From IMG/VR virus record IMGVR_UViG_3300020473_000031, positions 1 through 60,606 of that record: 60,606 nucleotides of DNA; one strand, written 5' to 3'. The notes beneath the pieces are model-generated. The model made no database searches. It was given only the letters and a program-made list of their open reading frames with translations, and was not told the origin of the DNA. Positions 1-60,606 of the stretch are shown piece by piece. The DNA is from a virus. Lineage: Duplodnaviria; Caudoviricetes. A program made the translations under genes and the position numbers. Each line of letters begins with the position of its first letter. Within the stretch, counting starts at the first letter, position 1.

Positions 1-713
1 CGACCATTAAGTGTAACACCACCTAGCATTTGAATGCCATCATACTTACTTAAGTTACGACCCCACTGTTGTTGGAACAATGCTTCCACATAATCCTTCA
101 ACCAGTTATCATTATACATGGAAGTATAAGTTTCTGGGTCTTGACGCATATTACAATCAACCATAATATAATCACCTGGTGATATATCTTCCCAATCAAA
201 GTCCATATAAAGTCTGCCTTGATGCTCGTTCCATTTAATTCTACGATTTGCTTGAGAGTTGGTTACCCAATCTAAAGTCTCAAGATATTGAGAAGTCAAA
301 AAGTAATGTAAAATACGACCATGTGTCATATTGTACATATCATTCAAAAAGAGTTGATATTTAATATTGAATATATTACCACCAGACATTTTCGACATAC
401 CAATATTGGTATACACATGATTGATACCTAACATTCCTGGAGGTGTATCAATATAATTATCTGCACCATACCAATCAGTAGAACCTTCCTGTGAGAATCC
501 TTCTCCCTGATCCAACATAGCCTGTGTAACTTCAACTCTCATGAAAGTTTTATAACTTCCATTGTAATGATATTCCTGATAGTAATCAATTGCTTCTTCA
601 ATTAGATCATCTAGTTGCTCAGTAGCAACGTTAATGTCTATCGTAGGATATCCTAACCTACGCAGAGCATAATCTCTTATCTCAGTTTTAGTGGCTGGTC
701 TTGTAGCTGACAT
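1..713 (-). CDS. gp13: T4-like neck protein gp13 (3' end runs off the window)
   Basis: Not in the ORF track; hand-translated from the ATG at 713: MSATRPATKTEIRDYALRRLGYPTIDINVATEQLDDLIEEAIDYYQEYHYNGS...QQWGRNLSKYDGIQMLGGVTLNGR. LRRLG-P-I-INV and QWG-NL-K--G-Q--GGVTLNG are gp13 signatures. Confidence 0.93.
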   Translation of the reverse strand, partial: MSATRPATKTEIRDYALRRLGYPTIDINVATEQLDDLIEEAIDYYQEYHYNGSYKTFMRVEVTQAMLDQGEGFSQEGSTDWYGADNYIDTPPGMLGINHVYTNIGMSKMSGGNIFNIKYQLFLNDMYNMTHGRILHYFLTSQYLETLDWVTNSQANRRIKWNEHQGRLYMDFDWEDISPGDYIMVDCNMRQDPETYTSMYNDNWLKDYVEALFQQQWGRNLSKYDGIQMLGGVTLNG

Positions 714-718
714 TTATC

Positions 719-3700
719 TTAAGCGAATGATTGGATAGTCAAGTTAGTAACATCATTAGCACCAACGGTTTCTCCTTTCTTGAAGAACCCATCAACATTA
801 TCAACGGTGACTGAAGTAGCACCTAGAGCAGTGATAACTCCTGTTGAACCAGAAGTACCACCTGTAACAGTTGCACCAACTTCCATTGTTGTAATGTCAG
901 ATAGAGCAAAGGTGGCATTAGTAAAGGTAGTTGAAGTATTAAGTGAAGCTCCTGTACCATGTATAGCAGAAACTGGGATTGTTGCTCCATTACCATGTAT
1001 AGCAGAAACTGGGATAGTAGCATCGCCACCGCCACCTGTAATAGTTATAACTTCGGATGCTGCATAACCAGATCCATCAACATTAATAGCAACAGCAGTA
1101 ACATTTCCACTAGCATTAGCAGTTACATCAACTGTCAATCCTGTTCCTGATCCAGAGGATGTTGTAGCAACTCCAGTTGTAGTTCCTTCAGTATATCCAG
1201 TACCAGCAGCAGAGATAGTTCCAAGAGTCTTAACTCCAGATGCATTAGCATTTGTTAGTGTAATAGTTTCAGAAGCAGCATAGTTCAAACCATCATCAAC
1301 GATAGTTACACCAGTTACAGCACCTGAACCATCAACAGTAATAGAAACTGTTAATCCAGTACCAGATCCGCTTGCTGTTGTTGCAACAGTTCCTGCAGAA
1401 TATCCAGTACCAGCAGTAGCAATTGATCCAAGAGTCTTAACACCAGATGCATTTGCGTTAGCAATAGTTAATGTCTCACCATTTGCATATCCAGATCCAG
1501 CAGCATTAACTGAGACATTAGTAAGAACACCGTTTGTAGCAGTAATATCAACAGTAGCACCTGTTCCTGATCCAGAGGATGTTGTAGCAACTGCAGTTGC
1601 TGTTGTATATCCTGTACCACCTACCAAAGTACCAAGGTTAAGTGTAGAAACACCACCAAGGTTAGGGTTAGTAATAGTTAATGTATCACCAATTTCATAT
1701 CCAGAACCAGCAGCATTTAAAGCGATTGCAGTAACCACTCCACCTACTGTAGTAGTATCAACAGTTAACCCAGAACCAGTACCTCCACTAGTAGCAACTC
1801 CAGTTGCATTACTAAATCCACCAACACCATCAGTAGCAATTGATCCAAGTGTTACAACAGATCCAGGAGTAGGATCTCCAGATAGATTCAATACTAATGT
1901 AGTTGAAGTTGCAAGGTTATTAAGCATTGCACTCAATTGCTCAAATGCATTATCAAGTTTTGCTTGTACTCTTGCTTCTGTATAATATTGATTAGTTCCT
2001 TCAGAAAGATCAGTTGTAGATTTACTTGATAGATCTAAGTTTGCACCAGTTGCAGCTGCAACTCTTGCATTTGCTCTTGTGTCTGTGTAATAAAGATTTG
2101 TTGAACCTTCAGATAAATCATCAGTATCGGCAGCAGCAATACGTGCATCTGCTCTAGCATCTGTGTAATAAAGGTTACTACCCTCAGTGAGATCTCCTGT
2201 ATCAGCAGCAGCAATACGTGCGTCTGCCCTAGCATCAGTATAATAAAGGTTAGATGATCCTTCAGTTATATTGTCAGTATCAAACTCAGTAAAGTCTATT
2301 GCTAAGTCAGCAGTAGCAAGTTTAATACCTGTACCATATGTAAAATGAGTTCTAGTTCTAGTAGCAGTCGTGAATAGATTAGTAGATCCTTCAGTTACGT
2401 TATCTGTATTAATATCAGACTGAGTTACAGAAAGAGCACCTGAACCATCATGTGTAATACCTGTACCATATGTGAAGTGAGTTCTAGTCCTTGCAGCAGT
2501 TGTGAATAGGTTAGTAGAACCTTCTGTTACGTTATCAGTATTTACATCTGCCTGTGTAACTGTAAGAGTATACGTTCCAGCAGCATCATCATAAACCTTA
2601 GTGATACCTGTACCAGCAACTATAAGAGCATTAACTCTGTCATCTACACGTTCGTTAGTGAAGTATAAATTAGACCCTTCTGATAAATCACCTGTATCGT
2701 GGTTGGAGATATCTGAAACTTGACCAGTTACATTACCAGTTAAAGCACCAGTAATAGCAGTTATATTTGCAGCATCTGCAAAAATTCCTTGCCATCTAAC
2801 AGAAGATGTACCAAGATCGTATGTGCTATCTGCAGCAGGATTAAGATCCTTAGCAGTAGAAGTAGCACCTGTAAGATTACCAACTAAGTCTGAAGTAATC
2901 TCATTAGCAGCAAAGTCTCCAGATCCGTCACGTATGACTAAGTTGTTTGCAGCATTTGAACTTGCAGAAGCAACGTTAATTGTTGTGTTACCAGAAACAC
3001 CATCAGCATTAGTAAGTGTAATACCAGAGTTAGCTGTAACACCAAATGTTCTATGAGCATAAGTGTTTGCAGCAGTCCTGACCATGTATCCAGTACCAGT
3101 CTGTGCAGCAAGTGCAGTTATATCTGCATCATCGTAAGTAGTTGTAAGAGTAACAGCAGCACTACCATCAATGGATACGTTACCATTTACAACACCGTCA
3201 ATTGTTAATACTCTAGCAGTCTTCCATGCATCAGCAGTAGTTGCGTTACCTAAGAATCCAGCACCTGCACCAGTAGCACTAGCAGCAGTAATTTGATTAG
3301 CAGCAAAGTCTCCAGAAGCATCACGATTAACAACTGTAGATGCTGTATTAGCACTTGCAGTTGTCATATTATCAAGGTAATCAACGTTTAAGTTGTTAAC
3401 CTTAGTAGTAGATGCTATTGAGAATGGAGCAGTACCAGTACTTAAATTTGATATAACCTGACCATCAACTGTTATAGTACCATCTACATTTACATTATTA
3501 TCAACATCAAGTGCAGTACCAGCAGCAGTAAGATTTAAAGAACCAGCTCTAAGAGCACCGTCTGTACCAGCTAATACTTCAGAAGTATTTGTTGCATCTG
3601 TTATGAATGAGAATTGGTTTGCTGATCTGTCATATCCAAAGAACCCAATTTTAGCAGAGCCGTCGTAGTAACGGAACTCAACACCACGATCCTTAGCATC

Positions 3701-6700
3701 GTTAGACGCTGGTGCTGTGTCACCACCCAGAGTAATAATAGGGTCATCGAGAGTTGTGACCGTACTATTGACAGTAGTTGTTGATCCATTTACTATTAGG
3801 TTACCTCCAACCGTAAGATCATTATGGAATTCACCATCACCAGAAGTATTAGTTACAGTGAATGCTGAACGTGTATTAGTCGCATCATAAACTACAAAGT
3901 TTCCACCGATATATGTGTTCTTATCAATCGTTGCACCACCAGAAACTTGGAGAGCAACTGAACTATCTGCAAGTGATGTTGCATCCTGAGTATTACTAAT
4001 TACAAAATTACCTGAAACATCAGCATTAGCATTAAGATCTAATGCACTACTAAGTTCAGTATTACCATATACTCTCAACCCTTCACCAATCGCAAGATTC
4101 TTACCAATAGCAGCACCACCAGTTAATCTAATAGCACCATCAGCAGCGTATGATCCTGTTAATGTTTGTTGTGTGTTATTGGTAAATGTATTAACACCAG
4201 ATGTTCCGAATGTATCATTAATCTGTGTAGCATCACCAACGGTTAATGTACCAATGATATTTGTATTACCGTTATCGGTATCAACCTCAAACTTCGCAAC
4301 TGCAGAACCATTTTGTACAGAGAAGACTTCGTTGGCAGCATTAATTACAAGTGAATCAATAATATTTGTTTGACCTTGTACAGTTAACGTACCTTGTGTT
4401 TCTGTATTACCATTATCTGTATCAACAACAAACTTATCTACAGAACTATTGTTCTGTATTTTAAACATCTTATTGTCAGCATTGATAGTTACATTGTCTT
4501 GGAATGTAGCACCAGCATCAACATTTAATGTTGAATTTAATTCTGCAGCTGCATCAACAGTTAATGTACCTGATATATCTGTATTACCAGTTGCATTATC
4601 AACAAAGAATTTATCTGTTGTACCAGAACGAACAGCAAAGTCTGCATCAACATCAACAGTACCATTAAATTCTGAATTACCATTTTGTACTAGATCACCT
4701 TCAGATGTGATATCTCCTGAAGCACCTAGAACTTGAAACTTAATTGAATCTCCAGAGTTCTTCTTACCTACAAATAAACCTTCTCCAGATCCAGTACCAC
4801 CAACATGTAGTGAGGTGTTAATACCAGCACCACCATAGACTCTTAAGTTAGAAGTGTTATGATTTGAATAACTTGGAGTGTATGCACCAACAGAACCAGC
4901 ACGTAGTTTATATCTGACAGATAGGTAGTTCCTTAAACCATAGTTCTCAGTTGCATCTTCTTGCTGGTTAAAGTCACCGTTAAGATACAAGTCACCATTA
5001 AACAATACATTCTTATCAAAGTATGCACCACCATCTACTCTTAATGCACCATAGTCACTATTTTGAATTGTATGTGGAGCACCAGATAGAATATCAGGGT
5101 TATCTGTAGATTCAAAATGAACTAGGTCAGCAACATTTAATTTACCTTCAGTATTGGTGTCACCATTATCTGTATCAACAACAAACTTATCTACTCCAGC
5201 AGCAGTTTGAACTTTGAAGGTCTTATTATCTGCTTTAACAATAGTCTCATCAGATACTGTTAAAGTACCAGCAATAGCAGTATTACCAGATGCTGCTACA
5301 ACATTAAACTTGTTAGAATTAATATTAAGATTATTAGTTATATCAACAACACCATAGAATGATGCGTTACCTGTAGTGCTTTGTAGTTCGATACGATTAG
5401 TACCAGAACCATTGTTTAATTGTAAAACCTTAGAAGCACCTTGGATAACAATATTATCATCATGGAGAGTTGTACCATGAACAGTTAAGTTAGTATCAAT
5501 ATCTACTGAACCACCAATATTAACATCATCTCCAATACCAGCACCACCAGCAACTACCAAGTCTCCAGTAGTATTAGATGTTGAGTTAGTATTAGTTGTT
5601 AGTTTTAAATTTCCAGCAATGAGTCCAGCATCTGTTCCAGCGAATACCTCTGAGGTATTTGTGGCATCGTAGAGGAAGGTGAACGCTCCTGAATGTCCTC
5701 CAAGATCGTTGGCCGAATCGTCGTAACCAAAGAATCCAACCTTTGCCGAAGAGTCGTAATATCTGAATTCAACTCCTCTGTCTTTGCTGTCATCTGAAGC
5801 TGGAGCAGTATCACCACCAAGAGTGATAATAGGATCATCCAACGTAGTAACGGTTGAATTAACTGTTGTAGTCGTTCCATCAACTTGTAAATTACCTCGT
5901 ATAGTTACTAGACCTGTAACATCTCTATCATCATTAGGGTCTATTAATATATCACCAGTACCACCCATGTAGTCGCCTTGGAACCTTAAGTTCTCTACAT
6001 GAACTTTACCACCAGCATCTGATGCATCTATATCAACTACATCTTCTGCAGAAATAGTTACTGTACTTGTACCAGTACCAGAGTTAGTTGCAAGTATACT
6101 TAAAGATCTAGCAGAGGTTGAGTTCTGTGTAGTCTGGAATGTTAGATTACCATCTCCAGTCTTGTCTAGAGTTTGTGCAACCGCCCCATCAAGGGTAATG
6201 TCTGCATCACTAAAATAAAGTCTTGCGTTAATATCAACTTCTCCAGCACCACTATCACCAGTATTATTTGCCCCAAACAATAGATTACCACTTGTATCAT
6301 TAACCTTAACATAGTTGAGATAATTAAATCCACGGTATCCTGAAGTAGCAGTTAGTTCTTGGTCAAGGTCGAAGTCCTCTTTCGAGTTGCCGTCAGCAAA
6401 AGAAATTCTACTGTTTTGTAATTGATCATTATCAATAGCACCAGCAGCGAATGTAACATGACCTGCTGCAGATACATCAAAATCTTCTTGGTCAAATGAA
6501 GCAAGTCCTTTCTGAGGTGTTGCACTAGCACCAAGCCATCTCCATGATCCAGCATCAGTAGCATCAGTATGTGTAGGTGCTCCAGCTCCAGCAACTACAT
6601 CTGCAATAGCTTGATAAAGGTTTGATGCATTAGTAATTTGATCGTTTCTGGAATAGGTTGCTGCATTATCATATGCTGCTGCTGTAGTTCCTTGAGTTGC

Positions 6701-7531
6701 CGTTGCAATTGGTAATGTTGTTGATGCTGTTAGTCTACCATAATCATCAACTGTGTAGTTAGTAGCATTGACAGTTTCTGAACCTGCAATTGATGTTAGT
6801 GATGCTGCGTTATACTCAGCAGCAGTAACAGCAGTTGTGATAAGATCAATTGATGGATTATCATTAATACCAGCACCTTCACTAATTGCAATTCTTGTAG
6901 CAGTACCAGTAATAGTTCTGGTTTGCATAGCACCAGAACTTGTTCTAGCAATTAAACCAGTTGTAGTGAGAGCAGCAATTGCATTTAGATCATTATCATA
7001 TGGTTGAGCACCAGTTCCTTCTATACTTGTATCTAATCCATATGCAGCAAGAGTAGTTGGATTAGTTGCTGTTTTAATTCTTCCTTTAGCATCTACGGTA
7101 ACTTTAGTATACGTTCCTTCTGATTCAGCAGTACCATCATAATGTGGTAAAGTTGAAATTAGTTCTAAAGATGTAGATAAGTTTAAGTTTGTAGAACCAT
7201 CAAATACACCAGAAGCTTGAATATCATCAGAGAGTTGAATCTGACGTGTTGAAGCAAGTCGTGTAGCAGTAGAAGCATTACCAATTAGAGTTGATGTAAT
7301 AGTTGCTGCAGCAAAATTACCATCAGCATCCCTTTGAACCAATGTGTTTGCAGTATTTGATGTTGACTCAACTGGTCTCTCATACCTTAAAGAGTTCCAC
7401 GCTGAAACGCCATCTCCGATTTTAAATCGACCAGTGTCTAATTCTATCCCTAATTCACCTTGTGCCAATGTAGGGTTTGAGTTTGCCCATTCCTGAGCAC
7501 CACCTCTTCTTAACTGTATTCTATTTGCCAT
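719..7531 (-). CDS. Long tail-fibre-like virion protein (2270 aa) with Mtd-type N-terminal domain
   Basis: The N-terminus IQLRRG...W...NPTLAQGELGIELDTGRFKIGDG...WNSL resembles the major-tropism-determinant N-terminal domain. The rest has Gly/Thr/Asp-rich fibre repeats, EGS-NLYYT repeats and GxGY beta modules. A late promoter lies upstream. Confidence 0.8.
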   Translation of the reverse strand: MANRIQLRRGGAQEWANSNPTLAQGELGIELDTGRFKIGDGVSAWNSLRYERPVESTSNTANTLVQRDADGNFAAATITSTLIGNASTATRLASTRQIQLSDDIQASGVFDGSTNLNLSTSLELISTLPHYDGTAESEGTYTKVTVDAKGRIKTATNPTTLAAYGLDTSIEGTGAQPYDNDLNAIAALTTTGLIARTSSGAMQTRTITGTATRIAISEGAGINDNPSIDLITTAVTAAEYNAASLTSIAGSETVNATNYTVDDYGRLTASTTLPIATATQGTTAAAYDNAATYSRNDQITNASNLYQAIADVVAGAGAPTHTDATDAGSWRWLGASATPQKGLASFDQEDFDVSAAGHVTFAAGAIDNDQLQNSRISFADGNSKEDFDLDQELTATSGYRGFNYLNYVKVNDTSGNLLFGANNTGDSGAGEVDINARLYFSDADITLDGAVAQTLDKTGDGNLTFQTTQNSTSARSLSILATNSGTGTSTVTISAEDVVDIDASDAGGKVHVENLRFQGDYMGGTGDILIDPNDDRDVTGLVTIRGNLQVDGTTTTVNSTVTTLDDPIITLGGDTAPASDDSKDRGVEFRYYDSSAKVGFFGYDDSANDLGGHSGAFTFLYDATNTSEVFAGTDAGLIAGNLKLTTNTNSTSNTTGDLVVAGGAGIGDDVNIGGSVDIDTNLTVHGTTLHDDNIVIQGASKVLQLNNGSGTNRIELQSTTGNASFYGVVDITNNLNINSNKFNVVAASGNTAIAGTLTVSDETIVKADNKTFKVQTAAGVDKFVVDTDNGDTNTEGKLNVADLVHFESTDNPDILSGAPHTIQNSDYGALRVDGGAYFDKNVLFNGDLYLNGDFNQQEDATENYGLRNYLSVRYKLRAGSVGAYTPSYSNHNTSNLRVYGGAGINTSLHVGGTGSGEGLFVGKKNSGDSIKFQVLGASGDITSEGDLVQNGNSEFNGTVDVDADFAVRSGTTDKFFVDNATGNTDISGTLTVDAAAELNSTLNVDAGATFQDNVTINADNKMFKIQNNSSVDKFVVDTDNGNTETQGTLTVQGQTNIIDSLVINAANEVFSVQNGSAVAKFEVDTDNGNTNIIGTLTVGDATQINDTFGTSGVNTFTNNTQQTLTGSYAADGAIRLTGGAAIGKNLAIGEGLRVYGNTELSSALDLNANADVSGNFVISNTQDATSLADSSVALQVSGGATIDKNTYIGGNFVVYDATNTRSAFTVTNTSGDGEFHNDLTVGGNLIVNGSTTTVNSTVTTLDDPIITLGGDTAPASNDAKDRGVEFRYYDGSAKIGFFGYDRSANQFSFITDATNTSEVLAGTDGALRAGSLNLTAAGTALDVDNNVNVDGTITVDGQVISNLSTGTAPFSIASTTKVNNLNVDYLDNMTTASANTASTVVNRDASGDFAANQITAASATGAGAGFLGNATTADAWKTARVLTIDGVVNGNVSIDGSAAVTLTTTYDDADITALAAQTGTGYMVRTAANTYAHRTFGVTANSGITLTNADGVSGNTTINVASASSNAANNLVIRDGSGDFAANEITSDLVGNLTGATSTAKDLNPAADSTYDLGTSSVRWQGIFADAANITAITGALTGNVTGQVSDISNHDTGDLSEGSNLYFTNERVDDRVNALIVAGTGITKVYDDAAGTYTLTVTQADVNTDNVTEGSTNLFTTAARTRTHFTYGTGITHDGSGALSVTQSDINTDNVTEGSTNLFTTATRTRTHFTYGTGIKLATADLAIDFTEFDTDNITEGSSNLYYTDARADARIAAADTGDLTEGSNLYYTDARADARIAAADTDDLSEGSTNLYYTDTRANARVAAATGANLDLSSKSTTDLSEGTNQYYTEARVQAKLDNAFEQLSAMLNNLATSTTLVLNLSGDPTPGSVVTLGSIATDGVGGFSNATGVATSGGTGSGLTVDTTTVGGVVTAIALNAAGSGYEIGDTLTITNPNLGGVSTLNLGTLVGGTGYTTATAVATTSSGSGTGATVDITATNGVLTNVSVNAAGSGYANGETLTIANANASGVKTLGSIATAGTGYSAGTVATTASGSGTGLTVSITVDGSGAVTGVTIVDDGLNYAASETITLTNANASGVKTLGTISAAGTGYTEGTTTGVATTSSGSGTGLTVDVTANASGNVTAVAINVDGSGYAASEVITITGGGGDATIPVSAIHGNGATIPVSAIHGTGASLNTSTTFTNATFALSDITTMEVGATVTGGTSGSTGVITALGATSVTVDNVDGFFKKGETVGANDVTNLTIQSFA
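955..1015. repeat. 25-bp perfect direct repeat (period 36) encoding ATIPVSAIHG twice
   Basis: TACCATGTATAGCAGAAACTGGGAT at 955-979 and 991-1015. Confidence 0.9.
1140..1592. repeat. 33-bp identical direct repeat between two fibre modules (420 bp apart)
   Basis: CCTGTTCCTGATCCAGAGGATGTTGTAGCAACT at 1140-1172 and 1560-1592. Confidence 0.85.
1965..2705 (-). repeat. Seven EG(S/T)xNL(Y/F)xT fibre repeats
   Basis: LSEGSNLYFT, VTEGSTNLFTT (x2), ITEGSSNLYYT, LTEGSNLYYT, LSEGSTNLYYT and LSEGTNQYYT in the 2270-aa protein. Confidence 0.85.
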
Positions 7532-7567
7532 TTTATTGGAACAACTCTATAAAACATGCTTCCAAGT

Positions 7568-7574
7568 TATTTAT
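7568..7574 (-). promoter_or_regulatory. T4-type late promoter (ATAAATA)
   Basis: Minus-strand CATAAATAA about 37 nt upstream of the fibre ATG, just after a terminator. Confidence 0.75.
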
Positions 7575-7580
7575 GTCATT

Positions 7581-7606
7581 AAAAAGGGGGAACTTAATCC
7601 CCCTTT
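7581..7606 (-). terminator. Rho-independent terminator
   Basis: Minus strand AAAGGGGG-ATTAAGTT-CCCCC followed by TTTTT, just after the 78-aa ORF stop. Confidence 0.8.
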
Positions 7607-7608
7607 AA

Positions 7609-7845
7609 TTATTCTTGGTCGGTGATATCATCACCAGGTATATCTACATTATCCACTTCGGGTGTTGGTGGATTCTCTTGATAATATTCTAATGCTTCAA
7701 TAGCACCTTGTAGTTTTAAAGCAACTACTTCATTATCTTTAATCTTCTTTGCTGCTTCTTGGTTTTCATTCACCAAATTTTGCAAACGCTCTTTAAATTG
7801 AGCAAGCATCGTTTCTTGCGATACCTTTTCTACTGGGTCTGTCAT
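7609..7845 (-). CDS. Small coiled-coil hypothetical protein (possible fibre assembly factor)
   Basis: 78 aa with heptad-like LQNLVNENQEAAKKIKDNEVVALKLQGAIEALE; ATGA overlap with the upstream gene. Confidence 0.7.
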   Translation of the reverse strand: MTDPVEKVSQETMLAQFKERLQNLVNENQEAAKKIKDNEVVALKLQGAIEALEYYQENPPTPEVDNVDIPGDDITDQE

Positions 7846-8081
7846 GATACGGTTTTGTTAGCTAACGTTTTCAAGAGTGACTTTATTTCACTTATTTCTG
7901 ATTTTAACTCAGAAACCTCATTTTGTAAAGCCTGTCTTTCTGATATTTCTCTTTGACGCTTATTATAAGTCGCCATGTATTTATCATATTCTGATTGATT
8001 GGCATTAATTATAGCATTGGTATTAGGATCTCTAAACCAACCCTCTTTACCATCAACAGGTACTAAATCTTTTATGTCCAT
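7842..8081 (-). CDS. Small coiled-coil hypothetical protein downstream of the DUF4815 gene
   Basis: Start moved to MDIKDL at 8081 (TAATG coupling with the upstream stop); V-G-xxW-RD-xTNAIIN motif plus C-terminal coiled coil. Confidence 0.75.
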   Translation of the reverse strand: MDIKDLVPVDGKEGWFRDPNTNAIINANQSEYDKYMATYNKRQREISERQALQNEVSELKSEISEIKSLLKTLANKTVS

Positions 8082-11000
8082 TATGTAGCAAGGCAAATAG
8101 CACGTAGGTCTGCAATTAAAGGTACTCTAGCTTGGTTTGAAGATCTCATTACAATCTTAAGTTGGAATGCATTGAAGTTCAATCCACTAGTTTCATAGTA
8201 GTAATCCTTCCAAAGAATTTCTTCTGATGGTGCATCATCATATTGTAATGGTGCTGGCATTAAAGTCCAACCAACTGAATCAACATCATCACCACTTCCT
8301 GTCATGAATACTCTATAGTATACTCTAACTTCAGCTTGTGGAGGACGTGACATCTGGAAATCAACTCTTATAGATCTCGATTCTCTTGCTAGTCTTGCAA
8401 GACGAGTTATATAAACAGCATCATTCTGATCACCAAATGGTAATACTGAAACATCCTGTGATGTATCTATATTATTTTGCTGACCGTATGCTTCAGGACC
8501 ACCAGGCCACTTATTGATTCTATTCATTGTAGTTATCAATGAACATCTATCAAGGTCAACAACAGGAGATAGTGATTCCTTCTCTGTTGATAATTGAATC
8601 CTCATTGTGAGAGACTTAGTACCACTCAACTTAGCAAGTTCATTAACCTCAGAACAAATCATTCTTGGGTTATCGAAGAAGTTCATATTATTAAGAGTGA
8701 TAGGAACATACGTTCCATCATTAACAAATGAAGCTTGATCAACACTAGTACTTCCATTACCAATAGAAGTTGCACTTGTTGTATTAACAGTTGTAGTAAT
8801 ATCAGTTTCTGGTAAATCCATTGTTGAAACATTTGGTGTCATAGTTTCAAATTGTGTATTCTGACTAGCCCAAATTAGATCACCACCACCACGTATACCA
8901 TTTGTTGCTACACCTGTTATGTGAAGCATATAAGTATCTAACCAAGGACAAGATATACTTGTATGGGTCTTATTAATATCAATAAGTGGAATACCATCTA
9001 AGTTATAACACTCTACAATATCACCTGAAGAGTGTGCAACTTCAGTAGTACTATTAGCACCTCTACCACCAGTAGCTACTGTAATAGATTTACCATCACT
9101 TGCAACTGCAGCGTACTGAATAATCTCATCACCGATCTTAAGATAACCAGGATTACTAGCACTAATTGCTGCACCATTAACAACAGTATGGAAATCAGAT
9201 CCATCCTCAACGTTAATAGTAGTGGTTCCAACTGACAATGCACTTGTTAATGCAGTATTAGCAATCTCTGATACAGCACCTTCAACAGTAACATTATTTG
9301 TTCTGTTGTGCATACAATGATTTCTATGATATATCAATACCTCTTTATCATCTGCTGCGAATGTAGGAACACTTGCTAGGTAAGCACCACGAGAATCTCC
9401 AGAGTACGTTACATTAGCTACACTACCAGTGAATCCACCAGACTCACTAATAGTCTCTGATGCAGTAAAGCTACCAGTCACGTTAGTAAGTATTAAAGTA
9501 GCACCAACATAACTCTTAACAAGTCCAGTAATACCTGAAGAACCTCCAGTTACAGTTTCACCAACTGTTAATGAACCTGTACCAGAACCAACTGTTATTG
9601 TTGCTTCTGCTTGATATGAAGTTAATATGTATGTGGAACCATCTAACCAGTTACCAGTTATATCTGTTACTGTAACAGTATCTGCAACAGATCCAGAAGT
9701 TGTAGATGAAACAACAGTTGCCTGTGCATTAGTTCCTGTTTGAGTTACCCTAGCACCATCAGTAAATGTATACTGAGTTGTTTGTGGATCTAATGATAAT
9801 ACTTGTTTAGGTTTAATAGTTTGAATTGGGTTATTAATTAATCTATGAACACCACCGTTACCCTTACCTTGTGGTGTGTTATTAAGAACTACAGTACCTT
9901 TCTCCTTTGTAAAGTTAGCACGATATATCGTGAACTTAAGGTCTTCATACTGATCAGCAGTCCATGTAGATGCGTTCTGTGACTTGAATAAGACACCAGC
10001 ATAAGGCTGTTCTGATATAGTTCTAGTTCCTGTTACATCAACATCACCCATTCTAGAAATCCAGATCTTATATTCATTAGAGTCTGAAAGAAGAACGAAA
10101 CAATATTCCGTAGATGACTTAATATATACAGGTGCTTTAAACTTGAAGTTAGTCTTAACAGATGCAGTTTCAGATATTTCAATATTATCTGGTGTAACTG
10201 TTATGTCAGAGAATGGTAGAATAGTCTTTGTTGGATAACCATTTTCCATTGTTCTAATTTGCATAGAAACTGGAATATTAGTATCCTTAGTATTAAAGAA
10301 TAGATCAACACTAGATATGAATACACCACCTTCTTCTTCAACAATGAATGATTGAGCAAGAGGGTCATACCAACCAATCTGTCTAGATTCTGTTCTAGTA
10401 GTTGTAACAACTCTATCTTCACTAACTGTATCTCTAACAATCTCAGCATTTCTAACTGCGAGAACATTTTCTTGAACAGTCTGTAAAGTACCAGATGCTG
10501 AGTATGTAGTATCTGCAGATGAATCAACTGCTCCTAATGCCTTACTATTCTCTTCAGAAGTTGTGAATCTAAAGGATCTAGTACCTGTAGCCCAACGAGG
10601 GTTAGCATCATTCTTAGGAGAAGGTATAAAGAAACATCCTTGAATATTACCAACGTTGTCTGTTAACAGACGACGATCTCTAACAACTGCTCTAGCACCA
10701 GATGTTTGACCAACTAGAACTTCACCTACCTGCATATTACCAAAGTAATCTGGAGATACAGTTTCTGATATAGCAGTTATATCATGATTTAAATATATTG
10801 TTTGTGAAGAATATGAAGTAGGAAGAACTTCTGTACCCTTACCATAAGGATTAGTTTTATATCCATCATCAGGTGCAGCAACCTTTACTTGCATTCTTGA
10901 AGTTTCTCCTATAACTGTTTCACCAACAACAAATGGAGTCTCATTAGTACGAGCATCAGTTGTAGAGTTTTTAATTATCTCAATTACTTTAGGTGTAATA

Positions 11001-14000
11001 CTAGTTGTAACGTTAACACCATCAAAGAATGCATAGAATCTTGTACGTGGCTTCATACGATCAACGTTGAATCCTATATTACGAGATCTAATCCAAGGAA
11101 TAGTACTTCTAGAAAGAACTGTATCACCTAATGATCTTCTTTCAATCTTAGGAACAACCCTAGAACGAACACCTTGACGTGCCTGATTATTAACAACACG
11201 ATAAGTACGACGCTCATGTAGATAGAATAGACCTTGACGACGCTGACCGTGACCTGCACGACCTAACTGACGACCAACACCAAATGTACCTGAAGAAGAT
11301 CTTTGTGATGATGAAGACTGTAATGTTTCACCAGTCCAGTTAGTCTGCCAAGAACCCCATTGAATAGGTGCGAAACCGTTCTGATCAACCTGCATATCCT
11401 TAGATACGGATGAGAAGTCTCCTTCGATGTTCTCAACACGAGCTGGAAGACGCTCAATATCAACCCAGTCATCAGATGCTGGAGTAAGATCAATACGTCC
11501 AATGAATGTGAATACGTTGAATGGGTTAATGTTCTCAGTTCTTGAAGCATATGGCTGTGTAATAATAGCCTCATCTTCAAAAGGTAACATAATTACATTA
11601 CCTTCAGTCTTCTGAACATCAACAGAATCTGATTCATTATATACAAGTCCAACGTTAGTTGTGTAATGCTGAGGTCGTAATTGACCTTCTCTAAAATCTA
11701 GAGAACACTTATAATCTGCATTTAAAACATCCCCAATAGTATGATCGGTAAAGTCATCAACAATATATCCATTCTTTAATCTATCAAATCCGTTCTCATC
11801 ATATGTCTTAGTATTATCTGCCTGAGATTCAAGCATTGATAATGATGTATAGTATTCAACGTTAGTTAAACGATTCTCCAAATCACCAATATCTTTCATC
11901 GTATAACGACGAATAACTTCTGCAGTTATAAGACAATCTCTTTCTGGATCAAAGACGTATGGCTTATATTCTATAGTTGCCAACAACATAGAGTTCTCAA
12001 CTCTATCTGGTGGAATAAGAAACTTACCAGAGACACCTTTTTGTACTCTTAATTTACTATCATGTGAAAGATAGAGGTAATCAATTCTTGGTAGATACCA
12101 TGTATAGTCTGCTCTGAATGAAGAATTGACCTGCATAATATCAAATACGGTTGCAGCACCAGAACCACTGACTGTAGAGAATACTCTAGATACAAAGTCA
12201 AAAGTAGTACAGTTAACATAATATGGAGAACCCATACTACCTTGACCATTACGCAATTCTTTTACGCCTGGACGGAAGTCAATTTGATCTCTAATATACT
12301 TAATAGAACCATCAAGTTTATAGTTAGGAATCTCTTTATAAGTTATACCAGTATAAGATTCGTTAGAGAAGTAATCACCTGAAGATTCGTGTGATAGGTA
12401 ATCAAATATAATTAACAGTCTTCTTGATGGTGCAATAGTAGATGGCAATCTAGTAAGTCTAGAAGCATCATAATAATTAGTTCTTTGACCAGCTTCTAAA
12501 GTAAATTGATCTGTAATAACTTTACTACCAAGGAATATTGATCCAGCACTATCATCAACAATACCAGCAAGAGCACCACCAGCAGCATCAAATCCATTTA
12601 TAGTTTCACCTATAATAAATGGTTTTTCATTCAATGCAACAAAGAAAAGTTTTAATGCAGAGTTTTCAAAACTAATAACTCTACCTCTTGCTCCAGATGT
12701 TTTACCTTCTATTAAAGTACCTGCAGCAAAGAATACAGATTCAGTTAATATAACATATGGTGATGATGCATCATTATTATCATATGACTCGTATATTGCA
12801 TGAATATTATATACATCATTAATACCAAATGAGATTGCCTCATCTTGTACTCTAGTACCATATAAAGAACTATATTCTAGACCTGTTGGTTGTGTATCTA
12901 ATTTCTGATTTGTCTTGAATACTTTTAATGCTTGCATCTTAGATGCAGTTTTCAACTTCTTAGTAACAGTGTTCTTAGATACTAAAGCAGTTAATGTAAC
13001 AGTTGCAACTGAACCTAATCCACCAATAGAGATTGACTGGTTATTAGCACCATATGTTGCTGTTAAGTTTCCACCAGAAACCTCGGCATCAACATCTATA
13101 TTCTGACCATTAGCCCATGTTCCACTACCACCATTAGCTACAATAGTAAGAGTAAAGTTCTCTGAAGACATAGCACCAAATGCTTCATTCTCAGGAACTG
13201 TAAATGTAATAGAACCAGTAGTTACCGTTTTAGATGCAAAGTTTCTGTATACAAAGAATGATTCATCAGATATAGATCTCATTGTATCTTCTGGTAAGTC
13301 AAAAGATAATTCTCCATTCTGATAATCTTTCTGGAATACGAAAGGACGCATCCTTACAACATCACTATAATCACCATCACTAATAGCACCTGGATTCATT
13401 GATGATGCTGTTTCAAGTTCTGCTATCTGTGAATCATAATCAAATATTACATCAGCATCAGCAACAGTTGATTTTTTATTAATCTTAGTTACACCAATCG
13501 CTGTTGGATTTACTCTCTCAATACGAAGAGTATTTTTACCTTCAAAGTCAGACACAGTTGTAGTAATAACATCACCTGGTCTCAAATCATTTTCAAATCT
13601 TGTACGGAAACCAGTAATCTCTTGATTAGAAGCTTGGTCAATAGCAACAGTTGTACATTCAATTGGTTGAACATCATTAAGTATCCAATTGCAACCAAAT
13701 CTTACTGCACCACCACCAGTATATCCAAAGGATGCTCTTGTATCAGTTAACTGATAAGTATGTGCTGCTTCTAAAGTACCAACATTAAGACCATCATGCT
13801 CTAGAATTTCACCAACTGTGAATTGACCTGAGACATGTTCCAACATAATATAATGAGTTTGGTTACCAGTATCTGCAACATAACCAGTAGCACCAGATGT
13901 CTTACCTACAATTCTACGTCCAGCAGCAATACCTGGAACTGATGCTACAGCAGAATGGACTGCATTGTTAATATTAACAGCAGTAAACATTTGGGCATCA

Positions 14001-15433
14001 AAAAACCACATATCATATACACCAGCACTAGCTGCAGTACCTGACTGAGAAGCATTTGATGCTGCTGTAGAAGCTGCTTGTAACTGAATACACCTACATC
14101 TACCAATCCTATTACCACCACCAGGTTCATCATTAGTGGAATTTAAAGTCCAAGTATCATATAAATCTAATGTTTGATATCCATCAGTAACACCATCACC
14201 AGAAATTTCTGGCCATCCAAAAACATCATAAACCTTTACAAAGTTACCAAGATTGAAATTGACAATTGAGTTATTACTCATGTCAAAATCTCTAGGCTTA
14301 TCTACATCAACATATTGTGGTGCAATAAATTCTGTGCGATATCCTTTAACATATGCTTTACCTGGAGAAACTTCAATAGCAAGTTTCCCTTCATTAGCTA
14401 AATTACCATCAGCAGAAGTTTCATTCAAAGAATATACACCATTATTAAATCCATCATTAAGATGTTCTCTAACTTTTACATCAAAAGTATCAATTACATA
14501 GTCTCCAGACTCTTCAAAAGTCCTTCGAGCCATAGATCTCTCTAGCTCACTATATGCAGTTCTATTAACAAAATTCTCTACTCTACTCTTATTAATCCTT
14601 AATAGCTCAATAAAATCTTTATCTGCATCATCACTAATTAATCTCTTAACAAATTGTGTTTTAATTCTAAATCTATGACCACCTGGTGCAGAATAGTTTG
14701 AAGTACCAGCAGCATTATCATTCAAACTCTCATCATCTTCTGGAGTTATAATAGATTCTAAAACTTCTAAACCAACCCTATAAGATGGATTGTTACCATA
14801 CTGATCTAATAATAGATATGCAGTAGGAACATTTATAAAATGCCCTCTAATATAATAGACACCTTCACTAATATAAGCAGCAGATCCAACCTCAGTAGCA
14901 TTTACTGGAAGTAACTGTGCAAATGGAGTCCCAATTTCAATAAGAGTTGATCCAAATGTAATCTCTTTATCGGCAATTAACTGCTCATTAATTAGAAAAG
15001 TCTTGGATGCTGTTGATGATGTAGTATCACCAGAATCAATATACTTAACATATAACGTTATATAACCTTTCTCGGATTCAGTAGCAGAAATACTATAAAG
15101 AACTTTTGCCCTAACACCTGTTGTCAAACCTTCAATAATAGATCCATCTAACTGTTCTCTATACGTTTCAACTTCACTACCAAGGAATGACTCTTGAATT
15201 AATATTGCTTGTACATTTAAGTCGTAACCAACCTGTCCTGGAATAACCATTGCACCTTCTTTGAAGGTTGCAGTTCCCATAGACTCAATTTGATTCTGCA
15301 GAATACTCTGCATTGTTGTAAGTTCCCTTGCCTGTATAGGAAATCCAGGTCGGAACAGCACTCGATAAAAATTCTTATCTTTATCAAAGTCGTCGTAATA
15401 CGGTGTTACGTTTAAGTTAGTATTTTGTGCCAT
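8081..15433 (-). CDS. DUF4815 / VrlC-like large virion structural protein (2450 aa)
   Basis: N-terminal NLNVTPYYDDFD...YRVLFRPG-PIQARELT-MQSILQNQIE; LKNGYIVDDF, DPLAQSF and GVLFKSQNASTWTADQYEDLKF motifs; C-terminal DLRAICLA. Confidence 0.88.
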   Translation of the reverse strand: MAQNTNLNVTPYYDDFDKDKNFYRVLFRPGFPIQARELTTMQSILQNQIESMGTATFKEGAMVIPGQVGYDLNVQAILIQESFLGSEVETYREQLDGSIIEGLTTGVRAKVLYSISATESEKGYITLYVKYIDSGDTTSSTASKTFLINEQLIADKEITFGSTLIEIGTPFAQLLPVNATEVGSAAYISEGVYYIRGHFINVPTAYLLLDQYGNNPSYRVGLEVLESIITPEDDESLNDNAAGTSNYSAPGGHRFRIKTQFVKRLISDDADKDFIELLRINKSRVENFVNRTAYSELERSMARRTFEESGDYVIDTFDVKVREHLNDGFNNGVYSLNETSADGNLANEGKLAIEVSPGKAYVKGYRTEFIAPQYVDVDKPRDFDMSNNSIVNFNLGNFVKVYDVFGWPEISGDGVTDGYQTLDLYDTWTLNSTNDEPGGGNRIGRCRCIQLQAASTAASNASQSGTAASAGVYDMWFFDAQMFTAVNINNAVHSAVASVPGIAAGRRIVGKTSGATGYVADTGNQTHYIMLEHVSGQFTVGEILEHDGLNVGTLEAAHTYQLTDTRASFGYTGGGAVRFGCNWILNDVQPIECTTVAIDQASNQEITGFRTRFENDLRPGDVITTTVSDFEGKNTLRIERVNPTAIGVTKINKKSTVADADVIFDYDSQIAELETASSMNPGAISDGDYSDVVRMRPFVFQKDYQNGELSFDLPEDTMRSISDESFFVYRNFASKTVTTGSITFTVPENEAFGAMSSENFTLTIVANGGSGTWANGQNIDVDAEVSGGNLTATYGANNQSISIGGLGSVATVTLTALVSKNTVTKKLKTASKMQALKVFKTNQKLDTQPTGLEYSSLYGTRVQDEAISFGINDVYNIHAIYESYDNNDASSPYVILTESVFFAAGTLIEGKTSGARGRVISFENSALKLFFVALNEKPFIIGETINGFDAAGGALAGIVDDSAGSIFLGSKVITDQFTLEAGQRTNYYDASRLTRLPSTIAPSRRLLIIFDYLSHESSGDYFSNESYTGITYKEIPNYKLDGSIKYIRDQIDFRPGVKELRNGQGSMGSPYYVNCTTFDFVSRVFSTVSGSGAATVFDIMQVNSSFRADYTWYLPRIDYLYLSHDSKLRVQKGVSGKFLIPPDRVENSMLLATIEYKPYVFDPERDCLITAEVIRRYTMKDIGDLENRLTNVEYYTSLSMLESQADNTKTYDENGFDRLKNGYIVDDFTDHTIGDVLNADYKCSLDFREGQLRPQHYTTNVGLVYNESDSVDVQKTEGNVIMLPFEDEAIITQPYASRTENINPFNVFTFIGRIDLTPASDDWVDIERLPARVENIEGDFSSVSKDMQVDQNGFAPIQWGSWQTNWTGETLQSSSSQRSSSGTFGVGRQLGRAGHGQRRQGLFYLHERRTYRVVNNQARQGVRSRVVPKIERRSLGDTVLSRSTIPWIRSRNIGFNVDRMKPRTRFYAFFDGVNVTTSITPKVIEIIKNSTTDARTNETPFVVGETVIGETSRMQVKVAAPDDGYKTNPYGKGTEVLPTSYSSQTIYLNHDITAISETVSPDYFGNMQVGEVLVGQTSGARAVVRDRRLLTDNVGNIQGCFFIPSPKNDANPRWATGTRSFRFTTSEENSKALGAVDSSADTTYSASGTLQTVQENVLAVRNAEIVRDTVSEDRVVTTTRTESRQIGWYDPLAQSFIVEEEGGVFISSVDLFFNTKDTNIPVSMQIRTMENGYPTKTILPFSDITVTPDNIEISETASVKTNFKFKAPVYIKSSTEYCFVLLSDSNEYKIWISRMGDVDVTGTRTISEQPYAGVLFKSQNASTWTADQYEDLKFTIYRANFTKEKGTVVLNNTPQGKGNGGVHRLINNPIQTIKPKQVLSLDPQTTQYTFTDGARVTQTGTNAQATVVSSTTSGSVADTVTVTDITGNWLDGSTYILTSYQAEATITVGSGTGSLTVGETVTGGSSGITGLVKSYVGATLILTNVTGSFTASETISESGGFTGSVANVTYSGDSRGAYLASVPTFAADDKEVLIYHRNHCMHNRTNNVTVEGAVSEIANTALTSALSVGTTTINVEDGSDFHTVVNGAAISASNPGYLKIGDEIIQYAAVASDGKSITVATGGRGANSTTEVAHSSGDIVECYNLDGIPLIDINKTHTSISCPWLDTYMLHITGVATNGIRGGGDLIWASQNTQFETMTPNVSTMDLPETDITTTVNTTSATSIGNGSTSVDQASFVNDGTYVPITLNNMNFFDNPRMICSEVNELAKLSGTKSLTMRIQLSTEKESLSPVVDLDRCSLITTMNRINKWPGGPEAYGQQNNIDTSQDVSVLPFGDQNDAVYITRLARLARESRSIRVDFQMSRPPQAEVRVYYRVFMTGSGDDVDSVGWTLMPAPLQYDDAPSEEILWKDYYYETSGLNFNAFQLKIVMRSSNQARVPLIADLRAICLAT

Positions 15434-15437
15434 TCGG

Positions 15438-16970
15438 TTAGAACTCGATTACGATTTTAATGTCTTCTACTTGGTCGTTTGCACGACTGATTGATCTTCT
15501 ATTATCTATGTATACAACCTGACCACTATTTGACTTAATCTCTGGTTTAGCATATCCAGAGTTAAATTTCATACCAAGATCATATTCAGTATTGTTAATA
15601 GTTCTAGAAGAGGTATTTGGTACAGCAGGGAAGTTAACATCTGGTTGTCCAGCAGCACCCGAAGTTGATCCACTAATAACATTAGATCCATCAAATTCGT
15701 TTTGAGTACCTGTAACTTCAGGGAAAATACCATCAACAGCATTCTGATAATATTTCAAAACTTTAGTTGTAGCATTCCATGAAATAACTCTTGCACGAGA
15801 GGTAACATTTGTACCACCAACAACACGTGTCTGGGTGATGATTTCATCAGGAACGTAATTACCTTGGAATGTTGGTGCAAAAATAACTGCTTTAGTAGCA
15901 GAAACCGTTAAATCAGAAATCAACTCAGTTGTACCAAACTTGAGTGGATTTGTGATTAAACCAATACGACGGTAATCATTGTCAATAGGGAAGTCACCAG
16001 CACCCTCATCATATGAGAGTTTAGCATTAATCATAACTCGGAATGCACCAAGTTCAACAATAGTATCATTTCCATGACCACCTGGAGGAGGAATGATCAC
16101 ATCGACTTGACCACCTTGACCAGTACCAATACCAGTAATATTATCAACAGAAATTTTACCAAAGGTATATCCAGTACCACCAGAAGTAACGGTAGCAGAA
16201 ATGATCTTACCACCATCAACAACAATACTAACCCTACCGCCAGTTCCATCACCATTAATGGCGACGTTATCGTAAGTGCCGTTGTTGTAACCAGCACCAG
16301 CAGCAGTAATAACAATAGTGTCAATTTCACCCTCAACTGCGTTCGTTTTCACTGCGTCATTAGTAAAGACTGGCATATAGTCATTACTAAAAAACTTAAG
16401 AACAGATGCAACTGGAATAGTATACATATACTTCCAACGATAACCATCACCAGTTGTAACAATAGAGGTACTAGTACCAGTAGGTTCAACTGTAGAGGGT
16501 TTTCCGTTAGGATCGCTAGGAGATGTTCCGTTATAGATGCACTTATAAACTTGATACTGAGAATTTACAACATAAAAATCAGAATCATATAGTTTAGTAG
16601 CACCAGAGGCAGCAGTTCTACTAGGAGAATAGTCATGTCTGTACATGTCATAGGTAAAACCTAATCCACCAGTAGTTTGTTCTGGGGAAACCCAGTCAAT
16701 CCTACGAGCAACCTGTACTGTATCAGCAGCAAGAACTCTTTTCAGAGAGATCATATCATCATATGATCCAGAAAATTCTGCAAAAGAATCTACTGCTTGC
16801 GGTGGTGAGTTTTCATTGTCCCAACTTTGTGGTCTTCCAATGAATAAGTATATGCGATCACGAGAAGTTCCAGCAGCATCATCACTTTGAGTCGCATCTG
16901 GACCTTCAAGAGCTTTTATGAATTTCTGTGCCGAAAATATTCTAAATTGATCAGTTAATAGAGCTGCCAT
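15438..16970 (-). CDS. gp8: Baseplate wedge subunit gp8
   Basis: IYLFIGRPQSW, YDMYRHDY, FYVVNSQYQVYKCIYNG, DGYRWKYMYTIP, and C-terminal SGQVVYIDNR...EDIKIVIEF. Confidence 0.92.
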   Translation of the reverse strand: MAALLTDQFRIFSAQKFIKALEGPDATQSDDAAGTSRDRIYLFIGRPQSWDNENSPPQAVDSFAEFSGSYDDMISLKRVLAADTVQVARRIDWVSPEQTTGGLGFTYDMYRHDYSPSRTAASGATKLYDSDFYVVNSQYQVYKCIYNGTSPSDPNGKPSTVEPTGTSTSIVTTGDGYRWKYMYTIPVASVLKFFSNDYMPVFTNDAVKTNAVEGEIDTIVITAAGAGYNNGTYDNVAINGDGTGGRVSIVVDGGKIISATVTSGGTGYTFGKISVDNITGIGTGQGGQVDVIIPPPGGHGNDTIVELGAFRVMINAKLSYDEGAGDFPIDNDYRRIGLITNPLKFGTTELISDLTVSATKAVIFAPTFQGNYVPDEIITQTRVVGGTNVTSRARVISWNATTKVLKYYQNAVDGIFPEVTGTQNEFDGSNVISGSTSGAAGQPDVNFPAVPNTSSRTINNTEYDLGMKFNSGYAKPEIKSNSGQVVYIDNRRSISRANDQVEDIKIVIEF

Positions 16971-16996
16971 TTCCTAGTGACTATTGTCCTCTTGTT

Positions 16997-17003
16997 TATT
17001 TAT
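16997..17003 (-). promoter_or_regulatory. T4-type late promoter (ATAAATA)
   Basis: In the short gap upstream of gp8, followed by a GAGGA Shine-Dalgarno-like sequence. Confidence 0.75.
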
Positions 17004-17008
17004 GTGTA

Positions 17009-20000
17009 TTACGAACGGAGTTGTGCAGAATACTCAATTCTACTGAGTCTATAAGTAGCACCACCGTTACCCATTATATCTTCTCCACCCATAACTACTT
17101 GAGCAGCTGCTCCACTTCCAGTAGAATCACCAACTGCATTAACGAAAGTTACTGTTGGGTGTGTATTATATGTATTGTCAACAGATTGCACAATTCCATA
17201 ACCACCATTGACAATAGTACATGAAGCAACTTGGTCTTGTGCAGATGTTAAATTAACAGTTGCTGTACATTGTATATCACCAACATTCTCAACTGTTACT
17301 GTTGGAACTGCTGTATAGTTAGTACCTGGACTTTGAATTATAAAATCAACCACGGTACTATCATGTGAAAACTCATACAAGTATCCACCTATACCTACAT
17401 TAACATTACCAGTATTAAACGGAGTTATATCCTGAACTATAAGTACAGAATTAACTGGATCCCAAGAAACTACAGTTGCTCTAACACCAGAAACAGATCC
17501 AGTAACAATTTCGTTAACACCAAAATTCAATCCATTAGAAAGATTAGGATCTAAGAATAATTTTATAAGTGCAGTATGTGGAACACCATCAGTTAAAGTA
17601 CCTGCATCACTAACTGTAGCATACTTAAATGGCAAACTACCATCTTTAACCTGATCACCAACTTGGAATAGGGTTGTATTTTGACCACCTTGGGTTTCTT
17701 CAATACCATACAATGAAGTATGGATACCACCATCAAGATTTATTTGATTTTCATAATCAGTTCCTGCATTAACAAGATCTATAATTCCATCTCCAGCACC
17801 ATCTAATTCATCGTTGTCTTCAAATTCTTTATCTATTATTTGAGATATTGGTTCTGTTAAAGCTATAATAAATGCACCTTCAGATGAATCTACATCTAAA
17901 AGAACATGAGGATTAAATCCACCTGGAGCAGATGCTGCAAGACCAGCATCAAATTGAACAATAGCATCTTCAGTTGATGGTATTCCAGCATCAATAAATG
18001 CCAATTCATCAACTTCAAATGTTACTAATAATTCTCTAGTTGTTGGATCCCAGTCATATACCTTTGCAACCTTATTACCTTCATTTTCAATTTTTCTAAT
18101 AACTCTATCATTAACATTAAACTTATAAGTTGAATTACCCTCACCATCAATCTGTCCAGCATCAAGAACAATTCTCTGGTCAAAATTAAAATTAACTCCT
18201 CTAGTTAAACCAGAGAATTTACCTTTAGATTTAGCAGTATATGCAATGGTTTCTTTGTTAAGAATTAATTCACCAGAACCAGGGAAAGCATCAGTAGAAT
18301 CAACATACAATTCAGTATCAGATTTTAATACATCCTTAACAAGACCAGTGAGGAAACCAGCAACAGAATTGTATGCCTGTCTTGCTCTTGACTTACGTTT
18401 TAAGTTAACTAATTTTGTGAATATTACTTTAGGTTGATCAATATATCCGCTACCTGGATCTGTAATTTCAATATCAGTAATAACACCTTGAGCAACTTTT
18501 GCTATAGCTTTAGCACCAATACCTCCACCACCATTAATAAGAATATAAGGAGGTTCTTGATAATATTCACCTTCATCTACAATATTAATATTAGTAACTC
18601 TACCAAGTACATCAATTTCAGCAGCACCTTGAGCACCTTGTCCTCCACCACCTTCAAAGATAAGTGTTGGTGGTGTAGCATAATCTCTTCCACCTTGTAA
18701 TAGTGATAAACCTGTAACTGTCTGTACAGTAGGTGTTCCTGTAGCACCAGTACCCTCTCCACCTAATATTCTTGCAGTTGCTGCACCAAAATAATTATCA
18801 CCTTTTTTGGTCATCTTAACATAACTGACAGTACCATCAGTATTCAATACAACATCTCCTGCTGCACCATCTGGGAATGTATCTGGTTGAGCAGGGACAA
18901 TATCACCCTCAAACAATGGAGTACCATACATTGTTGGTCCAATTGCATAAGGATAAGTTGGAACACCACTACCGTTTTCTGTTAAGAAATAAGCATAAGT
19001 TCCATTAGGATACTCAGGAGTAACAGCAAATTTACCATTATGTTCATCCAAAGTACCAACACTAGTATCCCAAATATAATCTTGAACTAAATCTCCAATT
19101 ACATATCCATCTTGAACTGTTCTTATACCAATACCAGAAGTTGTATAACCAAAGGTATACAAAGCAAGAGGTGCAGTTACAGGTACTTCAAATCTTATCT
19201 CTCTTGCAGTAGCAGTATTAAACCCACTAATATAAGCACTATAAGTTACTTCGGATCCTTCTAACCAATAGGTAATACCTGGTCCTTCAAAAAGATATGT
19301 TGTATCTGGTGGAGTACCAGCATGCCATCCATCATCAGTAGTAGATATTAATAACTGTTCATTATCATTACTAGAATCATTCTGTTGGAATACATATGTT
19401 TTTCCTCTCCATAAACTTAAGAAAGGAACAGTGCTACCATCGATATTAAACTCACCATTAGCAACTGTTACAGCATAAGTTATAGTTTCTGCAGTAACTA
19501 CATCGGGTCTAGCACCAGCTAATTCATCACCTACTCTATATCTAAATCCAGTAACTTCTCTAGCAACGGTATTAGTACTATCATATCCATAAGGTCCGTA
19601 AATAGGATATCCATCAAATGCCATTCCTAATATCTTAGAATGACCATCAGCATGCCGTGAATAATCTATAGTAGAAGGATCAGATTCATTACTCTGATAA
19701 TAGTCTGTAATATAATAATCATTAGGTAAAGGATCATCATCTATTTCTAGATCCAAAGTCATATATCCTTCATGACCTTCATACCCAGACATATATCTGT
19801 GATACTTACAGTAATAATATATTCTACTATTTTCATCACCATTCATTATGAATAAAGGTTTAAACTCATTTTCATAATCTGTAGATGGTGCTTCTGTTAT
19901 TCCTGTACTCTTATAATATAAACTACCACCATTTAACAACCCATCCTGTGTGGTACTAAACTGCATAGGATGTCCATGAGGATGATGATCAGACGGTTGA

Positions 20001-21511
20001 TTAGTTGAATCGGATTGATTCCAAATAATTAAATAATTTCTCTGTACCTTAATATTTTCTGGTGCAAAATAATATTGTCCCTCAACAAAAGGACCAAACT
20101 CTGTAGAATCTGGACCAAACTCAATATAAAAAATACCGTTAGTTAACGTTGTTGGTGGTTCTAATATTTTAAAACTAAACCCAGTAGATCCTAAAACAAC
20201 ATTATTCTCAGCAAACACATCAGACCCACTTATATTTCTAACATAGATGTGGGTTATAGTTCCTAAATTATTTCTTACAATCTTTGCAATTTCTGCTTTA
20301 GCAGTAGTAGCTATAGCATCTATAGTTCTACCTCTCTCAACTACACCTAAAGTTTCATCAACATTACCAACTTCAAACATCAAGTTATCAAATTCTGTTT
20401 TAATGTTCCAAGTAAAAGGTCTAATCTTACCCCAATCAAACACACCATTATGTTCAGCAAACTCAGAAATCAATCTAGATGATTGATAGTAATAAGTATT
20501 ACCATCTACTACTGCATCAGAAGAAGTGTTACTTTTAATATGTGAATGTTTAACTGCATCAATTGAAAATCCAGGAGTAGGATTTCCAGCTTGACCCCAT
20601 TCTGGAGTATGAAGTTGAACTCCATTTGCCATTATACCTAATGACTTATTAAGTTGCTCTTGTCTAGCATCAGGATGAGGAGCATCTTTACCACCCCTAA
20701 AAATATAAGTTTGATCAAATGAACGATCTACTAATGATCCACCACTACTAACTGCACCAAAAGTAGCAGACTTAAAGGTATGAGCACTAGTATTAGTTGC
20801 AGGAGCAACACCCAATACTTGTACGGTAATAGTTGTAGATGTTGTAGAAAGAATTGGTATAGCAACACCTGCTACTGGATCAGTTGCACGAGGATATGTA
20901 TGATCAGTACCATGATCATCTAAAGCACAAGTAAACGTTAATGAATCTGTTGCAATCTTAATACTATCACCTGTAGTATAACTATGACTACCAATGGTCA
21001 TTTCCATTAAACCAGTAGTAGGGTTGTAGTTAATTGCTGAAGGTGTATACTGAGCAAGAGTACCACCAGATCCACCACCAGGAGCTCTTTCTGCTAAAAG
21101 GGGTGTTGGTTTTGGATGATTATCACTTTGTATTCTTAATCTATCACTATTAGAAGTGAATAATCCAGTTGTAGGTGAATTGGGATGTGACTGCCATATC
21201 CTATTAATATCAAAAGATTGTATGACAGTTGGTGTATCTTGTGTTGGTATTATTTGCAATCTAAGAGGATCATATCCAAGACCTCTTTCTAAAACTCTAA
21301 CATGAACTATCCTTCCAGATAACTCATCAATAATTGGATATAGAAGTGCTTCCTGTGTCGGAGTACCACAACCAGTAACAGTTAATCTTGGAGGATTGGT
21401 TATATCATAACCTTCACCACCATCAACTACTTGTATTGCACGAACACCAAATTTTTCATCAAATATGGGTTCAATTACAGCACCGTATCCAGGAACAGTT
21501 CTTGTTGACAT
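17009..21511 (-). CDS. Virion structural protein (1500 aa) with YHYH-type domain, cupredoxin-like domains and GxGY beta repeats
   Basis: HSKILGMAFDGYPIYGPYGY...GTLDEHNGKFAVTPEYPNGTYAYF...YPYAIG (YHYH family); HPMQFS...YYYCKYHRYM; located between gp7 and gp8. Confidence 0.78.
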   Translation of the reverse strand: MSTRTVPGYGAVIEPIFDEKFGVRAIQVVDGGEGYDITNPPRLTVTGCGTPTQEALLYPIIDELSGRIVHVRVLERGLGYDPLRLQIIPTQDTPTVIQSFDINRIWQSHPNSPTTGLFTSNSDRLRIQSDNHPKPTPLLAERAPGGGSGGTLAQYTPSAINYNPTTGLMEMTIGSHSYTTGDSIKIATDSLTFTCALDDHGTDHTYPRATDPVAGVAIPILSTTSTTITVQVLGVAPATNTSAHTFKSATFGAVSSGGSLVDRSFDQTYIFRGGKDAPHPDARQEQLNKSLGIMANGVQLHTPEWGQAGNPTPGFSIDAVKHSHIKSNTSSDAVVDGNTYYYQSSRLISEFAEHNGVFDWGKIRPFTWNIKTEFDNLMFEVGNVDETLGVVERGRTIDAIATTAKAEIAKIVRNNLGTITHIYVRNISGSDVFAENNVVLGSTGFSFKILEPPTTLTNGIFYIEFGPDSTEFGPFVEGQYYFAPENIKVQRNYLIIWNQSDSTNQPSDHHPHGHPMQFSTTQDGLLNGGSLYYKSTGITEAPSTDYENEFKPLFIMNGDENSRIYYYCKYHRYMSGYEGHEGYMTLDLEIDDDPLPNDYYITDYYQSNESDPSTIDYSRHADGHSKILGMAFDGYPIYGPYGYDSTNTVAREVTGFRYRVGDELAGARPDVVTAETITYAVTVANGEFNIDGSTVPFLSLWRGKTYVFQQNDSSNDNEQLLISTTDDGWHAGTPPDTTYLFEGPGITYWLEGSEVTYSAYISGFNTATAREIRFEVPVTAPLALYTFGYTTSGIGIRTVQDGYVIGDLVQDYIWDTSVGTLDEHNGKFAVTPEYPNGTYAYFLTENGSGVPTYPYAIGPTMYGTPLFEGDIVPAQPDTFPDGAAGDVVLNTDGTVSYVKMTKKGDNYFGAATARILGGEGTGATGTPTVQTVTGLSLLQGGRDYATPPTLIFEGGGGQGAQGAAEIDVLGRVTNINIVDEGEYYQEPPYILINGGGGIGAKAIAKVAQGVITDIEITDPGSGYIDQPKVIFTKLVNLKRKSRARQAYNSVAGFLTGLVKDVLKSDTELYVDSTDAFPGSGELILNKETIAYTAKSKGKFSGLTRGVNFNFDQRIVLDAGQIDGEGNSTYKFNVNDRVIRKIENEGNKVAKVYDWDPTTRELLVTFEVDELAFIDAGIPSTEDAIVQFDAGLAASAPGGFNPHVLLDVDSSEGAFIIALTEPISQIIDKEFEDNDELDGAGDGIIDLVNAGTDYENQINLDGGIHTSLYGIEETQGGQNTTLFQVGDQVKDGSLPFKYATVSDAGTLTDGVPHTALIKLFLDPNLSNGLNFGVNEIVTGSVSGVRATVVSWDPVNSVLIVQDITPFNTGNVNVGIGGYLYEFSHDSTVVDFIIQSPGTNYTAVPTVTVENVGDIQCTATVNLTSAQDQVASCTIVNGGYGIVQSVDNTYNTHPTVTFVNAVGDSTGSGAAAQVVMGGEDIMGNGGATYRLSRIEYSAQLRS

Positions 21512-21517
21512 ATCTTA

Positions 21518-22744
21518 TTAACCAACTACGTTAATAGTTCCTTGCATTGCTGCATGGAGTGTACATTGATAATAAAGAGTACTTGGAGCATCCATTGGAA
21601 CTGTCCAATAAAGAACTGCAGTTCCACTACCAGTCTGACCTGTAGTATAAGGAGTTCCAGTTAAACCTTGAGTACTTTGAATTCTAAATGGGTGTGCAGT
21701 TGCTTGGACAGTATTATCAAAAGCATATGTTAGACCTCTCATAACATAAAGAGTTGCATCAGCAGTAGCAGATGCAAATCCAGGTCCATTAAACGTATAA
21801 TCTGATGCACCATTAGCATTCAATTCCCACCATGTAATAGGACTTCTAGTCGCAATCCAATTAGTACCATTAAAGAATAGTGAATCACCTTGAACTGCTC
21901 CACTCAAATCAGTATCAGTTAATGCTGATAGCGTAGTAGTTAAAGTACCACTGAAATCTACTGTTAATGTATCCCCAACAACTGTCGTTGTTATATTAGT
22001 TCCACCAGCAATAGTTAACGTATCTGCCTGTGCATTTGCTGTTGTAGATCCAGTATCACCATCAACGGTGGCCCATGTATTCAATGATGAAAGACCAGAT
22101 TCATCATCTTGAGGAGTCCATTTACCAGCAGATGAACTCCACTTTAAAACTTGTAAATTTGTAGGAGCAGCAGTTGTTGTATCTACATCCCCTAATAAAT
22201 CAATACTAGAATATTCAGTTGCTATCTTTGCTCTAACATCCCCAACACCACCAGTAGTGATATTAATATTCACATAAGGATTATCATCACCATCAACAGT
22301 GAAAAAATAACCTCCGTAAGATGCAGCAGAAGGTGCATTTCCTAATGCGGAAAATTCATTCTTATACTTAACTTTGGTTGGCATATCAATAACACCATCC
22401 GCACCTGCAAAAGTATTAGTAATACCACCAACACCAATAGTTAAATTACCAGTACCATTTGCAGCAATATTAATATTGCCATTACTAGAAGAAACTATAG
22501 AGTTACCATTAACGTCTAATGATGATGTTAAATTAGCATAGTCAGATGGAGCGAATTGAGATCCATTGTACCTTAATACTTGCCCTACTGCAGGGTTAGT
22601 AACATCAACAGTTATATTAGTACCATTACCAATAGCAGAATATATTTCATTAAAATTATCGTTTATCTTGTCGCCTCCACCACGCAGGGTATCCCCTGTG
22701 TTATCATTAGCTACCGTACCAAGATTTAGTGATTGTTTGGCCAT
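21518..22744 (-). CDS. Baseplate protein with gp9/gp10-type N-terminus and C-terminal cupredoxin-like domain
   Basis: MAKQSLNLGTVANDNTGDTLRGGGDKINDNFNEIY matches the T4 gp9/gp10 N-terminal motif; C-terminal HPFRIQ...LYYQCTLHAAMQGTINV. Confidence 0.78.
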   Translation of the reverse strand: MAKQSLNLGTVANDNTGDTLRGGGDKINDNFNEIYSAIGNGTNITVDVTNPAVGQVLRYNGSQFAPSDYANLTSSLDVNGNSIVSSSNGNINIAANGTGNLTIGVGGITNTFAGADGVIDMPTKVKYKNEFSALGNAPSAASYGGYFFTVDGDDNPYVNINITTGGVGDVRAKIATEYSSIDLLGDVDTTTAAPTNLQVLKWSSSAGKWTPQDDESGLSSLNTWATVDGDTGSTTANAQADTLTIAGGTNITTTVVGDTLTVDFSGTLTTTLSALTDTDLSGAVQGDSLFFNGTNWIATRSPITWWELNANGASDYTFNGPGFASATADATLYVMRGLTYAFDNTVQATAHPFRIQSTQGLTGTPYTTGQTGSGTAVLYWTVPMDAPSTLYYQCTLHAAMQGTINVVG

Positions 22745-22764
22745 TACTCGCTACATTTTTTAGT

Positions 22765-22771
22765 TATTTAT
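22765..22771 (-). promoter_or_regulatory. T4-type late promoter (ATAAATA) overlapping the gp7 stop codon
   Basis: Minus strand CCATAAATAAC; the TAA stop of the 8397-aa ORF is inside the motif, about 20 nt upstream of the next ATG. Confidence 0.7.
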
Positions 22772-25700
22772 GGTGTTTCAGGGTCTACCTCTTCTTCACC
22801 GTATAGGCTAAGATCAGGTGCGTTCCAATCAAGAGGAACAGTTGTTTCAACTTCAACTTTTGGATCCTTATATCCAGATCCAGCATTATTCATTTCAACA
22901 CCTGCAACCCCGATCAATGCTCTGATGTTTCCATCAAATCCAGATATAGAATCGATTCTAACATTCGGTCTGGTTGTATATCCAGAACCACCAGATGTTA
23001 CCTGAACATCATTGATGAATCCTGCAGTCAGAATAGCAGTTGCCTTAGCATCTTGTCCGAATACAGATCCAAGATAGTCGAAGGTGATTAAGGAGTTTGA
23101 TGATTCAATAACAGCAACTTCTCTGTCTGATGTCTCACCTTGGATGTCAATAAAGTCACCAGGTTCGATAGGTGGTACAACTTCAGCAGCATCAACGTCT
23201 GCCTCAGAACCAACGTAGGAGAAGGCAACGAATGTTGATCCTACACGAGGAATTTCAGAGAAGATAATTCTAGAACCAACGATCTCGAAACCTACACCTG
23301 GTTCCTGTATAACACCATTCAGAGAAACGATGATGTTATTTTCTGGACGTATAGTTGAAGATTGAACACCCTCAGTTAGAGTTAGTGAGTAGAATACATC
23401 ATTACGCTTGAGGTTAAATGACTGACGTAAGGAGTCGAACTCGAATGAAATATCATCCAACTGTCTCAACTTACCTACGTAGAATCCTGTGAAGGATGCA
23501 CCTAGTTCTGGTGGTTCTGTGAATTGAATCTGATTAGAGAACGCTGTATATGCGTTAGTACCACCTGGAGGTTGTAGAATACCATTGATGTATACAAGAA
23601 GATGTCCTTCTGGATCTGGGAGGTAATTAACACCATTATCAATCGTTAGATTAAATGTATCTTGAACACCATCAAATCCCTTAAACGCTCTCTTAACACG
23701 TGCTTTAAGATCAACTTTATTTTGAACTGCTGCCCTATAGTCTCCAGGTCCAATAACAGAATCCTTAAGGTCAAATGATCCTGTAATATCACTTAAATAT
23801 AATCTCTTGAACTGACCATCTGGACGTATATCCTGTACTAATGCAGCACCAGCACCAGGAGTATTAACTCTGGTAATTACCGATGCATAACCTACAGGGA
23901 AGTTACCACCAAGACCATAATCACCTACGAGATCACCATTTGTAATTTGATCTCCTACGAAATCAGCGATATAAAGGAAGTTGTTATCTATATCAACCTC
24001 AGTAATAATTGCATAGTTATTTTGATCAGCAACACCACCAATAACTTTATAAAGTCTATTACCAACAGTAAATGAACTTAAATCACTAATAATAGAAATA
24101 CCAATTCTTACGTATCCATTTGATGCTATTCTGTCACCAACACCTATATCTAAACCATTATATTTACTTACATTAATAAATTGTCTAGAAGTTTCTGGAT
24201 AAACAACAGAAGTTTTTTCAAATGAACCAACAAGAGTTTCAGTATCAACTGTTAGAGTACCACCAGTATTATCAAGAATAGCAGCTTCGTTTCTAAGGAA
24301 GTCAGTAGGTGTAGCAGAAGCACCACTTGTATATCCTTTAAACGGTACAGTTGCGTCAAATTCACCATCAAGATCAATAATCTGTATACGATCCTCTATC
24401 AAACTAACCTGTGCTGTTGTGTTATTTGTAGAACCAACAATATAATCAGTGATAGCCCAAGGATTACCAGTAACTTCAATGTCTAAGTAACTAAAGTTCT
24501 CATCCTCATGAACTCCGTATATAATACCAGTAACTGATGGATCACCATTCTTAGAAACAGTTTCGTTCATGACCCAAGGACCATCAACTACATCACCATC
24601 AAAACGTAATCTCTGATAGATCTTAACAATCTCACCCTTATTAGGAATAAGAGTTTCTAATTCAGCATAACTGTCACTAGCAGTACCATATAGATAATCT
24701 GATGATTTTAATCCACCACCCAATCCAACTGGTAATTCTCTATTACCATATGTGTAGGTAGGAATTGTAATTCCATTGTTAACTGTAACAGTAGTATAAT
24801 GAGTATCAATTGCTAATTGCTCACTAATCAAATTAAGATTATCACGTACAACTCTACTTACAGATCTAATATCATAATATCCAGCAGCATCAGCAGAGAA
24901 GAATTTCAAATATCCAGCCTCAGGAGATGGACTTGTAAGACCATCAGTCATTGCCTGAATAATATATTGTTCTAATTTATCTAATGCATATCTCTTAATA
25001 TTAAACTCACCATCAGCATAGAATATTCCACCACTAGCAGAAGTATATGGATCTAATGTACCCTTAGAAAGTTTTGCACCCCAAGCATAAACACCTTTAG
25101 TTCCATCACCACTGTATGATAACTGATTATTTTCATTTGATACGTTAATTCTAGCCTTAAGTTCTGTGAATCCAAATGAGAATGTTGTTGTAACATATGC
25201 TCTATACCAACCGCCACCATAAGGAACAGCACCATAAGCATCACCTGATATACCACCTTGAGGTATAAACAGAGTACCTGTATTACCAGTATTCATATTA
25301 AGATCAAAGAATACACTTTGTTCTCCAGCAGTTCCATCATCAAGTATGATATGGAATCTTATTTGCTCATATTCTGCCTTCTTAAAGAAGCATGAGAATG
25401 TATATTGCTGATCATCACCACCAGTTCCTGATCCACCTTCATCAAAGCTATTTGTAGTATCATCAAATGTAATATTACCATCATCCCATGTATCATATGC
25501 AGTTAAGTCGTATATTCTATCAACGGTATGCTCACCACCAGCACTAGAAGAAATTAATTTAGAAGCAGTAGTACTGTTATCTGGTGCTTCTGTAAAGTTA
25601 TCACTAAATCCAACTCCAGTACCTGTCCAATTAGGTACGAACAATTCTGGATTAGTAAATAAGTTAATACCAGAAACTTGACCAGTTATATTTGATGTAA

Positions 25701-28700
25701 TATTTCTAGCAAAAGCTATTGTCCTTACATTACCTGGTGAATTGAACCAAGTGTAACTACTACCAACACCATTTACAGAAACAGTTGCTAATGCATTAGA
25801 TTTTGTTCCAGTTAATGAAGTATTAGATATCCAAGGAGTTCCTACAAATTCACCAACAACTAAGAATTTAGTGTCTGAATTATATTCTAGAACCTTAGCA
25901 GATCCCTTGTCAGAAGTAATTAATTCACCAACTTCAAATCTTCCAATAACACTTTCAATTGTTATATTATGAGCAATAGAAGAATCACTGATATCTGTAG
26001 TTAACAAATCATGACTCATATTAGTGATAATACTATCAACCCAATCATTATATTGCCAAGTATTAAGACCAAACTGTGCATTAACTAGAGTTGTAATTTC
26101 TTCCTTATAATATCCTCTATTATAAATGAGGTTCTTAGCAGCACCCCTCATAGGTCTCTTACCTGGAACAATGAGATTAATTGCAGTATTAACTAATTCT
26201 TTAATCCTAGTTCCAACTACTGTCATATCAGTAGGTGTTTCACTATCAGTATATGGATCGTCAAATGAATGTACATAAGCATAAAGAGGATCAACTGATG
26301 AACCACCTTTAATTCTTAACTCACCTTTAACAGCATGCTCACATAAGAATCCTAATTGCTCTATAGCATAAACTGTTGCTAGAAGCTCATCTTCAACATT
26401 AATGATTTGCATCTGAGAAGACAAATAGTATTCCATTGCAGCAACGGTACTATTATTACCACCAGTCTGTAAGTCAGATATTATACCCAATATAATAAGT
26501 TTCAAATCTCTCTGACATGTACTTTCTCCACCTGGTTCTGGATAAGAGAAAGCAAACTGTTGAGAAGTATCCAACATGTAAGTAAACTCTGCTCTTGTTA
26601 AACCAGTAATTTCAGATGAAATACCATCTCTATTAAAGTAAAGTCTATCAGCAGCAATTGCAAAATCAGCATTTGTAGGAGCAATAATATCATTTGCAAT
26701 AGTTACTAAGTTATCAATAGCATCAGTAACGTTTGCACAATCTCCAGGAGCAGTTACACAATCGGTAACAGCACTCTGGAATGTATGTAATGTTGTGTTA
26801 GAAGAAGTTCCAACATTAACAGTAATTGTAGTTGCTGTTATATCAATAATTTCAATATTCTGTAGATATACAGGGTCTGTAGTTCTAGGATATGTGTGAT
26901 CACTACCATTACTATCTTCAAGACAACGGAATGTTAATCCATCAGTTGCAATTCTTATCTTTCTACCTTTAACTAAAGTATGAGAACCAATAGTTAACTC
27001 TAATTCACCTGTTGTTGGCTCATAAGTTGCTCCAGTTGGAGTAAATGATTGAGAATTAGATTGTGTGATTCCCCAAGCACCAACAATGATCTTATCAGTA
27101 TTACCTGTTGTTAGATCACCATTAACTGCTTGCTTCATATAGAATGCAAGACGCTCATGGGCATAAGCAGACTGGAATACTTGTAATCGAATATGTAGTA
27201 GAATATCATTAGTACCAAGATATCTCTTAGCAACATTTACAGTATTAAAATTACCACCATCTCTAAGATCTTTAATAAACTCTTGAAGAATTAACGCTAG
27301 GTCAGTCTTACACTGTAATGTACCAGCACCACTTCCATCAAAGTTTCTAGGCATATCCAAAGCAAGATCTGGATAACGCTCTAACATATCATTAGATGCT
27401 TTATCAACAATAGGACCAGCATTTAACTGAACTAAATTAGCAGCATCTATAAATCTATACTTACCTGCAGCACCAATCTGATTAGTAAACATGATATCTT
27501 CTGTACCATCATGCCAATTAATTGGGAACTCTTCTTCATAGTAAGAGTATATTCTACCACCAAGGAATTCGTGTGGAGGTGAATACTTAACAAGACTACC
27601 AAGATAATCAAGAGGTGGATTCTGTATTGCAGCATCTAATGTATCTGTAACAATACTAATTAAGTTCTCTATAGTTGTTTGTACATCAGTACAATCAGAT
27701 GTGTTGTAATTAAGAATCTTAATTCCATTTGCAGTTGTTTGTGCAAAATTGTGTATTGTTAATTGATGCTTAACTGATCCAGGATCACAAGATACAAATG
27801 TATGTGATGCTTGTGGAGTGTATGAAACAGTATTAGAACCTTGGTTACCTACAAATGTATGTGTGTAATCACCACCAGTAGAAATAACTGCTCTAGTAAT
27901 ACAATTAGCAATTGTAGAATGATATGTATGTGCAGTTATATTGGTAGAAGGAGTTACATCTAATACCTGTATATCAAATGTATTAGTTTGTACATTTGAA
28001 ATTGGAATATACTTACCACTGATAGGATCAGTAGAGCGTGGATATGCATGAGTTGTTGCATAATTATCATGAGCACAAGTAAATTTCAATCCACCATCAG
28101 CAATCTTAATATGCTCACCATTAACAAATCCATGATCGGCAACGGTTATAGTAATTACACCAGTAGTAGGATTATATGATGCAGTAGAAGGTGTATATGT
28201 ATTATTTGCATTCTGGAATACATGAGTTGTTGTATTACTTGAAGTTCCTACATCAAGTGTAACAGTTGTAGGAGTTACAGCAGTAATATTAACTGCTGTA
28301 TTCCATGCAGGATCGTTACCAGATGCACCATTTTGACCATTTGCACGAGGATAAGAATGATCAGAACTTTGACCATCTTGATCGCAACGGAATATAAGTG
28401 AATTATTAGCAATTCTAACTGCTGTACCAGCAGTTAAACTATGGTTACCAATAGTAACAGTAAGAAGTCCAGTTCCAGGAACAAATGATGCATCAGTTAC
28501 ATCATATCCCTTAATAGGAGATTTACCAACATTAACTGTAATTACACCACTCTGTCTTCTAAGACCTTTAGTAGAAGCCTTTTGGAATACGTGTGTTGTG
28601 GTATCAGATGAAGTACCAACATTAATTTCAAATGTATCATTAGTCTTATTGGAAATTGGTAACCATCTACCACTAGCATAATCTGTAGATCTTGGATATA

Positions 28701-31700
28701 CATGATCAGTACTATTACCATCAAGCAAACATCTCAATGTCAATGATTCATCAACAATCTGAACATAATCCCCATTAGAATATCCGTGTGCAGGTACGGT
28801 TAGAACCATCAAACCAGAACCAGGAGTATACACTGCATTGGTTATTGTTGCGTGTGTATGACCTACATGAGTAATTGGAATAGACTTATTATCTCCATAT
28901 GGATCTGTTGAACGAGGATAATCCTTATTAGAACCATTACCATCCATTCCACATGTGAATCTTAAACTACCATTTGCAATAGTAACGTTTGCACCAACTC
29001 TCATACCATGCTGACCAATTGTTAAAGTCATCTCACCAGTCTTAGCATCATAAGATGCATCAGAAGGTGTAAATGTTTGGTCTGCTTGTGCAACACCTAC
29101 ATTAAGACTAATTGTATTAACTGTGGTTCCAAGAATCTTAAGTTTCTTTCTTGCTGCACGAACATCATGTCCTGGACGTGGATAAGACTTAGTAGTCTGA
29201 TTGTTATCCATTGCACAAGTAAATTTAATAGAATTATCTTCTAATGTCACATAATCATCTTGAGTTAATGGATGTCCCTCAATAGTTAATATTAATATAC
29301 CAGTAGAAGGATCGTATGTAGCAAAGGAAGGTGAATATGCAGTATAATTTCTATTATCACCAAAAGTAGTACTACCAACATTTACAGTAAATGTATCAGC
29401 AGTGTAATGAGTAATAGGTAATGCAGACTTGTATGCTGGATCTGTTGTACGAGGATATGGATGAGTAGTTTCAGCACCATCCATATCACAAGTAAACTTA
29501 AGTGCATCAGGTAAAATTTCTATTGCCTGGCCTTGCTTATAGATTCCATTAATAGTTGCAGATTTAAATGTATGGTTATAAACACCACCTGTCATAAGCA
29601 CCGCCCTATGAACACCACCTGTAGATGCAGATACAAATGTATGAGCATCAGTATTGGTAGAAGGTGTAGAATCTAATACCTGAATAGTAAATGTATCAGT
29701 CGTTACATTACCGATAGGTACATACTTACCGCTAATTGGATCAGATGATCTAGGATATGATTTGTCTGTTGCACTACCACCGAAACTACAATTAAAGACT
29801 ATGGAATTATCATCCATCATAATATGATCACCAGCTTCAAATCCATGATTAGGAATTGTAAGGGTCATTACACCTGTAGTTGGGTTGTAAGCACCATTAG
29901 TTACTGTATAAGCACTAGGAGAAACAAACTCATGTCTGTATATACCACCAGCAATAACAGCATTCTTTCTAGCACTAGCAAATGTATGAGTGTGATTTCC
30001 ACCAGTTCTCAAAATACCTCTAGTGATACTATTAGAAACAGCAGATACAAATGAATGTGTATCAGTGTTTGTGGAAGGTGCTACATCTAATACTTGTACA
30101 TCAAATGAATTAGTTTGTACATTAGAAACAGATAACCATCTACCACTAGCAGGGTCAGATGATCTTGGATAATCCTTCTCTGCAGCAGTACCAGATGCAC
30201 CACCAAATGCACAACTTAACTTAATAGCACCGTCATCAATCATAACTTGCTCACCATTTGCCATATTATGATCATTAACAGTGATAGTCATGACACCTGT
30301 AGTTGGGTTGTAAGCAGCATTAGTAGGTGTTAACTTAGTTGCAGCAACATAATTATGAGTAGTTGTATCAGTCGATATACCAACATTCAAATTAATGACA
30401 CCAGTTTGACTATGAAGACTACTATCTAAAGCAGATACAAATGTATGTGTCGATAAATCACTAGACTTACCAATATAAACATCGAATGAATCTGCTAAAA
30501 CATTACTTAATGGTAACCACTCATCGAATGATGGATCAGTTCTTCTTGGATATGAATGCTCACTAGCACCATTATCCTTACCACATGTAAATGTTAATGC
30601 GTTTTCAGCAAGTTTGATGCATGAATTTGCTTTGGTTAATCCATTAGCAACAGCAGATACAAAAGCATGTGTAGTTGTATGTGAAATTGCTGCTGGACCA
30701 AACATGTTACCAACATTAACTTCAAAGAAGTTTGTACTTACATTGAATATTGGTAACCATCTATTACTTGCGAAATCAGATGCTCTAGGATAATCATGAT
30801 TACTTGCATTACTATCCTTATCACATGTAAATCTTAAAGATCCATCAGCAAGTTTAACTCTATCTCCGTCTTGGAAACCATGACCAGCAACAGTAAGTTT
30901 CATTACACCAGTAGTAGGTGTAAATGTTGCAGCAGTTACTGTGTGGTTAGTTGATAATGCAAATCCATGATTTACTAACTCGATGTTCATAACACCAGTA
31001 GCAGGAGTATATGTTGCTAAAGTTGGTGTATGTGCATTAGTTCCAACTGATGTAATAGGAACTGGTTTGTTATATGCATAGTCAGCACCACCAGGAGCAT
31101 TAGAACCTGATGCTCTAGGATATTTCTTCTCAGTAGTATTTCCATCACCATTAAAGTCGCATGTAAAGGTCATAGACTCTTCACCAATCATTACGGTTTC
31201 ATTTGTTCTGTATACTCCATTAGTAGAAGCAGTTACAAATGTATGGTTATAATCACCACCAGAAATTACTGCGTCTTGAGATGTACCACCAGTCCAATTA
31301 TGGGCAGTTACATCAGATGAAGTACCAACATTAAATGTTATTGTTGTTGCACTCTTAGCAGTAATTACTACAGGAGTTCTCCATGCAGGGTCAGCAACAC
31401 CAGCATTCTGTATAAATCCTGTTTCTCTAGGATATAATTTAGAAATTGTATCTCCATCAAGACCACAACTAAATGAGAAACCATAATCCTTAAGCATTAT
31501 TGGCTCACCAACTTCAAGAGTATGGGATCCGATAGTTGCTTCAATAAGACCAGTAGCAGGATCATATGTTGCAGTTGTTACATCGTGTTTTACGAGAGGT
31601 GAAGAACCAACATTAACTTTAAATGTATCAGTTGTTATTCCTACAACTGGCAACCACTTATTGAATGATGGGTCTGTAGATCTTGGATATTGCTTATTAG

Positions 31701-34700
31701 TTGCATTACCATTCATTGTACATGTGAATGTAATGCTATTTTCTGCAAACTTAATGTAATCACCAACAGAGAATCCATGATTAGCAACAGTAACAGTCAT
31801 AATACCTGTTGTTGCCTCATATGATGCAGTTTCTGCTGTATACTGAGATCCACCACGAAGGTAATGATTTCCAATACTCATTGCCATAGAACCAGTACCA
31901 GGGTTATATGTCACTGATGATGGGTTATGTGAAACAGTAGGTGACTTACCAACATTAACTGTAATATAACCAGTTTGTACTTTTAAACCACCACCAGTTG
32001 CAGTTTGATATACATGTGTTGATGTGTCAGAAGACTTACCAACATTAAGAACAATAGTATTAGAATCTGGTGCAGATGTAATAGGAATCCATTGCTGATG
32101 AACAGGGTCACTTACTCTTGGATATGTGTGATCAGTTGCCTGTGCATCTTTATCACATCTAAATGTAATTGAATTATCATCAAACTTAACTGAATCTTTT
32201 GCTCTCTTTACGCAACTTGAAGTAGCAGAAATAAATCTATGGTCACTTAAATCTTGTGATTTACCAATATTAACTGTAAATCTATCTATATGTACATTCT
32301 GTACAGACAACCACTTCAAACTAGAAGGATCAGTTGATCTAGGATATGTGTGTTGCGATCCATGATTATCCTTACCACAAGTAAAGGTTAGGCAATCGTC
32401 ATCAAGTAGAACTCTATCACCATTATCAAAACTATGACCAACAATAGTTAACTCTAATTCACCAGTAGCAGGGTTATAAACTGCATCAGTTGGTGTATGT
32501 GTTGTAGCAGGATTAAGATTATGTCCAGTAACAGTTAGACTCATCTGTCCTGAAGTTGGTGTATAAACTGCTCCAGTTATAGTCTTACTTGTCTCACCAA
32601 CATTAGTAATATTGAGTGCATGCTTACGAGATGGATCAGTCAATCTAGGATAACTATGAGATGTTGCATTACCATCCATAGAACATGTAAATGATAATCC
32701 ATTATCCGCAATTTGTATTGTTTGATTCTCTAAAAGGTTATGTATTCCAACATTAAGAACCATATCACCAGTAAGAGGATCATATGTAGCACCAGCAACA
32801 TCATATCCAACTCTAGGTGACTTACCAACATCAAATGTTATACTTCCATCTCTCTTAGTAATTCCATTTGTATAAGCTGATTTGAATATATGTGATGAAG
32901 TATCAGGAGAAATTCCAACATTAACATCAAATGTATTAGCACCTACATTAGATACTGCTAACCACCTTCCATTATAAGGATCTGTTGATCTTGGATATGA
33001 ATGCTCAGTTTCTTGATTATCTAACTGACATCTAAATGTTAATGAATTAGTAGCAAGTTTAATTCTATCCCCATTAAGAAGTCCATGCTTATTAGCAACA
33101 ACACCATTAGTAAGAGCACTATGGAAGATATGTTCATAATCACCACCAGTGTGTATACAACCAGTAGTAGCACCAACCCAAGTGTGGGTATCAGTGTTAG
33201 TTGAAGGAACATTCTCTAGAATCTTAACAGTAATAGCATTAGTAGTAGCTGATTCAATCTTTACTGCAGTATCATAGAATGGGTCTGTAGATCTTGGGTA
33301 AGACTTCTTAGCAGCATCGCCACTAGCACCACCAAATCCACAACTAAAGGTTAATGATTCTTTTGCAATCTTAATACTTGTACCAGCAGTTAATCCATGA
33401 GGAGTTGCAAATTCCAACGTCATCATACCTGTTGTTGGATTGTAGATACCATTATTAGGTGTTAATTGTACTTTAGGTGAAATACCAACATTAACCGAGA
33501 ATGAATGTGTTTGAACATTAGTAATAGATAACTGAAGTCCTCTCTTAGGATCAGTTGTTCTAGGATAAGCATGAGTACTATAGTGATCATCCATAGCACA
33601 TGTAAATGTTATAGCACCATCTTCTAATCTTATAGTATCACCAGCTTGCATTCCATGATCAGGAATGGTTAAATTCATCATTCCATTAACAGCATTATAT
33701 GTTGCATCAAGAGGAGTAAATGTCTTACCAGCAGTAATCTTCATTACACCTGTTGTAGGTGTATAGTTAGCAAATGATGCACTTAGTTGCTCACCATCAT
33801 ATGCAATTGGAGTAGGCTTACCTGCAATTGGATCTGTAGTTCTAGGATACTTCTTAACAGCTTGCAATCCATCACTTGTACATCTGAAGTAAATTGAATT
33901 AGGTGCAATCTTAACGTTAGTTCCTGGAGTTAATATATTATCACCTATCTGTAACTTCATATGACCAGTAGATGCATCATAAGATCCACCAGTAGGATTG
34001 AAGACTAATAAAGGTGATTTACCAACATCAAGATCAAAACTATTTGTTTGTGAATTAGAAACAGTTAACCAACCAGCAAGTGCTGGATCTGATGCTCTTG
34101 GATACTTATGCTCAGTCTTATGACCATCCATATCACAAGTAAAGGTTAATGACTCTTTCTCAAGCATTACCTTGTCACCATTCTGGAATAAGTGACTTGC
34201 AGATGTTACAGAAAGAATTCCAGTTTCAGCATTATATGTTGTACCATTTTGTACTGTTATTGCTCTTCTACCAACTAATCCATGACCTACCTCAGTAAGT
34301 GTTAAATTTCCAGTATCTGCATCATAAGTTGCACCAGTAGGTGTCTTATAAGTAAATGACGTTGTAGAAGAATCAGTAATAGTTGTATCAGTGTATTGCT
34401 TTAATCCATGATCACCAACTGGTTTCCACTCACTATTAGTAACAATAAACTCTAACATTTGATCGAGTTTATTATAAGCCCAAATAGTTTCTCTAACTTC
34501 TGTTTCTATATTAAGTAGTTTTACATTTGCTGTATCAGCTCTATCAATATAGTATGAAACGGCAAGCCAAGTCTTATTGTTACCACCATTACGCATATCT
34601 GCTACGATAGATCTACAGATATCTTTAACATCATCCTCACAATTAACATCCCCACCAATAACAGTAAAGTTAGGGAACTTTTGATTAATCATGTATACAA

Positions 34701-37700
34701 CTTCTTTCGCAATAAATTCTAAGTTCTTAAGAATTAATTGTCCAGCATTATTGTATCTGTGGCTATTCTTAACAAATCCTTGTTGAATTGCTACACCAAC
34801 ATTAACTGTAATTGTAGTAGCAGTTACTGCAGTAATTGCAATTGCAGTATCATATACAGGGTCAGTTATACGTGGATAAGTATGCTGAGTAGCATTATTA
34901 TCCATTTCACAAGTAAATGTTAATGAATTAGGAGCAATCTTAACAGTATTTGATGTTGTGTAACTATGAGATCCTATAGTTAATACTAAATCTCCTGTTA
35001 AACCATTGTAAGTAGCATCAGTTACATCTTTTTCAATTATACCTTGTTGAATGATAACAGCACCACTTACAGTACCACCAGTATAGGTATGCTTACCAAT
35101 ATAACGTCTAGAAGCTACAATAGGATCATTATTAAAGTATTCCTTATTACTAAATGATTCTCCACCAGACCAATCATCAACAAACTGATCTCCATCAGAA
35201 CTATCAAAGTGTAATAATACCTTAGTATCAACATCACCTTGATGAATACCTGCAGGAGGAGTAAATGCAGCAGTATATCTTGCTACATCAGAAATTCTAA
35301 ACTCATCAATATATCCAGCAAATGAATTAGTTGCTGCATAACTAGATCCAATTCTAATTGGTCTAGCAACATATGTACTACTGTCTGTACCAGATCCTAC
35401 TTCAACTCCATCAAGGAATAATTTAACCGTTGTTCCAGATCTACTTACAGCAATATGATACCAAGTATTATTAGTTGGAATTACAGTAGCACCAGAAGTT
35501 ACAATATCAGAACCATTAACATTGTAACGAATCTGAGCACCATTTAAATAAATTCTACCAGAGATTTCAGGATCAGATGTTCTAGTATCATAAATTTCAG
35601 CAAGACCTGCTAATGCAGCAGTATCTGGTCTGCACCAAAATTCAATAGTATATTCACCTGTACCAAAAGCCATCTCACTTGTAGATGCAACACTAATATA
35701 ATCTCCAGAACCATCTAATTGAAGTGAAGTATCACCAAACTTCTTCTGTGTAGAAGAAATTTTAGCATCATTTGTAAAGTCAAACTCGAAATAATCTTCA
35801 CCATTTGACTTACTTCTACCTATTTTACCTAAGTAAACAATTCCTCTTGCTTGATTATATCCAATAACTTCTGCTTTAGTATCACGAGTTCTAATTATTT
35901 GACCTGCATTAAAGAATCCTTCACCCTCTTTATCATACATTGATATCTTTCTAACTCTACCAGCTTCACCAGCAGTAAATTCTCCAGTATTATTACCATA
36001 TTCTATCTTGTAATTTCTAATATCTTCACCAATTTGTAATGTTCCTACTGCATTAGAGTAAGGAATGATATAGTTACTAACTATCTCATTTGATGGGAAG
36101 TTAGTGTTGTATGCAGTTTCATTATCAGTGAAATCAACAATACTAATCTGAGACTTAGAAATATCATCTATAACTACGTTTGGATAAGATGTAGATGTAA
36201 TTCTGTTGAATAGTAGTCCAAAGAATGAAGATCCAGGAGAAATATCAACCTGACCAATAAACTCTCCAGTAACAGGATCTTGATACACACTAGCAGTTGT
36301 AACTCTAGATACAGTACCAGATTTAGCACCAATAATAACATCATTCAATTGAATATTATAAAGACCTGGTGTAGACTGATATGTACCAGCAGTCTTACTT
36401 AATGTAAGAGCCTCAGTAACGTTAATATCAGTACTATACATTGGAGAACCCTCTTGTTGGGCAGTTGCCTGAGTTCCTAACGTACCCCTAACTACAGTTA
36501 ATGTTGTGGAATCAAATCCATCAACAACTGAGAGTACTTCCATAATTTCAGCACCGATTCTAAATCCATCATTAACTGCCACATCTATGGTTCCAGCAGG
36601 AAGTGGTCCAGTACCATCAACAGGAACTACTTCAAATTCAGTAGTAGAAGGTCCAATAGCATAACGTAAATCACAAACTGGAGATTCAGCACCAGTTTCT
36701 AAGTTAATTTGTTCAACTTTAGCAGTATCACCTTGAAGATTAGTAACTGTTTCTCCGTAAATATACAATCCAATATTAGAAACAGCTGTAATATCAACTA
36801 GATTACCAGAGAATCCAGTTGCAGAAACAGTACATAATTCACCAGGAATGAATGTACCTTCATCCATATATCCACTGATAATAGTACCAGTAACTGAAGT
36901 TACAATCAATCTAGCTTGTGAGCTAGTACCAACAAGACTATTACCAATAAGAGGGTAAATACCACTTTGGTTATTCCATGTTAAATCCCATGTTTGAATT
37001 TGACTAATAGTAAGATTAGCATATTTAACACTAGCAGGTGGTGAAGGTGGTTCAGAGAATACTATAGAATCACCTTGTATTTGGAATGATGTATTTGGAT
37101 TTTGTACAATACCGTTAAGAACGATCATTAACTGGTTTGCATTAGCAACTACAGTTCCACCCTCAACTGTTAATGGGAATGCAATTCTTTCACCATCAAA
37201 TAAGTGATCAATATTATCAACACGTTGAACAACAGAAGTTAGAATATTCTCAGAAGATGTCAATCTCTTTTGACGGAATAAAACTTCAGTATTATTAAAT
37301 TCTGAATAAATTGGCTCAACTAGAGCAAAACTTTGAATATTAGGAACAACTGCTTCTTGAGCAAGTTCAACTGATTTAGTTAACTGGAAGAATGTCTCCT
37401 TATTAGGAATTTGACCATATTCATTTAAGTTTAACTCACCAAACACCTTAAACGATGCAGGGTGAACATTTCTGATTAGAATTTCTTTCCACTCACTAAT
37501 AGAAACAGCAGACTTAACAGCATAAGAGAAGTCCTGATAGTAGTAAGAGTCTTGAATCTTCTGAATGATTTCAGATGGCTTACCAACATCATCAATAAAT
37601 TGACCAGTAGTTTTAGTAATAGAACCAATATCTAAGACACCACGAGCAACTTTAAGATCACTAATAATACCAGAAGACTTAGAAATAACACCAGTTATTC

Positions 37701-40700
37701 TTTCACTCTCTGCAAACACACCATCATGATCAACAATCTTAAGGATTCTAGGTCCAACTTGCCAACCAGAGTTTGTAGAAACATATCCAGTTGCAGTAGC
37801 AACTTCTAAAGATTCTCCTTGATAAACCAATTCACCTTCTAAGAAAGTAGATGTAATAACATTAGCTTCAGCAGCACCACCGAAAGATTCGGTTAATACA
37901 CTCTGACGACCTTCACCAGCATTAACAAATGTAAGTGCGTCACCAAGTTCTGCGTTAGCTTCAGTAATAGCAATTTTTAATTGATCATCTTCTAGTGAAT
38001 TTGCTGAACCAGAAATAGCATAGTAAGTAGTAACTCCATTAAGACGACCAGTAGCACCAGCAGATAGTGGGAAATCAGCTCCATCTCCAGTATCAGTCAC
38101 TGCCAATGAAAGTTCAGCACCATTAGGTATTCCATGAGGATATGCAAATTGTAATAAACCTAAGTCTAAGTTAACAACATAGTTGAAAGAAGATCTTAAA
38201 CTAACTTGTGGTGTAGAAGAATATCCAGCACCAGGATCTTTAACAACAATGTTATCCAATCTACCATTCTTAATAGATGCTTCTGCTTGAGCACCAAATC
38301 CACCACCACCTTGAATTATTACAGTAGGTGCTAATGAATATCCAGAACCTGGATTCGTAACGGTAATACTTTCAAGAATACTTGTAGAAGTTAACTGAGC
38401 ATTTATTGGGAATGTAATCTCAGGACGTAAAGTATAGTCATGAGGATAATCATAACCAAAGTTATTGTTCTTAAGTTTCTTAATCTTACCAACTTTATCA
38501 CCTTTAGTGAAAATAGATGCTTCAGTACCAAAAGGAGGAATAACAACAGTTAATTCTGCACCAGATCCTTGTAATCCAGGTCCAAGAATACCATCAATTG
38601 ATTCAATATCAATATAAGCAGTGGTATATGCTTTACCTGGAGAAGTAACAACTACTTCTTGTATCTGACCTGGAATTGTAATACCATCTTCATCCGATCC
38701 ATCATTAACTAAAATACTAACTAAACCACCTTCACCATCACCTAATATAGGAACAGAATTATAAACACCAACAGCATATTCAGTACCTGGTTCATTAATT
38801 TGAACTCTTTCTATATTTCTTGTTGATTGTATATCTGTAACAATAGGTAATTTGGTATAGAATCCACCAGGATTAACTATACGAACATCTGCGATAGATC
38901 CAACTGCTTTTAGAGAACTTGTACTGTAAGATGCCTGATTTACATTTGCATTTCCTTCGGGTTCATTAGCAAGAAGGAATTTGAATACATCTGCACCTTC
39001 GGTAATAGTTGCACCAGCAGTACTTGAAATTACAAAATTACCCTTATAAGGAGAATCTGTAACATCAAGATAACTACCTGCAATCACAGGAGAATTATCT
39101 CCAGTTCTAGAAGGATCGAAATAATATGAAATATTAGTAACAATATCTGGATCAATTTTTAACTTAACTGTAGGTGTAGGTTGTCCTTGACCAGTTACAC
39201 CTGGAATACCAATTCTTTCAATAGAGTTGAATGAATATTCCAACTTATAAAGATTATCCTTAGAGAATGATAAGTTACCACCAACCATTGAAGAGTGACT
39301 TAGGTCAAACAAATATTGATGACCATTGTACATCTTTAAGACAGGAGATTTAACAAATATATTAACATTAGCTGCTATTGTAGAAGGAGAAGTTACAGCA
39401 GCTTGATTTAACTTATATGTAAATTCTAACGGGCTAATAACACTATCAACTGGGAAAGCACCATCATATTCATCATAGGTAGTTCCACCAGATTCTTGTG
39501 CTGGATTACCATCAACATATATCATTTCGCCATTACTTAAGTAATGACTTGTAGAGGTAATACAGTATACTTCATCTGTATTAGAAACAGAACTAACTTG
39601 AAGAATCTTTGTTAAATTAGCAGTTAAAGTGATCTTAAGAACACCTGCCAAATTGGTAATCTGACATGTACTATAAGAAGTATTAAATGTTATATCACTA
39701 GAAGTAATATCAATAACAGATCCAGGAATATATGTGGATCCACCTGAAACTTCATCTATTCTAATTGAATAGTCATTTACATCAAATTCCTTTAATTTTG
39801 CAAAATCATCTAAATTATTAGTTCCCCCAACATCAGAAGGTGCATCAAAAGTAGAAAGATCTATATCAAATGTTCCTGGAGTTGTGTTATTAATCTCAGT
39901 AAACACATAATTCTTAACTTCATTAACATCATTTGGAAGAGGACCAATAATACCATAACTATCTTGCTCACTGAATTGTTGTGTAATTAATTCACCATTA
40001 TCCAAATCATCAGTCCAAGGATTGTGAATAATAGCAAGATATATTTTATTAGCAGAATTATCCTTTTTAATAATATAACCACTATTAATAAACGTACCGT
40101 TAGGATTTTGAAGTACTAATTTAGCACCAACTGTAAAATCAAATGACTGATTTATAGTAAGTTCTTGTATGTTATTAATAACAACTGTGGATGTAGGTTT
40201 AATATAGTACCTATCATTAACAACAGCAGATACCTTTAATTTTTGAGATCCTGGAGAAGGAACAGTTGAAGTTCTAGCACTCCAAATATCAGCAACATAA
40301 GTTAATGCCTCTGTATCCTGAGACATAGTTGTTGTAGCATCATCAAAGTCTAATGATTGGAAACCTGCTTCTGCTAATTCAAAACCAGTACTACCAATAC
40401 TTAAAGTAGTTCCAGTAACAGGAGCAATATCTGCTCTTGCAAATCCAATCTGTGTATTTGTTTGTAGTCCTTGATCACCTAAACGATCCGAATCAGCATT
40501 TTTATCAATTTTTAAACCAAAACCAATATAATCTTCAGATTCATATCTTCTTGTTTGAGCATCAAACCAAGCAGTATCTGTCCAAGAATAACCAAAACCA
40601 AACTGAGATGCTTGTGGAAGTCCATTTATATCAGCTGGTGAAGTAGGAGTTATTGCTCTATTCTTTAATTTAACATCATCAAGATAGAATTGACCTTGTG

Positions 40701-43700
40701 TATCTTTATCAAAGTCATTAATACCAGCACCAAATCCAGGTCCAACACCAAAGTATAGATCCTTACCAGCAAATGATGTGTTTGATATAGTTCCACTAGC
40801 TACTTGAATACCATTAACAAATGACGAGAATAAATTCCCAGACTTAGTTATTGCTACAGAAATCCAAGTATTATTAAGCATTACAGAAGAAGCACTTGAA
40901 ATAGCGGTAGCATTAACAATTTGAGTTGAACTATTAGCAATTGTTAAATCTAAACCACGACCTGTACCAAATCCCAACCAAAGACCACCAGTAGGATCCT
41001 GAGAACTACCAATCTGACATAAAGTCATTAAATTTTGACTTAAACTAAATGGAAGACCAGAATCTCCATCGATGTATACCATCATCTGAATGGTAAAGTC
41101 TCCATCCAATGTAGTACCCAATTCAGAAGAAGATGCTTTAATATGACCATTTTCCCAAGTAGTTTGAGTATTAGCTGGTACATTACATCCATCAATCTTT
41201 GCTACACCACTCACATAACGTATAGAATTATTAGCACTTTGATCTGTAATAGTGTAATGAGAAGCAAGATCAGTAAGAGGAGATCCACCATCATCAAAAT
41301 CTAAAATAAACTCATTTCTATTCCATTGAGTTTGACCGTAAATGTATACATCACCAGATACATCTACAGCAAGTGCTTTTGCAGTAATACCTTCAACTTG
41401 ATTCTGATTAAACTCATTTGTACTATGCTTCTTCATAGTACCATCATAACCAATCTTAACAGTTCCTACAGTTGTTTTTCTAGTAACTTGATCATCTTTT
41501 GTATATGCAACATTAAGATCACCAAATATATCAATAATAGAATTATCAACCAGAGTTAATTCTCTACCAGTAGCAAGATAACGATAATTCCAAATTATAT
41601 TACCATCAGTATTTAATTTACCTACCCAGAAACTATCTCTAGTAGTATCATCAGACTTAAGTCTGCAAGTTGCAGTAATATAAAATTCATTAAATTCATC
41701 TATTGTTAAACTAGTGTTTATGAAAGAATAAACTGTATTACTTAATTCTTTTATCCAATCTATTGTTATTGCATTAATACCAATCGTTGCTTTACCAAAA
41801 GCTACATTAATATCCTTAGAATCTGGAGCAGAGGCAGTTTCCATAATGAAATAGACACTATCCTCAATGATTATCATATCCGTCATTCTTTCGGATAAAG
41901 TTCCAGATGCAATCTTTCTCTTAACAGCAAAATTACCTGTAGTGTCAATAGATGCTATAAAGGCATCATCAGGGTTTAATGAGTTTGTATTTGTATAACC
42001 ACCAATAACATAACGAATATCAGAGTATTTCTCAAGACAAGTAACATAATCTGCACGATTAGCACCAGATATACCAGCATATCCCTTTTGGAAATCTAGA
42101 GTAGCATCTAATCCATCTTCGGATTGAGTATACTTACATAGAATAATATCTGGATTATAAACATTTAAAAGGTTTGCATTTGGTCTATTATTACCTACAA
42201 CCCATATTTCATCATTAGTAAATGGATTTTTATTGACATATAACTTTTGGAATTCTGTATAATATTGACCATCTGTACTTTCTAATGTTCTTTCCCATTC
42301 TTTAACACCTAAAGCAGAATGCTTAGATATAAATGCAACTGTATTTCCAGTAGCATCTTTTGTTTTACCACAATAGTATGTCTCTTTTTCTTCATTAACA
42401 TAGACATCATTAACAGAAACATAATTATTATTTGATATCGTTGTTACAAAATAATCTGCTTTTTTGAAAATCTGTGGATGACTTAATATAACACGAGGAC
42501 TTGTTGTGTAATCTGATCCAGAATTAATAATATTAACAGTATCAATAGATCCTACAGAACTAACTACTGCTTCTAACTTACCAGCAGTACCATCTCCATC
42601 AATAATAATTGTTGGTGGAATCTCTTCATCATATCCAGAACCAGATTGTTCAATTACAATAGACTCAATACCTTTAATCTGACGAACAACAAAAGTTTTG
42701 TTCGTATTTTGCATTATAGGAGTATAATCTACAAATACTTCATCACCAGTAACTAAATTATGAGGAACATTAGTATCTAAAACACCATAATTCAATCCAT
42801 TAACATTCTCAAAACTATAAGAATCTATAGCTTCACCCTTAATTCTAGAAATACGAGCAGAAACACCAGCTCCATCAGTACCTTCATTATCAAATGTAAG
42901 TATATCATCAACCTGATAGTTCTTACCTGGGTTTTCAATAGTAAATCCAGTTACTGAAGCATCTTCAAACTTAGTTATAGTTTCAACTTCAATATCAACT
43001 TTAGAGTCAAACTTAACTTTAGGGAAGTAATCAAAGAGTTGTAATGGTGACTCCTCAAACATTTGAGCAGGATCTGCGGTTTCATCAGGAGTAATAACAC
43101 CATCACGGTTAACATCTTCCACCTCAAACATCAAAATATCACCATCTTCAGTTGTTAATGCAGCAGTAGAAGCATTTGGTGTTCTTTCAACATCAATATC
43201 AACATTTTCATAAGGATCTCTATATCTTACAACACCAGAAGGTATATTTTGCTGTACAGCACTAGTTGAAAGATTCCAAGTATCAACAACAGAGTTATAA
43301 CTTGGTCCAATAACATATGGGAATAAAGCATTACCATCTTCTGTAGCATCAATAGTTACAAAATAGCAATACCTACCATCTGGATAATCTGGAGTCTTAC
43401 AAAAACGACCATTATATTGATCCAAATCACCTAATCCAAAGACATATTCATAATCTTCAACAAATTTACCTGCAGGATACAAATAATCTCCACTTGTATC
43501 TACATCTGTAAGAAGAGGTCCATCACTTCTAACAGGATATGGATTAGTAGTTGCATCAAATACAAGACTTTCTTGCAATCTATATGAAGTGCTAAGTCTA
43601 ATTACAGCAGATCCTTGGTCAGTTGGATCAGTATATCCATAAGGACCGTAAATTGGATTACCATCAAATGCCCAACCAATAATAGGAGAGTGTGCTAACT

Positions 43701-46700
43701 GGTCTTCTTTTTCTAAAGTTTTACCATAAGCATCTTTATAAAGGTTATCACCTAAAATATATCTCATTCTCTGAGGATTGGATAGGTGAGCATATTCACC
43801 ACCATACTCATTATTATAACCAGTAAATACACCACCTCTTGCATCGTCAAATATAGAAGTAGATTCTAAATTATAAGTCCATTCAAATACATTTGACTCA
43901 AATAAAGCATCTTGACCAACAGAAGTTAGATTAATAACTGTAGTACCCTGAAGATAGTTAATACCTCTGTTAACAATCTCAATTCCAGTTACCCTACCTG
44001 CATTTTCACCATCAACATCAATTGTTGCTCTTGCTATAGCACCAAATCCATCACCTTGAATAGTAACTTCAGGTGCAGTAGTATAACCTTGACCAGCAGA
44101 AATTATAGCAATAGATATAATTCTTCCATTGTTAACAATAGCTTGTGCAACAGCACCACTACCAGAACTTAATGATATATCAGGTTTTGATGTATATGAA
44201 TTACCACCATTAGTAACATTGATTGATTTAATAGGACCACGTACAGAAGCTGTACCTTGTGCTCCAGTACCACCTCCACCAACAATAGTAATAGAAGGTT
44301 GTGAAGTATAACCAGTACCTCCAGTATTGATTAGAATACGTGAAACTTCACCTTTAGTAATAATTGCCGTAGCAGCAGCTCCAGACCCATTACCACCGAC
44401 TATAGATACCAATGGTGAGGTTGTATAACCAGAACCACCTTCTGTAACTGTAATTTCACTAATAGAACCATCAACAGTTACTGCTGCCGTTGCTCCAGTA
44501 CCTCCACCACCAGATACCGTAATTGCTGGAGGAGAAGCAGCATCATAATCTTTACCTGAATTTAATATATTAATACTCGTTACAGCACCAAATGTCTTGC
44601 TTAAATCTGACTTATAAGACCATATAGAGACACCATTAACCCATGTACCAATAGGACCAGGCTTAATAAGGTCTTTAGTTGAAATTGTTTGTGCAAGTTT
44701 AGGGAACCTATTTAACTTACGCTGGTTACCTGGAAGAAGTGCAGATCCTGGGAAAGGACCAATTTCATAGTTTGGAATACCTGTAGAAGCAACATATACA
44801 TAATCATCATTAAAGAATGAGTTCTGTACGTTTGTAGTATAAGGACTAATAGCATTAAAAATAGCACTATTAAGAGATTTACCTTTATTAAGGTCAATAG
44901 ATACAAGAATATTACCTTGTGGTTCAACAGTAGCAGGTTGTACTAAATTATATTGGAAAACATACTCACCATCTCTAGATGTTACAAGGAAAGATCCGTT
45001 ATAGATGATTGGGTTAGCACCATAAATTGTAACCTGATCCCCAACCAATAGACCATGAGGATTAGCACAAGTTACAGTAGCAGATTGATTGTTAACACCA
45101 CCATAAGTGATAGATGTAACTTCAATTAATTTTTTAACGTTATATAACCAAGTTGTCAAATCTGGACCAATACCAGTACCACCCAACTTAGAAACTGTTA
45201 ATTTATCACCAGGAAGATAGTAAGATCCAGTATCAGTTAAAGTTGTTTGTTGAGCATCAACGATACCAACAATATTCATCACAACTTCTTGAAGAGTACC
45301 CTTATTAATGTAAATTCTAAAATTAGACTTTACTTCAGTAGCAGAATCCCAATCTTCTACAACACCATTAACAGAACGAGTACATTCAATAAACTGGTTT
45401 AATGATTTTTCCTTATATTGTACAACCTCACTATCACCAATAACAAACTCACCATTTCTTTCTGGCCAACCAATAGTAGAGTCAACTGTAATAATACTAT
45501 CAGTTTCGTTTAAAGGCTCACCTAATCTCGTCTTATAAGGTACAGTAAAAGTACCATTAATCGTTTCTTCAGATAAAACAAGTTCAAAAATCTCTAATTC
45601 AGAGGTTTTAATAGAAATAAAATTCTCTACAAGAGCACTTGCTGCTTGAACATTAGGATCAGCAATATCAGCTTCTTGAACTATAAGTCCATCTTTAATA
45701 TCACGAGGATCACCACTAACTAAAGATGCACGAAGAATGGTGTCAATAGACCAAGTAGCGTTGGATGGCTTAATAATTTGATCTTTTGGATAAGAAATAC
45801 TTACAGTTTCACCATATAATAACTTAAAGAGATACGCAATACTAAAAGATGTACCCTTAGATGAATAAAAATCTTTAATTGATTTTATAGCATTTCTTAC
45901 ATCAATCTTTGTATAATCTAGACTTGGAACATCTGGAAGGAATTGTTCTGTATATTTGTCAAGAAGTCTCTTAACAAAGAGTTGATCCAAGCATTTTACT
46001 GGAGTATTAACCTCTGCAGATGTTGCAGTAGTGTTATTCGTGAAAACTGCGTTACCATCTTCAGTATATGCAGTAATACCACTTGCTGCTCTAGCACAAC
46101 CTTCAAATTGTGCCTTTGTATACTTACTACCATTCTGATTTACTGTAAATCCAGTAACTTGATTTAATCCCACATTTGCAGATGCTTCTGCAGATGGTGG
46201 AGACTGAATGAATATTGTTGGTGGATTAGCAGAACTATAGTCTCTACCAAAATTAACAATATTAATATCAATGATTCTACCATTGAATATTGATGCTACT
46301 GCAGTAGCTCCACTACCACCAGCATATGCTCCAGTTCCATCTGTTCTATCATCTAAGATGTATACAGAAGGAACATCATCATATCCACTACCACCACTCA
46401 ATAATTCAATAGAAACAACTCTTCCATCACCATCAACCTTAGTTTCTAATACTTGAGCACCTATAGGATCTATTATTGCAATTCTAGGAACAGTTTCATA
46501 TCCCTGACCAGAATTCAAAATATTAATACTCTGAACTTGACCATCTACCATTACTGCCTGTAATGAAGCTTTAATACCATCTTCACCTGTTGGTTCATCA
46601 ACATATATTTCAGGAACAGTTGTATATCCAAATCCCTTCTCTAAAACTTCAATAGTTCCACTAATAGAACCCCCAATCATCGTTGGAGTGCCTATTTTTG

Positions 46701-47961
46701 CCCCACCTGGTTGTTTAAAAGTTAATCTAGGTGTAAAAGTATATCCACTACCAGAATTAACTATTTCTAAATCACTAACTTGTCCATTAGTGACTGTTGC
46801 TTTTATTTCTGAAGTTTTTGCACCAGGTTTAGTTGGATCTTGAACAATTACAGTTGGTGGATTAGTATCACTATAACCTTTACCACCATCCAATAATTGT
46901 ACTTCCTTAACACCGTTAACAAGTGCTGTTGCAGAAGCACCACTACCAGTTAAACTATTGATTGATACTTTTGGTGGATACTCATATCGATAATTATCAC
47001 CATTAACACTTGTAGAAATTCCTGTAAGCTGACCATCATCATCAATACGAGCATATCCTACAGCATCAGCACCAAAAGAAGGAATTGGTGCTTCAACAGC
47101 AAACAATTCCAAATATCTACCGTTTAAAGGTGGATTTTTAAATATAAATTGATCGTGGTCAATATAAAATTCTTCTTTTGGTATTAAAAGTTGATTATCA
47201 TATATTGCATAAACATATTCATCAATAACTGGTTCATACCTCTCATTATTCCTAGTAATAGTGAATTGCCTTTTATCATCACCAAAACTATTGGATATAT
47301 TATCAATTTGTACTATAGGACTCTCAACAAAACCACTCATGTATGTTATAGTAGTGGAAGATGTGTCATCAGCATCCAATTTTGCTCTAGGAGGCTCAGT
47401 AAAGACAATATCAGTACCATCTACAGTAAAATCCAAAAGAGGTACTTGCAATTCACCATATACTTTAACAATTAAATGCTGTGCAGATGGTGGAGCAATA
47501 GGATTATCCTGTGATGTTAACGGAAATCTCTGCCTAGAACCATCAAAAAGTGATAATGGACTTGCAAGACCAGTCCATTTTAACTGAACCTGCTCGTATG
47601 AAATACCTGGACTTAACGCAATATTAGGTGAAGCTGTTGTTTTCTCGTAATATATTACTTCGTCGCCAATTAATAATGATCCATTCTTCTCTAAGAAATC
47701 ATCAACAGACTCTACAATTATCTTATCATCAGTGGCAGTTATTGGTTCTACAATCTTTGTCGTACCATCAAGAATCCCAACATCCAGTTTATCAATATCC
47801 AGATATTGTAGAAAATTATTAACTATATTCTGTCCTAGACCAGTCTTTTCTTGAGATCTATAATAGTACTCAATAAACTTATTAAACAGTGGATAATCCT
47901 GTTCAACAAAATCAGGGGTTAATGATTTAACTGACTGAGAGACTTTATTCGTATTTGCCAT
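22768..47961 (-). CDS. gp7: Giant baseplate wedge initiator gp7-like protein (8397 aa), multidomain
   Basis: Directly follows gp6. N-terminal PDFVEQDYPLFNKFIEYYY and IKDFYSSKGT..SI..LFKLLYGE; QDSYYYQDFSY...HPASFKVFG near aa 3500. Also a YHYH-like domain, a probable beta-propeller, two LamG-like domains, helical C..D...DL..GGN repeats and 23 YPR modules. Confidence 0.85.
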   Translation of the reverse strand: MANTNKVSQSVKSLTPDFVEQDYPLFNKFIEYYYRSQEKTGLGQNIVNNFLQYLDIDKLDVGILDGTTKIVEPITATDDKIIVESVDDFLEKNGSLLIGDEVIYYEKTTASPNIALSPGISYEQVQLKWTGLASPLSLFDGSRQRFPLTSQDNPIAPPSAQHLIVKVYGELQVPLLDFTVDGTDIVFTEPPRAKLDADDTSSTTITYMSGFVESPIVQIDNISNSFGDDKRQFTITRNNERYEPVIDEYVYAIYDNQLLIPKEEFYIDHDQFIFKNPPLNGRYLELFAVEAPIPSFGADAVGYARIDDDGQLTGISTSVNGDNYRYEYPPKVSINSLTGSGASATALVNGVKEVQLLDGGKGYSDTNPPTVIVQDPTKPGAKTSEIKATVTNGQVSDLEIVNSGSGYTFTPRLTFKQPGGAKIGTPTMIGGSISGTIEVLEKGFGYTTVPEIYVDEPTGEDGIKASLQAVMVDGQVQSINILNSGQGYETVPRIAIIDPIGAQVLETKVDGDGRVVSIELLSGGSGYDDVPSVYILDDRTDGTGAYAGGSGATAVASIFNGRIIDINIVNFGRDYSSANPPTIFIQSPPSAEASANVGLNQVTGFTVNQNGSKYTKAQFEGCARAASGITAYTEDGNAVFTNNTTATSAEVNTPVKCLDQLFVKRLLDKYTEQFLPDVPSLDYTKIDVRNAIKSIKDFYSSKGTSFSIAYLFKLLYGETVSISYPKDQIIKPSNATWSIDTILRASLVSGDPRDIKDGLIVQEADIADPNVQAASALVENFISIKTSELEIFELVLSEETINGTFTVPYKTRLGEPLNETDSIITVDSTIGWPERNGEFVIGDSEVVQYKEKSLNQFIECTRSVNGVVEDWDSATEVKSNFRIYINKGTLQEVVMNIVGIVDAQQTTLTDTGSYYLPGDKLTVSKLGGTGIGPDLTTWLYNVKKLIEVTSITYGGVNNQSATVTCANPHGLLVGDQVTIYGANPIIYNGSFLVTSRDGEYVFQYNLVQPATVEPQGNILVSIDLNKGKSLNSAIFNAISPYTTNVQNSFFNDDYVYVASTGIPNYEIGPFPGSALLPGNQRKLNRFPKLAQTISTKDLIKPGPIGTWVNGVSIWSYKSDLSKTFGAVTSINILNSGKDYDAASPPAITVSGGGGTGATAAVTVDGSISEITVTEGGSGYTTSPLVSIVGGNGSGAAATAIITKGEVSRILINTGGTGYTSQPSITIVGGGGTGAQGTASVRGPIKSINVTNGGNSYTSKPDISLSSGSGAVAQAIVNNGRIISIAIISAGQGYTTAPEVTIQGDGFGAIARATIDVDGENAGRVTGIEIVNRGINYLQGTTVINLTSVGQDALFESNVFEWTYNLESTSIFDDARGGVFTGYNNEYGGEYAHLSNPQRMRYILGDNLYKDAYGKTLEKEDQLAHSPIIGWAFDGNPIYGPYGYTDPTDQGSAVIRLSTSYRLQESLVFDATTNPYPVRSDGPLLTDVDTSGDYLYPAGKFVEDYEYVFGLGDLDQYNGRFCKTPDYPDGRYCYFVTIDATEDGNALFPYVIGPSYNSVVDTWNLSTSAVQQNIPSGVVRYRDPYENVDIDVERTPNASTAALTTEDGDILMFEVEDVNRDGVITPDETADPAQMFEESPLQLFDYFPKVKFDSKVDIEVETITKFEDASVTGFTIENPGKNYQVDDILTFDNEGTDGAGVSARISRIKGEAIDSYSFENVNGLNYGVLDTNVPHNLVTGDEVFVDYTPIMQNTNKTFVVRQIKGIESIVIEQSGSGYDEEIPPTIIIDGDGTAGKLEAVVSSVGSIDTVNIINSGSDYTTSPRVILSHPQIFKKADYFVTTISNNNYVSVNDVYVNEEKETYYCGKTKDATGNTVAFISKHSALGVKEWERTLESTDGQYYTEFQKLYVNKNPFTNDEIWVVGNNRPNANLLNVYNPDIILCKYTQSEDGLDATLDFQKGYAGISGANRADYVTCLEKYSDIRYVIGGYTNTNSLNPDDAFIASIDTTGNFAVKRKIASGTLSERMTDMIIIEDSVYFIMETASAPDSKDINVAFGKATIGINAITIDWIKELSNTVYSFINTSLTIDEFNEFYITATCRLKSDDTTRDSFWVGKLNTDGNIIWNYRYLATGRELTLVDNSIIDIFGDLNVAYTKDDQVTRKTTVGTVKIGYDGTMKKHSTNEFNQNQVEGITAKALAVDVSGDVYIYGQTQWNRNEFILDFDDGGSPLTDLASHYTITDQSANNSIRYVSGVAKIDGCNVPANTQTTWENGHIKASSSELGTTLDGDFTIQMMVYIDGDSGLPFSLSQNLMTLCQIGSSQDPTGGLWLGFGTGRGLDLTIANSSTQIVNATAISSASSVMLNNTWISVAITKSGNLFSSFVNGIQVASGTISNTSFAGKDLYFGVGPGFGAGINDFDKDTQGQFYLDDVKLKNRAITPTSPADINGLPQASQFGFGYSWTDTAWFDAQTRRYESEDYIGFGLKIDKNADSDRLGDQGLQTNTQIGFARADIAPVTGTTLSIGSTGFELAEAGFQSLDFDDATTTMSQDTEALTYVADIWSARTSTVPSPGSQKLKVSAVVNDRYYIKPTSTVVINNIQELTINQSFDFTVGAKLVLQNPNGTFINSGYIIKKDNSANKIYLAIIHNPWTDDLDNGELITQQFSEQDSYGIIGPLPNDVNEVKNYVFTEINNTTPGTFDIDLSTFDAPSDVGGTNNLDDFAKLKEFDVNDYSIRIDEVSGGSTYIPGSVIDITSSDITFNTSYSTCQITNLAGVLKITLTANLTKILQVSSVSNTDEVYCITSTSHYLSNGEMIYVDGNPAQESGGTTYDEYDGAFPVDSVISPLEFTYKLNQAAVTSPSTIAANVNIFVKSPVLKMYNGHQYLFDLSHSSMVGGNLSFSKDNLYKLEYSFNSIERIGIPGVTGQGQPTPTVKLKIDPDIVTNISYYFDPSRTGDNSPVIAGSYLDVTDSPYKGNFVISSTAGATITEGADVFKFLLANEPEGNANVNQASYSTSSLKAVGSIADVRIVNPGGFYTKLPIVTDIQSTRNIERVQINEPGTEYAVGVYNSVPILGDGEGGLVSILVNDGSDEDGITIPGQIQEVVVTSPGKAYTTAYIDIESIDGILGPGLQGSGAELTVVIPPFGTEASIFTKGDKVGKIKKLKNNNFGYDYPHDYTLRPEITFPINAQLTSTSILESITVTNPGSGYSLAPTVIIQGGGGFGAQAEASIKNGRLDNIVVKDPGAGYSSTPQVSLRSSFNYVVNLDLGLLQFAYPHGIPNGAELSLAVTDTGDGADFPLSAGATGRLNGVTTYYAISGSANSLEDDQLKIAITEANAELGDALTFVNAGEGRQSVLTESFGGAAEANVITSTFLEGELVYQGESLEVATATGYVSTNSGWQVGPRILKIVDHDGVFAESERITGVISKSSGIISDLKVARGVLDIGSITKTTGQFIDDVGKPSEIIQKIQDSYYYQDFSYAVKSAVSISEWKEILIRNVHPASFKVFGELNLNEYGQIPNKETFFQLTKSVELAQEAVVPNIQSFALVEPIYSEFNNTEVLFRQKRLTSSENILTSVVQRVDNIDHLFDGERIAFPLTVEGGTVVANANQLMIVLNGIVQNPNTSFQIQGDSIVFSEPPSPPASVKYANLTISQIQTWDLTWNNQSGIYPLIGNSLVGTSSQARLIVTSVTGTIISGYMDEGTFIPGELCTVSATGFSGNLVDITAVSNIGLYIYGETVTNLQGDTAKVEQINLETGAESPVCDLRYAIGPSTTEFEVVPVDGTGPLPAGTIDVAVNDGFRIGAEIMEVLSVVDGFDSTTLTVVRGTLGTQATAQQEGSPMYSTDINVTEALTLSKTAGTYQSTPGLYNIQLNDVIIGAKSGTVSRVTTASVYQDPVTGEFIGQVDISPGSSFFGLLFNRITSTSYPNVVIDDISKSQISIVDFTDNETAYNTNFPSNEIVSNYIIPYSNAVGTLQIGEDIRNYKIEYGNNTGEFTAGEAGRVRKISMYDKEGEGFFNAGQIIRTRDTKAEVIGYNQARGIVYLGKIGRSKSNGEDYFEFDFTNDAKISSTQKKFGDTSLQLDGSGDYISVASTSEMAFGTGEYTIEFWCRPDTAALAGLAEIYDTRTSDPEISGRIYLNGAQIRYNVNGSDIVTSGATVIPTNNTWYHIAVSRSGTTVKLFLDGVEVGSGTDSSTYVARPIRIGSSYAATNSFAGYIDEFRISDVARYTAAFTPPAGIHQGDVDTKVLLHFDSSDGDQFVDDWSGGESFSNKEYFNNDPIVASRRYIGKHTYTGGTVSGAVIIQQGIIEKDVTDATYNGLTGDLVLTIGSHSYTTSNTVKIAPNSLTFTCEMDNNATQHTYPRITDPVYDTAIAITAVTATTITVNVGVAIQQGFVKNSHRYNNAGQLILKNLEFIAKEVVYMINQKFPNFTVIGGDVNCEDDVKDICRSIVADMRNGGNNKTWLAVSYYIDRADTANVKLLNIETEVRETIWAYNKLDQMLEFIVTNSEWKPVGDHGLKQYTDTTITDSSTTSFTYKTPTGATYDADTGNLTLTEVGHGLVGRRAITVQNGTTYNAETGILSVTSASHLFQNGDKVMLEKESLTFTCDMDGHKTEHKYPRASDPALAGWLTVSNSQTNSFDLDVGKSPLLVFNPTGGSYDASTGHMKLQIGDNILTPGTNVKIAPNSIYFRCTSDGLQAVKKYPRTTDPIAGKPTPIAYDGEQLSASFANYTPTTGVMKITAGKTFTPLDATYNAVNGMMNLTIPDHGMQAGDTIRLEDGAITFTCAMDDHYSTHAYPRTTDPKRGLQLSITNVQTHSFSVNVGISPKVQLTPNNGIYNPTTGMMTLEFATPHGLTAGTSIKIAKESLTFSCGFGGASGDAAKKSYPRSTDPFYDTAVKIESATTNAITVKILENVPSTNTDTHTWVGATTGCIHTGGDYEHIFHSALTNGVVANKHGLLNGDRIKLATNSLTFRCQLDNQETEHSYPRSTDPYNGRWLAVSNVGANTFDVNVGISPDTSSHIFKSAYTNGITKRDGSITFDVGKSPRVGYDVAGATYDPLTGDMVLNVGIHNLLENQTIQIADNGLSFTCSMDGNATSHSYPRLTDPSRKHALNITNVGETSKTITGAVYTPTSGQMSLTVTGHNLNPATTHTPTDAVYNPATGELELTIVGHSFDNGDRVLLDDDCLTFTCGKDNHGSQHTYPRSTDPSSLKWLSVQNVHIDRFTVNIGKSQDLSDHRFISATSSCVKRAKDSVKFDDNSITFRCDKDAQATDHTYPRVSDPVHQQWIPITSAPDSNTIVLNVGKSSDTSTHVYQTATGGGLKVQTGYITVNVGKSPTVSHNPSSVTYNPGTGSMAMSIGNHYLRGGSQYTAETASYEATTGIMTVTVANHGFSVGDYIKFAENSITFTCTMNGNATNKQYPRSTDPSFNKWLPVVGITTDTFKVNVGSSPLVKHDVTTATYDPATGLIEATIGSHTLEVGEPIMLKDYGFSFSCGLDGDTISKLYPRETGFIQNAGVADPAWRTPVVITAKSATTITFNVGTSSDVTAHNWTGGTSQDAVISGGDYNHTFVTASTNGVYRTNETVMIGEESMTFTCDFNGDGNTTEKKYPRASGSNAPGGADYAYNKPVPITSVGTNAHTPTLATYTPATGVMNIELVNHGFALSTNHTVTAATFTPTTGVMKLTVAGHGFQDGDRVKLADGSLRFTCDKDSNASNHDYPRASDFASNRWLPIFNVSTNFFEVNVGNMFGPAAISHTTTHAFVSAVANGLTKANSCIKLAENALTFTCGKDNGASEHSYPRRTDPSFDEWLPLSNVLADSFDVYIGKSSDLSTHTFVSALDSSLHSQTGVINLNVGISTDTTTHNYVAATKLTPTNAAYNPTTGVMTITVNDHNMANGEQVMIDDGAIKLSCAFGGASGTAAEKDYPRSSDPASGRWLSVSNVQTNSFDVQVLDVAPSTNTDTHSFVSAVSNSITRGILRTGGNHTHTFASARKNAVIAGGIYRHEFVSPSAYTVTNGAYNPTTGVMTLTIPNHGFEAGDHIMMDDNSIVFNCSFGGSATDKSYPRSSDPISGKYVPIGNVTTDTFTIQVLDSTPSTNTDAHTFVSASTGGVHRAVLMTGGVYNHTFKSATINGIYKQGQAIEILPDALKFTCDMDGAETTHPYPRTTDPAYKSALPITHYTADTFTVNVGSTTFGDNRNYTAYSPSFATYDPSTGILILTIEGHPLTQDDYVTLEDNSIKFTCAMDNNQTTKSYPRPGHDVRAARKKLKILGTTVNTISLNVGVAQADQTFTPSDASYDAKTGEMTLTIGQHGMRVGANVTIANGSLRFTCGMDGNGSNKDYPRSTDPYGDNKSIPITHVGHTHATITNAVYTPGSGLMVLTVPAHGYSNGDYVQIVDESLTLRCLLDGNSTDHVYPRSTDYASGRWLPISNKTNDTFEINVGTSSDTTTHVFQKASTKGLRRQSGVITVNVGKSPIKGYDVTDASFVPGTGLLTVTIGNHSLTAGTAVRIANNSLIFRCDQDGQSSDHSYPRANGQNGASGNDPAWNTAVNITAVTPTTVTLDVGTSSNTTTHVFQNANNTYTPSTASYNPTTGVITITVADHGFVNGEHIKIADGGLKFTCAHDNYATTHAYPRSTDPISGKYIPISNVQTNTFDIQVLDVTPSTNITAHTYHSTIANCITRAVISTGGDYTHTFVGNQGSNTVSYTPQASHTFVSCDPGSVKHQLTIHNFAQTTANGIKILNYNTSDCTDVQTTIENLISIVTDTLDAAIQNPPLDYLGSLVKYSPPHEFLGGRIYSYYEEEFPINWHDGTEDIMFTNQIGAAGKYRFIDAANLVQLNAGPIVDKASNDMLERYPDLALDMPRNFDGSGAGTLQCKTDLALILQEFIKDLRDGGNFNTVNVAKRYLGTNDILLHIRLQVFQSAYAHERLAFYMKQAVNGDLTTGNTDKIIVGAWGITQSNSQSFTPTGATYEPTTGELELTIGSHTLVKGRKIRIATDGLTFRCLEDSNGSDHTYPRTTDPVYLQNIEIIDITATTITVNVGTSSNTTLHTFQSAVTDCVTAPGDCANVTDAIDNLVTIANDIIAPTNADFAIAADRLYFNRDGISSEITGLTRAEFTYMLDTSQQFAFSYPEPGGESTCQRDLKLIILGIISDLQTGGNNSTVAAMEYYLSSQMQIINVEDELLATVYAIEQLGFLCEHAVKGELRIKGGSSVDPLYAYVHSFDDPYTDSETPTDMTVVGTRIKELVNTAINLIVPGKRPMRGAAKNLIYNRGYYKEEITTLVNAQFGLNTWQYNDWVDSIITNMSHDLLTTDISDSSIAHNITIESVIGRFEVGELITSDKGSAKVLEYNSDTKFLVVGEFVGTPWISNTSLTGTKSNALATVSVNGVGSSYTWFNSPGNVRTIAFARNITSNITGQVSGINLFTNPELFVPNWTGTGVGFSDNFTEAPDNSTTASKLISSSAGGEHTVDRIYDLTAYDTWDDGNITFDDTTNSFDEGGSGTGGDDQQYTFSCFFKKAEYEQIRFHIILDDGTAGEQSVFFDLNMNTGNTGTLFIPQGGISGDAYGAVPYGGGWYRAYVTTTFSFGFTELKARINVSNENNQLSYSGDGTKGVYAWGAKLSKGTLDPYTSASGGIFYADGEFNIKRYALDKLEQYIIQAMTDGLTSPSPEAGYLKFFSADAAGYYDIRSVSRVVRDNLNLISEQLAIDTHYTTVTVNNGITIPTYTYGNRELPVGLGGGLKSSDYLYGTASDSYAELETLIPNKGEIVKIYQRLRFDGDVVDGPWVMNETVSKNGDPSVTGIIYGVHEDENFSYLDIEVTGNPWAITDYIVGSTNNTTAQVSLIEDRIQIIDLDGEFDATVPFKGYTSGASATPTDFLRNEAAILDNTGGTLTVDTETLVGSFEKTSVVYPETSRQFINVSKYNGLDIGVGDRIASNGYVRIGISIISDLSSFTVGNRLYKVIGGVADQNNYAIITEVDIDNNFLYIADFVGDQITNGDLVGDYGLGGNFPVGYASVITRVNTPGAGAALVQDIRPDGQFKRLYLSDITGSFDLKDSVIGPGDYRAAVQNKVDLKARVKRAFKGFDGVQDTFNLTIDNGVNYLPDPEGHLLVYINGILQPPGGTNAYTAFSNQIQFTEPPELGASFTGFYVGKLRQLDDISFEFDSLRQSFNLKRNDVFYSLTLTEGVQSSTIRPENNIIVSLNGVIQEPGVGFEIVGSRIIFSEIPRVGSTFVAFSYVGSEADVDAAEVVPPIEPGDFIDIQGETSDREVAVIESSNSLITFDYLGSVFGQDAKATAILTAGFINDVQVTSGGSGYTTRPNVRIDSISGFDGNIRALIGVAGVEMNNAGSGYKDPKVEVETTVPLDWNAPDLSLYGEEEVDPETP
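26752..35091 (-). repeat. 23 copies of a ~100-aa module (ATYxPxTG...H...LTFxC..D...(H/K)xYPRxxDP...VNVG...HTF) inside gp7
   Basis: 23 YPR motifs counted in the translation; 21 are nested at about 27709-34359, with single copies at about 26752-27051 and 34790-35091. Confidence 0.9.
35200..35790 (-). other. LamG/concanavalin-A-like domain within gp7
   Basis: KFGDTSLQLDGSGDY...FGTGEYTIEFW...WYHIAVSRSGTTVKLFLDG...GYIDEFRIS..ARYT..FTPP; a second, more divergent copy lies at about 40640-41310. Confidence 0.8.
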
Positions 47962-47967
47962 CTAATT

Positions 47968-49992
47968 TTAGAAACAAGTCGAGCTGTTTGGATCACCTGT
48001 ATTAGTAATCGGAGTTACCTCAACCAAAGTTGGTGTTTGGTTAAATGTTTGTGGTGTCAAACTATTTAGAGGAATAGTGGTAGGTGGAATAGTTCCAATT
48101 GGTGCTACCGTTACTTCAGGATTAACTACATTAATAATAGTACCAGGAGTTGACGCTGGAATTGTCGTATTATTGCCTGGTATAAAGAGTACTGGGAGGT
48201 TTAAATTCGTAGGTAATTTAGTAGGATCAATAACAGTACCTGTTCCTGTTACAGGATCGGTTAAATCCATGTTTGTTGAATCAGGAACATCATCGCCTGC
48301 ACCAACAATATTAATAGGACCTATACATATTTCCCCAGTATCGTAATTAATACTACCAGCAGAATTATTAGTATAAACCTTCTTATTTCCAGTATTATAG
48401 TATGTTTTTAGTTTACCAAACCCATCATCTTCAAATAATTGATCAATACCTGGTCTATCAGCAGTCCTAAAGTTTCCAGAAAGTATAACTGGCTCTTTAT
48501 TACATGCTCCATCTGTATTACTAGGAGCACTATTATAAAGAGCACCACCAGTAGAAATACAATAAGTATTTGTCTGATTGGCATCTGCTCTAATATACTT
48601 TAAAAGAGAGGTTTGAACAGAAACGTCACTAACTGCCTTATCTGCTAAAGCAATTGCTTTTTGGAACTGTTGGTTTCTAAACGTAGAGTTGAAATTATTG
48701 ATTTGAGTTTGTGTAGCCCAATCATTAATAGCATTTTGAATATTAGTCTTAATATCAGATGTATTGCTTGTTACACCAGTATCATAAAGAACAAAGACTT
48801 TAGGATAGATATAAAGCTCATCTGGATCAATAACAACAGGATCTATAGATGCCATTGAATATGATCTTAATTTTGTCTGCAAATCTTTCTTAGACTGGTC
48901 ATTCAAAAGAGATCCAGTCTTAGTTTTAACAGCAACGTATACTTTACCGTATATTGGAGGTGTTAAAGAATCTCCACCATAAGCAACAACAGACTCAGCA
49001 TTAGAATAAAGATTTTTAGTAATAACAGCGTAATCCTGTGCTGTTACTGCTCTATATTGAGAAGCATAGAATCTTGGAGCCATATACTTAATAGATTCTA
49101 CTGTTTCTGGATCATCACCCATTTGAGAACGTTCTTTAGTAGTAAGAATAATATCAGCGTTAGAAACTGATACATTATTACTATCTTCCATAGATCCAAT
49201 ATAACCAAAACCCGTCACTTCATTTGCTTCTTTCCCAGAACAGGTCAAATACTCAAAATTAATAACTTCACCATCTTTTAATTTTCTACCAATACTATCA
49301 TCACCAAATCTTACTCTATACCTCATATCCTCACCTTCAGAGATGAAATAACTACGTGTATTACCAGTTAGATTAGTAACAGTTTCTACAGCGTTATAGA
49401 GGTCTGAAGTAGTAGAAGATTCGTTTGCTTTAACTGTAACCTTTAAAGTCTCTATATCAGCGTCTTCTGAAGGAATTTTATATTCTTGAGTCTGGAAAGT
49501 ATTAACAGTATATGAAAAATTAATTACAGATCCTTCATTGATAGTAACACAATCAAAAATCGCTTTACCAGTTACAGTATCAACTTCTGCAGTAATATCT
49601 TCTAAAGTATTCCAAATATAATTACTACCTCTTGCAACTGGACCCTTTTTCAAAGTAACTGAACTAGGATATGCCTGATTAGTCTGAGATGTTTGTACTT
49701 CTAAATTTATTGCTGCTTTAGAGCATGTAATTGATCTAGGAACATAATTTAGTAGTTTAGCAATATTAACAATATTATCTCTAATCGTAGCTGATGGTAA
49801 AAATACCTCATTCATTGCCATATTAGACATAAATGCTGAATAATAACTATTATACGCTAAAACATCAACAAGATATGATAGTGTAGATCCATTGAAATCA
49901 TAATCTGTGAACTCATCTCTAGTCCTCAAATATGAATTTATAGAAGCTTTGATATCTTCAAAGTCTAATGCTGTTAACTTATTCGGTTGCAT
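47968..49992 (-). CDS. gp6: Baseplate wedge subunit gp6
   Basis: LDFEDIKASI..YLR...EFTDYDFNGS.LS.L.DVLAYNSYY, FGDDSIGRKL, ETVESIKYMAP..Y.SQYRAVTAQDY, YGKVY. Confidence 0.95.
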   Translation of the reverse strand: MQPNKLTALDFEDIKASINSYLRTRDEFTDYDFNGSTLSYLVDVLAYNSYYSAFMSNMAMNEVFLPSATIRDNIVNIAKLLNYVPRSITCSKAAINLEVQTSQTNQAYPSSVTLKKGPVARGSNYIWNTLEDITAEVDTVTGKAIFDCVTINEGSVINFSYTVNTFQTQEYKIPSEDADIETLKVTVKANESSTTSDLYNAVETVTNLTGNTRSYFISEGEDMRYRVRFGDDSIGRKLKDGEVINFEYLTCSGKEANEVTGFGYIGSMEDSNNVSVSNADIILTTKERSQMGDDPETVESIKYMAPRFYASQYRAVTAQDYAVITKNLYSNAESVVAYGGDSLTPPIYGKVYVAVKTKTGSLLNDQSKKDLQTKLRSYSMASIDPVVIDPDELYIYPKVFVLYDTGVTSNTSDIKTNIQNAINDWATQTQINNFNSTFRNQQFQKAIALADKAVSDVSVQTSLLKYIRADANQTNTYCISTGGALYNSAPSNTDGACNKEPVILSGNFRTADRPGIDQLFEDDGFGKLKTYYNTGNKKVYTNNSAGSINYDTGEICIGPINIVGAGDDVPDSTNMDLTDPVTGTGTVIDPTKLPTNLNLPVLFIPGNNTTIPASTPGTIINVVNPEVTVAPIGTIPPTTIPLNSLTPQTFNQTPTLVEVTPITNTGDPNSSTCF

Positions 49993-49993
49993 T

Positions 49994-50419
49994 TTAAGTA
50001 GGTCTCTGTAATACGAATGCTATAGATTCCACAATAGGTAAGCCAACAACCTTATATCTAACGGATACTGATACTTTACCTGAACTATAATATGGAGTTA
50101 AGTTACAAGATATTAATTGTACTCGACTTTCATACTGATTAATGGTATTTATGATGTCACTTTGTATTGAATCGACTGAGAATGCATCTAACTGTTCAAA
50201 AAGTCTTTGATATATTCCACAACCAACATTACTTCTAAATAATTTTTCTCCTGGTCTAGTTAAGACTAGATTTTTAATAGATTGTTTAATTGAATTTTCA
50301 TTTGTTACCTTTGAACAATCATCAGTAAACCTATTTTTAGAGAATGCCATATTAATATCAGCAAACCGCCTGGATTTACCTTTAGTTAATTCTGCTCCTG
50401 TTATTGGTTTTAATGCCAC
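49994..50419 (-). CDS. gp25: Baseplate wedge subunit gp25
   Basis: SIKQSIKNLVLTRPGEKLF...GC....LFE...INQYESRV; immediately upstream of gp6. Confidence 0.93.
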   Translation of the reverse strand: MALKPITGAELTKGKSRRFADINMAFSKNRFTDDCSKVTNENSIKQSIKNLVLTRPGEKLFRSNVGCGIYQRLFEQLDAFSVDSIQSDIINTINQYESRVQLISCNLTPYYSSGKVSVSVRYKVVGLPIVESIAFVLQRPT

Positions 50420-50643
50420 TATTCACCTTCCCTTTTTTTAAGATAATAGTCACTTCTTGGGTCTGTAATTAGATATTTACAATGTTCCCAACCATTCTTT
50501 CGGAATTCTTCAGACATATCAACAGGTCTATTTGCCACACCCTTTCCATACGTCTTATTATAAGCTGCCTCCATTTCCTCTGCAGTAGGTCCTACAGAGC
50601 TGCCTCTTGGTACTATACTTTTGACTATAATGGGATCACTCAT
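50419..50643 (-). CDS. Small hypothetical protein upstream of gp25
   Basis: 74 aa with YLITDPRSDYYL; coupled to the gp25 start and preceded by a late promoter. Confidence 0.7.
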   Translation of the reverse strand: MSDPIIVKSIVPRGSSVGPTAEEMEAAYNKTYGKGVANRPVDMSEEFRKNGWEHCKYLITDPRSDYYLKKREGE

Positions 50644-50668
50644 GAATAAAGACGGTATACGTCCTTAT

Positions 50669-50675
50669 TATTTAT
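50669..50675 (-). promoter_or_regulatory. T4-type late promoter (ATAAATA) for the baseplate operon
   Basis: Minus strand GATAAATAAT overlapping the oxygenase stop, 26 nt upstream of the ATG at 50643. Confidence 0.72.
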
Positions 50676-51370
50676 CTATTAAACATAACGTTTTTCACAT
50701 CCTTCTTTATTTGGTTCTGTTTTTCCACATCTCGTCTTTTTTTATTCTCAGTCATATCTGCCATTGTTTTAGAATCTAAAAAATGTGTCATACACCATCT
50801 ACCCATATTTTGACCTGCATATTTTGGATGCAATCTAACTTCCAGAACCTGATGCCTAATAAATGATGGGAAAAGTATCATTCTATTGCTAACTACTTCA
50901 ATATCAAGCTTATAATCAGGAAATATAAACTGCCCTCCTTCAAATTTTTTAGGTTCTTTAAAAAACCAAAATAGACCAGTAACCGTTGATGCATCTGTAT
51001 GTGCTCTATAATAGTTGTCACTTTCATAATATGACAATAATGTAGCATCATAGTCGCAAGTCTTAATAAAATTGGTAAAAAACCAACTTTTTCCCTGTTG
51101 TAAGACCTCTTCTGTGAAAATTTTGCGATTTAGGCGTAAAATTTCGCATTTTTCCCGTTTTTTTGCAAAATATTCGTCTAAATGAATGCATTTATTCATT
51201 TTTAGGAAGCCATTCTCATCAAAAGCACTATAAGAGTCGACTGGATCTAAGAAAATGTCCTCTTTATACAGTTTATCGACCTCATTCCACAATATTTCCA
51301 TCTCTTCTTCATCAAAGTAATCATCAACAACGATGAATGGAAACCCATGTTCATGTGTTTGTATTTGCAT
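50672..51370 (-). CDS. 2OG-Fe(II) oxygenase (prolyl-4-hydroxylase-like)
   Basis: YYRAHTD (HxD)...FEGGQFIF...NRMILFPSFIRHQV...GRW: facial triad and 2OG-binding Arg. Confidence 0.88.
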   Translation of the reverse strand: MQIQTHEHGFPFIVVDDYFDEEEMEILWNEVDKLYKEDIFLDPVDSYSAFDENGFLKMNKCIHLDEYFAKKREKCEILRLNRKIFTEEVLQQGKSWFFTNFIKTCDYDATLLSYYESDNYYRAHTDASTVTGLFWFFKEPKKFEGGQFIFPDYKLDIEVVSNRMILFPSFIRHQVLEVRLHPKYAGQNMGRWCMTHFLDSKTMADMTENKKRRDVEKQNQIKKDVKNVMFNR

Positions 51371-51372
51371 AA

Positions 51373-51969
51373 TTAATAATTGCTCTCGTTTCTATCGAAG
51401 ACTATGTTAAAAGATAAACTCATTCTATCATGATTTGTCTGATTTGTCGTTATACCATGCATCAACCAACCAGGAAAGAAGGCAAGCAGACCATTACTAG
51501 GAACTATTTGCTCTCTTTCACATAAACCTTTATAGCAAAAAGATGAAGTCATAGCAGGAGTTGGATTTTCAAAGTATATATTACCATCAGATCCATCAGT
51601 TTTATAATAGTATACTCCAGACACATCACTAGTACCATGATGATGGCAATGTCCATAATTACCTTTTTTAAATAAAGAAATCCATGAACTTCCAATATAT
51701 CCATTAGTATGAGGAAAACCTATAGCTTTCATATAATGGTCTAAATGATATACAATTTGATCTCTCAAAAAGTTTAGATCATTTTTAATAATGAAATTAT
51801 CTTTAAAAGTTGGGTCTGAAAGGAAATGGGTTGCACCCCAATCCCCTTTCATTCCAAATTCAACTTCTTTTACTGCTGTAGTAATTTCATTTTGTATTTC
51901 ATCGAAATTATCAACCTTCTCCACCCAATATATTGGAGTTGGATACAAATTAGCTAAAGTGCCTTTCAT
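51373..51969 (-). CDS. Putative 2OG-Fe(II) oxygenase (TIGR02466-like)
   Basis: LYPTPIY, SW, HHH...SGVYY, GNIYFENP, FFPGWLMHGI, RMSLSFN. Confidence 0.85.
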   Translation of the reverse strand: MKGTLANLYPTPIYWVEKVDNFDEIQNEITTAVKEVEFGMKGDWGATHFLSDPTFKDNFIIKNDLNFLRDQIVYHLDHYMKAIGFPHTNGYIGSSWISLFKKGNYGHCHHHGTSDVSGVYYYKTDGSDGNIYFENPTPAMTSSFCYKGLCEREQIVPSNGLLAFFPGWLMHGITTNQTNHDRMSLSFNIVFDRNESNY

Positions 51970-52643
51970 TTTCCAGTAATAGTTCCCCAGAGTACTTTAA
52001 GTAGTCCTTTTTTAGCATCTCCCTGAAGTTCATCAAAAATATACATGTTAAGTCTGAATGCATAGTTTGCTTCAGCAATTAATGAATTGACTTGATTCTC
52101 ATTAACTTCTAATCCATCTAGAACTGCCCTGTAATCGGTTTTAAACGCCTTTGCATCATTTATCATAGGAAAGTCGTAAAAGTGTAATCCCTCTCCTTCA
52201 GGGGGATTTAACGCCTTCTTAGCAATACCCTTAAGGATTTGACCACCTGATAAATCACCAATATACCTAGTATAATGATGTGCTATAAGAAGATATGGAT
52301 CCTTCTCTGCAATTTCATTAAGTCTATAGCAATATGTGTTACAAGCCTCTGATGGGGTTAACATATCTCTGTACATAGGACCATAGTAATATCTAAGATC
52401 TCTATTAAGAAATGCGGTTCTATAAAGTTTAGCACCCCACTGCTTTAATACACTTGCTAGAGGATCCTTAGTTTCCTCTATCCTCTGCTCCATTGTCTCA
52501 TAGACATAATAAAAGTCCGTGATTAGTTTACGGTACTCTTCTGGGTTTAATACTCCTTTAAGGAATCCAGCAACAAATTTAGTATTTTCTGCTGCATTAT
52601 GAGATTTTTTAGTACCTTCTTTTAATCTAGTTGATAAAGTCAT
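51966..52643 (-). CDS. ho1: Heme oxygenase (cyanobacterial type, auxiliary metabolic gene)
   Basis: LKEGTKKSHNAAEN (proximal His), LIAHHYTRYIGDLSGGQILK, GLHFYDF, EANYAFRLNM. Confidence 0.95.
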   Translation of the reverse strand: MTLSTRLKEGTKKSHNAAENTKFVAGFLKGVLNPEEYRKLITDFYYVYETMEQRIEETKDPLASVLKQWGAKLYRTAFLNRDLRYYYGPMYRDMLTPSEACNTYCYRLNEIAEKDPYLLIAHHYTRYIGDLSGGQILKGIAKKALNPPEGEGLHFYDFPMINDAKAFKTDYRAVLDGLEVNENQVNSLIAEANYAFRLNMYIFDELQGDAKKGLLKVLWGTITGK

Positions 52644-54106
52644 AATTCTCTATGTTTTTTTAGGAAAATGTTGCCTGATATAGCACATCTACCGTTACAC
52701 TTATTAGGTGGAACCTTGTGCTTCATTCTACTTTCAAAAATAACTACCTTACCTGGTCTTGGATCTATTATACCCTCTGGATTCTGAAATAGCAAGGGTG
52801 ATGATCCTTCTGGAACATTGACATAATAAACAAAGGAATAACAACTAATTCCATGATTATGCCATTCTATATCTTCACCTTCCTTATATGTAACTGCCCA
52901 TGTCTCTACTGTCTTAAAATCATGCTCTGGAGGATCAAACTGATCATCAATAATTCGTTGAACCCAATCAACCATAGTTTTAACATGCTCTTGACTTGAA
53001 TACAAGTCCCAGTCAGTCATTGTGCAATGTGCTTCTTCAGGATTTACTCCTGTCTTACCAGATCCCAAATCTTGTATGATATAAAATAATTTCTCATTAA
53101 TATCATTATATGGTGGATAATGATATTCACCAATTTTCTTACCTGTATGTTCTGGTAGAGATACTATAGAAGTACTAGTACTACGATGATTTCTTTCTAA
53201 TGTACCTGTTTCTACAAAGTCACTTAAATCCGTATTCATTTCTACAGGTACTTTTGTATTAGTATTGAGAACTATATTACCAGATATAGAAATTCTATAT
53301 TCATTATTATTAAAGAATGGGTATACCTGATGCTTTAAATTAGATGGGAATAGAAGCATAGTACCTTCTAATGGTGATCCCATATCATACCAAAATGAAT
53401 GACTAGCACCAAAAATATCAGTATAATGAAATTCAAATGATCCATTTGAAGCATGACCTGACATCTTACCTGCTCTTTTAGCAATGGCAACTTCTGGATT
53501 TGATCCTGTTTCGTTCTGTTCCTCATTAGTATAAGGAATTTTCATCCAAATAACAAAACTAAAACATCCAGTATGGTCGTGAGTAGGGTTATATTCACCT
53601 TGACGCTGATAATTTACCCACCATTTATGTAAACAAAAAGGATGTAGGTTATTAACCGCAATTTTATCTCCTGGATTACCAAAGTTATGCATATAATCTT
53701 GCATCAATGGATCCAAGACGTTAATGAAAAAGTAATCTTCCTTATCTTCAAGATAATAACTGTCCATTACATGACCAGCAAGCATCTCACCACAAGTTTC
53801 TCCCTTATTACCAATCATATCCCAAAGGAACTTCATATGATCCGCACTAAGTTTTTTCTCCATCCACCCACCAGTAAAAGGTACGATAGGTCTAGAAGAC
53901 TCTTCCTTACTATTGTAATAATCTACTGCATTTGCTGGTTTTAGATATAAATCCGATTCTCCTTGAGTATTCCTTGGTACTGGTGGAACACCTTTAGGAA
54001 TTCTATAATCATATGATTCATCAGCAATACCAGAATTACCCTCCCTTTGTATAACAGAGGATTTAGATTCTCTATCAGGGTTCTTTTTCTGATTAATAAT
54101 GCCCAT
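52640..54106 (-). CDS. Protein with two tandem putative 2OG-Fe(II) oxygenase domains
   Basis: Domain 1: WVNYQRQGEYNPTHDH..FSFVIW...LFPSNLKHQVYP...RISISGN. Domain 2: TWAVTY..GE..EWHNH..YSFVYY...IFESRMKHKVPP...RCAISGN. Confidence 0.85.
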   Translation of the reverse strand: MGIINQKKNPDRESKSSVIQREGNSGIADESYDYRIPKGVPPVPRNTQGESDLYLKPANAVDYYNSKEESSRPIVPFTGGWMEKKLSADHMKFLWDMIGNKGETCGEMLAGHVMDSYYLEDKEDYFFINVLDPLMQDYMHNFGNPGDKIAVNNLHPFCLHKWWVNYQRQGEYNPTHDHTGCFSFVIWMKIPYTNEEQNETGSNPEVAIAKRAGKMSGHASNGSFEFHYTDIFGASHSFWYDMGSPLEGTMLLFPSNLKHQVYPFFNNNEYRISISGNIVLNTNTKVPVEMNTDLSDFVETGTLERNHRSTSTSIVSLPEHTGKKIGEYHYPPYNDINEKLFYIIQDLGSGKTGVNPEEAHCTMTDWDLYSSQEHVKTMVDWVQRIIDDQFDPPEHDFKTVETWAVTYKEGEDIEWHNHGISCYSFVYYVNVPEGSSPLLFQNPEGIIDPRPGKVVIFESRMKHKVPPNKCNGRCAISGNIFLKKHREL

Positions 54107-54258
54107 TATCTACCCTGTCCTCGATAGGCTTTCTTCTTTGCATTACGTGAAGTAGCACTCAACTTAGTATGAGGACTTCTTCCTTGACGAGTCTTTTTAG
54201 GTTGCGGAAGAATGTAATCAGTATTACTCCACGCACCACCATTTTTGAACTTTGGCAT
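54106..54258 (-). CDS. Small highly basic protein (50 aa)
   Basis: Below the ORF-track cutoff; hand-translated MPKFKNGGAWSNTDYILPQPKKTRQGRSPHTKLSATSRNAKKKAYRGQGR; fills the gap exactly, with TAATG coupling to the next gene. Confidence 0.8.
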   Translation of the reverse strand: MPKFKNGGAWSNTDYILPQPKKTRQGRSPHTKLSATSRNAKKKAYRGQGR

Positions 54259-54260
54259 AA

Positions 54261-54800
54261 TTAATCTCCAATAAAAACGTCTTTACTCCCACCTGAGATA
54301 GTTGATAAGCAAGGCCACGTAGTTGTGTTCTCACCTAAATCGTCACCTATTCTACCAGCAAGCTTGCCTGTAATCCATACAGTCTTCGTACTAGAGTAAC
54401 ATCTCCGTTGATGTCCCTCTGAAGACTCTCTACCACCTGATATACCCTCCGTGCAATGCCACGCAGGACTTGATCTGACAGTAAAACACTTTCTACCAAC
54501 GGAAGTAGTAGTGTGTTTTGTTTTAGTAGGGTGTAGAACAAGCTCATCTCTATCTATGATAGGGATCTTGTTGTTTATTATAACACTCCTTTCTAACTTT
54601 TGTCTAGGTTTTTGTTCAGTAGGTTTCCAAGTTGTAACAGCATCCATCTGTGCTACGGGTTTTGGGTTAATTTGCCCTGCTGTTGGTGAGTGAGGGCATC
54701 CACCAAGTACTCCTCCACCTAGTCCTGGGTGGTGTGAAGATCCACTACCACTACCATGACCGCTACAATTACCTTTAAATAACGCTGCTCCTATTGCCAT
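54261..54800 (-). CDS. PAAR-like baseplate spike tip protein (gp5.4-like), extended
   Basis: Start moved to MAIGAALFKGNCSGHG at 54800 (TAATG coupling); SVIINNK, KTVWITGKLAGRIGD and GGSKDVFIG are PAAR-type repeats; Cys/His candidate metal ligands. Confidence 0.78.
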   Translation of the reverse strand: MAIGAALFKGNCSGHGSGSGSSHHPGLGGGVLGGCPHSPTAGQINPKPVAQMDAVTTWKPTEQKPRQKLERSVIINNKIPIIDRDELVLHPTKTKHTTTSVGRKCFTVRSSPAWHCTEGISGGRESSEGHQRRCYSSTKTVWITGKLAGRIGDDLGENTTTWPCLSTISGGSKDVFIGD

Positions 54801-57202
54801 TATGGTAAATACATTCCTGTATCGTAAGGGTTTCCGTATGCAGCGATTGCTGCGTTCCAAGCTGATCTAGCTCTGGTTAGATCATTCCATATTTTCATCT
54901 TTCCACTTGCAGTCCACGGTTTGCATCCATCCCCAAGTAACCCAGACATGGTAATTGTCTGATTTGGACCAGGAGTTGAACCTGCAGGTGCAGTACATGA
55001 TATATGTCCACACCCACTTTCCACGGTACTACATGATAATGTTACATTAATATCTATACTATCTTGGGGATCTGGTCTATATTGCTTCATCATATACTTA
55101 GTATACTCTGACGCATGAGGTAATTCACTCACTCTTCCCTGTACTGTAGTGACATAACGCTCATCATGGTTACTAAATTCAGGAATAATCTTTTGTGTTA
55201 TGTCATCTATGTGCTGCATTCTACTTCTATGATTCTCATCACGGAGATATTTCTTAAGAATATCTTTTAAATCCGTAGGTATTACAGTACTATTCTCTAC
55301 TATGCTCATATCTAAGTCATCAATTGCGTTAGTTTCCTTTAATGGGTTTGTAGCACTGTCACTATACATCCTTTGAGCCTTTTGTCTAACACGTTGAGCG
55401 TCAGGATCACCTTTAACACTGAAGTCTGCTACCTTATATTGATCTAAAAAGTTCTGAGGTAGGTTTTCTATTGCTCTTAACGTAGCAGCAGTTGATACTG
55501 AGTCACCTTCTGGCAAAGAAAGTAGGTATGCTCTTATATCATCCGCATATGTCGATCTATATGCACCGTTATCTATGGTACGATCTACTACCTTATGTAC
55601 ATTTCTTATCTGTAATTGCGGTGGAGATGAGGAAGAATACCCAGATCCTCCGTCAGTTACCTGAATACCAGTCATCGCACCGCCTACAAATTGAGCATTT
55701 ACAGTTGCTCTCTTACCTGTGGTGGTTAAGGGGGCGGTAATATACACATCTGGTACAGCATCTAGCGTTTGCCAACCAGATCCACCATCAACTATACTAA
55801 TATTATCTACTTGTCCATTAACAATAGACATAGTAACCTGTGGTACTCTTAGGTCATGGAACCTATTTGGTGCATCTTGATCTACATCAGCAGTAACATA
55901 CTGTATAGACTTATTCATAAACTCATAAAAACCTACAAGATGTGCTCGGTCTGGAATACCCCAACCTGCTTTTGCTGTAATTACGTGGTTCCTATCAGAT
56001 GTATACTGTGTCTCTTTAACAAAATTACTACCACAAGCATCAATATATGCTATATGGTATGGAAAATTATCTAAATCGGTATGAAATACACGAGTTATTA
56101 TATGACCATTGATTGTATCACCTGCTCTTAGTACATCAAACCCTTCTTGACCCTCTGTTGCTTGTACTGGACCTACTGTTTTAATTTTTATGTTATTAGT
56201 AAGAACAGTTGTACTATTATCTGGAAGGGTATGAGTATAACTTAGAGGAAATGTGGTTCCCACGGTGTAGCCCGTCCCAGGCGATAAGACCTCTGTAATA
56301 CGCCAGGACGTGCCTGAAAAGACTGTTGGGTCTGGATCATCATCAAATATAGGTTTAATCTCAACTTTAATCCTAAGACCTTGTGCAAGACCAGAATCTA
56401 ATTCAAATATCTTGAAGTCACTGAACGCCTCGTCGCCAGCCTGGTAGGGGTTCTGTGCCGTAGTATACTCAGTACCAGTCGTTTCATTCTCATTCCAACT
56501 ATCAGTATAGGTTACTCCATCATATGACAACTCAAAGTCTAGACATCCATTAGGTAACGTGGTTGAAAGCGAGTCATAACTGAACGTTAGTTTAGGACTT
56601 TGAGTATCTACTGCAAATAAAGTCGAATGAGGGCAGTCGGGGTCGTCTGAATCCCTTCCTTCATTTCCCACAGTATACGATATTGTGGTCGAAGCGGGGG
56701 TGCAGTCAAAATCACCACAAGGAAAACAAGTAGATGATGATGAATATTCTCCTCCACTATCTGTATTATCTGTTTCTTCTGTCTCTATATGATAGCAAGG
56801 TGTTCCTAATATACCTGCTTTATCGGTAGTATCAAATAAGTATGACATCCATGTATCAGAATACCCAAAATCAAAAGAAAGACCTGTAGGGTAGTAGTCA
56901 TATACAAATAAACAATCTCCAGCACTCTCTCCTTCTTCTAATGACTCAACGTTTAAGCGAGTTGCCTTACCACACATACCATCAGTTAACATGTCTGCTG
57001 GATTTCCACCTTCGTTGCATACTAGATCAGATTGATACTGAACAGTTGTGCCATCTCTCGCAGGTACGTTGTAAGGTAGATTACCTATTCTAATCGTTGC
57101 TTGAGGGTATTCGATAAATTCTACACTAACACCATCAGCAGTACCTGGATGAGATCTCACACAGGAATTTGTATATCTTTCTCCAACAGGTTTACAACCC
57201 AT
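54800..57202 (-). CDS. Cys-rich probable virion structural protein (800 aa)
   Basis: GxGY modules (VLSPGTGY, IVDGGSGW, VTDGGSGY) like those of the baseplate proteins; Cys clusters at both ends; coupled to the PAAR gene. Confidence 0.6.
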   Translation of the reverse strand: MGCKPVGERYTNSCVRSHPGTADGVSVEFIEYPQATIRIGNLPYNVPARDGTTVQYQSDLVCNEGGNPADMLTDGMCGKATRLNVESLEEGESAGDCLFVYDYYPTGLSFDFGYSDTWMSYLFDTTDKAGILGTPCYHIETEETDNTDSGGEYSSSSTCFPCGDFDCTPASTTISYTVGNEGRDSDDPDCPHSTLFAVDTQSPKLTFSYDSLSTTLPNGCLDFELSYDGVTYTDSWNENETTGTEYTTAQNPYQAGDEAFSDFKIFELDSGLAQGLRIKVEIKPIFDDDPDPTVFSGTSWRITEVLSPGTGYTVGTTFPLSYTHTLPDNSTTVLTNNIKIKTVGPVQATEGQEGFDVLRAGDTINGHIITRVFHTDLDNFPYHIAYIDACGSNFVKETQYTSDRNHVITAKAGWGIPDRAHLVGFYEFMNKSIQYVTADVDQDAPNRFHDLRVPQVTMSIVNGQVDNISIVDGGSGWQTLDAVPDVYITAPLTTTGKRATVNAQFVGGAMTGIQVTDGGSGYSSSSPPQLQIRNVHKVVDRTIDNGAYRSTYADDIRAYLLSLPEGDSVSTAATLRAIENLPQNFLDQYKVADFSVKGDPDAQRVRQKAQRMYSDSATNPLKETNAIDDLDMSIVENSTVIPTDLKDILKKYLRDENHRSRMQHIDDITQKIIPEFSNHDERYVTTVQGRVSELPHASEYTKYMMKQYRPDPQDSIDINVTLSCSTVESGCGHISCTAPAGSTPGPNQTITMSGLLGDGCKPWTASGKMKIWNDLTRARSAWNAAIAAYGNPYDTGMYLP

Positions 57203-57506
57203 TTATCTTTTCCTCTAAAGCAGTAAGTCTTTTACCATGATCTGTAGAAGGTGCTTTATGTGCCATTGCTTCTAATTCTTCTAACCTACGATATATCTCA
57301 TCATAGTTCTCTTTAATATTTAGATACTCCTCTGCTCCTTTTGGTTTATATAATATCTTCTCAGGAGTTGCTAGGTCATTAACATACTTTGTGACCTCTC
57401 CTAGACGTTCTGCTAGTCCTTGTACGCACTGATTGAGTACTTCGTGTGCCTCTGCATTATCTTGCCAAGGATCATACTCTGTAATATTCTGATTAGGATC
57501 ACTCAT
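57192..57506 (-). CDS. Hypothetical protein
   Basis: About 104 aa with ILYKPKG...NIKENYDEIYRRLEELE and coiled-coil character; overlaps both neighbours. Confidence 0.7.
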   Translation of the reverse strand: MSDPNQNITEYDPWQDNAEAHEVLNQCVQGLAERLGEVTKYVNDLATPEKILYKPKGAEEYLNIKENYDEIYRRLEELEAMAHKAPSTDHGKRLTALEEKINGL

Positions 57507-57660
57507 CACTTTTTTTAAATGTTAGTTTAGGTTCTTCTAAGGAGTATTCTAACACATCTTCTATATTCCAATCAAGTGCTTCTGCAACTTCTTCAGGAAT
57601 AGGAATGTATGCATCACCAAAATCATCCTCTTGTAGGGTAAGTGTGAATCTCTTTGACAT
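57499..57660 (-). CDS. AbrB/MazE/SpoVT-like small DNA-binding protein (53 aa)
   Basis: Not in the ORF track; MSKRFTLTLQEDDFGDAYIPIPEEVAEALDWNIEDVLEYSLEEPKLTFKKSDE fits the G-x-x-I-x-IP-x-E-x4-L-x-W-x3-D-x-L swapped-hairpin pattern. Confidence 0.7.
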   Translation of the reverse strand: MSKRFTLTLQEDDFGDAYIPIPEEVAEALDWNIEDVLEYSLEEPKLTFKKSDE

Positions 57661-57669
57661 ATTCAGTTA

Positions 57670-57882
57670 TCATAAACGGTTAACCGATGAAGTGGATGGT
57701 GTTCTTTTCTTAAAATCTTCCCAACTTTTAACTACATCTTTAACATCATTTATACAATCTGTACTTACACAAAGATCAGCACAGGCATACATTCTAGTAT
57801 CAAGACATCCCTCGTGCCTTATAAGGGTTTCGAGAACCCATGTACGTGTGTCTTGGAAATCTTGTGAAAACTCTACGGTCAT
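57670..57882 (-). CDS. Hypothetical protein
   Basis: 70-aa ORF, co-oriented, first gene after the 57883-58114 non-coding gap. Confidence 0.65.
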   Translation of the reverse strand: MTVEFSQDFQDTRTWVLETLIRHEGCLDTRMYACADLCVSTDCINDVKDVVKSWEDFKKRTPSTSSVNRL

Positions 57883-58078
57883 GTTTTTTACTGGGGAAAT
57901 TTTTTTAAAATATTTTTATATATCACTTGCTCTTGGGAACCTTTGTAGGTTAGGGTCTCTTACTTTTTTAATATAAGGGCCGCATCAAACATCGAGAACC
58001 CCCATCACCACTGTCATTTGGGCGGAGTTCTTTACATTTAGTAGATCAATTTAACTGTCTGAGTGTTACATAAGCATT

Positions 58079-58105
58079 AAAAAGGGAGTGCTGTTTAACA
58101 CTCCC
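58079..58105 (-). terminator. Rho-independent terminator
   Basis: Minus strand GGGAGTG-TTAAACAG-CACTCCC-TTTTT, about 10 nt after the 76-aa ORF stop. Confidence 0.82.
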
Positions 58106-58114
58106 ATTCTAACA

Positions 58115-58345
58115 TTATGCTGCTAGATTGTCAAGAACTGACTGGTCAATCTCTGTTACGTTTGTAACATTTTTCAACCACTTATTTATGTGGCGAGATG
58201 TAGTAACTGACCAAAACTTAGAGGTTCTAACATAACCCTCAGAGGGTAAATATGCTGCTACTGGTGTTCTATAACTGAAGAAGATTTGTGTTCCGTCGTT
58301 GATAGTAACTTCGTTCTGATTAGCAGCGATAGGTGTTAGTTTCAT
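58115..58345 (-). CDS. Small early-type phage protein (FSYxTPVA...SxTTSRHINKWL family)
   Basis: 76 aa; motif recognised from other phages, function unknown; has its own promoter and terminator. Confidence 0.8.
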   Translation of the reverse strand: MKLTPIAANQNEVTINDGTQIFFSYRTPVAAYLPSEGYVRTSKFWSVTTSRHINKWLKNVTNVTEIDQSVLDNLAA

Positions 58346-58377
58346 TTTAGGATTAATCCTTTGTTTGTTACTCTCTT

Positions 58378-58436
58378 ATTATAACCCCTGAGAGGTTACT
58401 TACAACAACCTGTGTGCCACTTTGTCAGGTGTCACA
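58378..58436 (-). promoter_or_regulatory. Early-type sigma70 promoter with upstream dyad
   Basis: TATAAT at 58378-58383; TTGTAA at 58400-58405 (16-nt spacer); inverted repeat TGTGCCAC-N8-GTGTCACA at 58413-58436. Confidence 0.7.
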
Positions 58437-58496
58437 TACTATGTGTTAACAACTCAATGTAATTAGGTCATGGGTTTCTGTTACCTCTCAAGGTAA

Positions 58497-58525
58497 ATTG
58501 TAGCATAATTTGTGATACTTTGCAA
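58497..58525 (-). promoter_or_regulatory. Sigma70-like promoter with extended -10
   Basis: Minus strand TTGCAA-N17-TACAAT, with TG one base upstream of the -10. Confidence 0.55.
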
Positions 58526-58587
58526 GAAATGTGTGCTTTCTACGATATACTTGACAGTCGGTAGATTGCATGCTAAGAGTGTTATTG

Positions 58588-58675
58588 TTTTCCACATTTC
58601 CACAGGTAAGTAACACTCAACCTAGTTTAATTAACCATTTAATTGTTTTCAACAATTCAGGGTAAGTTTTCCACA
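58588..58675 (+). promoter_or_regulatory. Cluster of DnaA-box-like nonamers
   Basis: TTTTCCACA at 58588-58596 and 58667-58675; one-mismatch ATTTCCACA at 58596-58604 and TTTTCAACA at 58646-58654; all in the same orientation. Confidence 0.5.
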
Positions 58676-58821
58676 TCCCTGTTAAATAGTGTCCATAATC
58701 TATGTTTTCTGATATAATCCCACTGCATGATAATTAACTCCTTAAGTGTTATAAACACATAGTTAATCTGTTCTCCGTGAGTAACATTTAAGTCATACTC
58801 TTTGTTCTCACTATTTGTCAT
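58657..58821 (-). CDS. Small hypothetical protein (54 aa)
   Basis: Not in the ORF track; MTNSENKEYDLNVTHGEQINYVFITLKELIIMQWDYIRKHRLWTLFNRDVENLP, with ATGA overlap to the upstream gene. Confidence 0.6.
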   Translation of the reverse strand: MTNSENKEYDLNVTHGEQINYVFITLKELIIMQWDYIRKHRLWTLFNRDVENLP

Positions 58822-59096
58822 TGTACGTCCTCATATCTTCCCTCTTGTGATTTATACATAGCGGATGAAGATTGTTGTTCTTCCGTATTACTTTGTAACT
58901 CCAATTCATCCCAGTATTTGTTGTTAACTAAGAGATTAACTTCATTATATGGATAACAACTATGTTTTGCAATTTCAGGCGATTTATTCCACCTATGGAG
59001 TGTAAGAGTTATATACATTTTGTCAATGAAATTAACCTCTCCTATTTCATCTTTCCATTTGACAATTTGTCCTTTCTTAAACTCATTTAGTCGCAT
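58818..59096 (-). CDS. Hypothetical protein
   Basis: Probable start MRLNEFKKGQIVKW at 59096 (GAGGA upstream); the longer track start overlaps the neighbouring gene. Confidence 0.65.
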   Translation of the reverse strand: MRLNEFKKGQIVKWKDEIGEVNFIDKMYITLTLHRWNKSPEIAKHSCYPYNEVNLLVNNKYWDELELQSNTEEQQSSSAMYKSQEGRYEDVQ

Positions 59097-59106
59097 GTAA
59101 TCCTCC

Positions 59107-59295
59107 TCAGTGATTGTCAACAACGTCCCAAAACCATCCGATTGATTTGATATAATCAAAGCATGAATGTTTAGGCAATTCTTTATACCTATCTCCTCTA
59201 GAGTTTCTAACACCATCCATGTACAATTCTAGGTCACTAATTGTTTCAAACGTGCCATGTAATTGCTCTGAATTGTCATAAACTTTGTACTGCAT
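59107..59295 (-). CDS. Hypothetical protein
   Basis: 62-aa ORF in the early-type small-gene block. Confidence 0.65.
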   Translation of the reverse strand: MQYKVYDNSEQLHGTFETISDLELYMDGVRNSRGDRYKELPKHSCFDYIKSIGWFWDVVDNH

Positions 59296-59383
59296 TTGTC
59301 TAAGGGAAATTGTTAACTAGAGAGAACAATCATCAACATTATTATATGTGAGTTGATTGTAATCATATCATCATAAGTCATAA

Positions 59384-59617
59384 TTAGATGATTAAATATG
59401 TGTCGAATTCTTTTTGTTCAACACGTCTAACTTTCAAATAATCGTTAACATCTTCATCATACAATGTTACTGGTTTAAGTAACTCTTCCTCTGGCAAGTT
59501 TTCCAGAGTTGTTAATAAGTCAAGATAGGTCATTTGTTCATTAGATGTGAATGTATCAACATAACTATCCCACCCAGTTGTTAATGTATTCCACTGAATT
59601 AGGATAATTGGTTGCAT
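59384..59617 (-). CDS. Hypothetical protein (start uncertain; possibly MTYLDLL at 59533)
   Basis: The C-terminal half MTYLDLLTTLENLPEEELLKPVTLYD looks like a typical small phage protein. Confidence 0.55.
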   Translation of the reverse strand: MQPIILIQWNTLTTGWDSYVDTFTSNEQMTYLDLLTTLENLPEEELLKPVTLYDEDVNDYLKVRRVEQKEFDTYLII

Positions 59618-59636
59618 AATAGTGAGTTAATTAGTA

Positions 59637-59954
59637 TTACTTATAATGCACCATGTTGTCGAGGTTGTTATCATTTTCATTAGGTAATTCTGCCCCACTC
59701 TTTGATACATACTCTTTGATAATTGCGTATGCTTGATTAAAAATAGGAGTGAAATCTAATGACCCTCGTAGATCATGTGCAAGTTCATCTATCTGCTCTG
59801 ATGTTAAACAATGGTCAGGATGTCTAATATCACATAGAGGGATAGTATGCTCCACTAATTCATTCAAATTAATGGTAATTTCATAGTCACGATATACTGG
59901 CATGGGGGGATTAGGGTGTAATTGTTGATAATCAGGAGTAATGATTACGTCCAT
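59637..59954 (-). CDS. Hypothetical protein (alternative start MPVYRDY at 59903)
   Basis: Co-oriented, tightly packed ORF. Confidence 0.65.
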   Translation of the reverse strand: MDVIITPDYQQLHPNPPMPVYRDYEITINLNELVEHTIPLCDIRHPDHCLTSEQIDELAHDLRGSLDFTPIFNQAYAIIKEYVSKSGAELPNENDNNLDNMVHYK

Positions 59955-59956
59955 AT

Positions 59957-60175
59957 TTATCTCTCCCAGTACATTGAATTAAACTCAGCAATGTTTAAGT
60001 AATCATCATCATGTACCTGGGAATTGTTATCAATTTCAAATACAAATTCCTCTGCAAAATATTCAACTGGGATGCCTCCTAAATCCTCACAGCAACGTAA
60101 TATGTCACCTATTTGTTCATCTGACATCTCACATTCATCAATGCAAAATGCAATGTCTCGTTCTAATTGTGTCAT
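59957..60175 (-). CDS. Acidic hypothetical protein
   Basis: 72 aa, Asp/Glu-rich, with a VEYFAEEF motif. Confidence 0.65.
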   Translation of the reverse strand: MTQLERDIAFCIDECEMSDEQIGDILRCCEDLGGIPVEYFAEEFVFEIDNNSQVHDDDYLNIAEFNSMYWER

Positions 60176-60220
60176 GGTTGTTGTTAATTAAGGAACAAAA
60201 AATCGGGCGTTGATCCACAC

Positions 60221-60349
60221 CTACTGGCATAAATCTTCAAATCTTGCTTTAGCAATAGACTCACAAGATTCTTCATCTAAATGAGAATATTCTTCTAAAA
60301 CTTCCTCATAGATTGTTTCTAATAGTGCTTCGTGATGTAAAACTGACAT
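60221..60349 (-). CDS. Small acidic hypothetical protein (42 aa)
   Basis: Start moved to MSVLHHEALLETIYEEV...AKARFEDLCQ at 60349; GGAG upstream. Confidence 0.7.
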   Translation of the reverse strand: MSVLHHEALLETIYEEVLEEYSHLDEESCESIAKARFEDLCQ

Positions 60350-60354
60350 AATAA

Positions 60355-60582
60355 TTAAACTCCAATTAATGATACTGAATTGTTGTGATCTTGCTTTAAA
60401 TGTAAGCAAGTCTTATGAATTTGAAAGAGCAAAGACATATTAACTCCCTCCCAATCTGACCACTCTGATACATAATCCCAAGTGTCAAAATCACCTGTGC
60501 CATCAACATTTAGTGGGCATGATTTGAATTCTAAATCTTCATCAATCCAGAAGATTCTTCCAAAAGCGTCACTACTATACAT
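60355..60582 (-). CDS. Hypothetical protein
   Basis: 75 aa MYSSDAFGRIFWID..FKSCPLNVDGTGDFD; GGAGG Shine-Dalgarno upstream. Confidence 0.72.
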   Translation of the reverse strand: MYSSDAFGRIFWIDEDLEFKSCPLNVDGTGDFDTWDYVSEWSDWEGVNMSLLFQIHKTCLHLKQDHNNSVSLIGV

Positions 60583-60606
60583 TGTAAGTAACCTCCGTAG
60601 ATGATA

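Follow-up and report, generated by a model that had tools for sequence, protein, structure and literature searches.

Introduction

In T-even phages, segments of the gp38 adhesins and tail-fibre genes are swapped at conserved glycine-rich motifs (Tetart et al. 1996, 1998, cited in Trojet et al. 2011, PMC3157838). As far as the account in the citing paper goes, the locus described here resembles gp38 in belonging to T4-type phages and in having, within a host-contact protein, a variable segment set between short conserved glycine-rich coding motifs. It differs in that a whole folded domain of 111 aa is present or absent, whereas in gp38 a hypervariable loop is replaced; in that the host protein is a baseplate wedge subunit, whereas gp38 is a fibre-tip adhesin; and in that the exchange is known here from sequences.

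Promiscuous accessory Ig-like domains are reportedly carried by phage structural proteins. Like these, the module studied here is small, dispensable and beta, is scattered over unrelated virion proteins, and is patchy among close relatives; unlike them, it is a predicted closed beta-barrel that is inserted in a loop and nested in itself, not appended. Modular shuffling in T4-type genomes is also said to be mediated by PeSLs, promoter/stem-loop repeats that lie between genes and shift entire genes. As with PeSLs, short repeats flank a cassette in T4-type phages and have been proposed to serve its gain, loss and exchange, but what is exchanged here is a domain within a protein, in frame, and its flanking repeat lacks conservation.

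The T4-like cyanophages of the sea rank among the most abundant marine viruses, and their host recognition evolves in baseplate proteins. We describe a natural case, resolved to the base pair, in which alleles of an otherwise conserved baseplate protein carry a whole folded domain, lack it or have exchanged it laterally, and in which the inserted domain is tied to the unannotated module family of the giant gp7.

Results

In the window (the whole stretch of DNA analysed, 60,606 nucleotides), the 15 large ORFs are structural genes, and the host gene of the insertion is placed between a gp9-like gene and the gp8 gene (Table 1). Its orthologues in S-SM1, S-IOM18 and other phages carry the annotation 'baseplate wedge subunit'. 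The protein has a YHYH domain at ~aa 805–846 (Pfam PF14240), and its match to phrog_708 (E = 0) falls in two stretches that are divided by the module. At the ends of the module lie two copies of the 10-bp direct repeat GATCCACCAC (+ strand), spaced 333 bp, or 111 codons, from start to start; the module boundary is uncertain by the length of this repeat. Deletion of aa 148–258 in silico yields the junction ...ERAPGGGSLVDRSF....

Table 1. Positions in the window of the host gene, its neighbours, the module and the copies of the 10-bp repeat.
Feature	Position	Strand	Basis
Neighbouring gp8 gene (baseplate wedge subunit, 510 aa)	15438..16970	-	PF09215
Baseplate wedge subunit, 1500 aa (host gene of the insertion)	17009..21511	-	ORF; Pfam PF14240; phrog_708, E = 0; orthologue annotation
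Right (C-terminal) repeat copy, codes G257-G258-S259	20736..20745	-	Same in all 15 group-A sequences
In-frame module, 333 bp / 111 codons, aa 148–258	20738..21070	-	Missing from 72/92 orthologue rows at exactly this point
Left (N-terminal) repeat copy, codes G146-G147-S148 in the host's conserved PGGG loop	21069..21078	-	Exact-word match; alignments
gp9-like baseplate wedge/tail-fibre connector, 408 aa, without module in the window	21518..22744	-	PF07880; phrog_677
gp7-type baseplate wedge protein, 8397 aa	22768..47961	-	ORF; Pfam Baseplate_wedge, YHYH, Laminin_G_3; P-SSM2 relatives annotated gp7
Array of ~30 module stretches in gp7, aa 4311–7073	26743..35031	-	Profile search
Third 10-mer copy, codes R-G-G-S, gp7 aa 5369–5371	31847..31856	-	Exact-word match

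Among the 15 ORF translations searched, the module (aa 148–259) matches only the host gene and the 8397-aa ORF. Thirty of the 31 module matches that a profile search gives in the window's ORFs are in gp7, where tblastn with the inserted module finds 24 places at 29–60% identity; the family makes up a third of this protein, and many of the stretches are nested, in that an N-fragment and a C-fragment enclose a complete inner copy. Beyond gp7 and the wedge subunit, the module type is found in other, unrelated structural proteins, namely a gp9-like protein of another phage (P0046) and members of five PHROG families (phrog_701, 5342, 1276, 18802 and 2885), among them tail-fibre families.

The AF2 model of the module (pLDDT 85.7, pTM 0.79) predicts a small all-beta barrel, and the invariant columns of the module alignment are G, H, C and YPR. 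In Pfam no family matched the module, whether Ig, FN3, BIG2, Hint, intein or any other. A Foldseek search of the model against the PDB returned nothing at E ≤ 0.001 (2m5s stands at rank 7), and a wide search with VIA-align gave a best Z of 7.6 (4p22_B, E1 FCCH), with the phi92 endosialidase barrel (4hiz_A) at Z 6.9 and an rmsd of 2.6 over 83 residues. The neighbours of the model are closed barrels, and the top rows hold no Ig-fold entry, although, as the tools caution, a fold may be present without a match. In the phi92/K1F endosialidase barrel, the P22 coat I-domain and the E1 FCCH domain, as here, a barrel is inserted into a host domain; a Z under 8 is the tool's 'common arrangement' range and the sequence identities are 11–17%, and we claim no homology and assign the module to no fold family. 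An intein was considered and rejected on the Pfam result, the C-terminal junction S-G-G/S, which is without His-Asn, and the predicted beta-barrel fold. A model of the N-terminal 425 aa of the host protein, built from 35 sequences, has a mean pLDDT of 45.4, too poor to place the insertion point on a surface loop.

The module is missing at exactly the same point in 72 of 92 orthologue rows, and of the 80 sources in which the site can be recognised, the window and 79 loci, 58 are without it. Cultured infectious phages (S-SM1, S-IOM18 and S-RIM2) are among these rows, so that the module is evidently dispensable; all three aligned cultured orthologues (3/3) lack it, and no module-bearing orthologue appears among the cultured-phage matches listed. 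The site itself is a conserved loop, A-P-G-G-G-[P/S]-L-[V/I]-D-R, whose APGGG is kept in the empty alleles. The empty junction reads PGGGPL[IV]DR in most alleles and PGGGSLVDR in seven proteins, and in the 35-sequence alignment P144, G146, L260, D262, R263 and F265 are invariant, with A143, G145 and G147 conserved at ≥90%. Short conserved coding motifs thus flank the variable segment. The initial annotation had described one complete module between 10-bp repeats 333 bp apart in the 1500-aa gene, as a separate in-frame insertion that is bounded by the repeats and whose removal leaves a clean junction. The sequence bears this description out, the clean junction exists as PGGGSLVDR, and the empty-site alleles foreseen at the time are present in the ortholog alignment. 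The module is best read as an optional, self-folding decoration domain, a beta-barrel placed in a glycine loop near the N-terminus of the wedge protein.

On the coding strand the repeat is GT GGT GGA TC, which gives (G)-G-G-S at aa 146–148 and (S)-G-G-S at aa 257–259, and it stops at 10 nt without further extension on either side. The window contains three exact copies of the 10-mer, against a dinucleotide-shuffle expectation of 0.08 (0 of 100 shuffles reach three), and all three sit on module boundaries, the third where an N-terminal module fragment meets the beginning (QYT...) of the module that follows. The excess over chance depends on the null, however: clear against shuffled DNA, it shrinks when the two junction windows are resampled with the actual amino acids fixed and the genome's own codon bias (GGT 69% and GGA 28% of Gly codons): 2834 of 20000 resamplings (14.2%) then yield a common word of at least 10 nt. 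Seven of the 18 GGS tripeptides in seven large genes are written GGTGGATC. The repeat is perfect in only five of the 15 group-A sequences, which are close relatives, and in none of the seven group-B alleles, which are more distant and carry the module, because the left copy varies synonymously, as it does already among the close relatives; the SGG of the right copy corresponds in the alignment to the [ST]GG that ends two gp7 copies. The 10-bp repeat is mostly a by-product of the preferred GGT/GGA glycine codons, with the host loop supplying GGG-S on the left and the module S-G-G on the right, and its interpretation as a target-site duplication or a preserved microhomology scar is not supported.

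These data bear on the proposal, made in the initial annotation, that the module moves actively as an in-frame cassette, leaving behind a target duplication or microhomology scar (GTGGTGGATC), and that the nested gp7 array arose in the same way. Such a cassette would account for the position of all three 10-mers at module boundaries, for the presence of the module in several structural genes and within itself, and for an allele, L020, whose module moved alone with breakpoints hugging its edges (see below); four of the 58 empty alleles (L025, L026, L031 and L033), on distant backgrounds, have exactly one 10-mer copy at the site, as target duplication also predicts. We nevertheless consider it quite unlikely. 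Apart from the yield of the codon resampling, the close alleles have an imperfect repeat in 10 of 15 cases, all seven group-B alleles lack it, and the L020 junctions are without duplication. Eleven uninterrupted gp7 modules share 4–8 nt across their boundaries (mean 5.9), compared with 6.3 for mismatched pairs, and the modules at the site form one clade, which implies a single entry into the gene. No inverted repeats are present at the module ends, and the module has no transposase, integrase or endonuclease domain; no mobility enzyme was found in the module (Pfam) or in the window's 15 large ORFs, although the record is 34% complete and a trans-acting enzyme could lie elsewhere. The duplication or microhomology signature is thus not supported, at this site as well as for the gp7 tree, where the nesting itself is real, and the accompanying caveat that Gly-Gly-Ser codons favour chance repeats proves justified. 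Of the suggested movement between genes, the occurrence in gp7, in gp9-like P0046 and in the five PHROG families stands, and repeated hopping from gp7 does not; of the suggested mobility, what survives is a module gained alone in L020, not a transposon-like mode.

The origin of the insertion probably lies far back. Among 88 module rows, the nine distinct modules found at this site, which come from four allele groups, make up a single clade (support 88), in an order, (D,(C,(B,A))), that agrees with the gene tree. Since they form one clade and are only 29–60% identical to the window's gp7 copies, we infer a single, old capture, in which the module would have entered this loop once, long ago. Its later distribution is patchy: the gene tree needs four presence/absence changes, three of them forced by starred branches (the trees are unrooted, so that gain and loss cannot be told apart for each change), and an AU test rejects uniting the nine module-bearing rows (delta lnL 255.7, p 4e-34). 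All module-bearing groups fall within one 20-row half of the 34-row gene tree. Group A carries the module in 14 of 14 tree rows, with no empty allele nested inside, and group B is joined to empty sisters at support 100. The flanks of group B are 79–94% identical to those of the sister empties, except for the 57 nt directly upstream of the module, where identity is 51% to the sister empties and 91% to group A; the sisters have the odd junction PGGQ[DS]YL.

The clearest case of exchange is the L020 allele. Its flanks are 93–100% identical to the empty allele L078 in all seven flank bins with L078 sequence, and its module is 92% identical to that of L024, the flanks of which are only 70–79% identical to those of L020. 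The foreign DNA extends from the GGA of CCTGGAGGTGGA, or just before it, to the first base of the codon preceding TTAATTGAT, which places the breakpoints within GCACCTGG/A and G/CATTAAT; the donor of the module is unsampled, and the crossovers are therefore bounded from the recipient side only. Both breakpoints lie inside the brackets of the module, APGGG and L[IV]DR[ST]F, a parallel to the glycine-rich motifs of gp38 as the above account presents them. Segment and flanks thus differ in their histories, and the breakpoints fall in or close to the motifs (one contig; non-monophyly on the gene tree, AU p 4e-34); at least this one allele gained the module alone, by lateral exchange. Longer identical stretches (11–14 nt) are present further out in the flanks, and both breakpoints are nearer to the module edges than the longest-identity islands predict; this tightness leaves room for selection or a more specific mechanism. 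It should be noted that the arrangement is contained in one 7232-bp contig that ends 226 nt past the module, that a junction 26-mer scan of JGI metagenome contigs returned the same contig only, and that no full-length protein with this arrangement was seen among the best 120 of 548 matches listed.

These features of the contig, together with the long branch of P0036 in the gene tree, are what would speak for purely vertical descent, in which nothing moves after one ancient insertion and the patchiness reflects tree error plus one chimeric contig. We regard this as very improbable in view of the AU test against monophyly of the module-bearing alleles and of the fully supported grouping of group B with empty sisters whose flanks are 79–94% identical. 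For an assembly to be chimeric, the two L020 junctions would each have to offer a long shared word, and the strings observed there are ≤8 nt.

Alternatively, the ancestor of this half of the gene family could already have had the module, with the empty alleles produced by repeated precise deletion, for instance by replication slippage or recombination between the flanking Gly-Gly-Ser repeats. T4-type phages do delete between short direct repeats. The congruence of module tree and gene tree and the confinement of the carriers to one half agree with such a history, the expected excision product PGGGSLVDR is present in seven proteins, and the junction of the group-B sister empties, with the 51%-identical patch upstream, would fit imprecise deletion or repair. 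Most empties in that half, however, read PGGGPL[VI]DR, like the half that never shows the module, and independent deletions are an unlikely source of them because the Pro codon would need restoring every time. The PGGGSLVDR alleles have backgrounds only ~65% identical to the window and are one C/T change away from their PGGGPLVDR neighbours, no empty allele is nested in group A, and L020 demands a gain. On balance we think repeated deletion unlikely.

Of 24 public runs matching the search, 20 contain the stretch, and four of these, from four studies, were examined as assemblies. None has a contig that joins 20745 to 21079, the junction expected from the 333-bp deletion; this, too, counts against repeated deletion, but as a weak test, since assembled contigs drop rare variants and are uninformative on absence. 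Each run has one contig over 20400–21400, with 0 differences, and the four are possibly source samples. In run X4 there are in addition two joints (skips of 571 and 234 bases), which come from diverged contigs with short sides.

Discussion

The history that we consider the probable one is that of an optional barrel domain in a glycine loop that is exchanged between alleles by short-patch homologous recombination, the 10-bp repeat being a by-product. A domain of the family that fills the neighbouring gp7 would have entered the loop of the wedge protein once, long ago, and would then have been inherited along with the gene. In co-infecting phages, short-patch homologous recombination may have brought it into some alleles and taken it out of others, with the conserved loop-coding sequences that flank the module on both sides supplying the homology. 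For the L020 allele this recombination step is documented by the sequences; for the remaining alleles it is presumed.

Because the module is dispensable and is found exclusively in virion, tail and baseplate proteins, it is likely to act as an exposed accessory domain at the baseplate periphery that modulates contact with the host surface.

A search of the literature, with supplements outside its scope, found no paper on the module, on its nesting in cyanophage gp7 or on the indel. In the accessible text of Sullivan et al. (2010; PMC3037559), gp7 is mentioned only as highly divergent, and that of PMC9910659 gives general context only, on selection on cyanophage baseplate genes. The locus corrects a tempting over-reading, in that its 10-bp repeat is no insertion scar, and it suggests a testable rule, namely that crossover points coincide with conserved glycine-loop codons. 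A domain family that is without a Pfam model and has a self-nested architecture also merits structural work.

A bolder reading, which we hold to be doubtful, makes the YPR barrel a domain-level cassette system in which the glycine-linker codons at its edges serve as portable recombination sites. Single domains would then be copied between structural genes (gp7, gp9-like, wedge subunit, fibres), between the alleles of different phages and into the loops of their own copies, and the nested gp7 tree might be both reservoir and product, a suggestion we put forward just as tentatively. If true, this would be a previously undescribed way of remodelling the host-contact surface of cyanomyoviruses one domain at a time. 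It predicts the edge-hugging breakpoints of L020, the three boundary 10-mers and the insertion in the gp9-like gene of another phage, where the ~510-aa P0046 protein has four internally inserted modules (BLASTP).

An In-Frame Module within a Conserved Glycine Loop

The window (60,606 bp, an entire IMG/VR record with an estimated completeness of 34%) holds a block of baseplate genes from a T4-like cyanomyovirus, every one of them on the minus strand. As the initial annotation had reported, the gene for the 1500-residue baseplate wedge protein carries two copies of a 10-bp repeat, GATCCACCAC, spaced 333 bp apart. On the coding strand the 10-mer reads GT GGT GGA TC and encodes G146-G147-S148 (N-terminal copy) and G257-G258-S259 (C-terminal copy), and the 111 residues between the repeats are one copy of the YPR module, inserted in frame within a conserved glycine loop. 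The phrog_708 profile matches this protein in two pieces, with the break at the module; the best-matching cultured relatives are S-SM1, S-RS29, P-RSM4, and S-SSM5 (66–68% protein identity). A module profile search of the window ORFs gave 30 further matches, all in gp7, and no match in the other 13 ORFs searched.

Features of the window discussed in the text
Feature	Position	Strand	Remarks
gp6	47968-49992	-	
gp7-type wedge protein	22768-47961	-	8397 aa
Module array in gp7	26743-35031	-	aa 4311-7073
10-mer, third copy	31847-31856		module boundary within gp7
gp9-like connector	21518-22744	-	408 aa
Module-bearing protein	17009-21511	-	1500 aa; phrog_708, "baseplate wedge subunit"
10-mer, copies flanking the module	20736-20745, 21069-21078		
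Second presence/absence site	~19565-19570		follows residue 648 of the module-bearing protein
gp8	15438-16970	-	
DUF4815 protein		-	2450 aa; in the same gene block
Protein with Mtd_N at its start	719-7531	-	2270 aa; E 3.6e-13

Mtd_N, the N-terminal domain of the major tropism determinant, belongs to a family known from diversity-generating retroelement targets.

Alleles Lacking the Module

Empty-site alleles had been predicted and were found, down to the expected junction. Among 92 orthologous rows (89 database proteins plus S-SM1, S-IOM18, and S-RIM2), 20 carry the module, once each, and 72 do not. Seven proteins have the junction PGGGSLVDR, and one, P0096, reads ERAPGGGSLVDRSFD, precisely the junction expected from deleting the interval. 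In S-SM1, S-IOM18, and S-RIM2 the module is absent (3/3) and the junction is PGGGPL[IV]DR, and infectious relatives can do without the module. None of the best 60 cultured-phage records listed carries it, each covering 92–93% of the query in two or three pieces, and no orthologous row among the 40 matches listed in a second comparison does so either; places covering at least 80% occur in four records, and the two among the matches listed fall in another P-RSM6 gene. At the DNA level, 84 sources were surveyed, of which 80 remained after the motif search had missed the site in four: 15 carry the module in the window's form (group A), seven carry one of a second type (group B), and 58 are empty.

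The Direct Repeat Is Not an Insertion Scar

The repeat had been read as the signature of an insertion, by target duplication or microhomology, with the caveat that Gly-Gly-Ser codons favor chance repeats. Five lines of evidence reject the signature. First, glycine codon bias is strong (GGT 69%, GGA 28%), with 7 of the 18 GGS tripeptides in seven large genes coded GGTGGATC, and synonymous resampling at the actual junction residues yields a shared word of at least 10 nt in 2834 of 20,000 trials (14.2%). Second, the two copies arose separately: the APGGG loop of the host gene, also present in empty alleles and conserved across a 35-sequence alignment, supplies the left copy, and the right copy is the end of the module, its S-G-G aligning with the terminal [ST]GG of two gp7 copies. 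Third, in group A the right copy does not vary while the left copy drifts synonymously, and only five of the 15 sequences (the window, L005, L007, L008, and L009) have the perfect 10-mer repeat; none of the seven group-B sequences has any repeat, their junctions reading GGA GTT GGT GCT ... ATT GGC GAA GCA, and in the module-bearing proteins P0028 and P0036 no pair of Gly-Gly-Ser motifs is seen. Fourth, the boundary windows of eleven uninterrupted gp7 modules share only 4–8 nt (mean 5.9), which is not above the mean of 6.3 for mismatched left and right boundaries. Fifth, no inverted repeats were found at the module ends and no enzyme domain within the module. Four empty alleles (L025, L026, L031, and L033) each carry the 10-mer once at the site, as would fit a target duplication, but these are distant alleles in which the 10-mer is simply GGG-S in preferred codons.

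One Origin and a Patchy Distribution

Among 88 module sequences placed on a tree, the nine distinct modules at the site, which come from four allele groups, make up one clade (support 88) whose internal order is (D,(C,(B,A))), B being P0022–27, C P0028, and D P0036, and these site modules share a single origin. The window's site module is only 29–60% identical to its gp7 copies, which, together with the single clade, argues for a single, old capture and against repeated hopping into the gene. On a gene tree built without the module, its presence requires four changes, three of them forced by well-supported branches, and the result is the same for 92 rows (FastTree) and 34 rows (IQ-TREE). Module presence is non-monophyletic on this tree: an AU test, run after the tree had been seen and on a group set by the trait, rejects grouping of the nine module-bearing rows (delta lnL 255.7, p 4e-34). 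All module-bearing groups fall within the same half of the 34-row tree, and the module tree is congruent with the gene tree, consistent with vertical descent plus later changes. Most empty alleles within the module-bearing half read PGGGPL[VI]DR, as does the half that never shows the module; independent deletions would not recreate this shared sequence, whereas replacement by an empty allele would.

The same gene has a second presence/absence site, where P0010 and P0014 of group A, as well as P0023 and P0024 of group B, have a segment of ~205 residues between ...GYPIYGPYGYD and REVTGFRYRV...; the window, P0027, P0096, and P0109 lack this segment, and its distribution is thus patchy inside both groups. 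Near aa 1408 lies a third indel (30 residues).

Evidence for Allele Exchange at the Site

In one allele, the contig L020, the module is discordant with its flanks, and the breakpoints hug the module edges. The flanks, compared over ~1900 nt on the upstream side and 226 nt on the downstream side, are 93–100% identical at the nucleotide level to those of L078, an empty allele with a P-SSM7-like background, in all seven flank bins with L078 sequence; the module is 92% identical to that of L024, the flanks of which are only 70–79% identical to those of L020. Compared with L078, the foreign DNA opens with the GGA of CCTGGAGGTGGA or slightly ahead of it and extends one base into the codon preceding TTAATTGAT, the net change being the replacement of one Pro codon by +112 codons, with no duplication. 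The strings shared at its junctions are at most 8 nt, which makes an assembly chimera unlikely, although the arrangement is seen in one contig only. Longer identical stretches lie further out in the flanks, and both breakpoints are still near the module.

Group B is a second, older case, with flanks 79–94% identical to its empty sisters L064, L071, and L080 except for the 57 nt directly upstream of the module (51% to the sisters, 91% to group A). The tract lengths in the two cases are unlike, as would be expected if exchange ran by homologous or homeologous recombination and not through a site-specific reaction. In the three sisters, the sharply diverged 57-nt patch encodes SPKPSIIDQEREPGGQ[DS]YL and may be what an imprecise loss left behind or may mark a conversion tract whose donor was a distant allele, e.g., of the P0072/P0080 type (PGGSDTIVDR).

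The module would originally have been captured from a gp7-type array and exchanged by recombination between co-infecting phages, the conserved loop-coding sequence serving as homology; such an exchange parallels the one described by Trojet et al. (PMC3157838). Of the mobile cassette first proposed, a real domain cassette, occasionally exchanged as in L020, is retained; nothing points to an autonomous element, and the repeat lends it no insertion signature. The module may act as an accessory domain contacting the host surface. The site adds a new, well-resolved case of modular exchange at the level of domains in the proteins with which phages contact their hosts.

A Self-Nesting Module Family in gp7

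The gp7 array is nested rather than merely tandem: many copies consist of an N-terminal and a C-terminal fragment with a complete inner copy between them, so the "tree" described in the initial annotation is real, with nesting up to two levels deep. For example, the copy at aa 5050–5125 (profile 3–78) is interrupted and resumes at 5330–5340, and the interrupting copy (5124–5150 and 5255–5329; profile 4–30 and 32–105) is itself split by a complete copy at 5151–5256. Interruptions recur at profile positions ~30, 75–78, and 86–88. Our literature searches turned up no paper on this nested array. An independent case of in-frame internal insertion in a different baseplate gene is P0046, an 863-residue gp9-like protein from another phage, in which ~510 residues with four YPR modules are inserted between parts (1–217 and 728–862) that align with the window's gp9-like protein.

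AlphaFold, given 19 natural copies (33–96% identity to the first sequence), yields a confident all-beta model with nine strands (pLDDT 85.7, pTM 0.79). G22, H31, C50, and Y61-P62-R63 of the aligned segment are invariant in these copies, with a Thr and an Asp nearly so, which suggests a conserved site in the barrel, perhaps one that binds a metal or ligand. The module is not represented by any Pfam model, and in PHROGs it occurs within five families made up of very large proteins of the virion, baseplate, or fibers. A Foldseek search with the model gave no match at E ≤ 0.001; the nearest structures are E1 FCCH (Z 7.6), a neck protein of phage FCWL1 (Z 7.1), and the phi92 endosialidase barrel (Z 6.9), scores no better than a common arrangement would give, and these neighbors are small closed barrels, themselves inserted domains. 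This unannotated self-nesting barrel family is a more unusual object than the exchange itself. A YHYH domain (PF14240) is also common to the 1500-residue protein and gp7, such that the two genes have more in common than the YPR module.

Follow-up and report, generated by a model that had tools for sequence, protein, structure and literature searches.

A recursively self-inserted tree of 21 beta-barrel modules in a giant gp7-position protein of a T4-like cyanophage, as read from segment order, models and orthologs

We propose that residues 4538-6749 of a giant cyanophage protein form a recursively self-inserted domain tree, in which 21 copies of one module are nested in each other within a single polypeptide. 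The window that we analyzed is a whole viral stretch of 60,606 nucleotides (IMG/VR record IMGVR_UViG_3300020473_000031). The original prediction, made from its sequence, had already described one polypeptide with a self-inserted tree, and this is upheld by a parse of the segment order, by AlphaFold2 models of two sub-trees and by balanced indels in orthologs. We put the probability of this reading at about 0.85. As a rule, domain insertion stops at one level.

The giant protein and its gene neighbourhood

The tree and the other copies of the module in this locus are located as follows.

22768..47961, minus strand: giant ORF of 8397 aa, gp7-position baseplate wedge / virion structural protein
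34726..35031, minus strand: isolated contiguous module i1, aa 4311-4412, then a helical domain (HMM and scoring matrices)
27715..34350, minus strand: nested tree of 21 modules rooted in module 1, aa 4538-6749 (token parse, shuffle control and HMM fragments)
27052..27714, minus strand: helical domain immediately after the tree, aa 6750-6970, the anchor for the ortholog search
26746..27045, minus strand: isolated contiguous module i2, aa 6973-7072 (HMM and scoring matrices)
20750..21052, minus strand: single module copy in the adjacent 1500-aa gp10-like protein, aa 154-254 (hmmsearch i-Evalue 2.4e-39, HMM positions 1-100)

The frame from 22768 to 47961 is uninterrupted, open over 25 kb. The baseplate-wedge matches of the ORF lie in its N-terminal 1300 aa, a weak one to Pfam Baseplate_wedge PF23786 (aa 683-729, 28.9 bits with a cut-off of 27, 47 of 284 profile positions covered) and a strong one to PHROG 2885 'baseplate wedge subunit' (E 1.1e-161). 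PHROG 701 'virion structural protein' matches at E 0, and the other Pfam matches are YHYH and Laminin_G_3. The upstream neighbour (47968-49992) matches Gp6-like_1st (E 2.7e-17), while the downstream neighbours match T4_gp9_10_N (1.6e-11) and Phage-Gp8 (8.4e-18) and include the gp10-like protein. The same order of gp6, giant protein and gp9/10-gp8 genes is found in S-P4 and S-SSM4, orthologs are annotated as 'virion structural protein' or 'baseplate wedge initiator', and relatives in BFVD are named 'Baseplate wedge initiator'. Gene order and wedge-family similarity place the giant ORF in what we read as the gp7 slot of a T4-like cyanophage baseplate cluster; with the PHROG and Pfam matches and the ortholog annotation, a site in the baseplate is plausible. 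Like the gene for T4 gp7, that of the giant ORF lies between the gp6 and gp8/gp9/gp10 genes, but the protein is about eight times longer than T4 gp7 (the baseplate wedge initiator, 1032 aa), and its module, helical domains, YHYH and LamG lack a T4 counterpart among those tested.

Weaker copies of the helical domain follow i1 and i2, and the single module copy of the gp10-like protein recurs in orthologous loci. The module carries an invariant Cys and two His, which we considered as a candidate metal site. No Pfam family was matched at E <= 0.01 over aa 4538-6749, and a profile search of PDB sequences with the module gave a best E of only 0.2. Megablast of the tree region against phage records returned only one 44-base match, and relatives at the DNA level were thus of no use.

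Segment order and the nested parse

The predicted position of the tree, 27709-34359 on the minus strand of the window, was right and corresponds to aa ~4535-6751 of the 8397-aa ORF. Tree modules are ~100 aa long and are made of the ordered segments A, B, b (the YPR block), c, C and D; 21 copies lie within aa 4538-6749. A module HMM, trained on only 5 contiguous copies, matched the tree region in pieces that each cover part of the HMM (A only, ABC, BCD and others), and these follow the predicted order. Scoring matrices built from 262 unique contiguous copies, a training set without any split copy, gave 21 tokens each of A, B, b, C and D, with D scored on a 9-residue core, and 19 of c, with two further weak copies of c seen by eye. 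All 21 copies match the one HMM and the one set of matrices, so host and insert belong to the same family. As the negative control we took residues 1-4250 and those from 7301 on, which make up the remaining ~5,350 aa of the giant protein. In a first ungapped scan, with residues 1-4250 and from 7121 as the control, the scores of A and B greatly exceeded the highest control score, but those of c, C and D overlapped with it, single weak tokens of these not being significant by themselves.

A stack parser, in which every token goes to the top open copy, found no last-in-first-out violation and a maximum depth of 7, giving the tree 1(2(3(4(5(6)) 7(8(9) 10(11(12) 13(14) 15)) 16)) 17(18(19 20(21)))). 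When the 29 incomplete fragments were put into random order 2,000,000 times, no order parsed. The formal parse by HMM and matrices therefore recovers what had been read by eye, 21 modules as balanced parentheses to depth 7 with none left open. The copy given as an example of interruption is likewise as described, with A4 ending at aa 4743 and the copy resuming at aa 4957, and the four stacked closing strands are present at aa 6678, 6701, 6720 and 6737. The parts of the tree used below are these.

34264..34350, minus strand: segment A of root module 1, aa 4538-4566 (HMM and parse)
29362..29532, minus strand: segments B, b, c and C of root module 1, aa 6144-6200 (HMM and parse)
27715..27765, minus strand: closing D strand of root module 1, aa 6733-6749, the last of the four stacked D strands
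32854..33792, minus strand: sub-tree 4(5(6)), aa 4724-5036, in which 5(6) separates A4 from B4-D4 (token parse)
29998..31932, minus strand: sub-tree 10(11(12) 13(14) 15), aa 5344-5988, AlphaFold2 model 2
27763..29352, minus strand: sub-tree 17(18(19 20(21))), aa 6204-6733, AlphaFold2 model 1

In the root module, segment B lies ~1,600 aa beyond segment A, and the A part (0.63 identity) and the B-D part (0.51) both have their best match in the isolated module at aa 6973.

Of the four recurrent insertion positions that had been predicted, all are upheld in the 20 insertion events: five are after A, four inside the c|C hairpin (predicted as between B and C), eight between C and D and three inside the D hairpin. 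The token parse alone is compatible with modules 15, 16 and 21 as either children or siblings of 10, 3 and 20. We dropped the sibling arrangement, given the extra closing strand after each of the three and the structural match ranges at residues 279-281..492-494 of model 1, and the structure search favours the predicted nesting for 20(21) as modelled.

Orthologs and variation in tree size

The helical-domain anchor was found in 83 loci, and in 45 of these the tree is not cut by a contig end; the 38 loci left out, where the tree is cut or the first token is not A, include types with n=4 and n=9. Without further treatment, 38 of the 45 complete trees parse without strong violation. A segments end in 'xxHGF', which can look like a D core and so break the parse, and after dropping, by a post hoc rule, a D-like false token between two A tokens, 43 of the 45 are balanced and 2 still fail. 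Tree sizes at this single gp7 site are n=21 (10 loci), 18-19 (20), 16 (1), 5 (4) and 1 (10).

The topology of the trees was compared between orthologs, and the mapped indels take out whole balanced sub-trees, which is the pattern that had been expected. Against the window protein, orthologs of one type (L013) have long gaps that cover its aa 4744-4838 plus 4842-4958, exactly the extent of 5(6), and a further one at its aa 5863-5962, which at 100 aa is one module. In the place of 4(5(6)) these orthologs have one contiguous module with A4 joined to B4-D4, and its flanks are positionally orthologous to the window protein. The best matches of this contiguous module are module 19 in its hairpin context (50%) and then B4-D4 (53% over 85 aa); because this best-match analysis does not cleanly pick module 4, we call it the module 4 ortholog by position and flanks.

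The 21-module tree is shared with 9 other independent metagenome contigs from different samples, with an identity over the tree of 91-93% for those measured in a group of 7 and of about 61% in L037 and L039. In close relatives the tree has about 92% identity, the same as its flanks, and is not hypervariable. In distant orthologs it has 51-61%, compared with 64-72% for the pre-tree, helical-domain and post-tree flanks and 56-64% for the two short module-plus-helix flanks.

The tree would be situated at the periphery of the baseplate wedge, where it may serve as a multivalent surface-contact or spacing structure. Six copies of the tree would be present per virion if T4 stoichiometry holds. Binding of the tree to the host surface is a putative role on which we are doubtful, though we consider it a possibility. 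It is somewhat easier to imagine, while still short of an even chance, that the tree is real but a passive spacer or shield on the baseplate, without receptor recognition, and that its size varies neutrally or tunes geometry; this competes only with the functional part of our explanation. The conserved Gly, His, Cys, Tyr-Pro-Arg, Asp and His of the module look like core or structural residues, the tree of close relatives is no more divergent than its flanks, and orthologs that retain the rest of the protein differ in tree size, from 1 to 21 modules, all of which would suit a spacer. The greater divergence of the tree in distant orthologs speaks against a spacer, although not strongly, as does the presence of a phage endosialidase barrel and phage tail-tip domains among the listed best fold matches, which have background-level Z and are not strong either.

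Predicted structures of the sub-trees

The alignments behind both AlphaFold2 models are shallow and cover a few clades. Model 1 (sub-tree 17, 530 aa, 36-row alignment) had a pLDDT of 87.3 and a pTM of 0.69, and model 2 (sub-tree 10, 645 aa, 21-row alignment) a pLDDT of 81.5 and a pTM of 0.69. Both were searched against 48,161 PDB chains with VIA-align, chosen for its tolerance of long gaps, with 50 matches listed per model, and the assembly of a single barrel was read from the range (first and last aligned residue), the aligned length and the rmsd. A Foldseek search of the whole 530-aa model against the PDB gave only meaningless multi-domain matches, with TM about 0.1.

The VIA-align matches of both models are small beta-barrels. 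All listed matches have Z 5-8.4, 63-88 aligned residues and rmsd 2.1-5.5 A, with three multi-domain matches of model 1 (rmsd >12 A) set aside. In model 1, 7 among the 50 listed matches span residues 1-4..530 with 68-86 residues aligned (for 6l2u_B, Z 6.6, rmsd 3.4, 81 aligned); these correspond to module 17, assembled from residues ~5-90 and 515-530. A further 7 of the 50 have the range 279-281..492-494 (64-82 residues aligned) and correspond to module 20, whose closing strand comes after module 21, and 30 cover the contiguous module 19. In model 2, the range 27-32..243-247 is shared by 21 among the 50 listed matches, with 69-86 residues aligned, and corresponds to module 11 closing around module 12. 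The structures of sub-trees that had been called for thus predict that the discontinuous segments of modules 17, 11 and 20 assemble into one barrel each. Modules 18, 10 and 13 and the contiguous module 15 had no match among the 50 listed, and for this reason the one line of support for the after-A insertion type is the module 4 ortholog. Long continuous strands in model 1 (158-168 and 264-274) and model 2 (290-301 and 506-516) fit a c|C hairpin extended into the inserted module in these predictions.

Among the listed matches of single modules, the top one is 4p22_B (Z 8.4, rmsd 2.4, 76 aligned), and others are 4hiz_A (Z 8.1-8.2), 9jlf_E (Z 7.4-7.6), FNR-type barrels (Z 5-6.6) and 2m5s (Z 5.0). 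The matched barrels listed include the E1 FCCH domain, the ferredoxin-reductase FAD-binding barrel, phi92 endosialidase residues 256-340, phage tail and head-tail barrels and the P22 coat I-domain. For VIA-align a best Z of 7-8 is stated to be typical for models without a true match, and the best Z listed here, 8.4, is counted as within this background, so the fold matches are weak, also where the module is compared with a closed barrel of the ferredoxin-reductase or translation-protein type. Because the sequence identity to the module is only 3-22% and Z is at background level, the matches would show a common arrangement of small closed barrels and not homology. Several of the matched barrels are, like the module, themselves insertion domains, such as the phi92 endosialidase barrel and the P22 I-domain.

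An improbable alternative is a linear or strand-swapped array, in which partial pieces complement their sequence neighbours or form a continuous sheet or solenoid and the balanced-parenthesis order is a by-product of segmental duplications. The order of A and B tokens alone fits last-in-first-out and other pairings alike. Divergent relatives P0065 and P0141 have half-module runs, (AB)n then (bCD)m, which could mean that half-modules fold as repeat units, and for the recursively inserted domains of RNA polymerase Si3 an exchange of secondary-structure elements is reported in some cases (PMC11515920). Such an array is nevertheless at odds with the alignments of single barrels that span the inserts of modules 17, 11 and 20, at rmsd 2.5-4.6 A, with the pLDDT of 90-94 in the last blocks of model 1, where the terminal D strands lie, with the ortholog indel of 5(6) that leaves A4 contiguous with B4-D4, and with the count of exactly 21 for each of A, B, b, C and D. 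Mis-assembly or misannotation of a repeat-rich region into one long open frame is hardly credible, since the region is repetitive at the protein level but its modules are 39-59% identical over 74 registered positions, leaving the DNA too little repetitive to confuse assembly, the frame is open throughout, and the same 21-module order is found in the 9 other contigs.

How the self-inserted tree would be built

In the self-inserted tree, module 1, a beta-barrel of ~100 aa, would enclose all 20 of the other copies. The module would have four sites that permit insertion (the position behind the A hairpin, the c|C hairpin, the C|D loop and the D hairpin), and every inserted copy would occupy one of them. 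Because the first and last strands of a module would adjoin, a child could be carried by a parental loop or hairpin, lengthening it as a two-stranded ribbon, and the parent barrel would still close even though its segments are separated by hundreds to about 2,200 residues. The outcome would be a branching set of barrels in which the two ends of the tree come together, and the whole array would therefore act as one 'module' in a repeated backbone of module plus helical domain. The tree probably grew by repeated duplication and insertion and may later have been remodelled by recombination between paralogous modules.

The models imply a foldable chain although the strands of one barrel stand up to about 2,200 residues apart with twenty barrels between them. 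A 21-domain tree of depth 7 is relevant to co-translational folding, structure prediction and branched-protein design, and with the ortholog series of 1, 5, 16, 18 and 21 modules one can test directly how such architectures evolve step by step. Cyanophages are among the most abundant viruses of the ocean, and the tree identifies a large, unannotated and lineage-variable part of their baseplate as a candidate for host interaction.

In a divergent tail-fibre-like family, the same module appears to be nested to a depth of about 8, with insertion at a fifth site. There is a broader view that we hold tentatively, at not quite even odds: that no protein seen so far has a larger or deeper self-nested tree than this one (21 barrels at depth 7), that it is the work of a cyanophage-restricted, evolvable self-inserting module with four permissive sites, and that baseplate geometry and host contact are determined in part by tree topology, which would be heritable and tunable by recombination.

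Comparison with known nested domains

Our search of the literature for this nested architecture in cyanophages found nothing relevant. The statement in the original prediction that self-nesting to this depth had not been described was too strong, because cyanobacterial RNA polymerase Si3 has 8-9 domains nested to six levels. Si3 is one domain family inserted into itself (PMC13114784, PMC11515920, PMC10895346). A crystal structure report describes eight SBHMs, four of them made of distant chain segments (PMC10895346), a second paper counts a further nine HABAS domains that are placed within other HABAS domains (PMC11515920), and a 2026 survey of 2.7 million classified domains gives the six-level nesting of Si3 as the extreme case (PMC13114784).

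The gp7 tree has what defines recursive homotypic insertion: host and insert of the same family, predicted closure as one domain (modules 17, 11 and 20) and a depth of at least 3. The gp7 tree and Si3, which is part of RNA polymerase beta', are alike in that insertion is recursive within one family and discontinuous domains close around their inserts, and they differ in that the gp7 tree is one level deeper (depth 7) and has more than twice as many domains (21). By sequence the gp7 module belongs to another family than the SBHM / HABAS hybrid-motif domains (it has no Pfam or PDB match), and there are no RNAP beta' or lipoyl/biotinyl chains among the 50 matches listed for either model. The gp7 tree, unlike Si3, is in a virion baseplate protein and not in an enzyme, uses four recurrent insertion sites and differs in size between orthologs, with 1 to 21 modules at one site. 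It is the largest self-nested domain tree that we could find described, a larger example than Si3, made from another module family and carried by a virion protein.

Nested order of the modules

The nested region lies within one very long gene:

Window 22768..47961, minus strand: giant ORF of 8397 aa, a single open reading frame containing the nested region

The original prediction placed the region at 27709-34359, which corresponds to aa ~4535-6751 of this ORF, and proposed that 21 copies of a module with ordered segments A to D open inside one another and close last-in-first-out, as 1(2(3(4(5(6)) 7(8(9) 10(11(12) 13(14) 15)) 16)) 17(18(19 20(21)))), where numbers are modules and X(Y) is Y inserted in X. 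By motif count there are 23 '...F.C...YPR' blocks, 21 within the region and the flanking ones at aa 4347 and aa 7009. A module HMM trained on only five contiguous copies gives complete plus partial matches in aa 4538-6749 (model positions 2-34, 6-82, 21-100, 29-99, 72-95 etc.), and these fall in the predicted segment order.

For the formal parse, we used weighted, position-specific matrices of six ungapped blocks derived from 262 unique contiguous copies in the window and orthologous loci: A (the Y.P.TG hairpin), B (GD.I.I...L.F.C), b (H.YPR..DP), c and C (the two strands making up segment C), and D (the H.F.SA core). The other ~5,350 aa of the protein (residues 1-4250 and from 7301) served as the negative control for the block scan. 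The region contains 21 each of A, B, b, C and D, and 19 of c; the c strands of modules 3 and 18 are missed by the scan, weak but visible by eye. Scores of the short blocks c, C, and D reach into the range of the control, so lone weak tokens count for little and the argument rests on counts and order.

In our stack parser, a token either opens a new copy or is the next expected block of the latest-opened copy. The order of A and B alone is no test, because any prefix-positive string parses; the parse is constrained because the later blocks must reach the right copy. Every token of the region is used with 0 violations and a depth of 7, and 0 of 2,000,000 random orders of the 29 incomplete fragments parse. 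Insertion happens at four sites, in 20 events: eight times between C and D, five times after A, four times within the c|C hairpin, and three times within the D hairpin. Sub-tree 4(5(6)) covers aa 4724-5036 and the one rooted in module 7 aa 5051-6005, the latter including 8(9) at aa 5124-5328. We regard the nested architecture as well supported.

Predicted structures of sub-trees

We modeled two sub-trees with AlphaFold2, using shallow alignments built from positional orthologs. Model 1 is 17(18(19 20(21))), aa 6204-6733 (pLDDT 87.3, pTM 0.69), with 36 rows: the window and 35 unique ortholog sequences out of 36 candidates, after removal of one partial sequence and manual resetting of two start positions. 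Model 2 is 10(11(12) 13(14) 15), aa 5344-5988 (pLDDT 81.5, pTM 0.69), with 21 rows made up of the window and 20 candidates out of 26; the other six covered <=400 of 644 residues and were left out. Foldseek with the whole model was uninformative. We therefore report VIA-align comparisons against 48,161 PDB chains, in which each match is known by the range between its outermost aligned residues in the model.

The 50 matches listed for model 1 are small closed beta-barrels. Thirty of them lie at 164-167..267-271, which is contiguous module 19. Seven span 1-4..530 with 68-86 residues aligned (for example 6l2u_B, Z 6.6, rmsd 3.4, 81 aligned, chain of 103 residues), which fits module 17 modeled as one barrel from residues ~5-90 and 515-530 around a 420-residue insert. 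Another seven span 279-281..492-494 (64-82 residues aligned), which in the model is module 20 closed by the strand after 21 and supports the predicted 20(21) and insertion inside D. Three span 115-118..267, and the last three are multi-domain alignments of high rmsd. Of the 50 matches listed for model 2, 21 span 27-32..243-247 (69-86 residues aligned), where in this model module 11 closes around module 12. A further 20 are on module 12, eight on module 14, and one spans 28..292. Modules 18, 10, and 13 have no match among the 50 listed, so the after-A site is without direct structural support.

Model 1 has long strands at 158-168 and 264-274, and model 2 at 290-301 and 506-516; in both, the parent c strand continues into the child's first strand and the child's last strand into the parent C strand. 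Such continuous strands are the geometry expected of a hairpin-mounted domain, as modeled. The best fold match is the E1 FCCH domain (Z 8.4), which is at the tool's background level, as are the phi92 endosialidase barrel (Z 8.1-8.2), a phage head-tail protein (7.4-7.6), and ferredoxin-reductase barrels (5-6.6). Because these Z scores are at background, the matches point to a common small barrel and not to a family.

Orthologs and variation in tree size

As ortholog anchor we took the helical domain after the tree (aa 6750-6970), with 80 IMG/VR loci at 53-99% identity, and parsed the trees upstream of it in 83 loci (80 IMG/VR, the window, and two GenBank phages). We set aside 38 of the 83, in which a contig or ORF start cuts the tree or the token series opens with something other than A; these include types with 4 and 9 modules (the latter cyanophage S-P4). 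Of the 45 remaining trees, 38 parse without strong violation and seven do not. In five of those seven, an 'xxHGF' end of the A segment is scored as a D core; with the false D token removed, 43 of 45 parse, and metagenomic loci L044 and L076 still fail. Tree size at this same site varies: 10 loci have 21 modules (two of these trees share just about 61% identity with that of the window), 20 loci have 18-19 in several topologies, one has 16, four have 5, and 10, cyanophage S-SSM4 among them, have one contiguous module.

The original prediction expected ortholog indels to remove whole balanced sub-trees. When the window protein is globally aligned with the type represented by metagenomic locus L013 (51% identity), one long gap comprises aa 4744-4838 plus 4842-4958, exactly the balanced sub-tree 5(6), and leaves A4 joined directly to B4-C4-D4 as one contiguous L013 module. 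A second long gap (aa 5863-5962) is 100 aa, or one module. On this point the original prediction is borne out. The flanks of the L013 module are positional orthologs of modules 3 and 7. Its best HSP is module 19, not module 4, so its orthology with module 4 rests on position. The putative after-A pairing draws its support from this 5(6) indel only.

The tree is the middle unit of a threefold repeat of a module followed by a helical domain:

Unit 1: contiguous module i1 (aa 4311) and helical domain (aa 4400-4530)
Unit 2: the tree, with root module 1, and helical domain (aa 6750-6970)
Unit 3: contiguous module i2 (aa 6973) and helical domain (aa 7075-7250)

The three helical domain copies are 22-32% identical to one another. 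The 2,200-aa tree thus fills a single-module slot in this repeat. Both halves of the split root module 1 have i2 as best match (identity 0.63 for the A part and 0.51 for the B-D part).

Identity of the giant ORF and its gene neighborhood

The giant ORF is the 'virion structural protein' giant of T4-like cyanophages, and in the sections of PMC3037559 that we consulted the ortholog cluster appears solely under that description. By tblastn, the tree region matches 354 phage records, 354/354 of them cyanophages and each at <60% identity (by name, Synechococcus 288, Cyanophage 36, Prochlorococcus 20, Marine 10). Next to the orthologs in S-P4 (7041 aa) and S-SSM4 (6932 aa), and after them, come gp9, a gp10-like wedge subunit, gp8, and a VrlC-like protein; the order in the window is gp6 (Gp6-like_1st, E 2.7e-17), giant ORF, T4_gp9_10_N, a 1500-aa YHYH protein, Phage-Gp8, a DUF4815 protein, and a protein starting with Mtd_N. 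PHROG 2885 'baseplate wedge subunit' matches the N-terminal 1300 aa of the giant ORF (E 1.1e-161), Pfam Baseplate_wedge matches weakly (28.9 bits, cut-off 27), and relatives in BFVD carry the name 'Baseplate wedge initiator'. Given the gene position and partial similarity to wedge families, 'gp7' is a reasonable label.

Other features of the window

719-7531, minus strand: 2270-aa giant ORF, Mtd_N major-tropism-determinant N-terminal domain
8081-15433, minus strand: 2450-aa giant ORF, DUF4815; S-P4 counterpart annotated VrlC-like
20750-21052, minus strand: single contiguous module copy, aa 154-254 of the 1500-aa gp10-like wedge protein (i-Evalue 2.4e-39)
~46160-46970, ~43970-44590, ~22770-23070: G.GY repeats

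The Mtd_N and DUF4815 proteins are likely fibre or receptor-binding proteins, and the module is absent from both. The giant ORF also has short repeats with a G.GY signature ('...GGSGY...P.V.I') at aa ~330-600, ~1125-1330, and the C-terminal ~100 aa. They match many PHROG wedge, fibre, and head-closure families and are thus a second, ordinary tandem repeat family.

Upstream of gp6 are three adjacent ORFs (50672-54106, minus strand; the middle one at 51373-52643). Both scanned outer ORFs have 2OG-Fe(II) oxygenase domains (2OG-FeII_Oxy_3, Oxy_5), two of them in the 488-aa ORF. Because these ORFs adjoin the structural cluster and the module has an invariant Tyr-Pro-Arg...Asp-Pro motif, one idea is putative hydroxylation of virion proteins.

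The module family

The tree region (aa 4538-6749) matches no Pfam family, and a search of PDB sequences with the module profile found no relative either (best E 0.2). The family has few members: among 1.84 billion representative proteins, 747 match at E <= 0.001, and 237 of these at E <= 1e-30. Across 11 contiguous copies, one Gly, the A-segment His, the Cys of F.C, Tyr-Pro-Arg, one Asp, and the D His are invariant, and a candidate Cys/His metal site is conceivable from this pattern. The best pairs of paralogous modules are just 39-59% identical (74 registered positions), so the paralogs appear old. The D-hairpin inserts 15, 16, and 21 are mutual closest relatives (identity 0.58-0.59), which suggests that inserts may have spread between equivalent sites of different modules.

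The gp10-like protein, whose module copy is kept in orthologous loci, shares a YHYH domain with the giant protein. Tail-fibre-like proteins P0065, P0137, and P0141, which lie outside the window and have an Mtd_N-like N-terminus, contain divergent relatives of the module. These have half-module runs, up to eight successive A+B units and then runs of b+C+D. With crude regex tokens, open minus close in P0065 peaks at 8, is never negative, and is 0 after 20 opens and 20 closes, a pattern that suggests a possible fifth nesting site, located between B and b; alternatively, the runs are independent half-domain repeats.

Origin and function

The tree may have originated by duplication and insertion at permissive loops, after which balanced units would have been gained and lost, plausibly by recombination between paralogous modules. 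Between close relatives, tree and flanks are equally conserved, at about 92% identity. Between distant ones the tree is the least conserved part, at 51-61%; the pre-tree, helical-domain, and post-tree flanks are at 64-72%, and the two short module-plus-helix flanks at 56-64%. A peripheral surface-contact role is plausible because the tree sits in a wedge protein and resembles phage tail/endosialidase barrels; that the tree is a passive spacer is about equally likely.

Comparison with RNA polymerase Si3

Our literature search found no description of this cyanophage nested architecture. In cyanobacterial RNA polymerase Si3, one domain family is recursively inserted into itself, according to the portions consulted of two reports (PMC10895346, PMC11515920): the crystal structure has eight SBHMs, and distant segments make up four of these (PMC10895346), and HABAS domains sit as insertions inside other HABAS domains, at times swapping secondary-structure elements (PMC11515920). 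The original prediction knew of no self-nesting to such depth, which holds for the seven levels here; recursive nesting itself was already published, and as six levels are in print for Si3 (PMC13114784), the statement is only narrowly true. The gp7 tree uses the same principle, self-insertion of one domain family. In contrast to Si3, it has a different module family and four recurrent insertion sites, its domains are 2.5 times as numerous, and it sits in a virion protein whose orthologs give a natural size series.
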